NCBI GenBank assembly: GCA_035546295.1
Contig: DATKBT010000125.1
Coordinates: forward strand, 333,056-397,055
DNA from: Thermoanaerobaculia bacterium
GTDB taxonomy: Bacteria > Acidobacteriota > Thermoanaerobaculia > Multivoradales > Multivoraceae
DNA: 64,000 nt
Direction: 5' to 3'
A model generated the notes under the pieces. That model worked only from the letters and a program-made list of their open reading frames with translations. It was not told the origin of the DNA and made no database searches. The first letter of the stretch is position 1. Every line of letters starts with the position of its first letter. Both the position numbers and the translations under genes were made by a program. This document shows, piece after piece, positions 1-64,000 of this stretch.

Positions 1-116
1 GACCTCCGAGAAATCGCTGCCGGCCGGACGATCGGGCGCGGAGCAGCCCAGGAGGATCCCGGGGATCGCGATGGTGACGGCGGGACCGAAACCGACCCAG
101 CTCCTGGGAACGACGC

Positions 117-1637
117 TCACCCGACCGCCTCGGACATCTGCTCGAACAGCTCGTGGACATGACGCAGGAAGGCGTCGGCCTGGAGCGGCCGGCCGGTGGC
201 GCGCACGATCACCTCGGCCGGCGAGACGGTGGCGGCGAGGCGATGGACACGTTCGCCGAGCCATCCGAGCAGGGGCGCGAACTCGCCGCCCGCAAACCCT
301 GCGTCGAGGTCGCCCAGCTCGGCGCACGCCGCCTCGAAAAGCTGAGAGGCCGCGAGGTTCCCCAGGGTGTAGGTCGGGAAGTACCCGAACAGGCCGATCG
401 CCCAGTGGATGTCCTGGAGCACGCCGTGGTTGGCGTCGGCCGGAGTGACACCGAGGAGGTCGGCGTAGACGGCATGCCAGGCGTCGATCAGCTCGCCGAC
501 CTCGAGATCGCCCGAGAGCAGGCTGCGCTCGAGACGGTAGCGCGCGAGGATGTGCAGGTCGTAGGTCACCTGATCGGCGTCGACCCGGATGGCCCCGCGG
601 GCCATCTCGTGCACGTGCGCCCAGAGCTGCTCGGCCGTCGAGAAGGGCACCGGAAGGTGCTCGGGAAGCCAGGCCCACAGCCAGCGGCAGAAGCCCGGGC
701 TCCGGCCGACCAGGTTCTCCCAGAGGCGCGATTGCGACTCGTGCAGGCCGAGCGAGGCGGCGCCGCCGGCCGGTGACTCGAACAGGTCGGGAGGCAGGCC
801 CTGCTCGTAGAGCGCATGGCCGGCCTCGTGCAGGAAGCCGTAGAGACCTGGACGCAGGTCGTGGACGTCCGCGCGCCACGTGAACCGGACGTCGTCGGGG
901 CCGATCGTGATGCAGAAGGGGTGCGCGGAGGCGTCGATGCGGCCGCGGGCGGGGTCGAAGCCGAGGGCGGCGACGACCCGCAGACCCACCTCCCTCTGCC
1001 GCTCGAGGGGGTAGGCGGGGGCGCCGCCAGCGACCGCGGCGGCGGGCGCGACGGGGAGCGCTCGCGCTCGCGGGCTCAGCTCGCTCTCCAGGTGCGAGAA
1101 CAGCCGATCGAGGTCGGCCGCGCGCGTTTCGGGCTCGTACTCGTCGAGCAGGGCGTCGTAGAGATCGCCGGAGGCCGCGCCGATCGCGGCCGCCTGCTCG
1201 CGCTTGAGCCGGATCATGCGCTCGAGGGCCGGCTGGAAGCGGTCGAAGCTGTTCTCGGCGCGCGCCTGCTGCCAGGAGGCCGCGCCGACCGCACCGGCCG
1301 CGGCGAGCTCGCCGGCGAGCCGCCTCGGGATCGCCAGCGCCCGCCCGCTCCGGCGCCGTGCCTCGAGCGCGACCGCCGACTCGAGTGGCGTGCCTTCGGC
1401 CTGGAGCGCCTTCTCGATCGCCCGCTGGAGCTGGTCCGAGGTCAGCCGGTCGTGGAGCAGGGTCGCCACGGTCGAGAGCTGCTGCGATCGGCCGATCGCG
1501 GCCGACGCGGGCATCCCGGTCTCCTGGTCCCACGAGAGGAGCGCTTCGATCGACTCGAGACGGCGGATCTCGGCCCACCACTCGTGCAGCTCCTCGATCG
1601 CCGGGCTGAGCGGCCGGGAGCGCGTCTCGTCGGGCAT
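117..1637 (-). CDS. M32 family carboxypeptidase (carboxypeptidase Taq-like)
   Basis: Track ORF 117..1796(-). It has the HEAGH zinc motif (LHEAGHALYEQG) and M32-like blocks. Start trimmed to the internal ATG (MPDETRSR...), giving about 506 aa, typical for the family. Confidence 0.8.
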   Translation of the reverse strand: MPDETRSRPLSPAIEELHEWWAEIRRLESIEALLSWDQETGMPASAAIGRSQQLSTVATLLHDRLTSDQLQRAIEKALQAEGTPLESAVALEARRRSGRALAIPRRLAGELAAAGAVGAASWQQARAENSFDRFQPALERMIRLKREQAAAIGAASGDLYDALLDEYEPETRAADLDRLFSHLESELSPRARALPVAPAAAVAGGAPAYPLERQREVGLRVVAALGFDPARGRIDASAHPFCITIGPDDVRFTWRADVHDLRPGLYGFLHEAGHALYEQGLPPDLFESPAGGAASLGLHESQSRLWENLVGRSPGFCRWLWAWLPEHLPVPFSTAEQLWAHVHEMARGAIRVDADQVTYDLHILARYRLERSLLSGDLEVGELIDAWHAVYADLLGVTPADANHGVLQDIHWAIGLFGYFPTYTLGNLAASQLFEAACAELGDLDAGFAGGEFAPLLGWLGERVHRLAATVSPAEVIVRATGRPLQADAFLRHVHELFEQMSEAVG

Positions 1638-1938
1638 GAGCGCGACCCTAGCAGCCGCGGTCGCGCTCCCGCGGGCTGGGTTTCGAGCGCGATGGGCCCA
1701 GGATGCAGGGCGCATCTCGCGATGCGCCCACGCCGCCGAAACCCACCGGAGACGCCGTTTCTGTAGACTCGGCACCGTCGGCGACTTTCCTCTCAAGTGG
1801 TTGGAGTGGATAGACTTCGCTCGACCTGACGATCATGCCCAAGCTCTTGTCAGCAGGGGGCTCCCCGTGCGCCCCGCACCGTTCGTGTGCGACGACTCGT
1901 CGCATTGCTGATCCGCCCGAGGCGTGGGGGGGTGGGGC

Positions 1939-4158
1939 ATGAGCAGCCTCTGGTCCAGATTCGTTCGCGACTACCAGTCCGCCGGCGACGAGTACTATCG
2001 TGAGGGGAAGCTGAATCGGGCCGCCGAGATGTACGCGCGCGCCGGCAACTGGCTGGAGGCGGCGAAGGCGTCGTGCCGGGCCGAACAGCTCGATCGCGCG
2101 CTCGAGTATCTGGACAAGGGAGAGGATCACGAGGCCGCGGGCGATCTCCTCGCTGCGCAAGGCGCGGAGCGCGAGGCGGTGCGCTACTACGAGCGCGCGG
2201 GCGCGTTCTGGAAGGCGGGCGAGGTCGCGCTGCGCACCAAGCAGCCGCTGCGGGCGGCGGCGCTGTTCGAGAGGAGCGGGGGGTTCTCGCGGGCCGCCGA
2301 GTGCTACGAGCAGAGCGGCGATCTCGATTCGGCGATCCGCGCGTGGGCTGGCGAGTCGGACAAGCTGGAGAAGGCGGGAGAGGTCACGGACGCGCGACGG
2401 ATCGACGGCCACCGAGCGCTGCTGCTGGCCCGGGTCGGGCGGCCGGCCGAGGCTGCGCAGCTCTGCGAGCAGCTGAACCAGCGGGCGCAGGCCGCCGAGA
2501 TGTGGGTGCGGGCGGGCAAGCTCGAGGTGGCGATCGAGCGTTTCCTCGAGGCCGGGGAGGCGCGGCGGGCGGCGGCGTTGCTCGATCGCGTGCCCTCGCT
2601 CGAGCCCGCGCTGAGGGCGCGGGTGCTGTCGGAGTCGGCGCGTCATCGCGAGGCTGCCGAGATCTACCTGGAGCTCGGCCTCCTCGACGACGCCGCCGAA
2701 GCCCTGGAGGCGGCGGGAGACTGGCTGCAATCGGCAGAGCTGAGACGGCGCAACGGCGATCTATCGCCCGCGGCCGACCTCTACTTCCGCGCCGGCGCCT
2801 ACGCGACCGCCGCCGAGTGCTTCGCCGAGATCGGGGTGCTCGATCGTGCCGGCGAGGCCTACGCCCGCTCAGGCCGGCCCGATCGCGCGGCGAGCTGCTA
2901 TCTCGCCGTCGGCCGGGCGCTCGACGCCGCCCACATGTTCCTGGCGGCCGAGGACCAGGACTCGGCAGCGAGCGCGCTGCGCGCCATCGAGGCGGACGAC
3001 CCCGACTACCGGACCGCGACGCTGATGCTGGCGCCGCTCCTGATCCGGGCCGGCGAGGGGGGAGCCGCGCTCGACCGGCTCGACCTGGTGCCCGGCGACG
3101 AGGCCACCGACGAGGAGGTCCTCGACATCAGCTACTGGCGTGCCCGCGCGCTCGAGCTCCTCGGAGAGCTCGAGGCGGCCTGCAGCGAGCTCGACACCGT
3201 GGTCCGACGAGCGCGCGATCATCGCGACGCGGCGAAGCGGGTCCTCAAGATCCGGACGATGCTCGGCCACCGCCGCGAGGGCGCCCGGCGATCGGTGGCG
3301 GGAGCGCTCGAGCCGGGATACCTGCTCCAGGGGCGCTACGAGATCCAGGACGAGATTGGCCGGGGCGGCATGAGCCGGGTCTACCGCGCACTCGATACCC
3401 AGCTCGGCGAGCGCCTCGCGGTCAAGGTGCTCTACCCGACGGCGATCGACGCCGAGAAGGCCGAAGGCCGGATGGTCAACGAGGTCCAGCTCTGCCGTCG
3501 GATCACCCATCCCAACGTCGTCCGCATCTACGACTTCGGTCGCTTCGAGTGCGGCCTGTTCGTGACCATGGAGCTGCTCGACGGGATGACCCTCGCCGAT
3601 CTGCTCGCGGTCGAGGGGCGGCTGCCGATCAAGCAAGTCCATCCGCTGCTGGAGGAGGTGCTCGAGGGGCTCGCGGCCGCCCATCGGCACCGGGTGGTCC
3701 ACCGCGATCTCAAGCCGGCCAACATCGCAGTGACGCCGTCGTGCGCGAAGATCATGGACTTCGGCATCGCGTGCCTCGAGGACGGCGACAGCTCGCTGAC
3801 CCGGACCGGCCAGGTGGTCGGCTCTCCGATGTACATGTCACCGGAGCAGATCCAGGGCTTCGATCTCGACGGCCGCTCGGACCTCTACTCCTTCGGCGTG
3901 CTGGCCTTCACCCTGCTCGCCGGACACGAGCCGTTCCGGGCGTCGACGCCCACGGCGGTCTCGCTCAAGCACCTGCAGGAGCCTCCTCCCGATTTGCGGG
4001 TGATCCGGCCGGACCTGGACGAGGGCTGGCACCGGTTCGTGACCAGGCTGCTCGAGAAGGACCGCAGCTTCCGCTTCGACACGGCCGAGGAGGTGCTCGC
4101 GGAGTTGCGGACGCTGCCGGTCGGGGTGCGCGGCGCTGCCCCGCGTTCGGGGGTTTGA
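1939..4158 (+). CDS. Ser/Thr protein kinase with a long N-terminal degenerate helical-repeat domain
   Basis: The C-terminal Hanks kinase motifs are present: GRGGMSRVY, AVKVL, HRDLKPANI, DFGIA, SPEQ. The N-terminal ~470 aa are ~20-aa A/G/R-rich repeats (xYxRAGxxxxAAExY). A GGGGTGGGG run precedes the ATG. Confidence 0.85.
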   Translation: MSSLWSRFVRDYQSAGDEYYREGKLNRAAEMYARAGNWLEAAKASCRAEQLDRALEYLDKGEDHEAAGDLLAAQGAEREAVRYYERAGAFWKAGEVALRTKQPLRAAALFERSGGFSRAAECYEQSGDLDSAIRAWAGESDKLEKAGEVTDARRIDGHRALLLARVGRPAEAAQLCEQLNQRAQAAEMWVRAGKLEVAIERFLEAGEARRAAALLDRVPSLEPALRARVLSESARHREAAEIYLELGLLDDAAEALEAAGDWLQSAELRRRNGDLSPAADLYFRAGAYATAAECFAEIGVLDRAGEAYARSGRPDRAASCYLAVGRALDAAHMFLAAEDQDSAASALRAIEADDPDYRTATLMLAPLLIRAGEGGAALDRLDLVPGDEATDEEVLDISYWRARALELLGELEAACSELDTVVRRARDHRDAAKRVLKIRTMLGHRREGARRSVAGALEPGYLLQGRYEIQDEIGRGGMSRVYRALDTQLGERLAVKVLYPTAIDAEKAEGRMVNEVQLCRRITHPNVVRIYDFGRFECGLFVTMELLDGMTLADLLAVEGRLPIKQVHPLLEEVLEGLAAAHRHRVVHRDLKPANIAVTPSCAKIMDFGIACLEDGDSSLTRTGQVVGSPMYMSPEQIQGFDLDGRSDLYSFGVLAFTLLAGHEPFRASTPTAVSLKHLQEPPPDLRVIRPDLDEGWHRFVTRLLEKDRSFRFDTAEEVLAELRTLPVGVRGAAPRSGV

Positions 4159-4241
4159 GCGACCGGCGCCGTCGCCGGCAACGGGCTGGTATGGTCGCCC
4201 GGTGTTCCGCGCTCGGGCCCAGTGGATCGAGGAAACCGTCG

Positions 4242-5246
4242 ATGTCGAAGAAGGTTCGCGTGCTCTCGGGCATCCAGCCCACCGGCAACCTCCACCTCGG
4301 GAACTACCTGGGCGCCATCCGGCACTGGGTCGAGGGGCAGGACGAGCGTGAAAACTTCATCTGTGTCGTCGACCTCCACGCGATCACCGTGCCCCAGGAA
4401 CCCGCTTCGCTGCGAGCGCACACGCGGGCTCTGACCGCGCTGCTGTTCGCGGCCGGCATCGATCCCGAGCGCACCTGCCTCTTCGTCCAGAGCCACGTTC
4501 GCGCACACTGCGAGGCCGCCTGGATCCTCAGCTGCGTGACTCCGCTCGGCTGGCTCGAGCGGATGACCCAGTACAAGACCAAGGCCGGCCGCCAGGAGAG
4601 CGTGAGCACCGGCCTGCTGACCTATCCCGTGCTGCAAGCAGCCGACATCCTCCTCTACGACGCCGATCGGGTTCCCGTCGGCCACGATCAGAAGCAGCAC
4701 GTCGAGCTGGCGCGCGATGTCGCCCAGCGCTTCAACCACCTCTACGGCGAGACCTTCGTCGTTCCCGAGCCGGCGATCCCGGAGGTCGGCGCGCGCATCA
4801 TGGGGCTCGACGATCCGACCGCCAAGATGAGCAAGAGCGATGCCTCGGTGCGGGGGCACGCCGTGCTGCTCAGCGACAGCGACGACGACATCCGGCGCGC
4901 CATCAAGCGGGCCGTCACCGACTCCGGGCGCGAGATCCAGTTCAGCGACGAGCCCGAGCGCGCCGGCGTCAACAACCTCCTGACCATCTACCAGTCGATC
5001 ACGGGCACGGACCGCGCCCAGGTCGAGGCGGACTTCGCCGACGCCCGCGGCTACGGCGATCTCAAGGACCGGGTCGCCGACGTCGTCGTCGAACGGATCG
5101 CGCCGATCCGCGATCGCTACCTCGAGCTGGAGGCCGACCCGGAGGCGCTCGACGCGCTGCTGGCGCGCGGCGCCGATCGCGCGCGATCGGTCGCCGAGGC
5201 CAAGATCCGAGAAGTCAAGGAGCGGGTGGGCTTCCTGCTGTGCTGA
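4242..5246 (+). CDS. trpS: tryptophan--tRNA ligase
   Basis: MSKKVRVLSGIQPTGNLHLGNYLGA and KMSKSD class I motifs; 334 aa; in frame with the tail of track ORF 2073..5246. Confidence 0.95.
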   Translation: MSKKVRVLSGIQPTGNLHLGNYLGAIRHWVEGQDERENFICVVDLHAITVPQEPASLRAHTRALTALLFAAGIDPERTCLFVQSHVRAHCEAAWILSCVTPLGWLERMTQYKTKAGRQESVSTGLLTYPVLQAADILLYDADRVPVGHDQKQHVELARDVAQRFNHLYGETFVVPEPAIPEVGARIMGLDDPTAKMSKSDASVRGHAVLLSDSDDDIRRAIKRAVTDSGREIQFSDEPERAGVNNLLTIYQSITGTDRAQVEADFADARGYGDLKDRVADVVVERIAPIRDRYLELEADPEALDALLARGADRARSVAEAKIREVKERVGFLLC

Positions 5247-6619
5247 GCACCGTCGGCCAGCGGCGATGGAGCGCGACGCTGGTCGTCCCGGCGGCTCTCG
5301 CCGTGCTGGTGGCCGTGCTGTCCGCCTTCTCCTGCCGTCCGGCCGGCGACCGCGGGGGCTCGGACCTGGAGCCCGCGCCGGGCGGGCCGATCCTGATGAT
5401 CACCCTCGAGGGGCTGCGCGCCGACGTGGTCGGAGCCCTCGGCGGGCTTCCCGGGCTCACCCCCGCCGTCGACGCGCTGGCAGCCGAAGCCGACTGGTTC
5501 GGTTCGGCGGTGTCCGCGTCGAGCGCGAGCGCGCCCGCCATGGTCAGCCTGCTCACCGGTCTGCGCCCCCACGATCATCGGGCCTGGAACGCGGCGGCGC
5601 CGCTGCGGGCCCAGATCGAGACCCTGCCCGAGGCACTGCGCGCCCGCGGGTACGCGACTCGCGCCTATCTGTCGAGCGAGTGGCTGCGGGCGTCCCCGAG
5701 CTTCTTGCAGGGCTTCGACGAGGTGCAGCCCCTCGCCATCGTCCGCGCGGCCGAACGCGACCTGCGAGCTGCGGCCGGAGCGCCGGCGCTGGTCCTCGTC
5801 GAGATCGCGGCGCCCGCTCCTCCGTACCGTCTGTACCCGGCGCTGCTGCCGCGCCTGGAGGCGCTCGGCGACCGGGTGGCCCGTGACGACTTGCCGGAGC
5901 GCTTGGGACTGGGAGAGGTCCGGGAGCTCGCTCGCAGCGCTCAGGAGCTGGGGACGGACGAGCTCGGCACCTGGTGGGCGATGTACTGCCTCAACGTCGC
6001 CCGTGCCGACCAGCGGGTCGGCCAGCTCCTGGATGCCCTGCGTGAGAGCGGCGCCTGGGACCGCTCGACCGTGGTGGTGACGTCGCTGCGGGGCGAGCCG
6101 CTCGGTGACGACATCGGCGACGGCCTGCGCCGCCGGCTCATCGAGGTGCCCCTGATCGTCAAGCTGCCGGCGGGAGCCGGCGCGCTGGGTTCGCTTCCGG
6201 CGCCCGGCTCCCTGCTCGAGACCACCTCCTTGTGGGCGACCCTGGTCGAGCTCGCGGGCGGCTCGCGGCCTCCCGGCGTGACGCCGGGATGGTTCGAGGG
6301 TCCTGGCGGTCTGCGCGGAGCGGGGGCCTGGTCGGAGCGCCGGACACCGGCCGGGCGCCTGCAGGTCTCGTGGATCTCGGGCGACGAGCAGGTGCTCCTC
6401 GAGCTCGATCGCTCGCAGAGGAGGGTCGTCGGCGAGGTGTGGAGGTGGCTGCCGGACGGAGGAGAGCGGCTCTCCGACCGTGCGAGCGCGAACGAGGCTC
6501 TCCAGGCCGAGACGCTGCGCCGTTGGCGCCTCCTGGCGCAGAGCGCGGGGCAGTCTCCGATCGAGTCGCTCGAACGCGCCCCGCGACCCCGGGCCTCGAG
6601 CCGCGGTCAGGACAGCTAA
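5240..6619 (+). CDS. alkaline-phosphatase superfamily (sulfatase-like) protein with an N-terminal signal/TM segment
   Basis: GVS start overlaps the trpS stop. It has an N-terminal hydrophobic segment, then ITLEGLRADV...SASAPAMVSLLTGLRPHDH, resembling the sulfatase/phosphotransferase metal-site region. The canonical C/SxPxR signature is missing. Confidence 0.55.
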   Translation: MLSTVGQRRWSATLVVPAALAVLVAVLSAFSCRPAGDRGGSDLEPAPGGPILMITLEGLRADVVGALGGLPGLTPAVDALAAEADWFGSAVSASSASAPAMVSLLTGLRPHDHRAWNAAAPLRAQIETLPEALRARGYATRAYLSSEWLRASPSFLQGFDEVQPLAIVRAAERDLRAAAGAPALVLVEIAAPAPPYRLYPALLPRLEALGDRVARDDLPERLGLGEVRELARSAQELGTDELGTWWAMYCLNVARADQRVGQLLDALRESGAWDRSTVVVTSLRGEPLGDDIGDGLRRRLIEVPLIVKLPAGAGALGSLPAPGSLLETTSLWATLVELAGGSRPPGVTPGWFEGPGGLRGAGAWSERRTPAGRLQVSWISGDEQVLLELDRSQRRVVGEVWRWLPDGGERLSDRASANEALQAETLRRWRLLAQSAGQSPIESLERAPRPRASSRGQDS

Positions 6620-6641
6620 GCCTCTTGCGGTCGGACCCGCT

Positions 6642-7088
6642 CTAGTTCCCTCGCGCCCGGTGCTTGGCGCCGATGAACTGGCCGTGGGGGACGTGCAGGA
6701 GGGCCGCCACCTTGCGCACCAGGTGCTCCTCCTGGGGGTGGATCGCGCCATCGGAGTAGGCGACCTGCCAGAGGAGCTCGACCACCTCGACCTTCTGCTC
6801 GAGCTCGAGCTCGCGGTGCAAGACCTCGGTGAAGTCGTAGAGCGAGACCGCTTCGGCGGCCTCGCGCCGGCCGTCCTCGATCAGCTCCGCCGCCTCCTCG
6901 GCCTCGAGGTCGAGGAAGCGTCGGACCCCTTCGCGCAGCTCGTCCTGCTCGGCGGGATGCTGGGAGAAGTCGGCGGCCGCCATCCTCTGCAGCAGTGCGG
7001 CGACGGCGACGCGCACCTGGCGGTGGGGATCGTCCTCGGCGGATGCGCTCTCGGCGTCGGCGAGCAGCTCACGCACGAATCGCAGCAA
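6642..7088 (-). CDS. TerB-family (tellurite-resistance TerB-like) protein
   Basis: 148 aa. LWQVAYSDGAIHPQEEHLVRKVAALLHV is typical of the TerB domain. Confidence 0.7.
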   Translation of the reverse strand: MLRFVRELLADAESASAEDDPHRQVRVAVAALLQRMAAADFSQHPAEQDELREGVRRFLDLEAEEAAELIEDGRREAAEAVSLYDFTEVLHRELELEQKVEVVELLWQVAYSDGAIHPQEEHLVRKVAALLHVPHGQFIGAKHRARGN

Positions 7089-7110
7089 CGCCAGACTCCG
7101 GATCGCTAAG

Positions 7111-7617
7111 CTAGAGGAAGTGCAGGGTGTCGTCGACCCTGGGTTTGCGCGACCGCCTCAGCGCGGTGCGCTTCATCTGGAAGAGCTCGTCGAGGGAGTC
7201 ATCGCCCGCGTCCTCGAGCTCTTGCTCGATGGTCTCGGGATCCTCCCCGGCCTCCATCCTGCGGATCGCGTCCTCCATCTTCGCCCCGAGCTCCAGCCCG
7301 GTCATCTCTCCGAACTTGCGGAAGAAGTGGCCGAGCGCCCGCGGGTCCTCGGTGTCGCCCATTCGCTCCATCTCGCTAGCCAGGCTGTCCATCGCGCCCT
7401 CGAGCCGGTTCTCGTCGATTCCGGCGAAGGGATCGTCCTCGTCGCCCGCGTCGTCGTCGCCGCCGCCGGGCTTGACCATGGCGAACGTCGAGGGGCGACG
7501 ATCGAGCTGCGGCCGGCCGCACTCGGGGCAGTCGGGCTTGCGGCGCACCTTGGAAGAGTCCGCGAAGAAGGAGTAGAGGGTGTGACAGTCCGGGCAATAG
7601 AACTCGTAGATCGGCAT
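7111..7617 (-). CDS. FmdB-family zinc-ribbon protein with an acidic C-terminal tail
   Basis: MPIYEFYCPDCHTLYS...CPECG is a CxxC...CxxC zinc ribbon. Start trimmed to the ATG at MPIYEF. Confidence 0.75.
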   Translation of the reverse strand: MPIYEFYCPDCHTLYSFFADSSKVRRKPDCPECGRPQLDRRPSTFAMVKPGGGDDDAGDEDDPFAGIDENRLEGAMDSLASEMERMGDTEDPRALGHFFRKFGEMTGLELGAKMEDAIRRMEAGEDPETIEQELEDAGDDSLDELFQMKRTALRRSRKPRVDDTLHFL

Positions 7618-7689
7618 GGCGTCGTTCCTTCGAACCGGGAGACATTCTAACGGGGTCGGACCGCGGCGCATTGCTATCCTGCGCGCCGG

Positions 7690-8466
7690 ATGAACACCAG
7701 CCTGTTCTCTCCTCCCCGGGTGCGCCAGCGGGCATCCGCGAGCGTCGTCGAGGTCCGCCGGGAGCGCGTCTTCCTGGTGCTCGCCGGGCTGTTCCTCGGC
7801 TCGATGACGATGCTCAACATCTTCGGGGTGACGCGCTTCCTGGATCTCAGCTTCGAGGCCTTCGGCCGGACGATCCCGATGCCGCTCGCGGTGGGGGTCC
7901 TACCGTACCCGTTGACTTTTCTGTGCACCGACTTCATCTCTGAGCTCTACGGCAAGGCACGCGCCAACCTGCTGGTGTGGGTCGGGCTGCTGGTCAACGT
8001 CTGGCTGGCCGTGATCCTGTGGCTGGGCGGCGCGCTGCCGGGCTTCGACCAGCCGGTCGCGGGTCCGGACGGCAGGCTCCCCCTGTTCTTCGAGATCCGG
8101 ATGCTCACGCTCGGTAGCGTGACGGCCTCGATGCTGGCCTACCTGGCGGCGCAGCTCTGCGACGTCCACCTGTTCCACTTCTGGCGGCGTCTCACCAAGG
8201 GTCGCCACCTGTGGCTTCGCAACAACGGCTCGACCCTGGTCAGCCAGCTCGTCGACACCTTCGCCGTGATCACCATCACGCACTTCTGGGCGGGGGCGAT
8301 TCCGGTCGATCGCGAGCTCGCGATCTGGCCGCAGTTGTGGGTGTTCATCGGCACCGGCTACGTGTTCAAGGTGGCGGCGGCGCTCGTCGACACGATTCCC
8401 TTCTACCTCGGCACCGCCTGGCTCAGCCGCTACCTCGCGATCGATCCGAACGCGGAGCACCCCTGA
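7690..8466 (+). CDS. queuosine-precursor transporter (YhhQ/DUF165 family)
   Basis: Multi-TM protein with the PYPLTFLCTDFISELYG signature of the YhhQ family. Confidence 0.85.
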   Translation: MNTSLFSPPRVRQRASASVVEVRRERVFLVLAGLFLGSMTMLNIFGVTRFLDLSFEAFGRTIPMPLAVGVLPYPLTFLCTDFISELYGKARANLLVWVGLLVNVWLAVILWLGGALPGFDQPVAGPDGRLPLFFEIRMLTLGSVTASMLAYLAAQLCDVHLFHFWRRLTKGRHLWLRNNGSTLVSQLVDTFAVITITHFWAGAIPVDRELAIWPQLWVFIGTGYVFKVAAALVDTIPFYLGTAWLSRYLAIDPNAEHP

Positions 8467-8550
8467 CCACGGTGCTCGCGCTGATGGGAGGCTGTTAGGA
8501 TCGACCGCCTCCGAGGTCAACAAATGATTGATCCCCAGGGACTTGTATCG

Positions 8551-9885
8551 ATGGAATGGACGCCGACGAGCTGGCGGCGGCGGGAGGCCCGGCAGCTTCC
8601 GCGATACCGCCGGGCCGACGAGGTCGAGCGCGTGATGCGGGAGCTGTCCAGCCTGCCGCCGCTGGTGACCTCCTGGGAGATCGAGACCCTGAAGGAGCAG
8701 CTCGCGCAGGCGGCCTGCGGCGAGCGCTTCATGCTGCAGGGGGGCGACTGCGCGGAGAGCTTCGAGGACTGCACTGCCGAGGTGATCACCAGCAAGCTCA
8801 AGATCCTGCTCCAGATGAGCCTGGTGCTGGTCCACACCGGCAAGAAGCGGGTGGTGCGGGTCGGCCGATTCGCCGGCCAGTACGCCAAGCCGCGCTCCTC
8901 CGACGCCGAGACCCGCGACGGCGTCACACTCCCCTCGTACCGTGGCGACCTGATCAACGCGCTGGCCTTCGACGAGACGTCGCGCGAGCCCGATCCCAGC
9001 CGGATGCTCCGCGGCTACAAGCGGGCGGCGCTGACCCTCAATTTCATTCGCGGCCTGATCGACGGCGGCTTCGCCGACCTCCACCATCCCGAATACTGGG
9101 ATCTCGGCTTCGTCGAGCACTCTCCCCACGCCGCCGAGTATCAGCAGATGGTCAATTCGATCGGCGACTCCCTGCGCTTCATGGAAGCGCTCGCCGGAAC
9201 CCACGTCGGCGAGATCGAGCGGGTCGACTTCTTCACCTCGCACGAAGGGCTCCACCTGCCCTACGAGCAGGCCCAGACGCGCAGGGTGCCGCGCCGCACC
9301 GGCTGGTACAACCTCTCGACGCACTTCCCCTGGATCGGCATGCGGACCGCCGAGTTGGACGGCGCCCACGTCGAGTTCTTCCGTGGGGTGCGCAACCCGA
9401 TCGGCGTCAAGATCGGGACGTCGATGACGGCCGACTGGCTGAACGGCCTGCTCGACACCCTGCATCCCGACGACGAGCCCGGACGCTTGACCCTGATCCA
9501 CCGATTCGGCGCCCAGCAGATCGCCGAGCACCTCCCGGCGCTGATCGAGTGCGTGCGGGCCAGCGGCAAGACGGTCCTCTGGTGCTGCGACCCGATGCAC
9601 GGCAACACGCGCGATACCGGCGCCGGCAGGAAGACGAGGCGGTTCGAGGATATCCTCAGCGAGCTGCAGCAGGCATTCGAGATCCACGGGGCGCACGGAT
9701 CGGTGCTCGGCGGGGTCCACTTCGAGCTCACCGGGGAAGACGTGACCGAGTGCGTGGGCGGCGCGAGGGGTCTGAGCGAGATCGACCTCGATCGCGCCTA
9801 CCGCTCGCAGGTGGATCCTCGACTGAACTACGAGCAGGCGCTGGAGATGGCGATGCAGATGGCGAGACATCTCGCCGAGACCTGA
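8551..9885 (+). CDS. 3-deoxy-7-phosphoheptulonate (DAHP) synthase, class II
   Basis: MEWTPTSWRR..., LQGGDCAESF and KPRS blocks; about 445 aa, the class II AroA size. Start taken at the internal ATG to match the family's MxW N-terminus (the track starts 27 nt earlier). Confidence 0.88.
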   Translation: MEWTPTSWRRREARQLPRYRRADEVERVMRELSSLPPLVTSWEIETLKEQLAQAACGERFMLQGGDCAESFEDCTAEVITSKLKILLQMSLVLVHTGKKRVVRVGRFAGQYAKPRSSDAETRDGVTLPSYRGDLINALAFDETSREPDPSRMLRGYKRAALTLNFIRGLIDGGFADLHHPEYWDLGFVEHSPHAAEYQQMVNSIGDSLRFMEALAGTHVGEIERVDFFTSHEGLHLPYEQAQTRRVPRRTGWYNLSTHFPWIGMRTAELDGAHVEFFRGVRNPIGVKIGTSMTADWLNGLLDTLHPDDEPGRLTLIHRFGAQQIAEHLPALIECVRASGKTVLWCCDPMHGNTRDTGAGRKTRRFEDILSELQQAFEIHGAHGSVLGGVHFELTGEDVTECVGGARGLSEIDLDRAYRSQVDPRLNYEQALEMAMQMARHLAET

Positions 9886-9920
9886 GGACGACCGCTCTCG
9901 TCGAGTCGTCGAGCAAGCAC

Positions 9921-11039
9921 ATGTCGGAGGAGATCCAGGGCTTCCGCTTCCGCGCCAGCACCCGCGTGCCGTACGGCGAGAAGGTGCGGCTGCGCTTCGA
10001 TCGCAGCGAAGGCTCGCTGGTGACGGTGTGCTCGGATCTCTCGGTCGAGGGGATGTTCGTCGCCACTCGCGAGGTCAGGCCGTTGGGCACGGTCGTCGAG
10101 TTCGAGATCGAGGGGCGGGAGGACGAGATCGCTCGCGGCCTGGGCGACATCGTCTGGGCCCGCGAGGAGGCGGCCGGACCGGGCCGGTACGCCGGGATGG
10201 GCATCCAGTTTCGGTACGTCGATCCGATCAGCCGCCAGCTCATCGCCGAGATGGTCGCGCGGCGCCGGCGGGAGAAGGAGGCCGAGGAGGCCGAGGACGC
10301 CGAGGAGGAGGGAGGAGCCGCGGGGCACTCGATGGAGGTGACGGTGCCTCCCGGGGTCGAGGTGCCGGTGGATGAGGCGTCTTCGGTTCGCGCGCCGGCC
10401 GCGATTCGGCGAACCGAGGACGTCGTCCTCGCCGGCAGGGGGGGGGAGGCTACCGAGGCTCCAGTGGGACCCGTGGCGCTCGACGGGGAGCAGGTAGATC
10501 GGCGACGCCGCGGCTTCCCCTGGATCTGGGCGATCCTCGCACTGCTGCTGCTGGGTGCGGCGGCCGTCGCCTGGTGGATCTGGTTCTCGGAGCGCCCTTC
10601 GGCGGTCCCTCCCATTGCGCGGTCGACGCCGGAGCCGGTCGCGGGTGATCGCGAGGCCGGCGCAGTCGCGGTCGCGCCGGAGGCGAGCTCTGCGCCGGCC
10701 GGCCCGGTCGAGGTCCGCTCGCTCGCCCTGATCGAAGACGGTGGCGAGACGGCGCTGATCGCCATCGAGCTGACCCGAGTCCCGGAGGGGGACGGCGTGC
10801 GGGTGAGCCGGTTGGAGGATCCGCCGCGGGTGCTGGTGCGGATCCGGGGGGCCGAGCGGGTGCCGCCCGATTCGGAGCTGGCGATCGAGACCGACCTGGT
10901 GCGGGGGTTGCGAGCAGCCGTCCACCTCGAGGGAGGCAGCTCTGAGCTGCACCTGGTGTTCGATCTCGCCGACGAAGGGGCGCGCGCCGCGTCCCGGGTC
11001 GAGGGACAGCGCCTGCTGCTGCGCCTCTCGAATGGTTGA
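9921..11039 (+). CDS. PilZ domain - single TM - AMIN-like periplasmic domain protein
   Basis: N-terminal PilZ motifs RxxxR (RASTR) and DxSxxG (DLSVEG). An acidic linker is followed by one TM helix (WIWAILALLLLGAAAVAWWIWF). The C-terminal part resembles an AMIN domain (PPRVLVRIRGAE...LHLVFDL). Confidence 0.75.
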   Translation: MSEEIQGFRFRASTRVPYGEKVRLRFDRSEGSLVTVCSDLSVEGMFVATREVRPLGTVVEFEIEGREDEIARGLGDIVWAREEAAGPGRYAGMGIQFRYVDPISRQLIAEMVARRRREKEAEEAEDAEEEGGAAGHSMEVTVPPGVEVPVDEASSVRAPAAIRRTEDVVLAGRGGEATEAPVGPVALDGEQVDRRRRGFPWIWAILALLLLGAAAVAWWIWFSERPSAVPPIARSTPEPVAGDREAGAVAVAPEASSAPAGPVEVRSLALIEDGGETALIAIELTRVPEGDGVRVSRLEDPPRVLVRIRGAERVPPDSELAIETDLVRGLRAAVHLEGGSSELHLVFDLADEGARAASRVEGQRLLLRLSNG

Positions 11040-12672
11040 CCGGGCGAAGCGCAGCCGCCCGGTCGCCAGCGCCGCCAGCAGCAGCCGGATCGTCGCCGCC
11101 GGCATCCTGGCGAGCCGGTCCTTGGGGCTGGTGCGCGAGATGCTGCTGGCGGCGCTGGCCGGCACCGGGCTCGCCGCCGACGTAGTTCAGTTCGCGCTGC
11201 GAGGGCCCAACGTCCTTCAGAACCTGCTGGGGGAGCAGGCACTTTCCGCGAGCTTCATTCCGATCTACAGCCGGATGCTCGCCGAGGGGCGCGAGTCCGA
11301 GGCGAGGCGGTTCGCTGGCGCTGTGTTCGGGCTCCTGGGGCTGGTGGTCGCCGCTCTCGCGGTCGGCCTCGCAGTCATCGCTCCGGCCTGGGTCACGGTG
11401 TTCGCACCCGGGTTCCTGGGGCGCCCGGAGGCCTTCGGGCTGGCCGTGACCGCGATCCGGATCCTGCTGCCGATGTCCGCGGTGCTCGTGCTCTCCTCGT
11501 GGTGCCTGGCGGTGCTCAACAGCCACCGGAGGTTCTTCCTGCCTTACTTCGCCCCGGTGCTCTGGAACGTGAGCCTGGTCGCCGCGCTGGGCGCCCTGGC
11601 CTGGCGCGTCGAGGCTCCCGTGGCGCGCACCGTGGTGCTCACCGTGGCGGTCGCAGCGCTGGTTGGCGGCGTGCTTCAGTTCGCCGTGCAGGTGCCTCTG
11701 GCCCTGCGGATGAACGGCGGGCTCGATCCCCGCCCCTCTCTCGGCGCTCCGGGGGTTCGCCCGGCCATTCGCACGTTCCTCCCGGCGCTCCTGGGGAGGG
11801 GCTCGGTGCAGCTCTCGGGGACGCTCGACTACCTGCTCGCATCGCTCCTGGCGGCCGGTGCGATCAGCGCGCTGGGCTTCGCGCAGCGGCTCTACCTGTT
11901 GCCGGTCGCGCTGTTCGGCACCGCTCTCGCGGTGGTCGAGCTGCCCGAGGTCTCGCGCCTCGATCCCGCGAGCGGAGGGGACGAGTCGCTCGAACGACTC
12001 GAGTTCGGAATCGGTCAGGTCGGCTTCCTGACCGTGCCTGCGGCGGTCGGCTTCCTGACCCTCGGCTGGCTGGTGGTCGCTGTCGTCTACCAGCGGGGAG
12101 AGTTCGTGGTCGCTGACACCTGGCTGGTCTACGGTGTTCTCGGCACCTACGCGCTCGGCCTGGTCGCCTCGACGACGTCCCGGCTGGTGCAGAACGTGTT
12201 CTACGCCGGACGCGACACCGCCACCCCGGCCAAGCGGGGCATCCTGCGGGTCCTGGTCCAGGGCTCGGTCGGCGGCGCGCTGATGCTCTGGCTCGACCGC
12301 TACAGCGTGGCGCGCCTTACAGGTGACCCCGGCGACGACGCGCTGCGGCTGGGCGCAGTGGGCTTGGCGGCCGGATCGGCGGTCGCCGCCTGGGTCGAGC
12401 TCGGCTCGCTGGTGGCCGCGCTGCGAGCGCGCGGGGCGGCTCCCGCGGCCGCTCCGAAGCTCCCCTGGCGGCGCCTCGCGCTCTTCGCCGCGGTCGCGAT
12501 CGCCGCTTCGGTGCTCTCGGGGCTGGTCTGGCTCCTCGCGCGCGAGCTGCCGACGATCCTCGTCGCGATCCTGGTGCTGCCGACCTTCATCGCGAGCTAC
12601 CTCGCGATCGCGGGCCTGCTGAAGCTGCCCGAGCTCGTGGCCTTCTGGGGGCGCCTGCGACCCTTCGGCTGA
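11032..12672 (+). CDS. murJ: lipid II flippase MurJ
   Basis: 546 aa polytopic protein. The N-terminal SRSLGLVREMLLAALAG block and overall hydropathy match MurJ/MviN. The ATG overlaps the upstream stop by 8 nt. Confidence 0.88.
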   Translation: MVDRAKRSRPVASAASSSRIVAAGILASRSLGLVREMLLAALAGTGLAADVVQFALRGPNVLQNLLGEQALSASFIPIYSRMLAEGRESEARRFAGAVFGLLGLVVAALAVGLAVIAPAWVTVFAPGFLGRPEAFGLAVTAIRILLPMSAVLVLSSWCLAVLNSHRRFFLPYFAPVLWNVSLVAALGALAWRVEAPVARTVVLTVAVAALVGGVLQFAVQVPLALRMNGGLDPRPSLGAPGVRPAIRTFLPALLGRGSVQLSGTLDYLLASLLAAGAISALGFAQRLYLLPVALFGTALAVVELPEVSRLDPASGGDESLERLEFGIGQVGFLTVPAAVGFLTLGWLVVAVVYQRGEFVVADTWLVYGVLGTYALGLVASTTSRLVQNVFYAGRDTATPAKRGILRVLVQGSVGGALMLWLDRYSVARLTGDPGDDALRLGAVGLAAGSAVAAWVELGSLVAALRARGAAPAAAPKLPWRRLALFAAVAIAASVLSGLVWLLARELPTILVAILVLPTFIASYLAIAGLLKLPELVAFWGRLRPFG

Positions 12673-12782
12673 GCTCGGACCGTGAAACGAAATTGCGGCG
12701 GATGGCGTAGGGTGGAGTCGAGACCGGGGCGGCGGGAATACCGGCGCTCGGGATTCCGTAGAGGAAGACGAAGGAGGTTCGT

Positions 12783-13382
12783 GTGATGGAAGTCCTGCTC
12801 AGCATCTGCTTGGGATTCGGCCTCAGCGCCGCCTGTGGGTTCAGGATCTTCGTCCCCTTCCTGATCATGAGCATCGCTTCGCGGGCTGGCCACCTCGACC
12901 TTGCGGCGAGCTTCGACTGGCTCGCCAGCGACGCGGCGATCGTCACTTTCGCAGTGGCGGCGGTGCTCGAGATCGGCGCCTACTTCGTCCCGTGGGTGGA
13001 CAACCTCCTCGACTCGGCGGCGACTCCGACCGCGGTCGTCGCGGGCGTGCTGGCGTCGGCCGCCACCATCGACGGCACCAGCCCCCTGGTCGGCTGGACG
13101 CTGGCCGTGATCGGCGGCGGCGGTCTCGCCGGGCTCATCCAGGGCGGCACGACCCTGCTGCGCGGCGCCTCGAGCCTGATGACGGCGGGCTTCGGCAATC
13201 CGATCGTCTCGAGTGCGGAAGCCGGAGGCGCTGTGACCCTGGCCTCCCTCGCCATCCTCGTGCCCGTGGTCGCCGCCATGTTCGCGCTGACCGTGGTGCT
13301 CGCGGTGGCGACCCGCACCGCCCGCGCGATGGGGCGGCGTCCGGCGGCGGCGCTCGCCGCTTCCGCCGAGCCGCCGTGCTGA
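12783..13382 (+). CDS. DUF4126-family membrane protein
   Basis: 199 aa, four hydrophobic helices; GGAGG ribosome-binding site 8 nt upstream. Confidence 0.6.
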   Translation: MMEVLLSICLGFGLSAACGFRIFVPFLIMSIASRAGHLDLAASFDWLASDAAIVTFAVAAVLEIGAYFVPWVDNLLDSAATPTAVVAGVLASAATIDGTSPLVGWTLAVIGGGGLAGLIQGGTTLLRGASSLMTAGFGNPIVSSAEAGGAVTLASLAILVPVVAAMFALTVVLAVATRTARAMGRRPAAALAASAEPPC

Positions 13383-13474
13383 CGGTCGACTCCTGAGGAG
13401 GGGGGAGCTCATCCGTGTGCGGCCCTCAGCTCGAGGTGGAGCCGGGAGAGCATCGGCTGCTAGCATGGGGTGAC

Positions 13475-14626
13475 ATGAGCCTGTGCCTGCGCATGATCCG
13501 CCGGCGCTCGGGGCGCCTGGGGTTGGTCATGTCGGGCCTCGCGCTGTTGCTGGCGTCGAGCGCGTGCGGCACCGGGCGGATCGTGCCCAGGAGCCCGGAT
13601 GACCTTCGCTCGGAGTTGCTCCAGCGCGGCGCTCACGAGATCGTCGTGCCGTTCGAACCGGACGGCCGCATGCGGGACTGGCTGAAGAAAACGGTGCCGC
13701 GCGGCGCCAGCCGCTCCTTCCGTCTGCAAGCGCTGGCGGAGAGCCTGCTCTCCGAGCGGGGGCTCGGCATCGACTACTCGCGCGACCTCACCGCGACGGC
13801 ACCGGAGGTGTTCGAGAATCGAGTGGCGAATTGCCTCTCGTTCACCCACCTCTACGCCGGCCTGGCGCGGGAGCTCGACATTCCCGTCTACTTCCTCGAG
13901 GTCCGCGACGTCGAGAACTACTCGAGGGAGGGGGACCTGATCGTCCACTCGGATCACATCGCGATCGGGTACGGGCCCGATCACGACCTGACGATCATCG
14001 ACTTCGCGGTCCAGCAGGGGACCCAGTACCGCAAGATCCGAGCCATTGACGACCTGACCGCGGTGGCGCTGTTCTACTCGAATCGGGGTGCCGAGCACCT
14101 GCGTCACGGCGAGCCGGTGCTGGCGGTGCAGTGGCTCAAGAGCGCCATCTCGATCGACCCCCAGCTCGCCCCGGGCTGGGTGAACTACGGCGTCGCCCTG
14201 CGTCGAACCGGCAGGGTCGCCGAGGCCGAGCAGGCCTACCGGCGCGCTCTCGAGATCGACCCCGCGGAGTTCTCGGCCTACCAGAACCTCGCGGCGCTGC
14301 TGCGCATAGAGGGGCAGGAGACCGAGGCGCTCGAGCTGCTGGCGATCGCGGCCGACGCCGGCAACAGGAACCCTTTCGCCTATCTCGCACTCGGCGACTT
14401 CAACATGCGGCACGGGCGCGCCGACCAGGCAGCGCGCTTCTACCGGCGGGCGGTGCGGCTCACCGACGAGCAGGCCGAGCCGCTCGCGGCGTTGGGCCTG
14501 TGGGAGCTCGACAACGGCGACTCGCGGGAGGCGCGAAGGCTGCTCAAGCGCGCGCTGCGGCTCGACCCGGAGGAACCGCGGGTTCGACAGCTCTCGGCCC
14601 GACTGGGGCCCCCTCCGGGCGTCTGA
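13475..14626 (+). CDS. lipoprotein with a transglutaminase-like (Cys-His-Asp) domain and C-terminal TPR repeats
   Basis: Lipobox LLASSAC. NCLSFTHLYAGLARELDIPVYFLEV...HSDHIAIGY gives the transglutaminase-like core. At least three TPR-like repeats follow (AEAEQAYRRALEIDPAEF...). Confidence 0.7.
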   Translation: MSLCLRMIRRRSGRLGLVMSGLALLLASSACGTGRIVPRSPDDLRSELLQRGAHEIVVPFEPDGRMRDWLKKTVPRGASRSFRLQALAESLLSERGLGIDYSRDLTATAPEVFENRVANCLSFTHLYAGLARELDIPVYFLEVRDVENYSREGDLIVHSDHIAIGYGPDHDLTIIDFAVQQGTQYRKIRAIDDLTAVALFYSNRGAEHLRHGEPVLAVQWLKSAISIDPQLAPGWVNYGVALRRTGRVAEAEQAYRRALEIDPAEFSAYQNLAALLRIEGQETEALELLAIAADAGNRNPFAYLALGDFNMRHGRADQAARFYRRAVRLTDEQAEPLAALGLWELDNGDSREARRLLKRALRLDPEEPRVRQLSARLGPPPGV

Positions 14627-14629
14627 TCG

Positions 14630-16888
14630 TTGCCGCTCGAACCGCCTCCGAAGGCGCCAGATCCGAACGCAGCGATCCCGCCCTGGCGGATCTGGGTCGA
14701 CACCGGCGGGACCTTCACGGACTGCATCGGGGTCGCTCCCGACGGCGAGCGGCGCCGGCTCAAGGTCCTCAGCTCGAGTGCGCTGCGCTCGCGCGTGACC
14801 GAACGATGGCGCGAGGGAGCAGCGGAGTGGGTCCGTCTCGAGCGCAGTGGGGGCCGAATCGACGACCTGCTGGCCGGCGGCCGTCTCCGCCGGCTCGGGG
14901 CTGCGGCTGAGACTCCCGGTGCCCTGATCGTCGCGTCGCGCGTCGGCGGAGCCCTCGAGCTCGACCCCGCGGCGCAGGAGCTGCCCGACGCGGGCGCCAC
15001 GGTCGAGATCACGTGGCCGGAGCCGGCGCCGATCCTGGGCGTACGCTGGCTCACCGGGACTCCGATGGGTGCGGAGCTACCGGCGATCGAGCTCCGGCTC
15101 GCCACCACCCGCGGCACCAACGCTCTGCTGGAACGCCGCGGGGTCGAGTGCGCCCTGTTCATCACCCGCGGCTTCGCCGACCTGCTCCTGATCGGCAATC
15201 AGGCCCGTCCTGACATCTTCGCGCTCGACGTGGTGAAGCCGGAGCCCCTGCAGGCGGCGACCGTCGAGGTCGACGAACGGCTCGCCGCGGACGGTGCGGT
15301 GGTGCGCCAGCTCGAGCTGACCGGCCTGCGCGAGGAGGCGGCGCGCCTGGTCGAGGCCGGCGTGCGCAGCGCCGCGGTCGCGCTCCTGCACAGTTATCTC
15401 GATCCGGAGCACGAGCGGCAGGTGGGCGAGGCGCTGGAGCAGCAGGGCTTCGTCCATGTCAGCCTCTCTTCGTCGCTGGCGCCCCTGATCAAGATCGTCC
15501 CCCGGGCGCAGACGGCGGTGGTCGATGCCTATCTCGGGCCGATCATCGACGAGTACCTGGGGCGCATCGCCGCGGCGGTGGGCGGGGCGGGACGGACCTA
15601 CGTGATGACTTCCGCCGGTGGACTGTCGTCGGCCCAGGACTATCGAGCCAAGGACAGCCTGCTGTCGGGGCCGGCGGGAGGGGTGGTCGGCGCCGCGGCG
15701 GCGGGCCGGGCGGCGGGCTTCGAGACCCTGCTGACCTTCGACATGGGGGGCACCAGCACCGACGTCGCACGCTTCGACGGCGACTACGCCTACCGCTTCG
15801 AGCATCGAGTCGGCGACGCCGAGATCGTCGCGCCGACGCTCTATGTCGAAACGGTGGCAGCGGGCGGCGGGTCGATCTGCGAGCTGACCGAGGGGCGCCT
15901 GACCGTGGGGCCGCACAGCGCGGGCGCCGACCCGGGCCCCGCCTGCTACGGCGCCGCAGGACCGCTGTGCGTCACCGACGTCAACCTGCTGCTGGGGCGC
16001 ATCGAGCCGGCGCGGTTCGAGATCCCGATCGACGCGACGGCGGCTTCGCACGCCGCGGATCGCGTCCTCGCCGGGCTCTCCGGCGCCCGCGACGAGCTGC
16101 TCTCCGGCTTCCTGCTGATCGCCAACGAGCGCATGGCCGACGCCATTCGCCGGGTTTCGATCCAGGAGGGCTTCGATCCGGCGCGGTGCGCGCTGGTGGC
16201 CTTCGGCGGCGCCGGGCCGCAGCACGCCTGCGCGATCGCCGAGCTGCTCGGCACGCCGACCGTGCTCGTGCCGCGCGACGCGAGCCTGCTCAGCGCGCTC
16301 GGCCTGGGGGCCGCGCGCATCGAGCGCTTCGCGCATCGCCAGGTGCTCGAGCCGCTACGCGAGGCGGTCGCCTCCGGCACGCTCTCGGCGATCGTCGACG
16401 AGCTCGCCGCCGAGGCGGCCAGGGCCCTCGCCGGCGAAGGGGGGCGCGGCGACGTCGGCGCGCGGCGCTCGATCGCGCGCTGCCGCTACTCGGGCCAGGA
16501 GTCGACACTCGATCTCGACGTCGACGATCCTGCAACGCTCGCGAGCGAGTTCGAGAGCCAGTACCAGCGGGTGTTCGGCGATCGGCCGGCGGGGCGCGAG
16601 GTCGAGCTCGAGTCGCTGCGCGTCGTGGTGGCGCACAGCGAGCCGGAGGCGGCGGCTTCGGTCGCCGCAATCGACGGGACGTCGCCCGCCAGCGCCGCCG
16701 CGGGGGAGCGCGAGATCTGGTTCGACGGAAAGCGGCTGGTGACGCCGGTGGTGCCGCGGGAGGCGATCGGCGAGGAGCCCGTCGCGGGCCCGGCCCTGGT
16801 CACCGAGCGCCACAGCGTGACCGTGGTGGAGCCGGGCTGGAGCGTGGCCGCGCACGCTCCCTCCGGCTGCCTGGTCGTCAGCCGCTGA
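14630..16888 (+). CDS. hyuA: hydantoinase/oxoprolinase family protein, A subunit
   Basis: TTG start 4 nt after the upstream stop. WRIWVDTGGTFTDC N-terminal signature; 752 aa. Confidence 0.85.
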   Translation: MPLEPPPKAPDPNAAIPPWRIWVDTGGTFTDCIGVAPDGERRRLKVLSSSALRSRVTERWREGAAEWVRLERSGGRIDDLLAGGRLRRLGAAAETPGALIVASRVGGALELDPAAQELPDAGATVEITWPEPAPILGVRWLTGTPMGAELPAIELRLATTRGTNALLERRGVECALFITRGFADLLLIGNQARPDIFALDVVKPEPLQAATVEVDERLAADGAVVRQLELTGLREEAARLVEAGVRSAAVALLHSYLDPEHERQVGEALEQQGFVHVSLSSSLAPLIKIVPRAQTAVVDAYLGPIIDEYLGRIAAAVGGAGRTYVMTSAGGLSSAQDYRAKDSLLSGPAGGVVGAAAAGRAAGFETLLTFDMGGTSTDVARFDGDYAYRFEHRVGDAEIVAPTLYVETVAAGGGSICELTEGRLTVGPHSAGADPGPACYGAAGPLCVTDVNLLLGRIEPARFEIPIDATAASHAADRVLAGLSGARDELLSGFLLIANERMADAIRRVSIQEGFDPARCALVAFGGAGPQHACAIAELLGTPTVLVPRDASLLSALGLGAARIERFAHRQVLEPLREAVASGTLSAIVDELAAEAARALAGEGGRGDVGARRSIARCRYSGQESTLDLDVDDPATLASEFESQYQRVFGDRPAGREVELESLRVVVAHSEPEAAASVAAIDGTSPASAAAGEREIWFDGKRLVTPVVPREAIGEEPVAGPALVTERHSVTVVEPGWSVAAHAPSGCLVVSR

Positions 16889-16907
16889 CGTCTCAGCCGC
16901 CGACGCG

Positions 16908-18536
16908 TCATCCGCCGAGGGTGTCGACCTCGAGCTCCTCGGCGGCGTAGCGGGCGCGCAGGACCTTCTTGTCGAACTTCCCGACGCTGGTCTTCGGCAC
17001 CTCGTCGATGAAGGTCCAGCGCTCGGGCAGCCACCACTTGGCGACCCGGTCGCCCAGGTAGTCCCGCAGGTCGGGGGCGCCGACCTTGGATCCCTCCTTG
17101 CGCACGACGCAGGCGAGGGGGCGCTCGTCCCAGCGCTCGTCGGGCACGCCGACCACGGCGGCCTCGACCACATCGGGGTGTCCCATCAGCTCGTTCTCGA
17201 GGTCGACGGACGAGATCCACTCGCCGCCGGACTTGATCACGTCCTTGGCGCGGTCGGTGATCTGGACGAATCCGTTGCTCTCGATCGAGCCGACGTCGCC
17301 CGTGCGCAGCCAGCCGTCGTGGAACTTCTGCGGATCGTCGTCGAGGTAGTACGATCCGGTGACCCAGGGGCCGCGGGCCTCGATCTCGCCGACCGCCTCG
17401 CCGTCCCACGGCAGCTCCTCGCCGGCGTCGTCGACGATGCGCAGCTCGATGCCGGGGATCACCCGTCCGGTCTTGGCCTTCCAGTCCATCTCCTGCTCGG
17501 GGGGCGTGCCCCTGGGCGGGATCGCGGCCGCACCCAGCGGGCTGGTCTCGGTCATCCCCCAACCCTGGATGATCTCGACGCCGTAGCGGTCGTGGAAGGC
17601 CTCCATCAGAGCGCGGGGCACCGCCGAGCCGCCGCACAGCACGCGGCGGAACGAGCTGAAGTCGACGCCCCTGCCCTCGGCGTAGCGGAGCACGTCGTTC
17701 CAGATCGTCGGCACTGCTCCGCTGACGGTCGGCCGCTCCTCGGCGATGATCCGACACAGCGGCTCGGCCTGGAGGAAGCGGTCGGGCAGGATGAAGTCGG
17801 CTCCGACCATCCAGCAGGCGTGGGGGAGCCCCCAGGCGTTGGCGTGGAACATCGGCACGATCGCCAGGATGCGGTCGTGCTCGTTGAGCGCCAGCACCGC
17901 GCCCGAGACCACGCCGAAGGCGTGCAGCACCGAGGAGCGATGGCTGTAGACGACCCCCTTCGGGTTGCCGGTGGTGCCGCTGGTGTAGCACATCGCGCAG
18001 GCCGACCGCTCGTCGATCTCGGGAAACGACTCCTCGGTGGAGCGGCCCGCGATCAGCTCCTCGTAGCGATGGAGCTGGGCGGGATGGCCCTCGAGCGCCG
18101 AGGCGTCGCCGTCGCCGACGACCACGAAGTGCTCGACCCCCTCGAGCTCGTCGAGGACCCGCGCGAGGAGCGGGATCAGCGTGTCGTCGACCAGGATGAC
18201 GCGGTCCCCGGCGTGGTTGACGACGTAGGCGAGCTGCTCGGGGAAGAGACGGATGTTGAGCGTGTGCAGCACCGCCCCCATGCAGGGGACGGCGAGGTAG
18301 GCCTCGAGGTGCTCCTGGTTGTTCCAGGAGAAGGTCCCAACGCGCTCACCGGGCTCGACCCCGAGCTCCCGGAGCCCGTGGACCAGTTGGCAGGCGCGGT
18401 CGGCGACCTCCCGGAAGGAGGCGCGGCGGGCGCCGTCCTGTTCCACGGTGACGACCTGCGAGTCGCCATGGATCCTGCGGCCGTGGCGAAAGATCATGGG
18501 CAGGGTCAGCGGATAGTCCTGCATCGTGCTGAGCAT
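16908..18536 (-). CDS. long-chain fatty-acid--CoA ligase (AMP-forming)
   Basis: [15 protein letters not shown]-binding motif, GWGMTETS, and [14 protein letters not shown]. It is close to T. thermophilus LC-FACS along the whole length. Confidence 0.9.
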
Positions 18537-18652
18537 CGCTTCGTCTCCTGTCGCGGGTCGCGTGCGAATCTCGCGGATCGGGCGAACGGCCGCCGATTCT
18601 AACTCGGCGGGTCGCAGAGCGCGGAGCTCCGGTCGAGGGCTACACTACCGCC

Positions 18653-20239
18653 GTGGAGGAATGGGAACGGGTGTCGCAGGACCGCCTCGAAGGCGCCGCT
18701 TCCGACCCGATCGAGGCCGAGCTGTTCGGCAACCGGCTCTCGTCGATGGCGCGCGAGATGGGCGAGATGCTGCGCCGGATGGCGCTCTCGACCAACGTCA
18801 AGGAGCGTCTCGACTTCTCGTGCGGGATCCTCGACGCCGACGGCCGGCTGGTGGTCAACGCGCCGCACATCCCCGTGCACCTGGGCGCGCTCGGCGAGTG
18901 CGTGCGCTCGGTGGAAGCGCACCTCGGCCTCGAGGAGGGGGACGTCGCCGTCACCAACCATCCGGGCTGGGGGGGCTCGCACCTCCCGGACGTCACCGTG
19001 ATCTCGCCCGTCTTCGCCGAGGGTCGTCGCCTCGGCTATACGGCCAGTCGGGCCCATCACGCCGAGTTGGGGGGGATCCGGCCCGGCTCGATGCCGCCCG
19101 ATGCCGGCTGCCTCGCCGAGGAGGGAGTGGTGATCGCCCCGATGCGTCTGTTCCGGCGCGGCGCGGCCCGCTGGGAGGAGCTCGAGTCGATCCTGAGCGG
19201 CGGCCCGCACCCCTCGCGCTCGGTCGCCGACAACCTGGCGGACCTGCGCGCACAGCTCGCTGCCAACCGCCGGGGGGCGGCACAGCTCGCCTCGCTGGTG
19301 CAACGAAACGGCGCCGACGTCGTGCTGCGGTCGATGGCCGAGCTGCGCTCTCGCTCGGCGCGCGTGTTGAGCGCGGCGCTGGTGAGCTTCGGGGATCGGC
19401 GCGTCCAGGCCGTCGAGCGGCTCGACGACGGCTCGCCGCTCGCGGTCGCGATCGAGGTCGCCGGCGGCCGGGCGCGGATCGACTTCACCGGCAGCGCGCC
19501 CGTGCACCCCGGCAACCTCAACGCGACGCCCGCGATCGCGCGCAGCGCGGTCCTCTATGTCCTGCGACTGCTCGTCGATCGGCCCCTGCCGCTCAACGAG
19601 GGGCTGCTCGACCCGGTCGAGATCCACGTGCCGCTGGGAATCCTCGATCCCCCGTTCCCCGAGGATGCGCGCGAGGCCCCCGCGGTCGTCGGGGGCAACG
19701 TCGAGACCAGCCAGCGGATCGTCGACACCCTGATCAAGGCGCTCGGGCTCGCCGCATGCGGGCAGGGGACGATGAACAACACGATCTTCGGAGATGAGAC
19801 CTTCGGCTACTACGAGACGGTGTGCGGCGGCGCCGGCGCCACCGCGCGGCGGGACGGCGCGAGCGCCGTACACACGCACATGACCAACACTCGGATCACC
19901 GACCCCGAGATCCTCGAGCAGCGCTACCCGGTGACCCTGGAGCGCTTCGCGATCCGGCGCGGCTCGGGGGGCGCGGGACGGCGGCGCGGCGGCGACGGTG
20001 CGATCCGCGAGATCCGCTTCCACCGGCCGCTGAACCTGTCGCTGCTCACCCAGCACCGGATCGAGGCGCCCTTCGGCGTCGAGGGGGGGGAGCCGGGGGC
20101 GCGTGGCCTCCAGACGCTGATCCGCGCCAGCGGCGAGCGGGTCGAGCTGCCCTCGATCGCGGGCGTCGAGGTCTCGGCCGGGGATCGGCTGTTGATCGAG
20201 ACGCCCGGCGGCGGCGGCTGGGGACGCTCCGAGGGATGA
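18653..20239 (+). CDS. hyuB: hydantoinase B/oxoprolinase family protein
   Basis: 528 aa. DPIEAELFGNRLSSMAREMGEMLRRMALSTNVKERLDFSCGI is the HyuB N-terminal signature. Confidence 0.85.
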   Translation: MEEWERVSQDRLEGAASDPIEAELFGNRLSSMAREMGEMLRRMALSTNVKERLDFSCGILDADGRLVVNAPHIPVHLGALGECVRSVEAHLGLEEGDVAVTNHPGWGGSHLPDVTVISPVFAEGRRLGYTASRAHHAELGGIRPGSMPPDAGCLAEEGVVIAPMRLFRRGAARWEELESILSGGPHPSRSVADNLADLRAQLAANRRGAAQLASLVQRNGADVVLRSMAELRSRSARVLSAALVSFGDRRVQAVERLDDGSPLAVAIEVAGGRARIDFTGSAPVHPGNLNATPAIARSAVLYVLRLLVDRPLPLNEGLLDPVEIHVPLGILDPPFPEDAREAPAVVGGNVETSQRIVDTLIKALGLAACGQGTMNNTIFGDETFGYYETVCGGAGATARRDGASAVHTHMTNTRITDPEILEQRYPVTLERFAIRRGSGGAGRRRGGDGAIREIRFHRPLNLSLLTQHRIEAPFGVEGGEPGARGLQTLIRASGERVELPSIAGVEVSAGDRLLIETPGGGGWGRSEG

Positions 20240-20254
20240 TGCTAGCCTCCGCCG

Positions 20255-20811
20255 ATGTCGTCGACCAGGAGGGTGATTCGGGCTCTCGACGCCCTGAGTG
20301 AGCGCACGGGCAACTTCGTCCGCTGGCTCACGCTCCTGATGGTGCTGTTCGGCGCGTTCAACGCCGTCGCGCGCTATGGCGGGCGCTTCATCGGCTTCAA
20401 CCTGAGCTCGAACGCCTGGCTCGAGCTCCAGTGGTACCTGTTCAGCATGGTCTTCCTGCTCGCCGCCGCGAACACGCTGAGAGAGGACGCCCACGTCCGC
20501 GTCGACGTGCTCTACGGTCGCCTCTCCGGTCGGGCGCGCGCCTGGATCGACCTGCTCGGGGCCGCGCTCTTCCTGCTGCCCTTCTCGATCTTCGCGCTGG
20601 TGGTCTCCTGGCCGACGGTCCGCAACTCCTGGCGGATCCTCGAGGGCTCTTCGGACCCCGGCGGGCTGCCGCGCTACCCGATCAAGACCATGATCCTGAT
20701 CGGATTCGCCCTGCTGCTCCTGCAGGGGGTGGCGGAGCTGCTGCGCAACGTGGCGATCCTGCGCGGACGGGAGAGCCCGCACGCGGTCTCCAGCCACGAG
20801 GAGAGCGGGGT

Positions 20812-20815
<4 letters not shown>
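20255..20815 (+). CDS. TRAP transporter small permease (DctQ family)
   Basis: 186 aa with 4 TM helices; its stop overlaps the large permease start (GTGA). Confidence 0.85.
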
Positions 20816-22137
<1,322 letters not shown>

Positions 22138-22170
22138 GGCTCGTGGATCGATCGGGCGGAGCCGGCGAGA

Positions 22171-23289
22171 CTACCCGCGCCCGTACGCGAACTGGGCGTA
22201 GGCGAGCTCGGTCGTCCCCCACCACTGGTGGGCGGCCTCGCGGAAGCTGTTCCATCCCTCGTAGATCTTGCGGTAGCCGGCGTCCTTGGCCGCCTCCTGC
22301 TCCATCAGCTCGACGCTGGTGGCGTGGGCGGCGTTGAGGATGTCGTCGGCGAACACCCGCAGCTCGACCCCTTCCGCGAGCAGCCGGCCGAGCGCCGGGG
22401 GGTTGAGCGCGTCGTAGCGCGCCTGCATCGTGCGCAGGGCGGTGTCGGCGGCGCAGCGCAGGATGTCCCGATAGAGCGAGGGGAGCGAGTCCCAGGCCCG
22501 GCGGTTGATGTAGACCGAGAGGTTGGGCCCCGGCTCCCACCACCCCGGGTAGTAGTAGTAGCGGGCGACCCGGTGAAAGCCGAGCTTCTCGTCGTCGTAG
22601 GGGCCCACCCACTCGGTGGCGTCGATCGCGCCGCGCTCGAGCGCCGGGTAGATCTCGCCGCCGGCCAGGGTCTGGACGGTGACCCCCAGCTCGCTCAGCA
22701 CCTGGGCGCCCAGGCCCGGAATCCTCATCTTGAGCCCGCGCAAGTCCGCGATGCTGCCGACCTCGCGGCGGAACCAGCCGCCCATCTGGGCGCCGGTGTT
22801 GCCGGCGGGAAGCGCCAGGATCCCGAAGTCGGAGAGCAGCTCGTCGATCAGCTCGCCGCCGCCGGCCTCGGTGAGCCAGGCGGTCTGCTGGCGCGAGTCG
22901 AGGCCGAACGGCACGGCGGTGTCGAAGGCCAGCGCCGGATTCTTGCCGGTGTAGTAGTAGCTGGCCGAGTGGCCGAGCTGAACCGTTCCCTGCTGGACGG
23001 CGTCGAGCACCTGCAGACCCGGCACCAGCTCCCCCTGCGGGTAGCAGCGGATCCGGAAGCGACCCTCGCTGAGCTTCTCGACCTCCTCCGCGAGCACTTC
23101 GGCGGCCCCGTAGATGGTGTCCAGCGAGCGCGGAAAGCTCGACGCCAGGCGCCAGTTGAGGCGAGGCTTGGTCTGGACGGCGGGGCCGCCTTCGCCGCCT
23201 CCGCCGCAGCTCGCGACGGCGCCCGCGGCCGCGCCGAGGGCCGCGTTCTTGAGCAGGTGTCGGCGGTTCAACGGTCGCTGTCGAGACAT
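22171..23289 (-). CDS. TRAP transporter solute-binding protein (DctP family), Tat signal plus lipobox
   Basis: Tat-like RRHLLK followed by VASCGGG. It is convergent with the dctQM genes. Confidence 0.85.
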   Translation of the reverse strand: MSRQRPLNRRHLLKNAALGAAAGAVASCGGGGEGGPAVQTKPRLNWRLASSFPRSLDTIYGAAEVLAEEVEKLSEGRFRIRCYPQGELVPGLQVLDAVQQGTVQLGHSASYYYTGKNPALAFDTAVPFGLDSRQQTAWLTEAGGGELIDELLSDFGILALPAGNTGAQMGGWFRREVGSIADLRGLKMRIPGLGAQVLSELGVTVQTLAGGEIYPALERGAIDATEWVGPYDDEKLGFHRVARYYYYPGWWEPGPNLSVYINRRAWDSLPSLYRDILRCAADTALRTMQARYDALNPPALGRLLAEGVELRVFADDILNAAHATSVELMEQEAAKDAGYRKIYEGWNSFREAAHQWWGTTELAYAQFAYGRG

Positions 23290-23426
23290 CGAGATCCTCC
23301 TGGGTGCGACGCCGCTGGGGGCGGCGCAACGGGAAGAAGGGACGGGGACCGGCCGCGAGCGTAGCAGGACGGTGCGGCGCCGCCGCCGTCGACGGCCGGG
23401 GGGGAGCGACTCTGCGTGTCAGCCGC

Positions 23427-24449
23427 CTAGGTCGACTGCCGGTGGCTGGCGTGCTCGGCCAGCCAGCGCTCGGCGTCGATCGCGGCCCGGCAGCCGGATC
23501 CGGCGGCCGTGATCGCCTGACGGTAGCTGGGGTCCATCACGTCGCCGGCCGCGAACACGCCAGGGACGCGAGTGGCGGTGGTCGGGTGCGCGACGTCGAG
23601 GTAGCCCTGCGGGTTCGACGCGAGGCTCTCGGTGAACAGGTCGGTGTTGGGGCGATGCCCGATCGCCGTGAACACGCCCTGGCACTCGAGCGTGGAAGTC
23701 TCGCCGGTGACCGTGTCTTGCAGCCGAACTGCCGACACGCCATTCTCGCGGTCGCCGACGATCTCGGTCACGACCGCGTTCCAGCGCCACGCGATCTTCG
23801 GGTGGGCGCGGGCGCGGTCCTGCATGATGGCGGAGGCGCGCAGCTGGTCGCGGCGGTGCACGACCGTCACCTTGGTGGCGAACTTGGTGAGGAAGAGCGC
23901 CTCCTCCATCGCGGTGTCGCCGCCGCCGACCACGACCAGCTCCTTGTCGCGGAAGAAGAAGCCGTCGCAGGTCGCGCACGCGGAGACTCCGTAGCCCATC
24001 AGCTCGAGCTCCGACGGGATGCCGAGCTGCTTGGCGCTGGCGCCGGTGGCGATGATCACCGCGTCGGCGGTGTAGCTGCCGCCGTCCGTGGCGAGCCGGA
24101 ACGGCCGCGAGCCGAGGTCGACCGAGATCACCGTCTCGAACTCGACTTCGGCCCCGAACCGGCGGGCCTGATCACGCATCTTGTCGATCAGCTCGGGACC
24201 CAGGATGCCATCCGGGAAGCCGGGGTAGTTCTCCACGTCGGTGGTGATCGTCAGCTGGCCTCCCGGCTGCACACCCTCGAAGAGCAGCGGGGCCAGGTCT
24301 GCGCGAGCGGCATAGAGGGCGGCGGTGAGCCCAGCGGGGCCGCTGCCCAGGATCACCAGACGATGGTGGGAGTCCACCGGACGGTGGTGGGAGTCCACCG
24401 GACGGTGCAGAGAGTCCTGCGGTTCTTTCGGCTGTCGCGCCTCGTTCAC
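23427..24449 (-). CDS. trxB: thioredoxin-disulfide reductase with a 28-aa N-terminal extension
   Basis: LVILGSGPAGLTAALYAARA, the CATC redox motif (ACATCDGFFF) and GGGDTAMEEA are present. GTG start with AAGGAG upstream. The extension holds the tandem repeat HRPVDSH x2. Confidence 0.9.
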   Translation of the reverse strand: MNEARQPKEPQDSLHRPVDSHHRPVDSHHRLVILGSGPAGLTAALYAARADLAPLLFEGVQPGGQLTITTDVENYPGFPDGILGPELIDKMRDQARRFGAEVEFETVISVDLGSRPFRLATDGGSYTADAVIIATGASAKQLGIPSELELMGYGVSACATCDGFFFRDKELVVVGGGDTAMEEALFLTKFATKVTVVHRRDQLRASAIMQDRARAHPKIAWRWNAVVTEIVGDRENGVSAVRLQDTVTGETSTLECQGVFTAIGHRPNTDLFTESLASNPQGYLDVAHPTTATRVPGVFAAGDVMDPSYRQAITAAGSGCRAAIDAERWLAEHASHRQST

Positions 24450-24606
24450 TTCCTCGCGCTCCTTGTCGCCCTGTCACGCCGCGCGTCGAAACGCCGCGCG
24501 TCGAGGGCGCCGTGGGCCTCTGCCTCTTCGACTTGGGGATGGAATGCTACACAGACGACGGGCTCGGCGTCTGAACTGACCGGGCGCCTCCGCGGCGTGC
24601 GCGCTC

Positions 24607-25584
24607 TCAGTTGGCGCGATCCGGTCGCGTGTCGAGCGCCAGCGTCTCGACGATCGCCACGGCGTTGGCCGCAGTGAGAGCGAGGTTGTCGGCGAGCAGC
24701 CACAGCCAGACGACGCCGGGGCGTTCTCCTGGGATGACTGCGCCGAGCAGCACGTCCTCGCGGGAGGCGGTGTCGATCGGACCTGCATCGTCGTGCGGGG
24801 GCGCGACCAGCCGCGGAGAGCTGAGCAGCCGATGCCGGATCTCGGCGGGGTCCGCGCTGCGGGCGAGCTCGACCCGCGCGAGGATGCCGAGACCGTGGAA
24901 GACGCCAGCGTAGAGGATGCCGAAGGAGGCGTCGAGCTCCTCTCCGCGCACCGCCGACAGCTCCCCCGCGAGCCCGGCGGGATCGGGAGCGAGGCGGCCA
25001 TCGGCGGAGGGAGGCAGGAGGTTGAAGGCGAGCTGGGCGCCGAGCACGGAAGCCGGCGGCACCTCCTGAAAGGCGAGCAGGGAGCGCGCCTGGTCGAGGA
25101 CCTCGTCGAGCGCGCCGCGCCCGCGCACCGAGACCGGCAGCAGCACGGTCGAGGTCACGCGGGCCGGCTCGAGCTCGCGCAGTGCGGCGAGCGCGTAAGA
25201 GAGCACGATGGTGATGGCGTTGGCAGCGACCAGGGATCGCGCACCCTCGCTGGCGGTGTTGACTCCGCCTACCAAGGGCTCGCCGCCGCCGCAGACGGCC
25301 TCGGCGGCGACCTGTAGCACGATCGGACGGTCGTCTGCGCTCGGCAGCAGGGCCTCCAGGTCGGCGGCGGTGGCGCCGCAGGTGACCAGCAGGTCGAGCT
25401 CGCCGAGATCGGCGGCGGCCGCGTCCTCGACCAGCGCCGGGGATCGGCCGATCTCCGTCACCGTGCCGATCTCGTCGGCGCTGCCGAGGAGCACCCACTC
25501 GGCGCTCGGGCCGAGTGCGCCGCTGAGCCGCTCGCGCAGCTCCTGGCCGAGCAGCGATGTCGGGTGGTAGAGGCCGATCTTCAC
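24607..25584 (-). CDS. aspartate-semialdehyde dehydrogenase-fold protein lacking the catalytic Cys/His (putative pseudoenzyme)
   Basis: GTG start overlaps the pssA stop (GTGA) and has a GAGGAAGG ribosome-binding site. Blocks LDLLVTCGATAADLEAL, GARSLVAANAITIVLSYAL and C-terminal VWLWLLADNLALTAANAVAIV align to Asd. NAI replaces NCT, and the CHSQ block is absent. Confidence 0.6.
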   Translation of the reverse strand: MKIGLYHPTSLLGQELRERLSGALGPSAEWVLLGSADEIGTVTEIGRSPALVEDAAAADLGELDLLVTCGATAADLEALLPSADDRPIVLQVAAEAVCGGGEPLVGGVNTASEGARSLVAANAITIVLSYALAALRELEPARVTSTVLLPVSVRGRGALDEVLDQARSLLAFQEVPPASVLGAQLAFNLLPPSADGRLAPDPAGLAGELSAVRGEELDASFGILYAGVFHGLGILARVELARSADPAEIRHRLLSSPRLVAPPHDDAGPIDTASREDVLLGAVIPGERPGVVWLWLLADNLALTAANAVAIVETLALDTRPDRAN

Positions 25585-26408
25585 GACAGACCTTCCTCGG
25601 TGGGAGCTTCCGGCTCCCCCTCGCCGCTGCTTTCGGACGCCTCGGTCTCGTCTGCCGCGCCGCGTTGCCGCACGACGCGGCGCAGCACGCCGCCGAGGGG
25701 GCCCGAGAGCGCATAGACCCCGCTGACGGTGAGGAAGAAAGCCGGCGGGTTGAGCACCAGGAGCAGGACCACCACCGTGATCGGCAGCGCGATCCGGAAG
25801 CTCCAGCGTCTCCTCGGGTCGAGCTCCTTGAAGGACCAGTAGCGGAAGGTCGACACCATCAGCAGCCCGAGGACCACGGGGGCGGTGAGCAGCAGGAGTC
25901 GCACCAGGTCGCCCTTGGCGCCGATCTCGTCGCAGTAGTAGAGGATCGAGCCGAGGGCGCCCGCCGCCGCGGGAGCCGGGAGGCCGACGAAGTAGCGCTT
26001 GTCGAGGATGCGGGTCTGGACGTTGAAGCGAGCCAGCCGGGTGGCTGTGCAGACCAGGTAGAACAGCGGGCAGAGCCAGCCGATCCGCCCCGCGTCCTGC
26101 AGCCCCCACGAGTAGACGAGGAAGGCCGGCGCGACGCCGAAGGTGATGACGTCGGCGAGCGAGTCGTACTCCCGCCCGAAGTCGCTCGCAGTCTGCGTGA
26201 CCCGGGCGAGGCGGCCGTCGAGGGTGTCGACGAAGGCGGCGACGAAGACGAGCAGGATGGCGAACTGGTACTCCCCCCGCAGCCCGCTGACCAGGCTGAA
26301 GAAGCCGAGCAGGATGTTGCCGATGGTGATCAGGCTGGGGAGCAGGTACGCCCCCCGCCGCAGGCGCGCCTTCCTGCGTTCGAGCCGAGCTCCGGGGGGC
26401 TCGGTCAT
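25581..26408 (-). CDS. pssA: CDP-diacylglycerol--serine O-phosphatidyltransferase (CDP-alcohol phosphatidyltransferase family)
   Basis: DTLDGRLAR...DSLADVITFG CDP-OH phosphotransferase motif; ATG overlaps the psd stop (ATGA). Confidence 0.85.
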   Translation of the reverse strand: MTEPPGARLERRKARLRRGAYLLPSLITIGNILLGFFSLVSGLRGEYQFAILLVFVAAFVDTLDGRLARVTQTASDFGREYDSLADVITFGVAPAFLVYSWGLQDAGRIGWLCPLFYLVCTATRLARFNVQTRILDKRYFVGLPAPAAAGALGSILYYCDEIGAKGDLVRLLLLTAPVVLGLLMVSTFRYWSFKELDPRRRWSFRIALPITVVVLLLVLNPPAFFLTVSGVYALSGPLGGVLRRVVRQRGAADETEASESSGEGEPEAPTEEGLS

Positions 26409-27058
26409 CCGCCCTCCCCGACGGTGCCAGGACCGGGGCGCGCCATGGGGGTCAGCCCGGCGCGCACGGACTGCCCGCGCTCGACCAGCGGCTCGTAGCC
26501 AGGGGGCAGCAGGAGGTCGACTCGCGATCCGAACTTGATGATGCCGAGGTGCTCTCCCCGCCGCACCCGATCGCCGCGATCGAGGTAGTGCACCACCCGG
26601 CGCGCCACCAGCCCCGCGATCTGGCGCACTCCCACCAGCGAGCCGTCCTGCTGGCGCAGCACCGTGAGGTGGCTCTCGTTGAGCGCCGCCGCCCGCGGAT
26701 CGAAGGCGGCGAGCTTGCGGCCTCGCTTGCCGGCCGAGAGCACGACTTCGCCGGTCGTCGGCGAGCGCTGGACGTGGACGTCGAACACCGACAGGAAGGT
26801 GGCGATGCGCAGGAGCTGGCCGGGCGCCACCTCGCCGTCCTCCAGCCATTCGACGCCGATGACCCGGCCGTCGGCCGCCGACAGGATCACGTCGGCGTCC
26901 CCTTCGAAGGTGCGATGGGGGTCCCGGAAGAACAGCAGGACGAGCACGCCCACGCCGAGGACGGCCAGCATCGCCCATGGCATTCCCAGCCAGCCGAGGA
27001 CGGCTCCGGCGACGACGAAGGGAACGACGAAGGGCCAGCCCTCGGGTGCGAAGCTCAC
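26405..27058 (-). CDS. psd: phosphatidylserine decarboxylase (short, archaeal-type proenzyme)
   Basis: 217 aa; GIIKFGSRVDLLLP carries the G-S cleavage/pyruvoyl site; GTG start. Confidence 0.85.
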   Translation of the reverse strand: MSFAPEGWPFVVPFVVAGAVLGWLGMPWAMLAVLGVGVLVLLFFRDPHRTFEGDADVILSAADGRVIGVEWLEDGEVAPGQLLRIATFLSVFDVHVQRSPTTGEVVLSAGKRGRKLAAFDPRAAALNESHLTVLRQQDGSLVGVRQIAGLVARRVVHYLDRGDRVRRGEHLGIIKFGSRVDLLLPPGYEPLVERGQSVRAGLTPMARPGPGTVGEGG

Positions 27059-27104
27059 CGGCCGAATCTAGCAGCCCGTGGGTGAAACTCCCGGAGGTCC
27101 GGGA

Positions 27105-27332
27105 TCAGACGGTGGCCGAGGCTTCGTGCTCCCGGACCAGGCTCGCCATGCGGTCCTTGAGGGCGAGCTTGTGGACCTTGATCTTCTTGGTTTCCGCCTC
27201 GTCTTCCTGCGACAGGGACGCCTTCTCCAGGATGGCTTCGAGCCGGGACTCGTACTCCTGGTGCTCCTGGTGGAGACGACGGAATTCCTCGTCGTGCGCG
27301 AGTAGCTCCTGGCGGACGACCTCTTGATTCAT
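27105..27332 (-). CDS. DUF465 (YdcH-like) small protein
   Basis: 75 aa; EEFRRLHQEHQEYESRLE...TKKIKVHKLALKDRM matches the DUF465 pattern. Confidence 0.7.
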   Translation of the reverse strand: MNQEVVRQELLAHDEEFRRLHQEHQEYESRLEAILEKASLSQEDEAETKKIKVHKLALKDRMASLVREHEASATV

Positions 27333-27529
27333 GCGAAGTGCTCCTCGAACTGGATCTCTGAAGGGCCCAGCCCAGGGCGAGGGCCTGGGATCGGCGCGTG
27401 ATGCGAACGCACTCGCACCGCGGCCTCTCCTAGAGAGACGCTCCGATGACCGGGCTGATGCTCACCATCACTGACTCGACAGTAACACCGGCGATGGTCG
27501 GCGGCAACGCCGCGGGAGCGCTCCGCCGA

Positions 27530-28057
27530 TCACCGGCGGAACCGCTGTGCGGTGGGCTCTGCGGCGGTGGAGGAGCCCAGCCGGAGGTCGAGCAGGAGCG
27601 CATCGGTGCAGTCCTCGTAGTAGCGGCGCCGCCGACCCGTGATCCGGAAGCCCAGCCCCTGGTAGAGCCCGAGCGCGGCATGGTTGTCCTCGCGGACCTC
27701 GAGCAGCAGCTCCGGGATGGCCGCTCGGTCGAAGGCGTCGATCATGGCGCCCACCAGGCTCCGGGCGACTGATCGGCGGCGATGGGCCGGGGCGACGCCG
27801 ATGCGCAGCAGCTCGGCGCTCGCTCCGGTGGAGCGAGCGATGGCGAATCCGACCGGACGCTGGTCGAGGAGCGCGATCCAGGTCCTCGACGACGCCAAGG
27901 CGAGCTCGGCGGCGAGGAGCCGTCGGCTCCACGGGCGGGCGAAGCACCGCCGCTCCAGCTCGACCAGGTCGTCGAGATCGGAGGCGCCAGCGGGACGGAT
28001 CCGGGTGGAGGGGGGCCGGGCGCCATGATCGGCGCTGCCCCGATCTTCGCCGCTCAT
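27530..28057 (-). CDS. rimI: ribosomal-protein-alanine N-acetyltransferase
   Basis: GNAT motifs (RRRSVARSLV, ALGLYQGLGF); ATG overlaps the tsaB stop (ATGA). Confidence 0.8.
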   Translation of the reverse strand: MSGEDRGSADHGARPPSTRIRPAGASDLDDLVELERRCFARPWSRRLLAAELALASSRTWIALLDQRPVGFAIARSTGASAELLRIGVAPAHRRRSVARSLVGAMIDAFDRAAIPELLLEVREDNHAALGLYQGLGFRITGRRRRYYEDCTDALLLDLRLGSSTAAEPTAQRFRR

Positions 28058-28731
28058 CGCGCGGCGCGGGCCGGCGTGACCGCCGGGCTCCGCAGGTAGA
28101 GCGGCCGGGTGAGGGTGCCCGAATCCCAATCGCGGAGGCGTTCGGCGAGCCGCACCGCGATCGGAGCGAGCGCGCCCGGCACCACCACGTCGCCTGCGAA
28201 GGCGCCTCCGGCGAGTCGCTCGGCAGAGAAGCCGGAGAGGCAGCCGATGCGCTGGCGCTCGATCAGATCGAGCGCCTCGGCGCGCAGCACCCGACGAGGC
28301 GGCGAAATCGGCTCGCGTGGCTGGTTGCGACCGAACGGCGCCACGTACCAGTGATCGCGCAGCGCGTCAACGACGGCCAGGCACCGTTGCTCGGCAGAGC
28401 GCTCGAAGCCGGCCTCGGCCAGCACCTCGAGGGTGGAGATCGCGATCGCGGGAATCGCGAGCGCATGATGCAGGCCGAGGGCGGTCGCCAGGCCCACGCG
28501 CAGTCCGGTGAAGCTGCCGGGCCCGCGCAGGGCGACGACCCCTCCCAGCTCGCTCGGTGCGATGCCGGTCTCGGTGAGCACCTCGTCGACCAGCCCGAGG
28601 AGACGCTCCGAGCAGGCGCGCGGCGGGCCCGTGCGCACCGACGAAGAGAAGCCGCGCCCGCCGACGGCGACGCTCGGCGCCGAGGAGCCGGTGTCGATCG
28701 CCAGGAACGGCGGCTGCGGTCGTGTCTCCAT
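28054..28731 (-). CDS. tsaB: tRNA threonylcarbamoyladenosine biosynthesis protein TsaB
   Basis: FLAIDTGSSAPSVAV...GPGSFTGLRVGLATA blocks of the YeaZ family; start at the internal ATG METRPQ. Confidence 0.85.
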   Translation of the reverse strand: METRPQPPFLAIDTGSSAPSVAVGGRGFSSSVRTGPPRACSERLLGLVDEVLTETGIAPSELGGVVALRGPGSFTGLRVGLATALGLHHALAIPAIAISTLEVLAEAGFERSAEQRCLAVVDALRDHWYVAPFGRNQPREPISPPRRVLRAEALDLIERQRIGCLSGFSAERLAGGAFAGDVVVPGALAPIAVRLAERLRDWDSGTLTRPLYLRSPAVTPARAAR

Positions 28732-28811
28732 GTTCGGTCCTCGGAGCAACGGGCCCGCGGAGAGCATAGCGAGCCTCAGGGCGGCTGGATGGCTGGCTAT
28801 ACTGCTCCGCC

Positions 28812-31487
<2,676 letters not shown>

Positions 31488-31569
31488 GAACCTGTCCGAG
31501 TTTTCGGGATCTGGCTCTACGGCTGTTTGCCCGGCGACGCGCCGCAGGCGCCTGGAGCCGGGAGAGCAT

Positions 31570-31626
31570 CTAGCCGGAGAATGTGCTACAGCGCGCGCAA
31601 GGCGCGACAGCACATTCGGAGGCTAG
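31570..31626. repeat. palindromic element CTAGCCGGAGAATGTGCT-loop-AGCACATTCGGAGGCTAG in the convergent mutS/ssb gap
   Basis: A 9-bp stem GAATGTGCT/AGCACATTC encloses a GC-rich inner hairpin; CTAG at both ends; overlaps the ssb stop. It is a likely bidirectional terminator and belongs to a 4-member family (see 46096, 46218, 55491). Confidence 0.6.
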
Positions 31627-32039
31627 AACGGAATGTCGTCGTCGACGGGGCCGGAGTCGAACTGCGTGTCCTCGTCGCCCGGGGCGGGGCGGGATGCGCC
31701 GGCGGCGTCGCCGCGCTGGCCGAGCATCTGGAAGTTATCGCACACGATCTCGGTGGTGTACTTCTTCTCACCCGTGTTGCGGTCGTCCCAGGACCGCGTC
31801 TGCAGCCGTCCCTCAACGTAGATTTGTTTGCCCTTGGTCAGATACTGACCGGCGACCTCGGCCTGGCGCCCCCAGCAGACGATGCGATGCCACTCCGTCT
31901 GCTCTTGCCGGTTGCCCTCGCGGTCCGTCCAGCGACGGTTGGTGGCGAGCGTGAAGTTGGCGACCGACTGGCCGTTGGGGGTCGTGCGGATCTCGGGATC
32001 GCGCCCGAGGTTGCCGATCAAGATGACTTTGTTGACCAT
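31623..32039 (-). CDS. ssb: single-stranded DNA-binding protein
   Basis: [18 protein letters not shown]-fold N-terminus and acidic tail DDDIPF; start at the internal ATG. Confidence 0.9.
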
Positions 32040-32084
32040 GAGAAACCTCTGTTCCTTTCGCCCGTCGGGCGTTTCGGGGAGCGC

Positions 32085-32097
32085 CGCTATCATAGCG
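32085..32097. promoter_or_regulatory. perfect 13-bp AT-centred palindrome CGCTATCATAGCG in the divergent ssb/dtd region
   Basis: It sits about 50 bp upstream of the ssb ATG in an otherwise >70% GC region. It could act as a -10-like TATCAT/TATGAT element on either strand or as a repressor box. Confidence 0.3.
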
Positions 32098-32227
32098 ACG
32101 ACCGGACTGGCTCTCGGTCCCCGAGCCACGGCGGCGCGGCGACCACGGGCCCCTGGCTCCAGAGCCGCCCGGCGGGGCGATGGGCTCGGGGCCCGAGAGT
32201 CCGCTTTCGGAGAGAGAGACGCAATCT

Positions 32228-32683
32228 GTGCGCACGGTCTTGCAGCGAGTTCGTCGAGCGAGCGTACGCGTACGCGGCGAGGTGGTCGGGGAAATCGAGT
32301 CCGGCCTGCTGGCGCTGGTCGGGATCGCCGCCGACGACGGCGCAGGACAGGTGCGTGCGACGGCCCAGAAGATCCGCGGGCTGCGGATCTTCGAGGACCA
32401 GCAGGGGCGGATGAACCTGGACGTGGTGCAGGCCGGGGGCGCCGTCCTGGTGGTCTCTCAGTTCACCCTGGTGGCCGATGTCACTGGCGGACGACGGCCG
32501 TCGTTCTCGTCGGCGGCGCCAGCGGAACGGGCGAGCGAGCTGATGCTCGCGCTGGCCACGGAGCTGAGGGACCTGGGCGTGCCCGTTGCGGAGGGCCGCT
32601 TCGGAGCCTCGATGGAGGTCGAGCTGATCAACGACGGCCCCGTCACCTTCGTGCTCGAGACCGCCGACCTGACCGACTGCTAG
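32228..32683 (+). CDS. dtd: D-aminoacyl-tRNA deacylase
   Basis: GTG start; [15 protein letters not shown]...[17 protein letters not shown] Dtd motifs; about 151 aa. Confidence 0.85.
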
Positions 32684-32713
32684 CGTCCCAGGGCACCAGA
32701 TCTCCCGGGTCTC

Positions 32714-32980
32714 CTAGATCTCCTTGAGCTCCTTGCCGGGCTTGAAGCGCACCGTCTTGCCGGGGGTGATCGCAACCTCCACCCCGGTTCTCGGGTTGCG
32801 GCCGATCCCTCGCTTTCGCTCGCGCACCGTGAAGACTCCGAACCCACGGAGCTCGATGCGCTTCCCCTCGCTGAGCGCAGAGCGCATGGCATCCAGGATC
32901 GTGTCGACGGCGACTGCGGCCTTCACCCGGGACACCTCGGAGCTCTCCGCAACACGGTTCACGATGTCCGCCTTGATCAT
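32714..32980 (-). CDS. hup: HU/IHF-family DNA-binding protein
   Basis: 88 aa; RGFGVFTVRERKRGIGRNPRTGVEV arm motif. Confidence 0.9.
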   Translation of the reverse strand: MIKADIVNRVAESSEVSRVKAAVAVDTILDAMRSALSEGKRIELRGFGVFTVRERKRGIGRNPRTGVEVAITPGKTVRFKPGKELKEI

Positions 32981-33031
32981 GCTGTCACCTCCGGGACGGG
33001 GCTGGCAGGCTAGCCCGGGGGTCAGGAGTTG

Positions 33032-34246
33032 TCAACGATGCTGCGATCTCGAACCGCGCCCGGCAGCGGGTGGAACGTCCGCAGGCGCCGAAGCGGGAAG
33101 GGCGTCGGGACCCCGGACGCCGCGTTCGTTGTCGAACAGCTCGCGGTGGCGGAGGACGCAGCGCTCGAAGGCTCGACCCGCGGCGTCGGTGATGCGCGAG
33201 AAGTCGCCGACCCCGATCGAGCGATCGTTCGGATCGATGGCTCCGAGACCGGGCTCGCAGAAGACCGCGCAGGCCAGGCGTCCGCCCACCCGCACCGCCA
33301 GGACGAGACAGTCCCCCGGCAGTCCGCCGCCCCACGCGCTCGCCAGCTCCTCGTGCGCCGGCATCGGGGGCAGGGTTCCGACGTGGTGCGGGGCGCCGTG
33401 GACGAGGTTGAGCAGGACGGAAGGCTTGGTCAGGTCGATGCGCAGTCGGCGCAACGCGGAGGTGTCGACCCCCGGCCCGGTTCCCAGCCATCCCCAGGCG
33501 AAGCCCCTCGTCAGCTTCAGCAACACGATCCGCCGGAAGTGGGGCGTCAGGACATCGAGGAGCGCGCGCGCGATGCGATCGCGGTCGTCGAGACGATCGA
33601 GCCGCGCAAGCCACTCGGCGAGAGGAGACGCCGGCGCGCCTCCGTCCGTCGCCGCGACCGGAGCCCGATCGGCCGGTCTCGCGTCCTCGTGCACCCGCCG
33701 GTCTCGGGTGGCGGTCTCGACCGCGCGCCGCGGGGTCCACAGCGCGTCGGCCTGCCAATCCGACGGATCGATCTCGTCGAGGTCGAGACGCGCGATCAGC
33801 TCACGGATCCGGGTTGGCGCCTCGAGCTGGAAGTGGTCGTGCAGCGAGCACAGCAGCCGCGCTTCGTTGGCGACGAAGGGGCGGATGTCCTTGCCGGTGG
33901 CGAAGGCGAGCCCGTGGAGGGTTTCGAGGTCGTCGGCGGCCAGCAGCGCGACGTGCAGATCCCTGCCGAGCATCCGGAACGGCACCGCCTGCCACCGACG
34001 CGCGAGACGAGCAGCGAGGAGCTGATGCACCTCGGGCGGAATGCGACGCAGGTCGCGGGCGCGTGCCGCAGGCACTCCGTGCTGATGTGAGAGGGCGGTC
34101 TGCAGCCGCTCCTCCGAGATCGCCTCCAGCTCCAGCAGGTTGGTGCCCAGCCGGCCGCCCACCACCTCCTGCACCTGCAACGCGTGCTCGAGCTGTTCGG
34201 CAGTGATCCAACCGAGATCGGTCAGGAGAGAGCCAAGCGGTTTCAA
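33032..34246 (-). CDS. MshEN (T2SS-E N-terminal) domain protein, predicted c-di-GMP receptor, with a C-terminal domain of unknown function
   Basis: Putative TTG start (LKPLGSLLTDLGW) downstream of TATAAT/AGAGG. It has two tandem 24-aa MshEN motifs: LGSLLTDLGWITAEQLEHALQVQ and RLGTNLLELEAISEERLQTALSHQ. The rest of track ORF 33032..36568 is antisense to the TPR gene. Confidence 0.6.
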   Translation of the reverse strand: MKPLGSLLTDLGWITAEQLEHALQVQEVVGGRLGTNLLELEAISEERLQTALSHQHGVPAARARDLRRIPPEVHQLLAARLARRWQAVPFRMLGRDLHVALLAADDLETLHGLAFATGKDIRPFVANEARLLCSLHDHFQLEAPTRIRELIARLDLDEIDPSDWQADALWTPRRAVETATRDRRVHEDARPADRAPVAATDGGAPASPLAEWLARLDRLDDRDRIARALLDVLTPHFRRIVLLKLTRGFAWGWLGTGPGVDTSALRRLRIDLTKPSVLLNLVHGAPHHVGTLPPMPAHEELASAWGGGLPGDCLVLAVRVGGRLACAVFCEPGLGAIDPNDRSIGVGDFSRITDAAGRAFERCVLRHRELFDNERGVRGPDALPASAPADVPPAAGRGSRSQHR

Positions 34247-34378
34247 GCGGCCTCTGGAGGCGCCGGCCCAGCGCTCGTAAGTGCTGAGTATAGATAGCTT
34301 TGTCGGAGCACCGGTGATTATAGGCGCCGGCCCGAACGCTTGTAAAGAGAGGGTCGGCGGGATACCCTCAGCCACGAT

Positions 34379-36436
34379 ATGCGACCCTGCTCTCTGGCCT
34401 TTACGCTGGCATTCGCCCTGCTCGTTCCCACCTCGTCCGCCAACGTCCACGCCCAGTCGCCGCCGGCTGATCTCGACGCCGCGAGCTACTTCGCCATCGC
34501 CCGCATCCACGCCGACGACGGAGAGGTCCAGGAGGCGATCGCGGCCTTCGAGAAGGCGCTCGAGCTGGCGCCCGACGAGCCGCGCATCCACCTCGAGCTC
34601 GCCGACCTCCTGCTGCGATTCCGCCGCCCCGAGGAGGCAGCGAAGAACGCCGAGAAAGCCCTCGAGTTGGCTCCGCGCAATCCGGACGTGTTGAGCGCCT
34701 ACGGACAGATCCAGCTGGCGCGGGCGAACGAGGGGAAGCGCGACGCTGTGGCCAAGGCGCTGGCGGCGCTCGAGACGCTTCGCGAGATCGCTCCCGACGA
34801 TCTCCAGGGCATGCTGATGCTGGGGCAGGTGTACCAGGGCACCGGCCGGCTGGACGACGCCGTCGAGGTGTACGAAGAGCTCGTGCGGCTCAACACCGAC
34901 AACGCCAACCTCAAGCGGTTGTTGATCGAGACCCTGGCCCGCGCGGGCGACAGCGAGCGGGCGCGCGAGCTGCTCGAGGAGCTCGAGCGACTCGACCAGG
35001 AGTCGCTCGAAGGGCGTCTGGCGCTGGCCGAGGCGGAGGCAGAGAAGGGCAACCACGGTGAAGCGATCGACATTCTCGAGGAGGCCGGACCCGAGGACCC
35101 GCGGGTGGCCGTGCTGCTCGCGCGCGAGTACCAGCGCCGCTCGCAGCTCTCGTCGATCACCGAGAAGCAGTCGCGCACCGATCTCGAGCGTGCGCTCGAG
35201 CTGATCGAGTCGGTGCCCGTCGACATTCGGGCCGCCGAGAGCGTGCGGCTCCACGGCGGCATCCTGCTGATGCTGGGCCGGGACGACGAGGCCGAGACGG
35301 TGGTGCGGGCCGCCGTAGAAGCCGAGCCGAACGACCCCGCGCTGCTGCGCAGCCTCGCCGACCTGCTCGAGGCGCGCGGACGCGGCGAGGAGGCGGTCGT
35401 CGTCCTGCGGCGCGCGGTGGTGGCCGCGCGGCTGGGATCGCCGTACCTGCCCGACCTCAAGCTCCGTCTCGCCTGGGCGCTGGCCCGACAGCAGTCCTGG
35501 GCGGAGGCGGCCGAGATCACGGGCTCGCTGCTCGATGACGTGCGCGGACCGCAGCGCGACGAGATCTTCGGTCTCCACGTCGAGTCGCTGACCCGCGCCG
35601 GCAAGGCCCAGAAGGCGCTGCAGGTCCTGCGCGAGGAGCTGGAGCGCCGCGGGCCGAGCAGCCAGTTGCTGCTGGGCGAGGCCGAGCTCCTGCACGAGCT
35701 GGGCCGGGACAAGGAGGCGCTCAAGGTCCTGGGCCGTCGCGAGCTCGCCGAGGACGACTCGGACCCCGTGCGCTTCCGGCGGGCGAGCCTCTACCTCGAG
35801 CTCGGACAGGATCAGGCGGCGTTCGCGCTGCTCGACGCCTCGTCGTCCGACCCGGAGGGCGCGTTTCGGGTCGGTCGCTTCCTCACCGCGCTCGAGCGAT
35901 TCGACTCTTCGATCCGCTACCTGGATCGCGCGCTCGAAGGCGTCGACGACGCCGGTGGCGACCGCGAGGCCGACGTCCGGTTCTTCCTCGGCCAGGCCTA
36001 CGAACGCAGCGGCCGGTTCGAGGAGGCGGCGCGCGAGTTCCGCGAGGTCCTCGAGATCCGCGCCGACGACACGACGGCCATGAACTACCTCGGCTACATG
36101 TGGGCCGATCTCGGGCGCAACCTCGACGAAGCGTTGAAGCTGGTGCAGCGGGCGGTCGAGATGGAGCCGAGCAACGGCGCCTACGTCGACTCGCTGGGCT
36201 GGGCCTACTACCGCCTCGGCGAGCTCGGCCCGGCACGGGAGAGCCTCGAGCGGGCTGCTCGGCTCAACCCCGACAATGCGACGATTCACGAGCATCTCGG
36301 CGACGTCTACCGGGCGCTCGGCGAGATCGAGCTCGCTCGCTCCTCCTACGAGCGGGCGCTCGCGCTCGAGGACGAGGACAACGTTGCGCAGGTACGGACC
36401 AAGCTCGCCGATCTCCAGGGGTCGGACTCCCCCTGA
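34379..36436 (+). CDS. secreted TPR-repeat protein
   Basis: Signal peptide (LLVPTSSANVHA) followed by more than 12 TPR-like repeats across 685 aa. Confidence 0.8.
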   Translation: MRPCSLAFTLAFALLVPTSSANVHAQSPPADLDAASYFAIARIHADDGEVQEAIAAFEKALELAPDEPRIHLELADLLLRFRRPEEAAKNAEKALELAPRNPDVLSAYGQIQLARANEGKRDAVAKALAALETLREIAPDDLQGMLMLGQVYQGTGRLDDAVEVYEELVRLNTDNANLKRLLIETLARAGDSERARELLEELERLDQESLEGRLALAEAEAEKGNHGEAIDILEEAGPEDPRVAVLLAREYQRRSQLSSITEKQSRTDLERALELIESVPVDIRAAESVRLHGGILLMLGRDDEAETVVRAAVEAEPNDPALLRSLADLLEARGRGEEAVVVLRRAVVAARLGSPYLPDLKLRLAWALARQQSWAEAAEITGSLLDDVRGPQRDEIFGLHVESLTRAGKAQKALQVLREELERRGPSSQLLLGEAELLHELGRDKEALKVLGRRELAEDDSDPVRFRRASLYLELGQDQAAFALLDASSSDPEGAFRVGRFLTALERFDSSIRYLDRALEGVDDAGGDREADVRFFLGQAYERSGRFEEAAREFREVLEIRADDTTAMNYLGYMWADLGRNLDEALKLVQRAVEMEPSNGAYVDSLGWAYYRLGELGPARESLERAARLNPDNATIHEHLGDVYRALGEIELARSSYERALALEDEDNVAQVRTKLADLQGSDSP

Positions 36437-36456
36437 GACCCGCGGATCCGAGACCC

Positions 36457-37209
36457 GTGGCCGGAGGGCCCGGACGAGTCGGCGTTGGCTGGCCGCTGGC
36501 GGTCGCGGCGGTCGCGCTCGTGGCCTGTGGCGGCTCGCTCGGGTCGACCCGCCCCGAGCCACCGGCACCGGCCGCTTCCCCCGACGAGGAACGGGCCGCG
36601 GTGTGGGCGCTTCCGACCGAGGAGATGCGAACGCAGCGGCTGGTCCGGCTGCACTACGAGGGGCCGGGGGACGACGGCACGCTCTACCTCATCCTGCGAC
36701 TCGAGAGCCCGAGCCGCTACAACATCGAGGCGAACGCGAGGCTGCTCGGAAAGTCTGTCTTCCGGCTGATGGTGCGCGACGACCGGGCGCTGTTCCTCGA
36801 CCTCCAACGATCCGAGTACTGCAGGTTCGACCAGGCGATCGAGATCAGCGCGGTGCCGCTCGGACCGCTGCCGTTCGACGTCCTGCCGGCGCTCCTGCTG
36901 GGGCGGATTCCGGCCCGACCCGACGCGGAGGGCGTGGCGATCACGGAGAATGGCCTGTGGGGCTTCCGCGACCGGGAGGGGCGGCGGTGGACGCTGGTGG
37001 AGGAGGGGGGCCGGCTCGCGAGCTGGACCCTCTGGAAGGAGGGATCGCCGGCCGTCTGGTGGTCTCGTGACGGCGACGTGCTCTACCTCTCGGCGCGCGA
37101 GGAGGAGCTGCAGCTGAGATGGCGATCCGGCGCTCCCGAGCCGCTGGCGACCGGGCTCACGACGCCGGCGATTCCCGAGGGTTTCGTGGCGGGGACCGAC
37201 TGCGGTTGA
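36457..37209 (+). CDS. LolB-like outer-membrane lipoprotein
   Basis: GTG start; lipobox VALVACGGS. The lolB-ispE-prs arrangement is conserved in many bacteria; its stop overlaps the ispE start. Confidence 0.5.
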   Translation: MAGGPGRVGVGWPLAVAAVALVACGGSLGSTRPEPPAPAASPDEERAAVWALPTEEMRTQRLVRLHYEGPGDDGTLYLILRLESPSRYNIEANARLLGKSVFRLMVRDDRALFLDLQRSEYCRFDQAIEISAVPLGPLPFDVLPALLLGRIPARPDAEGVAITENGLWGFRDREGRRWTLVEEGGRLASWTLWKEGSPAVWWSRDGDVLYLSAREEELQLRWRSGAPEPLATGLTTPAIPEGFVAGTDCG

Positions 37210-38144
37210 GCGGCGGCGCCGACGTGCCGACGGCCGGAGACCGTACACTCGAGCTCGACGCTCCGGCCAAGGTCAATCTGTGGCTGCACGTGAGGGGCCG
37301 CAGCGCAGACGGATACCACGTGCTGGACACCGTCTTCCAGAGCCTCGAGCTCGCCGATTCGGTGACTGTTCGCTGCCGCCCGCGCGTGCCGCCCACCGGC
37401 GAGCGGGTGCGGTTGAGCGTGACCGGCACGGTCCCGTGCCCCGGCGGGCGCGACAACCTCTGCGTGAGGGCTGCCGAGGCTTACCTCGAGCGCTGGCCGG
37501 CGCCGGTCGCCGTCGAGATCGAGCTGGAGAAGAGGATCCCGGTCGGGGCCGGCCTGGGCGGCGGCAGCAGCGATGCCGCCAGCGTCCTGCTCGCGCTGCG
37601 CCGGCTGCTGGGCGCGCCCGGCCGACGGGCCGAGCTCGAAGCGACGGCGCGGACGCTGGGCGCGGACGTGCCCTTCTTCCTGGTCGGCGGCACCGCGCGT
37701 GGACGCGGCAGGGGAGACTTCGTCGAGCCGCTGCCGGACCTGCGGCCTTCGCCGTTGTGGCTGATCGCGCCGCCGGTCGAGCTCTCCACCGCCGCGGTGT
37801 TCGCCGAGCACACTCGGTCAGCCGAGCACACTCGGTCTACGAGGGGGTCGGCCGCGACGGGCGGCGAGCCGATCGCACTGCCGGTCGATCGTAGGATCGA
37901 GCGCTGGATCCTGGGCAACGACCTCGAGCCTTCGGCCCGCGCGCTCTGCCCCGGGCTCGAAGCCATATATACTGCTCTCCAACGATTTGGTTTTCCCAGT
38001 GTGCAGCTCTCCGGAAGCGGGGGCGTGGTCTTCGGCATCCCTCCCCGTGGGGCCCGGCCGGAATCCCTGGCGCGGGACCTCGAAGGGGCGGGGAAGATCT
38101 ACGTCACGAGAACTCGCTCCCGGAGGGCTTTCGGGGCCGCTTGA
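37206..38144 (+). CDS. ispE: 4-diphosphocytidyl-2-C-methyl-D-erythritol kinase
   Basis: AKVNLWLHVRGRSADGYHVLDTVFQSLELAD and the GHMP kinase loop PVGAGLGGGSSDAA. Putative TTG start (TTGA overlap). Contains the in-frame tandem duplication AEHTRS x2. Confidence 0.85.
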   Translation: MSGGADVPTAGDRTLELDAPAKVNLWLHVRGRSADGYHVLDTVFQSLELADSVTVRCRPRVPPTGERVRLSVTGTVPCPGGRDNLCVRAAEAYLERWPAPVAVEIELEKRIPVGAGLGGGSSDAASVLLALRRLLGAPGRRAELEATARTLGADVPFFLVGGTARGRGRGDFVEPLPDLRPSPLWLIAPPVELSTAAVFAEHTRSAEHTRSTRGSAATGGEPIALPVDRRIERWILGNDLEPSARALCPGLEAIYTALQRFGFPSVQLSGSGGVVFGIPPRGARPESLARDLEGAGKIYVTRTRSRRAFGAA

Positions 38145-38165
38145 AGCCCTTCAAGGAGACCAGCT

Positions 38166-38570
38166 GTGGAGATCACCGAGGTCAAGATCTTTCTGGTGGG
38201 CGAGGAGAAGCTCAAGGCGTTCGTCTCGATCGTGCTCGACGACTGCTTCATGATCAACGACATCAAGGTGATCGCGGGGCGCGACGGGCTGTTCATCAGC
38301 ATGCCCAGCAGGCGCAAGAAGAACGGCGAGTTCAAGGACGTCGCGCACCCGCTGAACAACCAGACCCGCGCCTGGCTGGAGGACCGCGTGCTCGGCGAGT
38401 ACCGGCGGGCCCTCGCCGCGGAGGGCGGGGACGAGCCGCCGCCGCCGCGTCGCGTTCCGGTGCGGGCCGCGGTCGCGGCCGCCGGAGCGGGCGAGCCCGA
38501 CACCGAGGAGGAGAGCCTCGAGGAGGTGCGGCGCAAGCATCTGAGCGACGCCTTCTGGAGCGTGGGATAG
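38166..38570 (+). CDS. spoVG: septation/regulatory protein SpoVG
   Basis: MEITEVKIFLVGEEKLKAFVSIVLDDCFMINDIKVIAGRDGLFISMPSRRK is nearly identical to the SpoVG consensus. Confidence 0.9.
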   Translation: MEITEVKIFLVGEEKLKAFVSIVLDDCFMINDIKVIAGRDGLFISMPSRRKKNGEFKDVAHPLNNQTRAWLEDRVLGEYRRALAAEGGDEPPPPRRVPVRAAVAAAGAGEPDTEEESLEEVRRKHLSDAFWSVG

Positions 38571-38700
38571 GGTTTTCATCGAGGTGCCGGATCGCCTCGT
38601 GCAGCCCTTGCGGAGGGCGATGTCCGCTGGACTGTTGATGTAAGATCCGCCGGCGCCTTGCTGGGAGCGCTCTCGAGCCCGGGCTCTGGCGTGAGCCTCC

Positions 38701-38775
38701 TGGGGCGTCGCCAAGTGGTAAGGCACCGGACTTTGGATCCGGCATTCGGGGGTTCGAATCCTCCCGCCCCAACCA
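38701..38775 (+). tRNA. tRNA-Gln (anticodon TTG)
   Basis: Cloverleaf: acceptor TGGGGCG/CGCCCCA, anticodon stem CCGGA/TCCGG with loop CTTTGGA, T-loop TTCGAAT, encoded CCA. It is close to E. coli tRNA-Gln(UUG). Confidence 0.9.
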
Positions 38776-38940
38776 GGTTCCTTACCCGCACCGCCGCCTG
38801 ACTCCGCCGATCCGACGCCGGCAGGTCGACCGTCCGCCGGCTCCGAGTCCTGTCGCCCCTCCCGGGGTGTCGCGTCCGCTTCCGCTCGTCCTCGACCCTG
38901 AACCGACCGAACCGGCCTCTCCTGCCACCGTAGCCGTGCC

Positions 38941-39885
38941 GTGATCTACAGCGACCTGAAGATCTTCGGGGGACGGGCCCATCCGGCCCTGACCGCCGAG
39001 ATCTGCTCCTACCTCGAGCTGCCCTGCGGCGAGGTGACCGCCTTCGACTTCTCGGACGGCGAGACCTTCTGCCAGATCGACGAGAACGTCCGCGGCGCGG
39101 ACGTCTTCGTGGTCCAGCCGACCTGCCCGCCGGTCAACGACAACCTGGTCGAGCTGCTGGTGCTGATCGACGCCTTCAAGCGATCCTCGGCGTCGCGGGT
39201 CACGGCCGTCATGCCGTACTACGGCTACGCGCGGCAGGACAAGAAGGACAAGCCGCGCGTCCCGATCACGGCGAAGCTGATCGCCGACCTGCTGTCGACG
39301 GCCGGCGCCGATCGCATCCTGACCATGGACGTCCACGCCGCGCAGATCGCCGGCTACTTCAACGTCCCCGTCGACCACCTGTTCGCCGCGCCCGTCATGC
39401 TCGAGTCGATCCGGGCGCTCGGCAAGGAGGATCTGATGATCGTCGCCCCCGACGCCGGCGGCGTGGCCAGGGCGCGCGCCTTCGCCAAACGGCTCGATGC
39501 CGACCTGGCGATCGTCGACAAGCGCCGGATCGCGGCCAACGAAGCCGAGGTCATGAACGTCATCGGCGACGTCGAGGATCGCGACGTGCTGATCCTCGAC
39601 GACATCATCGACACCGGCGGCACCCTGGTCAACACCGTCGAGGCGTTGACCAAACAGGGGGCGCGCTCGGTGTACGCCGGCGGCATCCACGGCATCCTCT
39701 CGGGACCGGCTCTGGAGCGTATCCAGCGCTCGGCGCTCGAGGCTGTATTCGTGACCAACACCACGCCGCTCGACGAGAAGCTGCGGGCGTGCAGCAAGCT
39801 GCGGCCGCTGTCGGTGGCCCCGCTGCTCGGCGAGGCGATCCGTCGCATCCACGACAACAGCTCGGTCAGCTCCCTGTTCGTCTGA
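38941..39885 (+). CDS. prs: ribose-phosphate pyrophosphokinase
   Basis: GTG start; VMPYYGYARQDKK and DDIIDTGGT PRPP-binding motifs. Confidence 0.95.
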   Translation: MIYSDLKIFGGRAHPALTAEICSYLELPCGEVTAFDFSDGETFCQIDENVRGADVFVVQPTCPPVNDNLVELLVLIDAFKRSSASRVTAVMPYYGYARQDKKDKPRVPITAKLIADLLSTAGADRILTMDVHAAQIAGYFNVPVDHLFAAPVMLESIRALGKEDLMIVAPDAGGVARARAFAKRLDADLAIVDKRRIAANEAEVMNVIGDVEDRDVLILDDIIDTGGTLVNTVEALTKQGARSVYAGGIHGILSGPALERIQRSALEAVFVTNTTPLDEKLRACSKLRPLSVAPLLGEAIRRIHDNSSVSSLFV

Positions 39886-39950
39886 TCGCCCGATCGGCGA
39901 CGGGACGACCCTGAAAGAACGAAACGACTCCTTCGGGAAGGTGAGAAACC

Positions 39951-40619
39951 ATGAGTGACACGACGATCGAAGTCACCCGGCGCGAAGCGACCGGCAAGGG
40001 CGCCGCCCGGCGCCTGCGACGCTCCGGCCAGGTGCCGGCCGTGGTCTACGGCAGGGGCGGCGACACCCTCGCCATCCAGGTCGAAGACCGGCGGCTCCAC
40101 CGGTTGATCCGCAGCGCGGGCGAGAACGCGGTGTTCCTCCTGCAGCTCAAGGGCAGCGACCAGTCCCGCCACACCATGATCCGCGAGATCCAGTGGGACC
40201 CGCTGAACGGCAAGCTCGTCCACGTCGACTTCCAGCGCGTGACCATGGACGAAGTGGTCCGCGTCCACGTGCCGATCGAGCTCCAGGGCACTCCTCTCGG
40301 AGTCAAGAACGAGGGGGGCCTGGTCGACTTCGTGACTCGCGAGATCGAGATCGAGTGCCTGCCGGGCGACATTCCCGACCACCTGACGATCGACATCTCC
40401 GAGCTCCACATCGGCCAGCACGTCGAGGCCTCGGACCTGAAGCTCGAGGACCAGCACGTCATGGTCACCGAGCCGTCGCGCGTGATCGCGGCCGTCAGCC
40501 AGCCGCGGGTGGCCGCCGAGGGCGAGGAGGCCGAGGAGGCCGAGGACGAGGAGCTCATCGAGAAGGTGGCCGAGGAGCCGGAGGTGGTGCACAAGGGCAA
40601 GGAAGCGGAGGACGAGTAG
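39951..40619 (+). CDS. rplY: 50S ribosomal protein L25 / general stress protein Ctc
   Basis: 222 aa; L25 N-terminal domain (RREATGKGAARRLRRSGQVPAVVYG), Ctc-type C-terminal domain and an acidic tail. Confidence 0.9.
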   Translation: MSDTTIEVTRREATGKGAARRLRRSGQVPAVVYGRGGDTLAIQVEDRRLHRLIRSAGENAVFLLQLKGSDQSRHTMIREIQWDPLNGKLVHVDFQRVTMDEVVRVHVPIELQGTPLGVKNEGGLVDFVTREIEIECLPGDIPDHLTIDISELHIGQHVEASDLKLEDQHVMVTEPSRVIAAVSQPRVAAEGEEAEEAEDEELIEKVAEEPEVVHKGKEAEDE

Positions 40620-40652
40620 GCCCCGACTCCTGGGCGCGCAGCTCGAGACCAG

Positions 40653-41246
40653 ATGGAGGATGCGGAGCGAGCAGGCCGGCGTCTCGTGGTGGGCCTGGGG
40701 AATCCCGGCGAGAGGTACCGGTGGAGCCGTCACAACCTGGGTTTCCGGGTGGTCGACGAGCTCGCCGAGCGCTGGCGGGTCGAGTGGGGGCCGGAGCGCT
40801 GCAGCGCCCGGTTCTCGACCTCGGGTCCGGCCGACCTCGCCGCTCCGCAGACCTTCATGAACCGCAGCGGCTGGTCGGTGCGATGCCTCGTCGAGCGCTT
40901 CGGATACCGTGCGGGTGACATCCTGGTGGTGCTCGACGAGATCGCCCTGCCGCTCGGGACGTTGCGGCTGCGCGGGCGCGGAAGCCCCGCCGGCCACCGC
41001 GGCCTCGAGTCGGTGATCGAGAACCTGAGGACCGACGCGGTGCCTCGGCTCCGGCTGGGGATCGCACCGTGCGACGGAGAGGTCGAGGGGGAGCTCTCGG
41101 ATTTCGTGCTGTCGGAGTTCGAGGCGGACGAGCGAGAGCTGGTCGAGAAGATCGTGCAGAGGGGAACGGACGCGGTGATCAGCTGGATCGGCCGCGGCCT
41201 GGAAGCAACCATGAACGAGTTCAACGGCGAGGCGGTGGCGGTCTAG
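40653..41246 (+). CDS. pth: peptidyl-tRNA hydrolase
   Basis: [21 protein letters not shown] and GHRGLESV motifs. Confidence 0.9.
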
Positions 41247-41307
41247 GCGCGAGTCGGCCGGCCGATCGTCCATTCGGGCCAGCCTGCAATCTCAGAGAAG
41301 CGAGGAG

Positions 41308-43395
<2,088 letters not shown>

Positions 43396-43425
43396 GGTCC
43401 TCGTGCCGTCGGTCGGCGGACGATC

Positions 43426-43461
43426 GGGCCGCGGCGTGCGGGAGGGGGCCCGCCGCGGCCC
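43426..43461 (+). terminator. GC-rich hairpin downstream of hppA (11-bp perfect stem GGGCCGCGGCG/CGCCGCGGCCC) without a U-tract
   Basis: A perfect inverted repeat 30 nt after the hppA stop; no T-run follows, so the termination mode is uncertain. Confidence 0.4.
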
Positions 43462-43470
43462 TCGCCGACC

Positions 43471-43499
43471 TTGCTTTCCTGCTCGGGATCGCTCACAAT
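43471..43499 (+). promoter_or_regulatory. candidate sigma70-like promoter of the rpsF-rpsR-rplI operon (TTGCTT-17-CACAAT)
   Basis: It lies about 200 nt upstream of rpsF in the only long non-coding stretch before the operon. The match to consensus is weak. Confidence 0.25.
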
Positions 43500-43702
43500 C
43501 ACGGGCTCTGGGCTGTGCGCCCGGCCAGGCGTGCCGCGCGCGGCCCACCGATTCCGGTCGATTTCGCACCGGTCGACAGAACCGGTCCTGCTCTCTGGTC
43601 GTTCGCAACTCCGTCAGAACGCAGGCCGAGCACCGGTCAACCCCCGAGAGCCAGGGTCTGGAGTCACGGCTCGAGAGCCCGGCCACGCAGGGAGAGTCAG
43701 TC

Positions 43703-44074
43703 TTGAAGAGAACGTACGAGCTCGTGTTCATCGCAGATCCGCGCCTCAGCGACGAGGAGGCGGTGGAGATCGCCGACGAGTACAAGAACATGATCACGGC
43801 CAACGGCAGCGCCGAAGTGACTCGCGAGGAGAGCTGGGGCAAGCGCAAGCTGGCGTATCCGATCGGCAAGTTCAACGAAGGCCGCTACCACGTCTACTAC
43901 ATCAGCGCCGACCCCAAGAACCCTCTGCCCGAGGTCGAGCAGAGGCTGCGCCAGAACGACAAGATCCTCCGTCACCTGGTGGTCCGCACCGATCTCGACG
44001 TGAAGCGGGCCGAGACCAAGGGGAAGAAGCGCAAGCCGAAGCGCGAGACGTCCGAGGCGTCGACCGCCGACTGA
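43703..44074 (+). CDS. rpsF: 30S ribosomal protein S6
   Basis: TTG start with GGGAGAG upstream; LKRTYELVFIADPRLSDEE...GKFNEGRYHVYY. Confidence 0.85.
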   Translation: MKRTYELVFIADPRLSDEEAVEIADEYKNMITANGSAEVTREESWGKRKLAYPIGKFNEGRYHVYYISADPKNPLPEVEQRLRQNDKILRHLVVRTDLDVKRAETKGKKRKPKRETSEASTAD

Positions 44075-44149
44075 CCCGCTGGTTGGGTCGGCGAGCCACT
44101 CGACCCCTGGAGGGGTCGGCAGACTTCGAAAAGTCCGGAGAATTCAGCA

Positions 44150-44383
44150 ATGCCCAGAGGCAAGAGGACCTTCTTCCGTCGGCGCAAGGTGTGCAAGTTC
44201 ACTGCCGAAGGAATCGAGTACATCGACTTCAAGGACGTGAACCTGCTCCGGCAGTTCGTTCCGGAGCGGGCCAAGATCCTGCCACGGAGGATCTCGGGGA
44301 ACTCCGCCCGCCACCAGCGGATGCTGGCCCAGGCGATCAAGCGTGCGCGCTTCCTCGCGCTGCTGCCCTTCACCACGGACTGA
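44150..44383 (+). CDS. rpsR: 30S ribosomal protein S18
   Basis: 77 aa; [23 protein letters not shown]...[22 protein letters not shown]. Confidence 0.9.
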
Positions 44384-44404
44384 CGGGCGAGAGCGAGAAC
44401 AGCC

Positions 44405-44851
44405 ATGAAGGTCATCCTCCTCAGCGACCTCCGGCAGGCCGGCAAGCGGGGCGACGTGGTCTCGGTCAAGCCGGGCTTCGCCCGCAACTACCTGCTCCCC
44501 AAGAAGCTCGCGACCCCGGCCACTCCGGGCAACCTCAAGTGGTTCGAGGAGCAGCGCTCCAAGATCGATGCCCGCCACGCCGACGAGCGCAATGCGGCCG
44601 CCGAGATCGCCGCGCAGCTCGCCTCGATCAAGCTCGAGATCGCCAAGCGGGCGGGGGAGAACGAGACCCTCTACGGATCGGTGACCTCCGCCGAGATCGA
44701 GGAGGCGCTCGCTGCGCGCGGGGTCACTGTCGACCGGCGCTCGATCGACCTGGGCGGCGGCATCAAGACGCTCGGCGAGCACGTCGTCCGGATCGACCTC
44801 CATTCCGAGGTCATCGCCGAGGTCGAGCTGACGGTCGTCCCGGAGACCTGA
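44405..44851 (+). CDS. rplI: 50S ribosomal protein L9
   Basis: MKVILLSDLRQAGKRGDVVSVKPGFARNYLLP. Confidence 0.9.
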   Translation: MKVILLSDLRQAGKRGDVVSVKPGFARNYLLPKKLATPATPGNLKWFEEQRSKIDARHADERNAAAEIAAQLASIKLEIAKRAGENETLYGSVTSAEIEEALAARGVTVDRRSIDLGGGIKTLGEHVVRIDLHSEVIAEVELTVVPET

Positions 44852-44896
44852 CGGCGGGCGTGGGGACCGGCCGGCTCACGACCGGCCAGGCGATCC

Positions 44897-46099
44897 TTGA
44901 GACACGACCCGCATGGTCCAGGCGCGCCCGACGGGGATGGTGGGCGGGAGCCCGTGATTGGCCGGTTCGTCGGCGAGCCGACACGGGACCTGGCGGAGTG
45001 GTTCGAGCTCTGGACTCGCGACCTCCGCTTCCCGCTGCGCAGTCGCCGGAAGGGCGCGCTGGGCAGCCTCGCCGTGCTCGCGCGCCGCGCACTGCGCCCG
45101 CTGGTGCGTTTCGGCGGCGGCGATCTGTGGGATCGTCAGCAGGTCTTCAACCTGATCCTGCTCGAGAAGCTCCAGGAGCTCGAGCGCGCCGGCGCCGATC
45201 TCGAGGCGCGGCTCTCGCGGCTCGAGACCTTCGCGCGCGAGGGGGTCGACCAGGTCCTGCGCCACAACGACGCCCTGTTCAGCCGGCTCGACCAGAAGGT
45301 CGACCTCTACCGGCGCGGAGTCCGTGATCTCTCGTCCCAGCTCGGCGCTGCGCTCGCCCTCGCCGAGGGCAGCCCTGCCCCGGCCAGGACCCTGGCCGAG
45401 CACGCGGCCGCGATGCGCTACGCGGGGTTCGAGGACCGCCACCGCGGCACCGAGGAGGAGATCGCCACGCGGGTGGAGCGCTATCTCGGCGAGCTGGCGG
45501 GCTGCAGCCCGATCCTCGACCTCGGATGCGGTCGCGGCGAGGCGCTCGCCGCCTTCCGAGCCGCCGGCCACCAGGCGAGGGGCGTCGACCTGAGCGCCGC
45601 GATGGTCGCGCGCTGTCGCGAACGAGGCCTCGACGCGGTGCAGGGCGACCTGATCGAGGTGTTGGCGCAGTCCGAGCCGGGATCCCTCGGCGGCGTGGTC
45701 TCCTTCCACGTCGTCGAGCACCTCCCGCCGGAGGTCGTCGATCGTCTGCTGACGCTCGCCTGGCGCGCGCTGCGGGACGGCGGCAAGCTGATCCTCGAGA
45801 CGCCGAACCCCGAGTCGCTGGTGGCCGGCGCCAGCCGCTTCTGGCTGGACCCGACGCACCGGCGGCCGGTCCATCCCGAACGGCTCGCCAGCGCGGCGCG
45901 ACAGGCCGGCTTCGAGTCCGTCGAGATCCGGCCGTGCAGCCCCTTCGGCCGCGAGGAATCGCTGCCGGAGGTGTCGCTCCACGGGCTCGAAGGCGCGCCG
46001 CGCGATCTCGCCGATGCGGTCAACCGGCTGCGCGACCGGCTCGACGACCTGCTCTACGGCGACCAGGACTACGCCCTGGTCGCCACCAGAACTGCCTAG
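44897..46099 (+). CDS. class I SAM-dependent methyltransferase with an N-terminal coiled-coil region
   Basis: LDLGCGRGEALAAF (motif I) and LRDGGKLILETP (post-I). The start is uncertain: TTG at 44897 or GTG at about 44954. Confidence 0.7.
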   Translation: MRHDPHGPGAPDGDGGREPVIGRFVGEPTRDLAEWFELWTRDLRFPLRSRRKGALGSLAVLARRALRPLVRFGGGDLWDRQQVFNLILLEKLQELERAGADLEARLSRLETFAREGVDQVLRHNDALFSRLDQKVDLYRRGVRDLSSQLGAALALAEGSPAPARTLAEHAAAMRYAGFEDRHRGTEEEIATRVERYLGELAGCSPILDLGCGRGEALAAFRAAGHQARGVDLSAAMVARCRERGLDAVQGDLIEVLAQSEPGSLGGVVSFHVVEHLPPEVVDRLLTLAWRALRDGGKLILETPNPESLVAGASRFWLDPTHRRPVHPERLASAARQAGFESVEIRPCSPFGREESLPEVSLHGLEGAPRDLADAVNRLRDRLDDLLYGDQDYALVATRTA

Positions 46100-46135
46100 C
46101 CTCCGAATGTGCTGGCTAGCACATTCTCCGGCTAG
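46096..46135. repeat. palindromic element CTAGCCTCCGAATGTGCT-GGCT-AGCACATTCTCCGGCTAG
   Basis: 9-bp stem GAATGTGCT/AGCACATTC with a 4-nt loop, starting at the methyltransferase stop codon and followed by ATTCTTTCG. It is a likely terminator and belongs to the palindrome family. Confidence 0.6.
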
Positions 46136-46158
46136 ATTCTTTCGCGGCTCCAAGCGCC

Positions 46159-46220
46159 TTCGGCGCGTCGCCGCGGACAGCCGTAGAACCGGGTAGCGAA
46201 TACCCGGACAGGCTCCTCTA
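46159..46220. repeat. 62-bp direct repeat, copy 1 (contains hairpin CCGGGTA-GCGAA-TACCCGG)
   Basis: About 58/62 identical to copy 2 at 46351..46412. In copy 1 the stem-closing pair is A-T; in copy 2 it is G·T (a wobble in RNA). Confidence 0.6.
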
Positions 46221-46257
46221 GGCCTCCGAATGTGCTGGTAGCACATTCTCCGGCTAC
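46218..46257. repeat. palindromic element CTAGGCCTCCGAATGTGCT-GGT-AGCACATTCTCCGGCTAC
   Basis: Second copy of the GAATGTGCT/AGCACATTC hairpin, 122 bp downstream of the first. Confidence 0.6.
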
Positions 46258-46350
46258 TTATGCTCCCGGCTCCACTCCGAGCTGAGGCGAAGACGAAGCG
46301 AGAAGCGGAGAGGTACGCTGAGCCCTGCGAAGCGCGCCGAGCCCCGCGCA

Positions 46351-46412
46351 TTCGGCGCGTCGCCGGGGAACAGCCGTAGAACCGGGTGGCGAATACCCGG
46401 ACAGGCTCCTCT
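46351..46412. repeat. 62-bp direct repeat, copy 2, abutting the PBP1A stop
   Basis: TTCGGCGCGTCGCCGGGGAACAGCCGTAGAACCGGGTGGCGAATACCCGGACAGGCTCCTCTA; see copy 1. Confidence 0.6.
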
Positions 46413-48947
46413 CTACCCGCTGGTCTTCTGCTTCCCGTCGTCTCTCTGGACCAGGCTCCAGTCCTCGATGTCCTCGGGCATGTTCTCGCCGTCCTTGGGC
46501 TTGCCGTAGAACGCGCGCTGCTGGTACCAGGGGAGCTGGAGGATGCGTGCCCACTCGGGGCTGTACTCCTGGACGGGCTCGGTGCCGAGGAGGAAGGCCT
46601 CGTCGAGGGTCTCGGTCGCCGCCGAGGTGGCGAGCAGGCCGGTGTCGTAGTCGACGCGACGGAAGACGATGCCCGGCGGCGGCAGAAAGCCTCCCTCCGA
46701 CTCGGCGATCCAGCCCTCCTCGAGCCCGTGCTCGACGATCCGCTTCCAGATCGGGAGGGCGGCGATGGCGCCGGTCATGTTGCGTCCGATCCGCTGCTTC
46801 TTGTCGAAGCCGACCCACACTCCAATCGACAGCTCCGGCGTGAAGCCCATGAACCAGGCATCGGTGAAGCCGTCGGTGGTTCCCGTCTTGCCCGCGATCG
46901 GCACCGGCAGCGACGCGAGCGCGGTGGCGGTTCCGTGCAGCACCACGCCGCGCAGGCTGTAGATCAGCAGGTAGGCGATCTGCGGGTCCATCGCCTGCGA
47001 GGTGTTGATCTGATGCTGGTGGATGGCCCGGCCGGAGGGCGTGCTCACGCGCTCGACCAGGTAGGGCTCGACCCAGATCCCCTGGTTGGCGATGGCGGCG
47101 TAGCCCGCGGTCAGCTCGAGCGGGGTCAGCTCGGCGACCCCGAGGGCGAGGCTGGGGAAGGGCGGCAGCGGCGAGCTCAGGCCGCAGCGGCGGGCGAAGT
47201 CGACCACCTTCTCGACGCCGACCAGGTCCTGGAGCTTGACGGCGGTGACGTTGATCGACTTCTCGAGCGCGCGCCGCAGCGTCAGGATGCCGTTGTACTC
47301 GCGATAGAAGTTCCGCGGGCTGTAACTGGCGAGCTGGTCTCCCCCCATGAACACCGCCGGGGCGTCGAACAGCGTGTCTGCGGGCGTGTAACCGGCCTCG
47401 TACGCCGCCCCGTAGACGAAGGGCTTGAACGCGGATCCCGGTTGGCGTCTGGCCTGGATGGCGCGGTTGAACTCGTTGCGCTGCTCGTCCCAGCCGCCGA
47501 CCAGGGCGCGTACGGCGCCAGTGGCCGAGTCGAGAACGACGACGGCGCCCTCGAGCCTCGGCTCCTGGGCGAGCTCGAGTCGCAAGGGCAGAGGCTCCGG
47601 CTCCTTGGCCGCCGCTTCCCCCTCCGCTGCGGCTTCGATCTCGACCGCGGCGTCGGCAGCCTCTTCCTGGGCGTGGATCGTGAACCACGCGACGTCTCCC
47701 ACCTTCAGCACGTCGCTGGGTCGGCTCTTGCGGGTCCAGGCGACCTGCTCGGGACCGATCTCGAAGCGCCGCTCGCCCACCTTGATCGTCGCGGTGGACC
47801 GTTCCACGGCGAGCACGAGTCCCTCGACCCAGTCGCCGGGGGCCAGGTCCTGGGTGCTCCAGGAGGCGAGCTCGGCGGCCTCGAGCTCGTCGACGTCGAG
47901 GTGCTGGTGCGCGCCCCGCCAGCCGTGGATCATCTGGTCGATGCGGACCAGGCCCCAGCGCAGCGCCTCCTCGGCAGCGCTCTGGAACCGGGGCTCGACC
48001 GTGGTCGTCACCTGGAGGCCGCGCTCGTAGAGCCCCTCCTCGCCGTACCGCTCGTAGAGCTCGCGCCGCACCGCCTCCGCGAAGTAGGAGCCAGGCCGGC
48101 GGTCGCGGCGGCGGGGCGCGATGGACAGCGGCTCGGCGGCTGCTGCCGTGAACTCCTCGGCGGTGATGTGACCCTCGTCGAGCATCCGGCCGAGCACCAG
48201 GTTGCGTCGCGCGGTCATGAACTCGGGTTTGCGGATCGGGCTCCACTCCGACGGCCGTTTCAGGATCGCCACCAACGTCGCCGCTTCGGGCAGCGTGAGG
48301 TCGGCCGCCGGCTTGTCGAAGTAGAAACGGGCGGCGGACTCGAAGCCGTAGTTGCCGTGGCCGAGGTTCATCACGTTGGCGTACAGCGTCAGGATCTGCT
48401 GCTTGCTCAGGGTCTTCTCGAGCTCGACGGCGCGGAAGGCCTCGGCGATCTTGCGCTCCCAGCCCCTTCGTCCGGTCCGGGCGGTGCGGTCGAGGAAGAG
48501 AGTGCCCGCCAGCTGCATGGTGATGGTCGAGGCGCCCTCGTGGCGGCCCTTGAAGAGGTTGCGGGCGGCCGCGCGCGCGATGCCGACGGCGTCGACGCCG
48601 CCGTGGCTGAAGAAGTTGGCGTCCTCCATCGCCACCAGCGCATTCTGGAGGACCTCTGGAACCTCCCCCTCCTCGAGCATCACGCGGCTCTTGTTGAAGT
48701 ATTGCCGGTAGACTCCGCCGCCGCTGTCGTAGAGCTGTGTGATCAGCTCCGGCGAGTACTCGGTGATCGAGTCGACCTCAGGGATGTGGATGGTCGCCGC
48801 AAAACCGGCGCCGAGCAGGGCGCCGACGATCACGGCGGCGGGAAGCGGCAGCAGCCAGCGCACCAGGCGCCGCTTCACTCGCTGGGCCGGCCGGCGTGAG
48901 ACCGGCGGAGAGGGCTCGGGGCTGGGAGGAGGAGACTCGGTGGGCAA
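46413..48947 (-). CDS. mrcA: penicillin-binding protein 1A (bifunctional glycosyltransferase/transpeptidase)
   Basis: 844 aa; GT51 motifs (EDANFFSHGGVD, GASTITMQLA), transpeptidase motifs, and an N-terminal TM anchor; TTG start. Confidence 0.9.
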   Translation of the reverse strand: MPTESPPPSPEPSPPVSRRPAQRVKRRLVRWLLPLPAAVIVGALLGAGFAATIHIPEVDSITEYSPELITQLYDSGGGVYRQYFNKSRVMLEEGEVPEVLQNALVAMEDANFFSHGGVDAVGIARAAARNLFKGRHEGASTITMQLAGTLFLDRTARTGRRGWERKIAEAFRAVELEKTLSKQQILTLYANVMNLGHGNYGFESAARFYFDKPAADLTLPEAATLVAILKRPSEWSPIRKPEFMTARRNLVLGRMLDEGHITAEEFTAAAAEPLSIAPRRRDRRPGSYFAEAVRRELYERYGEEGLYERGLQVTTTVEPRFQSAAEEALRWGLVRIDQMIHGWRGAHQHLDVDELEAAELASWSTQDLAPGDWVEGLVLAVERSTATIKVGERRFEIGPEQVAWTRKSRPSDVLKVGDVAWFTIHAQEEAADAAVEIEAAAEGEAAAKEPEPLPLRLELAQEPRLEGAVVVLDSATGAVRALVGGWDEQRNEFNRAIQARRQPGSAFKPFVYGAAYEAGYTPADTLFDAPAVFMGGDQLASYSPRNFYREYNGILTLRRALEKSINVTAVKLQDLVGVEKVVDFARRCGLSSPLPPFPSLALGVAELTPLELTAGYAAIANQGIWVEPYLVERVSTPSGRAIHQHQINTSQAMDPQIAYLLIYSLRGVVLHGTATALASLPVPIAGKTGTTDGFTDAWFMGFTPELSIGVWVGFDKKQRIGRNMTGAIAALPIWKRIVEHGLEEGWIAESEGGFLPPPGIVFRRVDYDTGLLATSAATETLDEAFLLGTEPVQEYSPEWARILQLPWYQQRAFYGKPKDGENMPEDIEDWSLVQRDDGKQKTSG

Positions 48948-48969
48948 GGGCGACCCCGCGGCAGACCCT

Positions 48970-48980
48970 CCTATTATAGG
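48970..48980. promoter_or_regulatory. perfect AT-rich palindrome CCTATTATAGG between divergent PBP1A and uvrB-operon starts
   Basis: Reads as TATTAT on the plus strand and TATAAT on the minus strand, so it is a candidate shared -10 element or operator. The half-site ATTATAGG recurs at about 34316. Confidence 0.3.
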
Positions 48981-49031
48981 GTCGAGCGCCGCTCGCCGCT
49001 GCGCGCGCGCCGATTCGCCTCAGATCCCGCC

Positions 49032-49598
49032 GTGACCAACGCTGCGACCCCCGCCGATCCGACCCGTGTCGAGGACGTTCCGCCGCTCCCCCAGCCCTGG
49101 CGTGCGGACAGCAGAACGGTGGAGCCGGCGCCGCGGCGCGCCGGGTGCGCCCTGCCGGCGGTGCTGGGCTGCGGCTGCATCGCGGTGCTCACCGGCGTCG
49201 GGTTCTTGCTGATGGTCAGCAACGCCAGGGGCCTGGTCGAGTGGCAGCTGCGACCGTTGCGTCGCGCGGTCGAGGCGGGACTTCCAAGAGAGGTCTCCGG
49301 ATCGGAGCGGCGACGCTTCGAGGCGGGCTTCGACGCGTTGCCGGATGCCCTCACCGGCGGCAAGCTCGACGCTGGGACCGTCTGGCGCTTCCAACGCCAG
49401 CTCGCCGAGACCGCTGCTTTGGCTCAGGCCGAGACCCTGGATCGAGAGGCCGCGATGGCCCTGTTGACGGCGCTGGAACGGATCGTGGCCGAGGCGGCGG
49501 CGGAGCCCGCGCCGGCTCGCGCCCCCGGGGCCGAGGGCGTCGAGGCCTCTCGACGGTTCGGCCCGCGCGCATTCCGCTGGAGCTCGGTCCCGTCATGA
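49032..49598 (+). CDS. hypothetical single-TM protein translationally coupled to uvrB
   Basis: GTG start; one hydrophobic helix ([23 protein letters not shown]); its stop overlaps the uvrB ATG (ATGA). No recognisable domain. Confidence 0.4.
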
Positions 49599-51592
49599 GC
49601 CGGCGCCTCGACCAGACCTTCGAGCTCCAGTCCCACTTCCGGCCGCAGGGGGACCAGCCGGCCGCGATCGAGCAGCTCGTGGCCGGGCTCGAGGCGGGCG
49701 ACCGCGAGCAGGTGCTGCTCGGCGTCACCGGCTCGGGCAAGACCTTCACCGTGGCCGAGGCGCTGGCCCGGACCAACCGTCCCACCCTCGTGCTGTCGCA
49801 CAACAAGACCCTCGCGGCGCAGCTCTACCAGGAGTTCCGGCATTTCTTCCCCAACAACGCGGTGGAGTACTTCGTCTCCTACTACGACTACTACCAGCCG
49901 GAGGCCTACGTCCCGCAGAGCGACACCTATATCGAGAAGGAGACCTCGATCAACGACGAGATCGAGCGGCTCCGGCTGCGCGCCACGACCTCGATCTTCG
50001 AGCGTCGCGACGTGTTGATCGTCGCCTCGGTGTCGTGCATCTACGGGCTCGGCTCGCCGGAGGCCTTCTACGGCATGCTGCGCTTCTTCGCCCGTGGCGC
50101 GCAGCAGCCGCTGGAGGAGGCGACCCGGGCGCTCGCCGACATGCAGTACGAGCGCACCCAGCTCGACCTGTTCCACGGCTCGTTTCGGGTGCGGGGCGAC
50201 GCGCTCGAGGTCCTGCCCTCGTACGACGACCGCGGCATTCGAATCGAGTTCTTCGGAGACGAGATCGAGCGCATCCGGCGTTTCGAGGTGCTCACCGGCA
50301 AGACAGTGGAGGAGATCGACCGGATTCCGATCTATCCGAACAGCCACTACGTGACGCCGGAGGAGCGCATGAAGCGGGCGATCGGTACGATCGAGGAGGA
50401 GCTCGGCCAGCGACTCGACGAGCTGGGTCGCATGGGGCGCCTGCTCGAGGCGCAGCGCCTCGAGCAGCGGACACGCTTCGATCTCGAGATGCTGCGCGAG
50501 ATCGGCACCTGCGCCGGGATCGAGAACTACTCGCGGCACCTCACCGGGCTCGCCCCCGGACAGCCTCCGCCGACCCTGCTCGACTACCTGCCCGACGACT
50601 TCCTGCTGGTGGTCGACGAGAGCCATCAGACCCTTCCCCAGGTCCGCGGCATGTTCAACGGCGACCGCGCGCGCAAGGAGACGCTGGTCGAATACGGCTT
50701 CCGGCTGCCCAGCGCGCTCGACAACCGGCCCTTGACCTTCGACGAGTTCGACGCCCGCTGCGGACAGCGCATCTACGTCTCGGCGACGCCGGGTCCGCTC
50801 GAGCTCGAGCGCACCGCCGGAGTCTTCGTCGAGCAGGTGATCCGTCCCACCGGCCTGCTCGACCCCGGGATCGAGGTTCGCCCTTCAGCGGGCCAGATCG
50901 ACGACCTGGTCGAGCGCATCCGCGAGGTCGTGGAGCGCGGGGAGCGTGTGCTGGTGACCACCCTGACGAAGCGCATGGCCGAAGAGCTGACCCAGTACCT
51001 GGCCGAGCTCGGCATCCGGGTCCAGTACCTGCACAGCGACATCGACACGCTCGAGCGGGTCCAGATCACCACCGGCCTGCGCCGCGGCGATTTCGACGTG
51101 CTGGTGGGGATCAACCTGCTGCGCGAGGGTCTCGACCTGCCGGAGGTCTCGCTGGTGGCCGTGATCGACGCCGACAAGGAAGGATTCCTGCGCAGCGAGA
51201 CCTCGCTGATCCAGACCGCGGGGCGCGCGGCACGCAACGTCAACGGCCGCGTGGTGTTCTACGCCGACCGCGTCACCGATTCGATGCAGCGCGCGATCGA
51301 CGAGACCGCGCGCCGCCGACGCAAGCAGGAAGAGCACAATCGCAAGCATGGCATCGTGCCGGCGTCGATCCTCAAGGAGATCTACAGCCCGCTGGTGCAG
51401 ATGAGCAACCTCGACTACCTCCAGCCGCAGGCCCTCGAGGTCGCCGAGGACGACTCCCGGCCCCTGCGCGAGCGGATCGACACGCTGGAGAAGGAGATGC
51501 GGGCGGCCGCGAAGCGGCTCGAGTTCGAGGAGGCGGCGGTGCTGCGCGACCGCCTCAAGGAGCTTCGCGAGCTGCAGATCCTGGCAAGGTAG
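49595..51592 (+). CDS. uvrB: excinuclease ABC subunit B
   Basis: GVTGSGKTF Walker A, beta-hairpin region and C-terminal UVR domain ([15 protein letters not shown]); 665 aa. Confidence 0.95.
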
Positions 51593-51602
51593 CGTCGGCG
51601 CG

Positions 51603-53411
51603 ATGACGCCGAAGCTGGAGGAGCAGATCCGGTCGCTTCCCGACCAGCCCGGGATCTACGTGTTCCGGGACGCCGAAGGCCAGGCGCTCTACGTCGGCAA
51701 GGCGAAGTCGCTCAAGCGGCGCGTCATCCACTACCTCGGAGCGCAGTCCGAAGCGCGGTTGCAGACGATGGTCGACGAGGCGGTCGACCTCGAGTTCCTG
51801 GTCACCGGCTCCGAGGCCGACGCGCTGGCGGTCGAGAACGCCTGGATCAAGGACCGGATGCCGCGCTACAACATCAGGCTGCGCGACGACAAGACCTACC
51901 CCTACCTCAAGCTCACCCTGGCCGAGGAGTATCCGCGGATCGCCTTCACGCGCCGCATCCGGCGCGACGGCGCCGAGTACTACGGTCCCTACCTGCCGGC
52001 CGGCCTGGCGCGGCGCGCGATCAAGCTGGTTCAGAAGCTGTTCGGCGTGCGGGTGTGCCGGATCGAAATCGACGGGCAGCTTCCTCGCCCCTGTCTCTAC
52101 TACGACATGCGCCGCTGCCTCGGGCCCTGCGTCGAGGGCCTGACCACCCGCGAGGAGTACGGCCGTGCGGTCGAGCGTGCGCGGCTGTTCCTCGCCGGCA
52201 AGAACGACGCGCTGGTCTCCGAGCTGCGCCAGCAGATGCTCGAGTCCGCGGACCGGGAGGAGTTCGAGACGGCGGCGAGGCTGCGCGACACGATCTCCGA
52301 GGTCGAGTCGATCTCGCAACGCCGCCGGCTGGCCGCCGATCGGGCGGAGGACGTCGACATCTACGGGGTGCACGTCGAGGGCGGCAACGCCGCGGTGAGC
52401 GCTCTGATCATGCGCGGCGGCCAGGTGCTCGATCGCCGCGAGCTGTTCTGGGAGGACGCCGGGGACGTGTCGCCCGAGCGGCTGCTCTCCGAGCTGCTGC
52501 CCCAGATCTACGATCGCACCACCTTCATTCCCAAGGAGATCCACCTGCCGGCCCCGGTCGAGGGTGAGGAGGCGCTGGGCGAGTGGCTGAGCGAGCGGCG
52601 GGGGAGCCGGGTCTTCATCCGCCTGCCGTCGCGGGGGCCGCGCGCCCACCGCATCGCGCTCGCGCACCAGAACGCCAAGATGGCCTTCCGTCGGCGTTTC
52701 CGAGCCGCCCAGGCGATCCCGGCCGGCGCGCTGGCGCTGGCCCGAGAGCTGGATCTCACCGAGCCACCGCGGCGGATCGAGGGCTTCGACATCTCCACCT
52801 TCCATGGGTCCGAGACCGTGGCGTCGCTGGTGGTCTGGCACGAGGGGAGGATGCGCAAGGGCGAGTACCGGAGCTTCAACATCCGCGGCGTCGATCGCAC
52901 CGACGACTTCGAGTCGATCCGTCAGGCGGTCGAACGCCGCTACCGGCGGCGGCTCGAGGAGGTCGGCGAGATGCCGGACCTGATCCTGATCGACGGCGGG
53001 CGCGGCCAGCTCAACGCGGCGCTGGCGAGCCTGACCGAGCTCGGCGTCGAGGACACCCCGGTGGTCGGCCTCGCCAAGCGCGAGGAGGAGCTGTACCTGC
53101 CGTCGAGCCCGGAGCCGGTGCGGCTGAGACGGGACCACGCGGGGTTGCAGCTCCTGCAGATGGTTCGCGACGAGGCTCACCGATTCGCGGTGTCCAGGCA
53201 CCGGCGGCGGCGCTCGGCGCGCACCCTCGAGAGCCGCTTCGATCGGCTCCGCGGCGTCGGCGAGGTGAGGCGCAAGCGGCTGATCCGCGCCTTCGGGAGC
53301 TTCCGGGGCGTCGAGGCCGCGAGCCTCGAGGAGCTCACTTCCGTGCTCGGCGAGCGGGTCGCGCGCTCGGTCTTCGACCAGCTCCGTGAGCTCGCCTCAC
53401 GCGATGGGTAG
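51603..53411 (+). CDS. uvrC: excinuclease ABC subunit C
   Basis: GIY-YIG N-terminus (GIYVFRDAEGQALYVGKAKSLKRR), UVR domain, and the Endo V / HhH C-terminus; 602 aa. Confidence 0.95.
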   Translation: MTPKLEEQIRSLPDQPGIYVFRDAEGQALYVGKAKSLKRRVIHYLGAQSEARLQTMVDEAVDLEFLVTGSEADALAVENAWIKDRMPRYNIRLRDDKTYPYLKLTLAEEYPRIAFTRRIRRDGAEYYGPYLPAGLARRAIKLVQKLFGVRVCRIEIDGQLPRPCLYYDMRRCLGPCVEGLTTREEYGRAVERARLFLAGKNDALVSELRQQMLESADREEFETAARLRDTISEVESISQRRRLAADRAEDVDIYGVHVEGGNAAVSALIMRGGQVLDRRELFWEDAGDVSPERLLSELLPQIYDRTTFIPKEIHLPAPVEGEEALGEWLSERRGSRVFIRLPSRGPRAHRIALAHQNAKMAFRRRFRAAQAIPAGALALARELDLTEPPRRIEGFDISTFHGSETVASLVVWHEGRMRKGEYRSFNIRGVDRTDDFESIRQAVERRYRRRLEEVGEMPDLILIDGGRGQLNAALASLTELGVEDTPVVGLAKREEELYLPSSPEPVRLRRDHAGLQLLQMVRDEAHRFAVSRHRRRRSARTLESRFDRLRGVGEVRRKRLIRAFGSFRGVEAASLEELTSVLGERVARSVFDQLRELASRDG

Positions 53412-53596
53412 GAGCCCACGTGCTCCTCTGCGCGCTGAAGGACGACCACGGGGCATCCTGCGGCCGACCGGCGACCTTGACCGCCGGCCTATAATGATCA
53501 ACTGCGTTGGAGCAGCCAACTCGCCCTCGAAGCGCGTGTCTCGGAGCGCCAGACGGGCTGCTGCGAGCTGGCTGGACCTCCGCGACTGGACCACAA

Positions 53597-55084
53597 GCGA
53601 TGCCCCCTCAAGCGCAAACCGGCGCCGCCGTGGTCGCCGCCATCCGTTCGATCTGGCTCGAGCGGCGCGATGCGGAGCTCGTGCTCCAGCGGCCCAAAGG
53701 GAGCGCCCGGCTGACCTTCCGCAAGGGCGAGCTCTACTTGCCGTCGAACCACGCCGCCGCTCCCCGGCTCAAGGCGCTCCTGGAGCACGTGAACCGGTCG
53801 AGCTCGGAGCACGCGCGCCGCGTCGACGACGCCCTGGGGACACTGGTCGATCGGCTCGTCGAGGCGGTCATGGCGACCGACCTGGTGGATTGGCGCATCG
53901 AGGCTGCGATGAACCGCGAGATTGAGCTGGTCGGGCCACTGCCGACCGCTGCGCTCGTGATGCGAGGCACCGTCCGCAACCTGGACGAGAAGCAGCTCCT
54001 CGAGCGACTGCGCGGCGAGGCCTCGCTCGTCGAGGCGCATGGCGACGCCAGCCTGCTGGCTCGGCTTCCGGGCCTCGACAAATCCGACGCCTTCCTCCAT
54101 TCGCGCGCCGAGAAGCCGGTGACGGTCGAGGCGCTCCTCAAGCAGGCGCCCGCGCCGCGACTGAACGCGCTGCGGGCTCTGGGCAGGCTCGAAGCCATCG
54201 ACATGCTCCGGGTGGTCGACCCCAGTCGCAGCGAGCAGCCGGCCGAGCTCGACGAGGAGGAGCGAATGGCGGCGATGGTGCAGCGCCTCGAGCAGAAGGT
54301 GAAGAGCTGGCTCGACGCTCGTCCCGTGCGCCTCGATGCCAATGCGCACTACGAGATCGTGGCCGACCGGGTGACGAGGCTGTCGTCTCTCAACCACTAC
54401 GAGATCCTGGATCTAGAAATCCACTCCGACGAGCGGGAGGTGCACCGCGCCTACGACCGGATCGGGCGACTGGTCCATCCGGTCCACGCGAAGCGGCTGG
54501 GCGTGAGCGCGCCGGCGCTCTCGCTGGTCTTCGAGCAGGCGACGGTCGCCTACCTGACGTTGATGGACGCCGAGCGGCGCGCCGGCTACAACTACAGCGC
54601 TGGAATCGAGGGCGCCGCGAGCCTGTCGCCAGAGGAGCGCGGTAGGAGGCGCGTGAAGGCGGCACGCAAGGCGCACGAGCGTGCTCGCCAGCTGGCGAAG
54701 AAGGAGGAGATCCATTTCGCGATCGAGCTCGCCCGGCAGGCGGTGGCGATGGATCCCCAGCCGAAGTACCTGGCGCTGCTCGGTCGCCTCCTCGCCCGCA
54801 ATCCGCAGTGGTTCACCGAATCGATCGACACCTACCATCGCGCCATCGAGCTGGCCCCCGACGATCTCGATCTGCGCCTCGAGATGGCGGAGCGCTACGA
54901 GGAGAGGGGAGAGGATGAGCGGGTGCGCGCGATCTGCCGCGAGGTCCTCCAGCAGCAGCCGTCGAACGCGCGGGCCCAGGGCCTGCTCGGCCAGATCGGC
55001 GATGAGCGAGCGGAGGCGAAGCCGGCGTCGGGGGGGCTGATGGAGCGCATTCGACGCTGGATGGGAGGTCGCGGTGCGTCCTGA
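53597..55084 (+). CDS. DnaJ-like (degenerate J-domain, HPD replaced by HPV) protein with C-terminal TPR repeats
   Basis: NHYEILDLEIHSDEREVHRAYDRIGRLVHPVHAK resembles a J-domain. TPR repeats follow (AIELARQAVAMDPQPKYLALLGRLLARN...). The start is uncertain: ATG 53597 or TTG 53507 just after a TATAAT box. Confidence 0.55.
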   Translation, partial: AMPPQAQTGAAVVAAIRSIWLERRDAELVLQRPKGSARLTFRKGELYLPSNHAAAPRLKALLEHVNRSSSEHARRVDDALGTLVDRLVEAVMATDLVDWRIEAAMNREIELVGPLPTAALVMRGTVRNLDEKQLLERLRGEASLVEAHGDASLLARLPGLDKSDAFLHSRAEKPVTVEALLKQAPAPRLNALRALGRLEAIDMLRVVDPSRSEQPAELDEEERMAAMVQRLEQKVKSWLDARPVRLDANAHYEIVADRVTRLSSLNHYEILDLEIHSDEREVHRAYDRIGRLVHPVHAKRLGVSAPALSLVFEQATVAYLTLMDAERRAGYNYSAGIEGAASLSPEERGRRRVKAARKAHERARQLAKKEEIHFAIELARQAVAMDPQPKYLALLGRLLARNPQWFTESIDTYHRAIELAPDDLDLRLEMAERYEERGEDERVRAICREVLQQQPSNARAQGLLGQIGDERAEAKPASGGLMERIRRWMGGRGAS

Positions 55085-55098
55085 GATGCGATAGACTG

Positions 55099-55492
55099 GG
55101 TGGGCCGGAGGATCGGACCGGGTCGCGGCGGCGACAGCCGTCGAGGAAAGTCCGAACTCCAACGGGCAGCATGCTCGCCAACCGCGAGGCGCGGCGACGC
55201 GACGGAAAGTGCAACAGAGAGCAGACCGCCCGCGGCTTCGGCCGTGAGGTGAGGGTGAAACGGTGCGGTAAGAGCGCACCGCTCGGCCGGCGACGGACCG
55301 AGGCACGGCAAACCCCATGCGGAGCAAGACCAAATAGGGAGCACGGTCGAGCGGGCCGCCTGTCCCGCCAGCGCCTTCGGGCGCTCCGTTCTCCGGGTAG
55401 GTCGCTCGAGCCGTCGAGCAATCGGCGGCCCAGAGGAATGACCCGGGCGCTTCGGCGCAACAGAATTCGGCTTACGAGATCCTCCGGTTGCT
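55099..55492 (+). ncRNA. rnpB: RNase P RNA, bacterial type A
   Basis: GAGGAAAGTCCG(A/G)ACTCC, GGGTGAAACGGTGCGGTAAGAGCGCACC, CAAATAGGG and the 3' ACAGAATTCGGCTTA. The P1 helix is CCGGAGGATC/GATCCTCCGG. Confidence 0.88.
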
Positions 55493-55540
55493 GGCCTCTG
55501 AATGTGCTGGTTGGCGCATTCGAGGCCAGCAGTGTTTTCC
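55491..55540 (+). terminator. intrinsic terminator of rnpB: hairpin CTGGCCTC-TGAATGTGCTGGTTGGCGCATTC-GAGGCCAG plus T-run
   Basis: 8-bp perfect outer stem with GTGTTTTCC immediately 3'. The inner arms carry the same GAATGTGCT core as the palindromes at 31570, 46096 and 46218. Confidence 0.65.
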
Positions 55541-55915
55541 CCTCCACGAGGAGGAGCCTCGCAATGCGCCCCAACCAGGAGTAGGGCGCCGCTCGGGGCC
55601 GTGGGGGAGGGGCGGGTGCCCCGGATCGAGTCGAGGCGACGCCCACGTGGAACCTCGATCTTGCGGACGGGGAGGTTGAGCCGAAGGGCGCGGACAGGGG
55701 CGGAGGCTCGCCGTTTCGACGGAGGATGCCCGAAGGCCAGTTGACCGTGCGGCTGGGGCGCAGGTACGCTGACAGGCCTCTACGAGGCCGAGCTCCGATC
55801 GTGATCGCGTCGTGCGTGTCGGGGGGTCGGCTCCCGGGCGATCGGCTCCGCTCGGTTCGAAGCGGTCGGCGTACGGCCGGCGCCGCTTTCTGCGCGACCA
55901 GCCCCCTTCGTCCCC

Positions 55916-56707
55916 ATGGTCAAGACGGTCTTCAAGCGTGGCAGCGACCGGAAGGCGGGATCAACCGACTTCTCGATCGAGGTTCCGGCGGGGGAGTATC
56001 TCTTCCGGGAGGGGGACCTCGGGACCGAGATGTTCATCGTCCAGGATGGACGAATCGAGATCGTGAAGGCCGTCGACGGCGAGGAGCATCAGCTCGCCGT
56101 GCTCGAGAAGGGGGACTTCTTCGGCGAGATGTCGGTGCTCGAGGAGCTGCCGCGCACCGCGTCGGCGAGGACGCTGGCCGGCAGCCGGCTGCTGCAGATC
56201 AACGGGTCGACCTTCGATCAGATGCTGCACGACAACCCCGAGATCGCGGTACGCATGATGCGCAAGCTGTCGAGCCGACTGCGCCGGACCGAGAACCTCC
56301 TGCAGGACGTCCTCGGGCGGGCGGCGCCGGCGGCCGCGCACGAGGCGCCCGGGACGCCGATGACCGACACGCAGCGGCCTTCTTCGACCCAGCGGATGGT
56401 CCACAGCGAGACCGGCGTCGAGCTGTTCTTGTCCTCGGGCTCCGAGTCGACGGTCGGCCGCCACGACCCGGTGACCGGCATCCATCCGGACATCGACCTC
56501 TCCGAGGTCGACAGCAGCCGCTCGACCAGCCGTCGCCACGCCAAGGTCTATCGCCGGGGCGGCAAGTTCTTCCTCACCGAGGAGATCGGCACCACCAACG
56601 GGACCTTCGTCAACGGGATCCGGCTCGAGACCGGCGTTCCCTGCGAGCTCAAGACCGGGGACGAGGTGCAGTTCGGTCTCGTGCGAATGGAGTTTCGCGT
56701 CGACTGA
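55916..56707 (+). CDS. cyclic-nucleotide-binding (CAP effector) domain fused to an FHA domain
   Basis: The cNMP fold has GDFFGEMSVLEELPRTASARTL. The FHA motifs are VGR..D, SRRHAKV and TNGTFVNG. Confidence 0.8.
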   Translation: MVKTVFKRGSDRKAGSTDFSIEVPAGEYLFREGDLGTEMFIVQDGRIEIVKAVDGEEHQLAVLEKGDFFGEMSVLEELPRTASARTLAGSRLLQINGSTFDQMLHDNPEIAVRMMRKLSSRLRRTENLLQDVLGRAAPAAAHEAPGTPMTDTQRPSSTQRMVHSETGVELFLSSGSESTVGRHDPVTGIHPDIDLSEVDSSRSTSRRHAKVYRRGGKFFLTEEIGTTNGTFVNGIRLETGVPCELKTGDEVQFGLVRMEFRVD

Positions 56708-56754
56708 TCGATGACGCGACCGCCTCCAATCCGGCGGCGACGGATGGCCTCCTC

Positions 56755-58842
56755 TTGACTCCGAGCGGAGGCGCCGTGGGGTCACCCGCCGAGCTCGACC
56801 TCGGCGCGCCGATCGAGTCCGTGCGCGGCGTCGGTCCGGCACGGGCCGCTGCGCTGCGGGCCGCCGGCATCGGCACCGTCGGAGCCCTCCTCTCCGTGCT
56901 CCCGAGGGCCTACCAGGACCGCCGGACCCTCTCGACCGTTCGCGACATCCTCGCCGGCGGCGTCGACTCGGCGACCCTGCTCGTGCGCCTGACCTCGCTG
57001 TCGCGGCGCCGGATCCGGCGGCGAGGAGCGAGCCTGGTCGAGGGCAAGGCCGTCGACTCGACCGGCGAGCTGCGAGCCGTCTGGTTCAACCGGCCGTACC
57101 TCGCCGACCAGGTGGATCCCGCAAGCGAGGTCCTGCTGCACGGCCGGATCCGCCGCAGCGCGCGTGGCGTCGAGTTGGTCAACGCCTCGGTGACGACCGT
57201 CGACGGCGCCGCGCCGCGCACCTGCGCGCGCCGGATCGTGCCGGTCTACCCGCGGGTGGGCGAGGTCGCCCCGAGCACCGTCTCGCGCCTGGTCGCGGCC
57301 GTCCTCGGCGATGGGCGAGGGCTTCCGATCAGCGATCCGATCCCCTTCTCCCTCCGCCAGAAGCGTGGTCTCCCTTCGCTGTGCGAAGCCCTGATCGGCC
57401 TGCACCGGCCGCTGCCGCGCGCCGACGCGGCATTGCTCGAGCGCGGCGAGTCGCCCGAGCACCAGCGCCTCGCCTACGGCGAGCTGCTCCTGCAGCAGCT
57501 CGCCCTGGCGCGTGCGCGAAGGGCCCATCGCGCTCTCCCCAAGCCGCACCGCTACGCGATCGACGATCGCCTCAGAGCCGCGGTCCGGAGCATGCTGTCC
57601 TTTCCCCTGACCGGCGCGCAGCAGCGCGTCCTCGGCGAGCTGGTCGCCGATCTCGAGCGCCCCGAGCCGATGCTCCGCCTGCTGCAGGGGGACGTCGGCT
57701 GCGGCAAGACCGTGGTTGCGGGCCTGCTCCTTGCGGTGGCCCTCGAAAACCGACTCCAGGGCGCCTTCATGGCGCCGACCGAGCTCCTGGCCGAGCAGCA
57801 CTTCCGGACCCTGAGCCGGCTCTACGACGGGCGCTACCGCGTCGACCTGCTGACCGGCTCGACCGCCCAACCGCGGCTCCGGCAGAGGATCGCGAGCGGA
57901 GAGAGCGATCTGGTGGTGGGCACCCATTCGCTGATCACCGAGGGACTAGACTTCGCGCGGCTCGGGCTGGCAGTGATCGACGAGCAGCACCGCTTCGGCG
58001 TGTCGCAGAGGCGCCGGCTCGAGCGCAAGGGTGTGCGACCCGACGTGCTGGTGATGACTGCGACGCCGATCCCCCGTTCCCTGGCGATGACCGCTTACGG
58101 GGACCTCGACCTCTCGGTGATCGACGAGCTGCCGCCTGGGCGCCGGCCGCCGGCCACCGAGCTGGTGCCCCGCGCCCGGCGCCGGCGGGTGTTCGCGGCC
58201 GTCGAGAGCGAGCTGCGCGAGGGCGGGCAGGCCTTCGTCGTGTTCCCGCTGATCGCGGACAGCGACGAAATCGACGCCGGAGCCGTGGAGGGGCTGGGCG
58301 AGGAGTACCGTCGACGGTTCGCCGCGTACGGCGTCTCGGTGGCGACCGGCCAGACGTCGCCCGCCGAGCGCGAGCGGAGCATGGAAGCCTTCGCGGCCGG
58401 TCGCTGCCGTGTGCTGCTCGCCACCACCGTGATCGAGGTGGGCGTCGACGTCGAGGCCGCCGGTTGCATGGTGATCGAAAGCGCCGAGCGTTTCGGGCTG
58501 GCCCAGCTCCACCAGCTTCGCGGGCGGGTCGGCCGGGGATCGGGCCGCTCGGCGTGCTGGGCGGTGCACGGAGGCCTGACCGACGCCGCACGCCGGCGCC
58601 TGGAGGTGTTTCGCCAGACCAGCGACGGCTTCCGGATCGCGGAGGCCGATCTCGAGCAGCGCGGTCCGGGCGAGCTGCTGGGGACCCGCCAGGCCGGCTG
58701 GAGCGAGCTGCGGATCGCAGATCCGGTGCGCGATCGCGCCCTCCTGGCGGCCGCGCGCGACGACGCCCGGGATCTGCTCGAGGAGCTGTCCGACGAGCTG
58801 ACCGCAGGGCAGCTTGGCGCGTCGGCGGCGGAGGTGCGGTGA
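56755..58842 (+). CDS. recG: ATP-dependent DNA helicase RecG
   Basis: TTG start in frame; LLQGDVGCGKTVVA, DEQHRFGV, and the wedge and TRG regions; about 695 aa. Confidence 0.9.
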   Translation: MTPSGGAVGSPAELDLGAPIESVRGVGPARAAALRAAGIGTVGALLSVLPRAYQDRRTLSTVRDILAGGVDSATLLVRLTSLSRRRIRRRGASLVEGKAVDSTGELRAVWFNRPYLADQVDPASEVLLHGRIRRSARGVELVNASVTTVDGAAPRTCARRIVPVYPRVGEVAPSTVSRLVAAVLGDGRGLPISDPIPFSLRQKRGLPSLCEALIGLHRPLPRADAALLERGESPEHQRLAYGELLLQQLALARARRAHRALPKPHRYAIDDRLRAAVRSMLSFPLTGAQQRVLGELVADLERPEPMLRLLQGDVGCGKTVVAGLLLAVALENRLQGAFMAPTELLAEQHFRTLSRLYDGRYRVDLLTGSTAQPRLRQRIASGESDLVVGTHSLITEGLDFARLGLAVIDEQHRFGVSQRRRLERKGVRPDVLVMTATPIPRSLAMTAYGDLDLSVIDELPPGRRPPATELVPRARRRRVFAAVESELREGGQAFVVFPLIADSDEIDAGAVEGLGEEYRRRFAAYGVSVATGQTSPAERERSMEAFAAGRCRVLLATTVIEVGVDVEAAGCMVIESAERFGLAQLHQLRGRVGRGSGRSACWAVHGGLTDAARRRLEVFRQTSDGFRIAEADLEQRGPGELLGTRQAGWSELRIADPVRDRALLAAARDDARDLLEELSDELTAGQLGASAAEVR

Positions 58843-60008
58843 GGATCCTGCTGATCGCCAACACGCTCCCGCCGACCGACCTCTCCGGCGCCGGCGAGCA
58901 GGTGCTCCAGCTCCGCTCCGGCCTCGAGGAGGAGGGGCACGAGGTGCGGATCCTCGGCCGCGGCCGCCACGGAGTCCCCGGTTCGAAGGTGCTGTTCCCG
59001 GTGCTTGCGGTGGCTCCCGCCCTGCGCGCGATCCGCCGTTTCCGCCCGGACGTGGTCCAGGTCCACGAGAGCGACGGCGGGCTGGTGGTGATCGCGGCAC
59101 GGTTGGCGAGGCGCCTGCTGCCGCCCGCGACCTGGCTGGCTCTGCAGCAGGTCAGCTACCGGGAGGAGCGACACGCCGTCCGTCCGCTCCGCGACCGCTC
59201 GAACGGGCGGGTGCTGGCGCGGCCGACCTGGGCGGAGCGTCGCTTCAGGTGGCTGCGGACCCCGGTGCAGTCGTTGCTGGGACGCTGGAGCGCGCGGCTC
59301 GTCGACTGCGTTTTGGCGCCGAGCCGGGCCACCGCCGAGGAGCTGCGACGCGACTACGGCGCCCGCGCGACCGCGATCGTGCCCAACGTCACCGGCGCGG
59401 TCTCCCCGGCGCCCGGGGACGCCGAATGGAGCGGCGAGCCGGCGGCGCACGAGGGACCCTACCTGCTGTTCGTGGGGCGGCTGCGCATCCGCAAGGGCGT
59501 CGAGGTCCTGCTCCACGCGATCGGCGAGGCTCTCCCCGGGTGCCCGGACCTCCGCCTGCTGGTGGTGGGCAGCGGCGAGCGAAGCGCGAGCCTGGCGCGG
59601 TCGGTGCGGGATCTCGGGCTCGACCGCCACGTCCGGTTGCTGGGCCGGCGCGACGCCTGGGGCATCGCGGCCCTGCTCCGACGTTGCCGGGCGCTGGTGG
59701 TGCCGTCGACGTACGAGGGCATGCCGCTGGTCGTCCTGGAAGCGATGGCCGCGGCCGCGCCCGTGATCGCGAGCCGGGTGAGCGGAATCCCCGAGGTCGT
59801 GGTCGACGGCGAGACCGGCTGGCTGGTGCCGCCGGAGCGGCCGGGCGAGCTTGCGGAGGCCCTGCGCCAGGCCTGGCACGAGCCCGAGGAGGCGCGCCGC
59901 CGCGGTCGGGCCGGGGCGCAGCGGCTGGAGCGTCGCTATCGTCCGCCCCACGCCACCCGCGCCTGGCTCGATGCCGTGGCGCGGACCGTCGCCGAGGATC
60001 GAGCGTGA
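58839..60008 (+). CDS. GT4-family glycosyltransferase
   Basis: GTG start overlaps the recG stop (GTGA). The C-terminal GT-B signature is EGMPLVVLEAMAAAAPVIASRVSGIPEVV...GETGWLV. Confidence 0.8.
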   Translation: MRILLIANTLPPTDLSGAGEQVLQLRSGLEEEGHEVRILGRGRHGVPGSKVLFPVLAVAPALRAIRRFRPDVVQVHESDGGLVVIAARLARRLLPPATWLALQQVSYREERHAVRPLRDRSNGRVLARPTWAERRFRWLRTPVQSLLGRWSARLVDCVLAPSRATAEELRRDYGARATAIVPNVTGAVSPAPGDAEWSGEPAAHEGPYLLFVGRLRIRKGVEVLLHAIGEALPGCPDLRLLVVGSGERSASLARSVRDLGLDRHVRLLGRRDAWGIAALLRRCRALVVPSTYEGMPLVVLEAMAAAAPVIASRVSGIPEVVVDGETGWLVPPERPGELAEALRQAWHEPEEARRRGRAGAQRLERRYRPPHATRAWLDAVARTVAEDRA

Positions 60009-60469
60009 ACGCGCTCCAGCAGACCCGCCTGATCGTCGGATTCGGCTTCCTGGCTGCCCTCGGGGGTCTCGTCGCCGCGGTCCTGGGCCGTGCCATCGAG
60101 CCGCCTGCGGTGAGCGACGCGGCTGCCGTCCACGTGATGTGGGCGCTGGTCGCCGGGCTCGGTCAGCTCCTGGCCCAGTGTTGGATCGCGCTCTTCGGCT
60201 GGGGCACCCTGCGCCTGCTCGCGCGTCGGGGGCGCCGTGTGCCGGCGGGGCGGCGCGCCGTGCTGCTCGGCGTTCCACTGGGGGTCGTCGTGCTGATCGC
60301 GGTGGCGATCTGGATCGGTATCCAGGGCTACACCTCGGGGCGTCCGGCTCCACTGCACGCGGCGGTCGGTTGGGGGACCGCGGTCGCCTGCCTGGTGGCG
60401 CTCGCCGTCGAGTGGCGAGCGCTCGAGACGACCGAGCGGGCGGTGGCGCAGGCGGATCGAGAGGCCTGA
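60005..60469 (+). CDS. hypothetical 4-TM membrane protein
   Basis: GTG start overlaps the glycosyltransferase stop (GTGA); 154 aa; no recognisable motif. Confidence 0.45.
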   Translation: MNALQQTRLIVGFGFLAALGGLVAAVLGRAIEPPAVSDAAAVHVMWALVAGLGQLLAQCWIALFGWGTLRLLARRGRRVPAGRRAVLLGVPLGVVVLIAVAIWIGIQGYTSGRPAPLHAAVGWGTAVACLVALAVEWRALETTERAVAQADREA

Positions 60470-60673
60470 GCCACCGACGCAGCAGAGGGCCTGCTGTTCG
60501 CTATCATCTGCGGCGTAGGTCGAGCCTCTCCCCTGGGCGTGCGGCGGCTCGTCCCAGACCGGTCGAGCCCCGCCGACGCCTTCCCAGACTCGTAGGGGCG
60601 CGGCGCAGGCGGACCGCGGTGCGCTCCAGAGCGAGCAGCCGTTACCCGGCGGAACCCCCGCCCTCACCCTGGC

Positions 60674-61549
60674 ATGAACGAAACCGGCGAAGAGCAGACG
60701 GGCACGGCGGTCGACGCGGAGAAGCCCGATCCCCGGCCGGACGAGCCGGTGCTGGAGGAGTTCCGCAAGACCCATCGCGGGCTGTTGCCGGAGTCCTGGC
60801 GGGTTCGGCTGCCGGCCTTCGAGGGCCCGCTCGACCTCCTCCTGCACCTGATCCGCATCAACCGAGTCGAGATCACCGACATCCCGGTGTCGCTGATCTG
60901 CGATCAGTACCACGAGTACCTGGCGCTGATGGACGAGCTGGATCTCGACATCGCGGGGGAGTACGTGTACGAGGCCGCGCTCCTGATCCAGCTCAAGTCC
61001 CGCCTGCTGCTGCCGCAGCCGAAGGTGGAGGAGGGGGAGGAGCCGCCGGAGGACCCGCGTGAAGAGCTGGTGCGACGCCTGCTCGAGTATCAGCGGATCA
61101 AGGAGGCGGCCCAGACCCTCGCCGAGGTCGACGCGGTGCGCCGCGGCCTCTGGACGCGGGTCCAGCAGCCGCTGCCCGGCGGCGAGGGCTCCGAGGAGAT
61201 GGAGCTCGGCGATCTGTCGCTGTACGACCTGCTCGCCGTGTTCCGCGGAGTGCTCGAACGCTACGACCGCGAGCATCCCGAGCCGATGGTCCTGCGCGCC
61301 GAGACCTACTCGATCCGCGAGCAGATCGAGCGGCTGCTCGAGCGGTTGCGGGCCAACCGCCCGCTCTCGCTGCTCGACGACCTGCTCGCCCTGTCCTGTC
61401 GCGCCGAGGCGATCGCGGCCTTTCTCGCCATGCTCGAGCTCGGCCGCCTCGAGCTGATCCGTCTGCGCGCGCTCGACAGCGGTGACATCCTGCTGATCCG
61501 CACCGAGCGCGAGCTGATGGCGACCGATCTCGAGAGCATTCACGGATGA
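60674..61549 (+). CDS. scpA: segregation and condensation protein A
   Basis: FEGPLDLLLHLIRINRVEITDIPVSLICDQYHEYL. Confidence 0.85.
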   Translation: MNETGEEQTGTAVDAEKPDPRPDEPVLEEFRKTHRGLLPESWRVRLPAFEGPLDLLLHLIRINRVEITDIPVSLICDQYHEYLALMDELDLDIAGEYVYEAALLIQLKSRLLLPQPKVEEGEEPPEDPREELVRRLLEYQRIKEAAQTLAEVDAVRRGLWTRVQQPLPGGEGSEEMELGDLSLYDLLAVFRGVLERYDREHPEPMVLRAETYSIREQIERLLERLRANRPLSLLDDLLALSCRAEAIAAFLAMLELGRLELIRLRALDSGDILLIRTERELMATDLESIHG

Positions 61550-62298
61550 CGCTGCCGGCGGCGGATCCGGAGGCCCTGCAGCTCGACGCCGCGGTCGAGG
61601 CGATCCTCTTCGTCACCGCCGAGCCGGTGCCGGTGGAGCGGATCCTCGAGGCCTTCACCGCCGGCGAGCGCGAGGCGGCGCAGGCCGCGATCGACCGCGT
61701 GCTCAGTCGCTACCGAGTCTCCCCGGACGAGCAGCCGGGGCGCGGCGTGGTCCTCGACGAGGTCGCCGGCGGCGTGCGCCTGGTCACGCGGCCGGATCTC
61801 CACGGCTACCTCAAGAAGTTCTTCGAGAGCACCGAGGGCTCGCGGCTGTCGCTCGCGGCGCTCGAGACGTTGGCGATCGTCGCCTACCGGCAGCCGATCA
61901 CGGCGCCCGAGATCCAGGATCTGCGCGGCCGGAACTCGGCGGGCGTCCTCAAGACGCTGCTCGAGCGGCGTCTGGCGCGGATCTCGGGTCGCAAGGACGT
62001 GGTGGGGCGCCCCTTCCTCTACTCGACGACCCGGGACTTCCTCCTCCATTTCGGCCTGCGCTCGATCGAGGAGCTGCCGCCGCTCGAGGAGTTCGAGGAG
62101 AGCTATCTGGGGGGCGGCGACTTCTCGGAGGAGGCGGGAGGCAAGCCGGCCGACCGGGAAGAGGAGGTCCTCCAGCAGCTCGCTCTCGTCGACGACGCCG
62201 ACGACGACGCCGACGACGATGTCGAGGCCGGCGAGGATGCCGAGGCCCGTGAAGATCCCGGTGACCCGGAGGATCCGGAGGAGGACCCCCAGCCATGA
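61546..62298 (+). CDS. scpB: segregation and condensation protein B (with acidic C-terminal tail)
   Basis: AAVEAILFVTAEPVPVERI...APEIQDLRGRNSAGVLKTLLERRL winged-helix pair; ATGA overlap with scpA. Confidence 0.85.
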   Translation: MTLPAADPEALQLDAAVEAILFVTAEPVPVERILEAFTAGEREAAQAAIDRVLSRYRVSPDEQPGRGVVLDEVAGGVRLVTRPDLHGYLKKFFESTEGSRLSLAALETLAIVAYRQPITAPEIQDLRGRNSAGVLKTLLERRLARISGRKDVVGRPFLYSTTRDFLLHFGLRSIEELPPLEEFEESYLGGGDFSEEAGGKPADREEEVLQQLALVDDADDDADDDVEAGEDAEAREDPGDPEDPEEDPQP

Positions 62299-63137
62299 GC
62301 GCCGGACCGAGCGATCGGGGGGGCGACCGCCTGCAGAAGGTGCTGGCCCGCGCCGGCATCGCCTCTCGCCGCGCCGCCGAGGACCTGATCCGGGAAGGAC
62401 GGGTGACGATCAACGGCCGCCCGGCGGAGCTCGGCGATCGCGTGCATCCGGGCAGCGACGCCGTGAAGGTCGACGGCCGGCTGGTGCGGCCGCGTGAGCG
62501 GCATCGCTACCTGGTGCTCAACAAGCCGGCCGGGTGCGTGACGACCGTCTCCGATCCGGAGGGGCGTGACACCGTTCTCGACCTGGTCCCGCCTGCCCTG
62601 CGGCGCGCGCTGTTCCCGGTGGGGCGCCTCGACTACCACAGCGAAGGGCTGCTGCTGCTGACCACCGACGGCGAGTTCGCCGAGGCGGTCAGCCACCCCC
62701 GCCACGGCTGCAGGAAGAGCTACGAGGTGAAGGTCAAGGGCGAGCCGAGCGAGGATCAGCTCGAGCGGCTGCGCGAGGGGATCACGATCGAGGGCCGGCG
62801 CACCGCTCCCGCCAAGATCCGGCGCCGGACCGGAGTGGTCGGCCGCCACGGACGCCGGAGCAGCGCGAACACCTGGTGGGTGGTCGAGCTGGCGGAGGGC
62901 CGGACCCGGCAGATCCGCGAGATGTTCCGCAAGATCGGTCACCCGGTCCAGCGGCTGAGACGGGTGGCGATCGGCCCCCTCCGCGATCGCACCATTCCGC
63001 TCGGCACCTACCGAGAGCTCACCGAGGAGGAGGTCGCGGCCCTCGGCCACAAGGGAGCGGCCTCTCGGCGCGATCAACCTTCGAGGCGCGGGGCCAGGAG
63101 CCGTCCGAGGCGCGGCCGGGCGGGCGACTCGCGTTGA
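62295..63137 (+). CDS. rluB: 23S rRNA pseudouridine synthase, RluB/RsuA family
   Basis: S4 domain (RLQKVLARAGIASRRAAEDLIREGRVTING) and catalytic RLDYHSEGLLLLTTDG. Confidence 0.85.
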   Translation: MSAGPSDRGGDRLQKVLARAGIASRRAAEDLIREGRVTINGRPAELGDRVHPGSDAVKVDGRLVRPRERHRYLVLNKPAGCVTTVSDPEGRDTVLDLVPPALRRALFPVGRLDYHSEGLLLLTTDGEFAEAVSHPRHGCRKSYEVKVKGEPSEDQLERLREGITIEGRRTAPAKIRRRTGVVGRHGRRSSANTWWVVELAEGRTRQIREMFRKIGHPVQRLRRVAIGPLRDRTIPLGTYRELTEEEVAALGHKGAASRRDQPSRRGARSRPRRGRAGDSR

Positions 63138-63817
63138 GCCGCTCGCTGCCCGTGGTGGCGATCGACGGGCCGGCAGGTGTGGGCAAGAGCACCACCGCGC
63201 GTGCGCTGGCGGAGCGGCTCGGCCTTCCGTACCTCGACACCGGCGCGATGTACCGCTGCCTGGCGCTCGACGCCCTGCGCCGGGGAGTGGACCTCGAGGA
63301 TCGCGGCGCGGTCGAAGCATCGGCGAAGCGCGCCGCGCTGGAGCTCCGCTACGAGGACGGCCGGGTCGAGCTGGTCCTCGACGGGGTGTCGGTTGGAGCC
63401 GAGATCCGAAGCTCGGAGGTGGCGCAGGCCACCTCGCGGATCTCGGCCTATCCGGGGGTCCGGCGCCGCATGGTCGAGCTGCAGCGGAGCTTCGGGGAGC
63501 GATACGGGGGTGTGATCGAGGGCCGGGACATCGGCTCGGTGGTGTTTCCGCAGACGCCCCACAAGTTCTTCCTGGACGCCGATCTGGCGGTGCGCGCCGA
63601 GCGACGTCACAAGGAGCTGGTGGCGCGCGGCGAGAGGCGCGCCGAGGCTCAGGTCGCGGCCGAGCTCGAGCTCCGCGACCTCCGCGACCGCCAGCGGGTC
63701 GAGGCGCCGCTGGTTCAGTGTTCCGATCATGTGCGGATCGACACCGGGGGGCTGCGCCCGAACGAAGTCGTCGAGCGGATCGCGCGCGCGGTCGAGGCCG
63801 GTGCCGGGCACTGCTGA
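63134..63817 (+). CDS. cmk: cytidylate kinase
   Basis: TTG start overlapping the rluB stop; P-loop IDGPAGVGKST; GRDIGSVVFPQTPHKFFLDA. Confidence 0.85.
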   Translation: MSRSLPVVAIDGPAGVGKSTTARALAERLGLPYLDTGAMYRCLALDALRRGVDLEDRGAVEASAKRAALELRYEDGRVELVLDGVSVGAEIRSSEVAQATSRISAYPGVRRRMVELQRSFGERYGGVIEGRDIGSVVFPQTPHKFFLDADLAVRAERRHKELVARGERRAEAQVAAELELRDLRDRQRVEAPLVQCSDHVRIDTGGLRPNEVVERIARAVEAGAGHC

Positions 63818-64000
63818 GAATCGGCCGCGAAGGTAGGATCTAGGAGCCCGTGGTGAAACTCAGCACGCCCGCACGACAAGGCCTTTCCGCTCCGCCGGAG
63901 GCCGAGAAGCCCCTCACACGACCGGTGGTCGTCGCCAGGTCTCGAGCGGCTTCCCGCCACCGGCTGCGCTCCAAGTCCTTGTCGACCTTCGGCTTGCGGC

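Follow-up and report, generated by a model that had tools for sequence, protein, structure and literature searches.

The synthesis of phosphatidylethanolamine (PE) by phosphatidylserine synthase (PssA) and phosphatidylserine decarboxylase (Psd) is textbook two-enzyme biochemistry, and we know of no model of bacterial PE synthesis that includes an accessory protein. Genes for short-form Psd and type II PssA form two-gene psd-pssA operons, of which the psd and pssA described here are ordinary members. The locus differs from these operons by a conserved, translationally coupled third cistron, which we refer to as asdL, and, in Thermoanaerobaculia, also by a gene for a DUF465 protein in front.

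Two groups of proteins are close enough to the product of this third cistron, AsdL, for a direct comparison. Aspartate-semialdehyde dehydrogenase (Asd, EC 1.2.1.11; TIGR01296 asd_B type, such as V. cholerae Asd2, 2qz9/2r00, and the M. tuberculosis enzyme, 3tz6) has its fold, domain order and dimerisation domain in common with AsdL. The nearest named relatives, however, are the USG-1/Usg proteins (E. coli Usg, b2319, NF005957; the P. aeruginosa homolog, PDB 2hjs, NF004224), which likewise show the two-domain fold of Asd and are of uncharacterised function, usg being named merely a 'putative' ASADH (PMC6358828). A third, more distant point of comparison is the decarboxylase PanD, whose pyruvoyl formation needs PanZ, a GNAT-fold protein (PMC3496974, PMC4410942).

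Organization of the psd-pssA-asdL locus

On the minus strand of the window (the whole 64-kb stretch of DNA that was analysed), psd, pssA and asdL follow each other in this order, and both junctions are 4-nt overlaps that can be read directly from the sequence (Table 1), as the earlier note had claimed. The first cistron encodes a Psd with a hydrophobic N-terminus that forms a membrane anchor and with the FGS self-cleavage/pyruvoyl motif at residues 176–178. Against the NCBIfam PRK05305-type models this protein scored 110–191 bits, the best sub-model (191.5) remaining below its cut-off of 225. Among the matches listed, KFGSR was present in 53 of 77 Psd-containing reading frames of related loci. 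PssA (pI 9.05) spans the membrane several times, and its C-terminal tail is acidic; it carries the canonical D-x2-D-G-x2-A-R-x8-G-x3-D-x3-D motif at residues 61–86 and scored 80.8 bits with PF01066 and 133.1 bits with TIGR00473, above the cut-off of 107 for the latter. AsdL is soluble and acidic (pI 4.46), and its gene has a GC3 of 0.887. The DUF465 gene, whose end lies 46 nt ahead of psd, is conserved along with these genes and is possibly a fourth member of the cluster. A search of the window with V. cholerae Asd2 yielded no match to a bona fide asd.

Table 1. Features of the psd-pssA-asdL locus, with positions in the window
Feature	Position	Strand	Basis
DUF465 (YdcH-like) small coiled-coil protein, 75 aa	27105..27332	-	Pfam PF04325, 27.9 bits
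psd, short-form phosphatidylserine decarboxylase proenzyme, 217 aa	26405..27058	-	Pfam PF02666, 117.7 bits (cut-off 22)
Overlap of psd stop and pssA start, ATGA (translational coupling)	26405..26408	-	Read from sequence
pssA, type II (CDP-alcohol phosphatidyltransferase) phosphatidylserine synthase, 275 aa	25581..26408	-	PF01066, TIGR00473
SD-like GAGGAAGG before asdL start	25591-25598	-	Read from sequence
Overlap of pssA stop and asdL start, GTGA (translational coupling)	25581..25584	-	Read from sequence
asdL, Asd/USG-1-fold paralogue, 325 aa	24607..25584	-	Profile, structure and alignment comparisons
Remnant of Rossmann glycine loop, HPTSLLG (residues 7-13), replacing GATGxVG	25546..25566	-	Alignment
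Asn122-Ala123, equivalents of E. coli Asd Asn134-Cys135; nucleophile lost	25216..25221	-	Alignment
Phe229-His230-Gly231-Leu232; Leu232 equivalent to catalytic His274	24889..24900	-	Alignment

Fold of AsdL and fate of the Asd residues

Profile, structure and alignment comparisons agree with the earlier note in giving AsdL the two-domain Asd fold, comprising a Rossmann domain and a dimerisation domain, and its AF2 model is compact and confident. Both AsdL and Asd contain a Q-x-A-F-N motif and a C-terminal DN(L/V)xxGAAxNA helix, and the retained dimerisation domain suggests that AsdL is dimeric. Scores against Asd models were low: AsdL reached 15.3 bits with PF02774 (cut-off 26), did not match PF01118, and obtained 18.6–42.4 bits with the NCBIfam models (TIGR01296, NF011456 and others), whose cut-offs lie at 223–628 bits.

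Every residue by which the Asd reaction is defined has gone from AsdL: the nucleophile (Cys), the base (His), and Arg267, Arg102 and Glu241. AsdL also has neither the glycines that bind NADP nor the S-x-R-S motif for the 2'-phosphate. Position 267 is occupied by Tyr in AsdL, and the Glu241 segment has been deleted in the window's clade. The earlier note had correctly described the N-terminal Rossmann motif as degenerate and had reported that the His-bearing RCHSQ segment is replaced by GALDEV; the loss of this His stands, but its placement was wrong. Indeed, RCHSQ aligns with VFHGLG (residues 228–233) of AsdL, while GALDEV (residues 157–162) aligns with the G-x5-EL segment of Asd that directly follows the SGAG loop. 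His230, located two residues upstream of the His274 column, is a hallmark of the family. Taken together, the absence of Cys, His, Arg267, Arg102, the Glu241 segment and the glycines for dinucleotide binding supports the view, already put forward in that note, that AsdL would be incapable of Asd thioester chemistry; NADP binding has probably been lost as well.

The AsdL family, collected at E<=1e-30, comprised 983 clusters (50% identity), and residues were tallied over an alignment of 268 members. The nucleophile column contained Pro in 232, Ala in 32, Ser in three and Thr in one of these proteins and Cys in none, so the loss of Cys claimed for the window's protein extends throughout. The same claim for the catalytic His holds for AsdL but only for about half of the family, as 128/268 members retain His in the His274 column. 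A second His, two residues before this column, was found in 262/268 members, and the Asn134 column was occupied by a third in 214/268. Of the Rossmann glycines, the first was kept in 66, the second in 16 and the third in 244 of the 268 proteins, whereas the Arg267 column was Gln in 210 and the Arg102 column a gap in 263. Ser152, Gln184 and Asn188 were invariant or nearly so, and the family is further marked by SPHP in the Cys loop and by FH(x)H on the His strand. Judging from these tallies, the loss of Asd residues is a defining trait of a large acidobacterial family and not peculiar to the window's gene. The window's clade represents the most degenerate form of this family.

USG-1 is the closest structural and profile neighbour of AsdL. 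Against the USG-1 models AsdL scored 42.4 bits (NF004224, cut-off 284) and 39.3 bits (cut-off 273), and two relatives reached 82 (P0014) and 157 bits (P0264), still below the cut-off of 284; as controls, E. coli Usg and the P. aeruginosa protein scored 683 and 579 bits, respectively. The two groups have several changes in common: Arg267 is replaced by Gln (the consensus in the AsdL family), Arg102 and Gln162 are lost, and in neither group does the nucleophile column hold Cys; E. coli Usg has Ser there, and the P. aeruginosa protein has Ala, directly preceded by a Cys. In contrast, the Rossmann GATGxVG is intact in the USG-1 proteins and lost in both the AsdL family and the window's protein. 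The gene context likewise differs (usg-truA in E. coli versus psd-pssA-asdL here), and neither E. coli usg nor PA3116-type genes are linked to PE genes. As several Asd residues are already missing from both E. coli Usg and its P. aeruginosa counterpart, these alignments make AsdL look less like an Asd that was disabled recently than like a USG-1-like lineage that has degenerated further.

Conservation of asdL and its neighbourhood

Related loci were retrieved from species-representative genomes using a three-block degenerate DNA pattern, which is biased towards the majority Thermoanaerobaculia clade and does not match the window's own clade. Among the matches listed, asdL directly followed pssA in 83 of 89 informative species-level loci, comprising 68 with the complete psd-pssA-asdL order and 15 in which pssA-asdL had no adjoining psd (psd was off the locus in six and no upstream psd match was found in nine). 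In five further loci listed psd and asdL were direct neighbours, and in a single one (L025), which nevertheless encodes a clear family member, neither psd nor pssA lay beside asdL. The 4-nt overlap between pssA and asdL recurred in 63 of 88 related loci, and in 73 of 77 informative loci, again among the matches listed, the neighbour immediately upstream in the same orientation was a DUF465 gene.

The linkage of the third gene to psd and pssA on which the earlier note had relied is thus conserved in relatives, and it reaches distant Acidobacteriota: those of the Ca. Angelobacter/Ca. Solibacter type carry the same overlapping trio within different flanks (lptE-holA downstream). In some lineages, L058 and L082 among them, psd is the only one of the two genes beside asdL; in others, such as L041, it is pssA. 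A divergent asdL in a low-GC MAG (L011) adjoins a DUF465 gene and an msbA-like gene, psd and pssA being absent, and the asdL reading frame is broken in a few loci, such as L040. No fusion with pssA or psd was found among the over-long family members P0095, P0159, P0248 and P0130, whose extra segments contained no Pfam domain.

Median identities to the window's proteins were 33% for AsdL, 53% for PssA and 55% for Psd, and AsdL was the least conserved of the trio in 66/66 loci among the matches listed. That AsdL evolves faster than PssA and Psd fits a non-catalytic protein. The GC3 value and the size of the family, together with purifying maintenance across the phylum, mark asdL as a real, selected gene.

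Possible role of AsdL and alternative explanations

Based on gene order and translational coupling, we tentatively suggest that AsdL is a non-catalytic accessory subunit of the module that converts phosphatidylserine to PE, a reading that we hold with slightly less than even confidence. Translational coupling would lead to AsdL being made in fixed proportion to PssA and usually also to Psd, after which the protein might dock at the cytoplasmic face of membrane-bound PssA and/or pro-Psd, where it could stabilise, regulate or mature these enzymes; the interaction, the partner and the effect are all conjectural. The partner is ambiguous, as asdL occurs without pssA in some lineages and without psd in others. 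In agreement with the earlier note, which knew of no such protein, full-text literature searches did not find a description of a PssA/Psd accessory or third operon gene of this kind. The ambiguity of the partner, the neighbourhoods of L025 and L011, the lack of linkage of usg and PA3116-type genes to PE genes and the absence of fusions count against an accessory role, as does the fact that, to our knowledge, Psd enzymes elsewhere mature without a helper. The near-invariant polar residues His230, Ser152, Asn188 and Gln184 would, moreover, be compatible with a remaining site for catalysis or ligand binding.

The closest precedent would be the action of PanZ on PanD, in which an enzyme-fold accessory promotes the self-cleavage of a pyruvoyl proenzyme. 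PanZ/PanM, which has an enzyme fold but works independently of the ancestral catalysis, promotes and regulates how a self-cleaving pyruvoyl decarboxylase matures (PMC3496974, PMC4410942), and Psd is, like PanD, a pyruvoyl proenzyme. This analogy is functional only, given that the PanZ fold is unrelated to that of AsdL and that PanZ binds CoA, whereas the nucleotide site of AsdL is seemingly lost; operon coupling to psd is the one basis on which a PanZ-like action on Psd might be imagined. In a stronger form of the proposal, which we regard as unlikely, AsdL would be an obligatory third subunit of PE synthesis in Acidobacteriota: a 'dead' Asd/USG-1 dimer devoid of cofactor would bind to PssA, pro-Psd or both, possibly in concert with the DUF465 protein, and would govern the self-cleavage of Psd or the hand-over of phosphatidylserine.

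Alternatively, AsdL could be the acidobacterial USG-1/Usg, having the same general function without being specific to PE, and the pssA operon would then provide constitutive expression linked to envelope growth. We likewise consider this doubtful: adjacency to pssA/psd persists across classes of the phylum while all other neighbours change, it is kept down to the 4-nt overlap, the Rossmann glycines, present in both USG-1 proteins, are gone from the AsdL family, and members of that family score 42–157 bits on the USG-1 model (cut-off 284). It is rather improbable, too, that AsdL is a neo-functionalised enzyme or ligand binder, whose rebuilt pocket would process or detect a head group resembling a phospho-amino acid, for example phosphatidylserine, CDP-diacylglycerol, serine or an envelope lipid. 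Such a pocket would be made up of His230, Ser152, Gln184 and Asn188 and, in most relatives, of the His found in the Asn134 and His274 columns. In many relatives as many as three His surround what was the active site (262/268, 214/268 and 128/268), which, together with the near-invariance of Ser152, Gln184 and Asn188, favours this idea, and on chemical reasoning the phosphatidylserine head group may resemble aspartyl phosphate. However, the window's clade lacks two of the three His (Asn122 and Leu232 instead), the ancestral amino-acid/phosphate binders Arg267, Arg102 and the Glu241 segment are gone, and the fast evolution of the protein is unusual for an enzyme. Furthermore, most of the conserved residues are common to true Asd and USG-1 and may therefore be structural.

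That asdL is a decaying, functionless remnant is highly improbable. AsdL is the least conserved of the trio and the window's clade the most degenerate of the family, as would be expected of a remnant, but full-length frames that align over nearly the whole protein were present in most recovered species-level loci, down to ~26–37% identity, and the coding GC3 signature, the conserved translational coupling and the confident, compact AF2 model all argue against decay. A bona fide second Asd, to which homology, the fold and the name 'aspartate-semialdehyde dehydrogenase' given to family members by JGI/IMG would point, is already contradicted by the sequence and can be considered practically out of the question: Cys is absent from the nucleophile column in all 268 proteins, AsdL also lacks the catalytic His, Arg267, Arg102 and GxxGxxG, and its scores of 15–42 bits lie far under the curated cut-offs of 26–628.

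In most of the genomes sampled from a major soil phylum, a third gene overlaps pssA by 4 nt, which suggests that a component or regulator of the PE pathway has gone unrecognised. The JGI/IMG label amounts to a systematic misannotation of the AsdL family, which would inflate the lysine, threonine and methionine biosynthetic capacity inferred for Acidobacteriota MAGs. Residues that are key to Asd are likewise missing from USG-1/Usg, which curated models still name Asd, and a function established for AsdL could therefore help to explain this long-uncharacterised family. If AsdL did prove to be an obligatory subunit, it would be the first dedicated accessory protein known for bacterial PssA/Psd and would offer an initial clue to function in the USG-1 branch of the Asd superfamily.

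Gene chain in the window

The genes for phosphatidylserine decarboxylase (psd) and phosphatidylserine synthase (pssA) and a third ORF, here called asdL, lie one behind the other on the minus strand of the window, whose G+C content is 70-72%. The chaining of the three by 4-nt overlaps, described in an earlier note made from the sequence alone, is present at both junctions, with ATGA common to the psd stop and the pssA start and GTGA common to the pssA stop and the asdL start. Both internal starts are preceded at 4-8 nt by Shine-Dalgarno-like purine runs, and the GTG start of asdL is right because GC3 (coding composition) drops from 0.887 within the ORF to 0.49 in the same frame upstream. Psd matched PF02666 (117.7 bits), and its residues 176-178 form the FGS self-cleavage motif. 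PssA, a basic membrane protein (pI 9.05) with a complete CDP-alcohol phosphatidyltransferase motif, scored 133 bits, above the curated TIGR00473 cut-off of 107. AsdL is soluble and acidic (pI 4.46) and has no convincing transmembrane segment; its sequence is identical to that of P0001, annotated as a 'hypothetical protein' in a Thermoanaerobaculia (Acidobacteriota) MAG.

Features of the window
Feature	Position	Strand	Remarks
Ser/Thr protein kinase	1924-4158	+	long N-terminal TPR region; signalling, unrelated to the trio
hydantoinase/oxoprolinase A-like gene	14630-16888	+	
AMP-binding (acyl-CoA synthetase-like) gene	16908-18536	-	between the A-like and B-like genes
hydantoinase/oxoprolinase B-like gene	18653-20239	+	
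trxB ORF	23427-24449	-	predicted thioredoxin reductase
asdL	24607-25584	-	325 aa
pssA	25581-26408	-	275 aa
psd	26405-27058	-	217 aa
DUF465 (YdcH-like) gene	27105-27332	-	75 aa; stops 46 nt 5' of psd
tRNA-Gln(UUG)	38701-38775	+	ordinary housekeeping RNA
RNase P RNA, bacterial class A	55106-55490	+	261 bits; ordinary housekeeping RNA
cNMP-binding and FHA domain protein	55916-56707	+	signalling, unrelated to the trio

Near its N-terminus (about 24360-24420), the trxB ORF contains a direct repeat, HRPVDSH HRPVDSH HR, just ahead of the FAD-binding GSGPAG; the repeat either arose as a short in-frame tandem duplication or signals a true start farther downstream. Elsewhere, about 4 kb (56700-60700) include the highest G+C of the window (0.75 at 58-60 kb) and long overlapping ORFs on both strands; the GC3 filter gave no gene assignment there, and the signal changes frame at about 58.8 kb.

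An Asd-like fold without the Asd residues

As a single sequence, AsdL reached only 15 bits with PF02774, under the cut-off, and 19-42 bits with the NCBIfam equivalogs of aspartate-semialdehyde dehydrogenase (Asd, ASADH), below their cut-offs of 223-628. A profile built from 21 homologues gave strong Asd-family matches in the PDB, including the P. aeruginosa USG-1 homolog 2hjs (E 2e-42) and V. cholerae Asd2 (E 2e-39). We derived residue equivalences from a MAFFT alignment (A4) of AsdL with E. coli Asd, V. cholerae Asd2, E. coli Usg and the P. aeruginosa protein. The three blocks previously aligned to Asd were correct, as was the loss of the nucleophile: Asn134-Cys135 of E. coli Asd correspond to Asn122-Ala123. 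The catalytic His is likewise missing, with Leu232 at His274, but not where it had been placed, since GALDEV aligns with the G-x5-EL segment downstream of the SGAG loop, and RCHSQ with VFHGLG, whose His230 lies two residues before the catalytic position. Moreover, Arg267 is replaced by Tyr225 and Gln162 by Leu149, GxxGxxG reads HPTSLLG, and both Arg102 and the Glu241/Lys segment are absent. These missing residues uphold the earlier view that AsdL cannot perform Asd chemistry, which, judged from its sequence, would be impossible for this protein.

AsdL is one member of a family, not an isolated case. Searched with a profile, 1.84 billion cluster representatives yielded 983 proteins at E<=1e-30, a number that rose to 3624 at E<=1e-10. 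Cys is absent from the nucleophile column of all 268 full-length members, which have Pro (232), Ala (32), Ser (3) or Thr (1) there; at the Arg267 column, 210 carry Gln, and the first and second Rossmann glycines are kept in 66 and 16, respectively. Decay is graded: Ca. Angelobacter/Ca. Solibacter-type members retain G-A-S/A-T-x-K-G, the Glu of the E241 segment and FHxH, most Thermoanaerobaculia members show HP(T/N)xLxG, SPHP and FHG(L/V), and the small clade of the window's AsdL (AANA, FHGL) is the most degenerate. Divergent Cys-less members (NPHP/NPNP, Gln at the Arg267 column, FHGY/FHTY) also occur in 'uncultured Eubacteriales' MAGs (L011:4180-5487, minus strand; L035:2-865), so that either this label is doubtful or the family reaches beyond Acidobacteriota.

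Conservation of the gene order

The order (tsaB-rimI-)DUF465-psd-pssA-asdL is common to all contigs with homologues at 35-66% identity, often with trxB as the next gene. A degenerate three-block DNA pattern, run on one genome per GTDB species, retrieved at least 120 stretches, nearly all from MAGs of Thermoanaerobaculia or other Acidobacteriota; as the pattern favours the majority clade, the following counts, all among the matches listed, are biased and do not amount to a census. Of the 89 loci in which asdL was clear and the upstream sequence sufficed, 68 have the trio sought in relatives. A further 15 have pssA-asdL, with the psd region beyond the locus (6) or no psd match upstream (9); loci without psd upstream include L041, L026, L039, L042 and L072. 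In some subclades pssA is missing from between the other two: psd directly precedes asdL in five loci (L058, L067, L073, L082 and L089), for example with a 4-nt overlap in L082. Neither gene adjoins asdL in one (L025). Such departures from the trio narrow what can be deduced from its order. Between the pssA stop and the asdL start, the overlap is exactly 4 nt in 63/88 loci, and in 76/88 the two are no more than 15 nt apart. Distant Ca. Angelobacter/Ca. Solibacter-type members keep the overlapping trio with different flanks (msrA or a response regulator upstream, lptE-holA downstream), so the conserved unit is the trio and not the wider neighbourhood. In two of these (L132:5001-6580 and L133:5001-6586), a further 4-nt overlap joins asdL to lptE, which in turn abuts or overlaps holA; the resulting psd-pssA-asdL-lptE-holA order links the trio to genes for outer-membrane/LPS assembly.

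Among the matches listed, 73/77 informative loci have DUF465 immediately 5' of the cluster and in the same orientation. In L011 (38% G+C), it directly abuts the divergent asdL homologue (NPHP, FHGY), which is also flanked by an msbA-like ABC transporter and has no psd or pssA beside it; DUF465 may thus belong to the same functional unit as a fourth member, or may be AsdL's real partner. By eye, galU and a candidate gene for an outer-membrane protein were also recognised in this MAG.

Relation to USG-1 and proposed role

NF004224, the Pseudomonas USG-1 model, was in every case the top hit for the acidobacterial proteins, yet their scores of 42, 82 and 157 bits fall well short of its cut-off of 284. 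Controls for the E. coli Usg model NF005957 and for NF004224 scored 683 and 579 bits. Usg and USG-1 share with the family Gln at the Arg267 column (Tyr225 in the window) and also lack Arg102 and Gln162; Usg (L134:4637-5650, minus strand) has Ser at the catalytic-Cys column, while 2hjs has Ala there, with Cys at the preceding position, and Asp where Asd has its catalytic His. Both, however, keep the Rossmann motif. Because of these matches and residues, AsdL is best seen as a lineage near USG-1 that has degenerated further, although not a USG-1 member by the curated cut-off. Both models are named 'aspartate-semialdehyde dehydrogenase' although Usg and USG-1 have Gln for Arg267, a non-Cys residue at the catalytic-Cys column and no Arg102. 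Family proteins are called 'hypothetical', 'Asd/ArgC dimerization domain-containing protein' or, wrongly, 'aspartate-semialdehyde dehydrogenase'.

AsdL is co-translated with PssA and usually also with Psd. We tentatively favour a non-catalytic accessory of the phosphatidylserine-to-phosphatidylethanolamine (PE) module, which would bind PssA at the membrane and/or pro-Psd and act without catalysis of its own; pyruvoyl proenzymes recruit helpers of unrelated enzyme folds, such as PanZ for PanD (PMC3496974, PMC4410942). That AsdL has a general USG-1-like function and merely shares the operon seems rather unlikely. Our literature search found no described function for Usg or USG-1, and usg is termed only a 'putative' ASADH (PMC6358828). 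A neo-functionalised His-based enzyme or ligand sensor is unlikely as well; in its favour, the -2 His (His230) occurs in 262/268 members, and the catalytic-His column is still His, typically as FHxH, in 128/268.

AsdL evolves faster than its neighbours, being the least conserved product in 66/66 loci (median identity to the window proteins 33% vs 53% for PssA and 55% for Psd). It is nevertheless under selection, with a full-length reading frame kept in most recovered loci, and a non-functional relic is highly improbable; a true second Asd, given the lost residues, is scarcely credible. No account of an Asd-like gene accompanying psd/pssA turned up in full-text literature searches. While Asd/USG-1 paralogues as such are known, the well-supported genomic association of one with psd and pssA is new, and from it we infer a role for AsdL in PE synthesis.

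Follow-up and report, generated by a model that had tools for sequence, protein, structure and literature searches.

Organization of the repeat cluster

The window (i.e., the whole 64-kb stretch of DNA analyzed) contains a 320-base gap between two convergent genes, which encode a SAM-dependent methyltransferase and PBP1A. To judge from its sequence, this gap holds a head-to-tail pair of one small noncoding mobile repeat that occurs in some Acidobacteriota. The features of the locus are as follows.

44897-46099, + strand: flanking gene, SAM-dependent methyltransferase (Pfam Methyltransf_23/11/25; GC3 of 0.89)
46096-46221, + strand: composite unit copy A, short form (nhmmer with the family profile, E = 2.4e-37)
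46096-46135, + strand: left palindrome of copy A, CTAGCC-TCC-GAATGTGCT-GGCT-AGCACATTC-TCC-GGCTAG (-21.2 kcal/mol, z = -5.8)
46141-46177, + strand: central module of copy A, folded as an outer stem CGCGGCTC/GCCGCG around a small hairpin
46154-46166, + strand: small hairpin GCGCC-TTC-GGCGC inside the central module of copy A
46189-46207, + strand: hairpin CCGGGTA-GCGAA-TACCCGG of copy A, specific to a subfamily (window copies A and B [winA and winB] and loci L059 and L018)
46201-46215, + strand: right terminus of copy A, TACCCGGACAGGCTC, followed by CT-CTAG
46218-46415, + strand: composite unit copy B, long form (nhmmer, E = 8.9e-30)
46218-46257, + strand: left palindrome of copy B, with a 3-nt loop and a weaker outer stem, ending in GGCTAC (-17.7 kcal/mol, z = -3.6)
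46258-46369, + strand: long central module of copy B
46394-46408, + strand: right terminus of copy B, TACCCGGACAGGCTC, of the IS1182 inverted-repeat type
46413-48947, - strand: flanking gene, PBP1A, whose stop codon adjoins the right end of copy B

The basic composite unit is ~125 nt long. It opens with CTAG and the 40-nt palindrome, continues with a GC-rich central module, and closes with a right end reading ...TAC(T/C)CGGACAGGCTC and another CTAG. Copy A (126 nt) runs from the CTAG in which the methyltransferase stop codon lies (TAG, 46097-46099) to the CTAG at 46218-46221, which it has in common with copy B (198 nt). The last three bases of copy B, CTA (46413-46415), read on the opposite strand as the TAG stop codon of PBP1A. 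These neighboring units are 94 to 98% identical over their common parts. A stretch of the copy B central module (~46275-46345) is missing from copy A and from a third copy in the window (copy C; see below). The copy B module is homologous to an element that a relative carries in its mutS/ssb gap (positions 40 to 158 of copy B versus 5842 to 5726 of locus L072; 81.5% over 119 nt, E = 2e-26). The units have no coding capacity; their CTAGs give stops in several frames, and the sole ORFs across the region are GC-rich artifacts.

The two palindromes and two 62-nt direct repeats listed in the original prediction are not independent elements but make up two head-to-tail copies of one composite unit sharing a CTAG. 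The predicted palindrome coordinates were right, as were the 9-bp inner stem (GAATGTGCT/AGCACATTC) and the loops of 4 and 3 nt; both palindromes also have a TCC/TCC internal loop, and that of copy A has an extra outer stem (CTAGCC/GGCTAG). The 62-nt repeat is real, but its copies (46159-46220 and 46351-46412), thought to differ at a single base, differ by two substitutions and a 1-nt indel. The single A/G difference holds only for a 43-nt core (46177-46219 and 46370-46412).

A dispersed repeat family

Further copies were found in the window and in other MAGs and metagenomes. Those in the window are as follows.

31485-31626, - strand: third full unit, copy C (nhmmer, E = 6.2e-35)
55489-55531, + strand: solo palindrome akin to the left module, GCTGGCCTCTGAATGTGCT-GGTT-GGCGCATTCGAGGCCAGC (-33.7 kcal/mol; profile E = 0.003)
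13420-13462, - strand: piece of the long central module, GCTAGCAGCCGATGCTCTCCCGGCTCCACCTCGAGCTGAGG, flanked by a DUF4126 gene and a TPR gene

Copy C (142 nt) stands 14.5 kb from the A/B cluster and fits exactly between the stop codons of ssb (TAG, 31623-31625, - strand) and mutS (TAG, 31485-31487, + strand); the loop of its left palindrome holds an additional GC hairpin. The solo palindrome overlaps the final two bases of the RNase P RNA (annotated at 55106-55490) and is missing 3' of rnpB in three relatives. In total, the 64-kb window contains three full units, one solo palindrome, and one fragment; the density of the element, measured in the window only, is 3 to 4 per 64 kb. The palindrome pattern matched twice, against 0.02 matches expected, and the 40-nt core also matched twice, against 0.00 expected in shuffles.

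Beyond the window, ~30 further copies were detected in Acidobacteriota MAGs and soil metagenomes, including five copies spread over four contigs of the Holophagae MAG JAQBHE01. The family profile gave 36 matches across the window and the collected related loci. Of 50 metagenome loci, ~27 were true members, with flanks that were distinct and unrelated. The other ~23, together with L066, L067, L070, and L071, were discarded as chance matches that had a lower GC content and neither a palindrome nor a CTAG. The core sequences turned up in the literature as primers only, scans of viral contigs for an insertion sequence carrying the left palindrome gave 0 matches and 2 chance matches, and blastn of the unit against plasmids gave only short chance matches within genes.

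Comparison of the members shows conserved ends around a variable middle, which occurs in long, short, or wholly different forms; two loci (L001 and L006) keep both end modules around an unrelated center. Each left-palindrome variant goes together with variants elsewhere in the unit, so the composite propagates as one piece. The palindrome is joined to different downstream modules in L022/L050. Insertions in the loops lengthen the hairpins and do not break them, and all tandem cases (A-B in the window, L001, and L035) are arranged head to tail.

Presence and absence at orthologous sites

In six loci from relatives (PBP1A identity of 79 to 87%), the gap between the PBP1A and methyltransferase genes is 28 to 105 nt long and free of the element, and the PBP1A C terminus in the window is unchanged, with the same last residue as in the relatives. 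The mutS/ssb gap is 42 nt long and empty in the closest relative; another relative carries a different mosaic that shares the central module. By these comparisons, the insertion is lineage specific. Intergenic spacers of the relatives carry other repeats and are not alignable. Since both neighboring stop codons adjoin the A/B cluster and the ancestral spacer is gone, more than one simple insertion is needed to account for it.

CTAG flanks and stop codons

The 5' flank was CTAG in ~27 of 30 copies, and the 3' flank was TAG or CTAG in most (TGG or CAG where the A was lost). Several copies had unequal end tetramers (CTAG at one end and CTAC, CTAA, or TTAG at the other), and a GTAG tag was confined to L022/L050, which represent one locus. 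The flanks fit a CTAG target, and their statistics suggest its duplication; among the collected loci, no empty site has flanks that align with those of a filled one.

CTAG occurs 22 times, whereas base composition predicts 171 occurrences and a Markov model 67. Of the 22 CTAGs, 7 lie within the elements, and stop codons account for at least 6 others. Because CTAG is so strongly depleted in the genome, NNC-TAG stops are probably the tolerated targets, and the element would therefore supply the stop codon of flanking genes. The TAG of the element served as the stop codon of a real co-oriented gene, as judged by the GC3 pattern, in 15 of ~28 loci. The stop codon was TAG where the element adjoined, compared with TGA in 5 of 7 gaps without the family (those of L011 and L012 having TAG).

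Resemblance of the right end to IS1182-family termini

By sequence similarity, the unit closes on its right with an IS1182-family terminal inverted repeat, which is one part of the preferred reading. The right end of the unit (GAGCCTGTCCGAGTATTC) agreed with the IS1182 left repeat (GAGCCTGTCCGAGTAATC) at 17 of 18 positions, and 0 of 5,000 shuffles were as good. The IS1182-family terminal sequence GAGCCTGTCCGAGTA is present beside CTAG, and the consensus right end of the repeat family closes with GAATACTCGGACAGGCTC immediately before CTAG. The IS1182 right inverted repeat, TACTCGGACAGGCTC, is borne by 21 copies at 0 to 4 mismatches; in copy A, TACCCGGACAGGCTC differs from both the family and this repeat by one mismatch. 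The right ends of copies A and B have one mismatch plus an extra TC, and that of copy C has two mismatches. Among annotated copies of this family, 5 of 5 begin with GAGCC directly after CTAG, and 4 of 4 intact right ends close with GGCTC directly before CTAG. In an experimental capture, an IS1182-family element was flanked by a direct repeat of 4 bp (PMC3281130). Where the unit is least decayed (L004 and L005), the right repeat is preceded by an inward-facing partner, with which it forms a TIR-TIR mini-palindrome; this partner is degenerate elsewhere. L022/L050 also carry TIR-TIR mini-palindromes.

The left palindrome was tried as a degenerate IS1182 repeat and rejected, as its alignment was no better than shuffles (P = 0.19 to 0.45); this range covers its comparisons, as an inverted copy, with both the right end and the IS repeat. 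With no inverted copy of either demonstrable at its left end, the composite is without the symmetric TIRs that DDE transposases usually require. A tblastn search with an ISMno8 query detected no IS1182 transposase in the window or in 487 kb of collected loci, and no transposase was present among 10 Pfam-scanned ORFs of the window. In a protein search for an acidobacterial IS1182 transposase, the best 120 of 8,000 matches were all of the alphaproteobacterial type. Three IS ends from IMG/VR had no assigned host and no tie to Acidobacteriota.

A left end that is not an IS-type inverted repeat would fit a different origin, in which the palindrome is a REP-type element, recognized as a single-stranded DNA hairpin and spread by a tyrosine transposase of the REP-associated type (RAYT/TIRYT), and the IS1182-type right end is a nested passenger that landed on the palindrome's CTAG. 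The size and shape of the 40-nt imperfect palindrome, with its conserved internal mismatch loop, agree with this origin. So do a tag one base away from the canonical GTAG (which L022/L050 carry), the solo palindrome after rnpB, and the different modules downstream of the palindrome in L022/L050. GTAG REPs are reported often to supply neighboring ORFs with their TAG stop codon, and Acidobacteria have a distinct clade of such transposases (PMC3733652); both points favor a REP-type origin. However, the tag is CTAG and not GTAG in ~27 of 30 copies, and copies lie head to tail rather than in the alternating orientation typical of BIMEs/REPINs. Moreover, the co-variation of the palindrome with the rest of the unit indicates that the composite moves whole, no tyrosine transposase was seen among the 10 Pfam-scanned ORFs, and an IS1182 target already accounts for the CTAG flanks. 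We consider a REP-type origin doubtful.

RNA folding and terminator tests

Folding of the region gave strong structures on both the + strand (-157 kcal/mol, z = -4.3) and the - strand (-165 kcal/mol, z = -3.6); the folds were equally good on either strand. Two suggestions of the original prediction, stacked terminators and a small structured RNA, were not supported. Every hairpin is followed by CTAG and GC-rich sequence with no T-run, and a scan for intrinsic terminators and promoters on both strands of positions 45800 to 46700 gave 0 sites. No Rfam 15 family matched at its gathering score; the best matches at an E value of ≤10 had 10 to 17 bits, compared with cutoffs of 50 to 66. The RNAalifold covariation term was +0.48, with one compensatory pair, and 87.6% of stem cells were paired, versus 86.8% in shuffles. 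An A-U to G-U change in the CCGGGTA/TACCCGG hairpin had been taken as a sign of selection on RNA structure, an argument that fails because this hairpin occurs in one subfamily only, L018 has a C there that gives a mismatch, and just 70% of its cells are paired across the family. Stems across 21 copies contained 38 G·T cells versus 44 A·C cells; there is thus no strand asymmetry and hence no signal of RNA-level selection. Pair-preserving changes were a C-G/G-C swap in the central outer stem between subfamilies (10 versus 6 sequences) and a T-A to C-G change at the top of the left palindrome. Reading of the sequence also led us to reject an integron attC site, as copy A has no GTT/AAC core and its ends are CTAG.

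An RNA element kept by host selection in the 3' region common to the convergent genes (a bidirectional terminator, a stabilizer of mRNA 3' ends, or a small RNA) would explain the strong folding on both strands and the location directly 3' of stop codons, in convergent gaps within the window. The few pair-preserving changes and the hairpin-extending loop insertions also speak for such a function. Against it stand the relatives that do without the element at the same two gaps, the missing T-runs and Rfam matches, the balance of G·T and A·C cells, a degree of pairing close to that of shuffles, and the restriction of the highlighted hairpin to one subfamily. In addition, the gene to the left is transcribed divergently in ~6 of 27 copies, so the orientation relative to transcription is not fixed. 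An RNA function of this kind is improbable. Another alternative, that an ordinary intergenic hairpin region was duplicated in tandem at this site alone and belongs to no wider family, is suggested by the adjacency of two units that are 94 to 98% identical in their common parts but is already refuted by the full copies 14.5 kb away, in other MAGs, and on ~27 metagenome contigs.

Proposed origin and consequences

We favor, with a probability of about 0.7, the reading of this region as two head-to-tail units of a small noncoding mosaic mobile repeat, MITE/BIME-like in character, that has spread in a Thermoanaerobaculia/Holophagae lineage of Acidobacteriota. Weighing against this reading are the lack of symmetric TIRs, the failure to find an IS1182 transposase in the sequences searched, the lack of an alignable filled and empty pair among the collected loci, the unequal end tetramers of several copies, and a cluster that needs more than one simple insertion. 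The REP/MITE-like option named in the original prediction is the one supported, by a dispersed multicopy family, lineage-specific sites, CTAG flanks, and the IS1182-type right end (17/18). The cluster is ordinary selfish DNA and not a dedicated regulatory RNA.

In the mechanism that we propose, the unit would be moved in trans by the DDE transposase of an ISMno8-like IS1182 element and would insert at CTAG, with duplication of the CTAG. If insertions within genes are lethal and CTAG is otherwise avoided, mostly NNC-TAG stops would be tolerated as targets, and the ends of the element would come to serve as stop codon suppliers for the gene on one or both sides. Every insertion would renew CTAG at both ends, and new copies would tend to settle beside old ones, so that tandem and mosaic clusters such as A-B would arise. 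Any effect on the host may be a by-product: by analogy with E. coli REPs, for which protection of mRNA 3' ends or interference with translation termination has been reported, a hairpin at the stop codon might protect the mRNA 3' end or disturb termination.

A bolder and rather unlikely proposition is that the CTAG-tagged 40-nt palindrome is the founder of a third "tagged palindrome" superfamily, beside the REPs tagged with GTAG and with CGTC. Its targets in Acidobacteriota would be NNC-TAG stops, to which it would home via a transposase, possibly of the acidobacterial TIR-associated tyrosine type, and it would recruit IS1182 ends and other modules into mosaics. In that case, the stop codon hairpin could tune translation termination or mRNA decay for housekeeping genes, among them ssb, mutS, and PBP1A.

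Under the preferred reading of a mosaic mobile repeat, the family gives Thermoanaerobaculia/Holophagae, a group known almost only from MAGs, a concrete, sequence-defined repeat. It also offers a simple mechanism for the frequent "provision" of stop codons by repeats, namely, that the target, CTAG, is avoided elsewhere in the genome. In practice, metagenome assemblies break at such repeats and spurious ORFs arise from them, and they are worth masking before searches for regulatory RNAs in these genomes. They alter the 3' ends of core genes and are therefore useful as strain markers.

Comparison with known repeat systems

The repeat is a new member of a known, MITE/BIME-like class and represents no new kind of biology. 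Like IS-derived MITEs (IS1182, ISMno8/ISMno38 type), it is small (~125 to 200 nt) and noncoding, has many dispersed near-identical copies, varies in presence between close relatives, and has an IS-type right end (17/18), CTAG flanks, and some TIR-TIR mini-palindromes. Unlike them, it has a left end formed by a different palindrome with no significant similarity to IS repeats, has no autonomous partner in the collected Acidobacteriota sequence, and occurs in head-to-tail arrays with exchanged central modules. Correia/NEMIS, RUP, and ERIC elements are likewise hairpin-forming intergenic repeats, which insert at TA-containing targets and can be cotranscribed with their neighbors; our unit has no sequence relationship to them, belongs to another phylum, and apparently has the full CTAG as its target. 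It differs from REPs/BIMEs in its tag (CTAG and not GTAG), its direct rather than alternating orientation, and one module that is clearly derived from a DDE insertion sequence. With the GTAG-tagged REPs/BIMEs described by Di Nocera et al. in 2013 (PMC3733652), it shares a 20- to 40-nt imperfect palindrome with a terminal tetranucleotide tag, a location mostly just 3' of genes, a tag that gives the TAG stop codon, and the formation of mosaics with other short motifs.

A composite repeat between convergent genes

The features listed by the original prediction, two palindromes and two 62-nt direct repeats, are present in the gap between the methyltransferase and PBP1A genes, with both palindromes at the positions predicted (folding energies of -21.2 and -17.7 kcal/mol). 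The repeats are real and far beyond chance: the palindrome pattern occurred twice compared with 0.02 times in shuffled sequences, and the 40-nt core of the direct repeat occurred twice compared with 0.00 times. The four pieces belong together, as two head-to-tail copies of one composite unit. The 62-nt copies, said to differ by a single A/G change, are distinguished by two substitutions plus a 1-nt indel; the claim holds for the 43-nt core only. Read from the left, the unit has CTAG, then a 40-nt palindrome, next a GC-rich central module inside which a GCGCC-TTC-GGCGC hairpin is nested, and finally a right end (...GAATAC(C/T)CGGACAGGCTC) that is closed by (CT)CTAG.

Features of the composite repeat and its surroundings (positions in the window)
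44897-46099, plus strand: methyltransferase gene, left border of the gap
46096-46221: copy A, with CTAG at 46218-46221 common to copy B
46218-46415: copy B, with the long form of the central module
46413-48947, minus strand: PBP1A gene, right border of the gap
31485-31626, minus strand: copy C, a third full unit, exactly between the ssb and mutS stops
31485-31487: mutS stop TAG, bordering copy C
31623-31625: ssb stop TAG, bordering copy C
13420-13462: central-module fragment, long form
55106-55490, plus strand: RNase P RNA, bacterial class A (261 bits)
55489-55531: solo palindrome related to the left module, near-perfect, 43 nt, -33.7 kcal/mol
38701-38775, plus strand: tRNA-Gln (anticodon TTG), the sole tRNA in the window

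The identities of ssb and mutS were confirmed by Pfam and codon-position GC. In the window, a profile built from 21 family members gave no further match at an E value of ≤1 beyond these copies. When one genome for each species was scanned for the pattern, six loci were obtained, all in Acidobacteriota MAGs, and the composite architecture seen in the window was found on four contigs of one Holophagae MAG. Among metagenome contigs, the scan returned 50 loci, about 27 of which were true members, all from three related samples; these members had a GC content near 0.7, unrelated flanks, and mutual identities often above 95%. The remaining metagenome loci were chance matches, about as many as expected for that pattern.

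Some partial resemblances were also recorded. At 20242-20257, CTAGCCTCCGCCGATG, which resembles the first 10 bases of the left end, lies in a 6-nt gap between two codirectional genes, the second encoding a DctM-type transporter; this could be a chance match or a relic. In two Acidobacteriia-type MAGs (GC, 0.58), the palindrome core CCGAATGTGCT...AGCACATTCTCC occurs in a different, larger inverted-repeat element with ends GTCATCCTGAGCG...CGCTCAGGATGAC and without CTAG (L002, 7051-7100; L003, minus strand of 5741-5776). Separately, at 10363-10437, in a stretch without a clear coding frame, is a 29-nt inverted repeat whose arms (TGCCGGTGGATGAGGCGTCTTCGGTTCGC / GCGAACCGAGGACGTCGTCCTCGCCGGCA) are separated by a 17-nt spacer.

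Presence and absence between relatives

The repeat is an insertion rather than a conserved component of the locus. The gene order PBP1A >< methyltransferase-rplI-rpsR-rpsF is kept in six loci from relatives (79 to 87% PBP1A identity), in which the PBP1A/methyltransferase gap measures 28 to 105 nt and holds no member of the family; the C-terminal residue of PBP1A is the same there as in the window. In the closest relative (86% MutS identity), the mutS >< ssb gap is a 42-nt spacer with TGA stops. The gap of a more distant relative (81%) is occupied by a different mosaic, 241 nt long, which starts at the TTC-TAG of ssb and, like copy B, contains the long central module (81.5% over 119 nt; E value, 2e-26). 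The solo palindrome, which overlaps the last two bases of the RNase P RNA at its 3' end, is missing downstream of rnpB in three relatives, so here the insertion site is the 3' end of a gene for a structural RNA. In one relative's locus (L011, reverse strand, ~930-960), several head-to-tail GCGCGTTGCGCGGCGTTCT copies follow the RNase P RNA just 3' of rnpB, where the window has the palindrome.

CTAG flanks and stop codons

Nearly all copies start CTAG|CCTCCGAATG, and most finish GGCTC|CTAG or GGCTCCTC|TAG; in copies that have lost the A, the site reads TGG or CAG. In 15 of about 28 loci, the TAG of the element terminates a co-oriented gene whose coding pattern is genuine (GC3 ≥ 0.82 and GC2 ≤ 0.57); in several loci, a convergent gene uses the right-hand CTA as its stop (PBP1A, mutS, and L039). 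Because SSB ends in its universal ...DDDIPF C terminus, the stop position is ancestral, and the insertion took place at the stop codon itself. CTAG is strongly underrepresented in the window: base composition predicts 171 sites and a second-order Markov model predicts 67, and 22 are present. Of these 22, seven fall inside these elements and at least 6 more are stop codons; roughly two thirds of the sites are in repeats or at stop codons. Stops adjoining an element are TAG; among seven gaps without the family, five have TGA stops (L007 to L010 and L073) and two have TAG stops (L011 and L012). The phenylalanine codon TTC followed by TAG creates CTAG, and TTC-TGA creates none.

A second CTAG-tagged family, CTAG|GAGCCCGTGGTGAAACTCAGCACGCCCGC (variant CGGGGCCGTGGTGGTCACCAGTCCC), is found at 63840-63872 and 27068-27100 in the window, at 10099-10131 in L011, and in the flanks of L036, L059, L012, and L072. 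It fills the PBP1A/methyltransferase gap of L011 (100% over 33 nt), a related variant (CGGGCTCGTGGTGGTCACCAGTCCCC) starts the gap of L012, and the variant also makes up the ends of the L072 mosaic. Like IS5/IS1182 repeats, it begins GAGCC.

Link to IS1182

On the opposite strand, the right end of the unit reads CTAG|GAGCCTGTCCGAGTATTC. Searching IMG/VR for CTAGGAGCCTGTCCGAG gave three contig ends: two continue for about 60 nt into an ORF starting MAKVFRSWNVDQ or MSKTFRPWDVDQVWLLPPS, and the third contig stops before any ORF. One end matched annotated IS1182-family transposase genes in plasmids by blastn (ISMno8, ISMno38, and others). All five annotated IS1182 copies start CTAG|GAGCC(T/C/G)GTCC..GTAA, and the four whose right end is intact all finish ...GGCTC|CTAG. 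Of 18 positions in the IS repeat, the right end of the unit matches 17, a score reached by none of 5,000 shuffles, and the 15-mer TACTCGGACAGGCTC has 0 to 4 mismatches across 21 copies. A transposition trap captured ISPse1, a member of the IS1182 family, with a 4-bp direct repeat (PMC3281130).

The right module is a mini-palindrome of two terminal inverted repeats (TIR-TIR) in the Holophagae copies and in L022 and L050; in the window's subfamily, the inner TIR partner has decayed and been reshaped into the CCGGGTA/TACCCGG hairpin highlighted by the original prediction. In L022 (50-230) and L050 (1380-1497), the left palindrome carries a GTAG tag and is followed by ~85-nt tandem units, each an IS1182-type TIR-TIR mini-palindrome plus GGGGATGGGCCGGAG(G/A)ATGAGCCTGCGAATCCTTCGGGGC.

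Neither the IS repeat nor the unit's right end is significantly similar to the left palindrome (P = 0.19 to 0.45). Despite this dissimilarity, the composite is propagated as one unit: left-palindrome variants, with a short loop or either of two long GC-hairpin loops, are linked to specific versions of the central and right modules. Two Holophagae copies retain both end modules around an unrelated center, as would be expected if the ends are the parts that matter. With the ISMno8 transposase as the tblastn query, no transposase was found in the window or in 487 kb of collected locus DNA, and the best 120 of 8,000 matches to the ISMno8 protein included only alphaproteobacterial relatives; mobilization of the unit by an IS1182 transposase is therefore an inference.

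RNA and terminator readings

Clearly, the ability to form hairpins characterizes the family; it is equally compatible with recognition at the DNA level and as RNA. Across 21 copies, the left palindrome and the small GCGCC hairpin were the only structures conserved. The covariation term for these copies was +0.48, and the hand-specified structure had 87.6% of cells paired, compared with 86.8% in shuffles; the highlighted hairpin had only 70%. Two pair swaps are real, one at the top of the palindrome (T-A to C-G) and one in the central stem (C-G<->G-C). Folding was about equal on both strands (z scores of -4.3 and -3.6), and G.T and A.C cells were balanced (38 to 44), so neither strand is favored. 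In about six copies, the gene on the left is transcribed divergently. There was no Rfam match, and the folding, covariation, pair-count, and strand-balance tests gave no indication that the host selects for an RNA function. The originally suggested structured-RNA reading thus found no support, nor did stacked terminators, since no T-run follows the hairpins.

Relationship to known repeat classes

The repeat family is undescribed as far as the literature consulted shows, and the kind of element is familiar. The original reading as REP/MITE-like was correct. The copies are dispersed and, as in MITEs, nonautonomous, with an IS-type end, putative target-site flanks, and presence/absence between relatives; as in REPs and BIMEs, they have a tagged palindrome, form mosaic clusters, and supply stop codons. 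GTAG REPs have often been reported to supply the TAG stop of flanking ORFs, and Acidobacteria have a distinct clade of TIR-associated tyrosine transposases (PMC3733652). The family departs from the strict definition of a REP in its tag, CTAG instead of GTAG, and in orientation within clusters, and from that of a MITE in the symmetry of its terminal repeats. We file it, with a left end that is not demonstrably IS-type and a tidy CTAG/stop-codon logic, as a new addition to the class of small mobile repeats.
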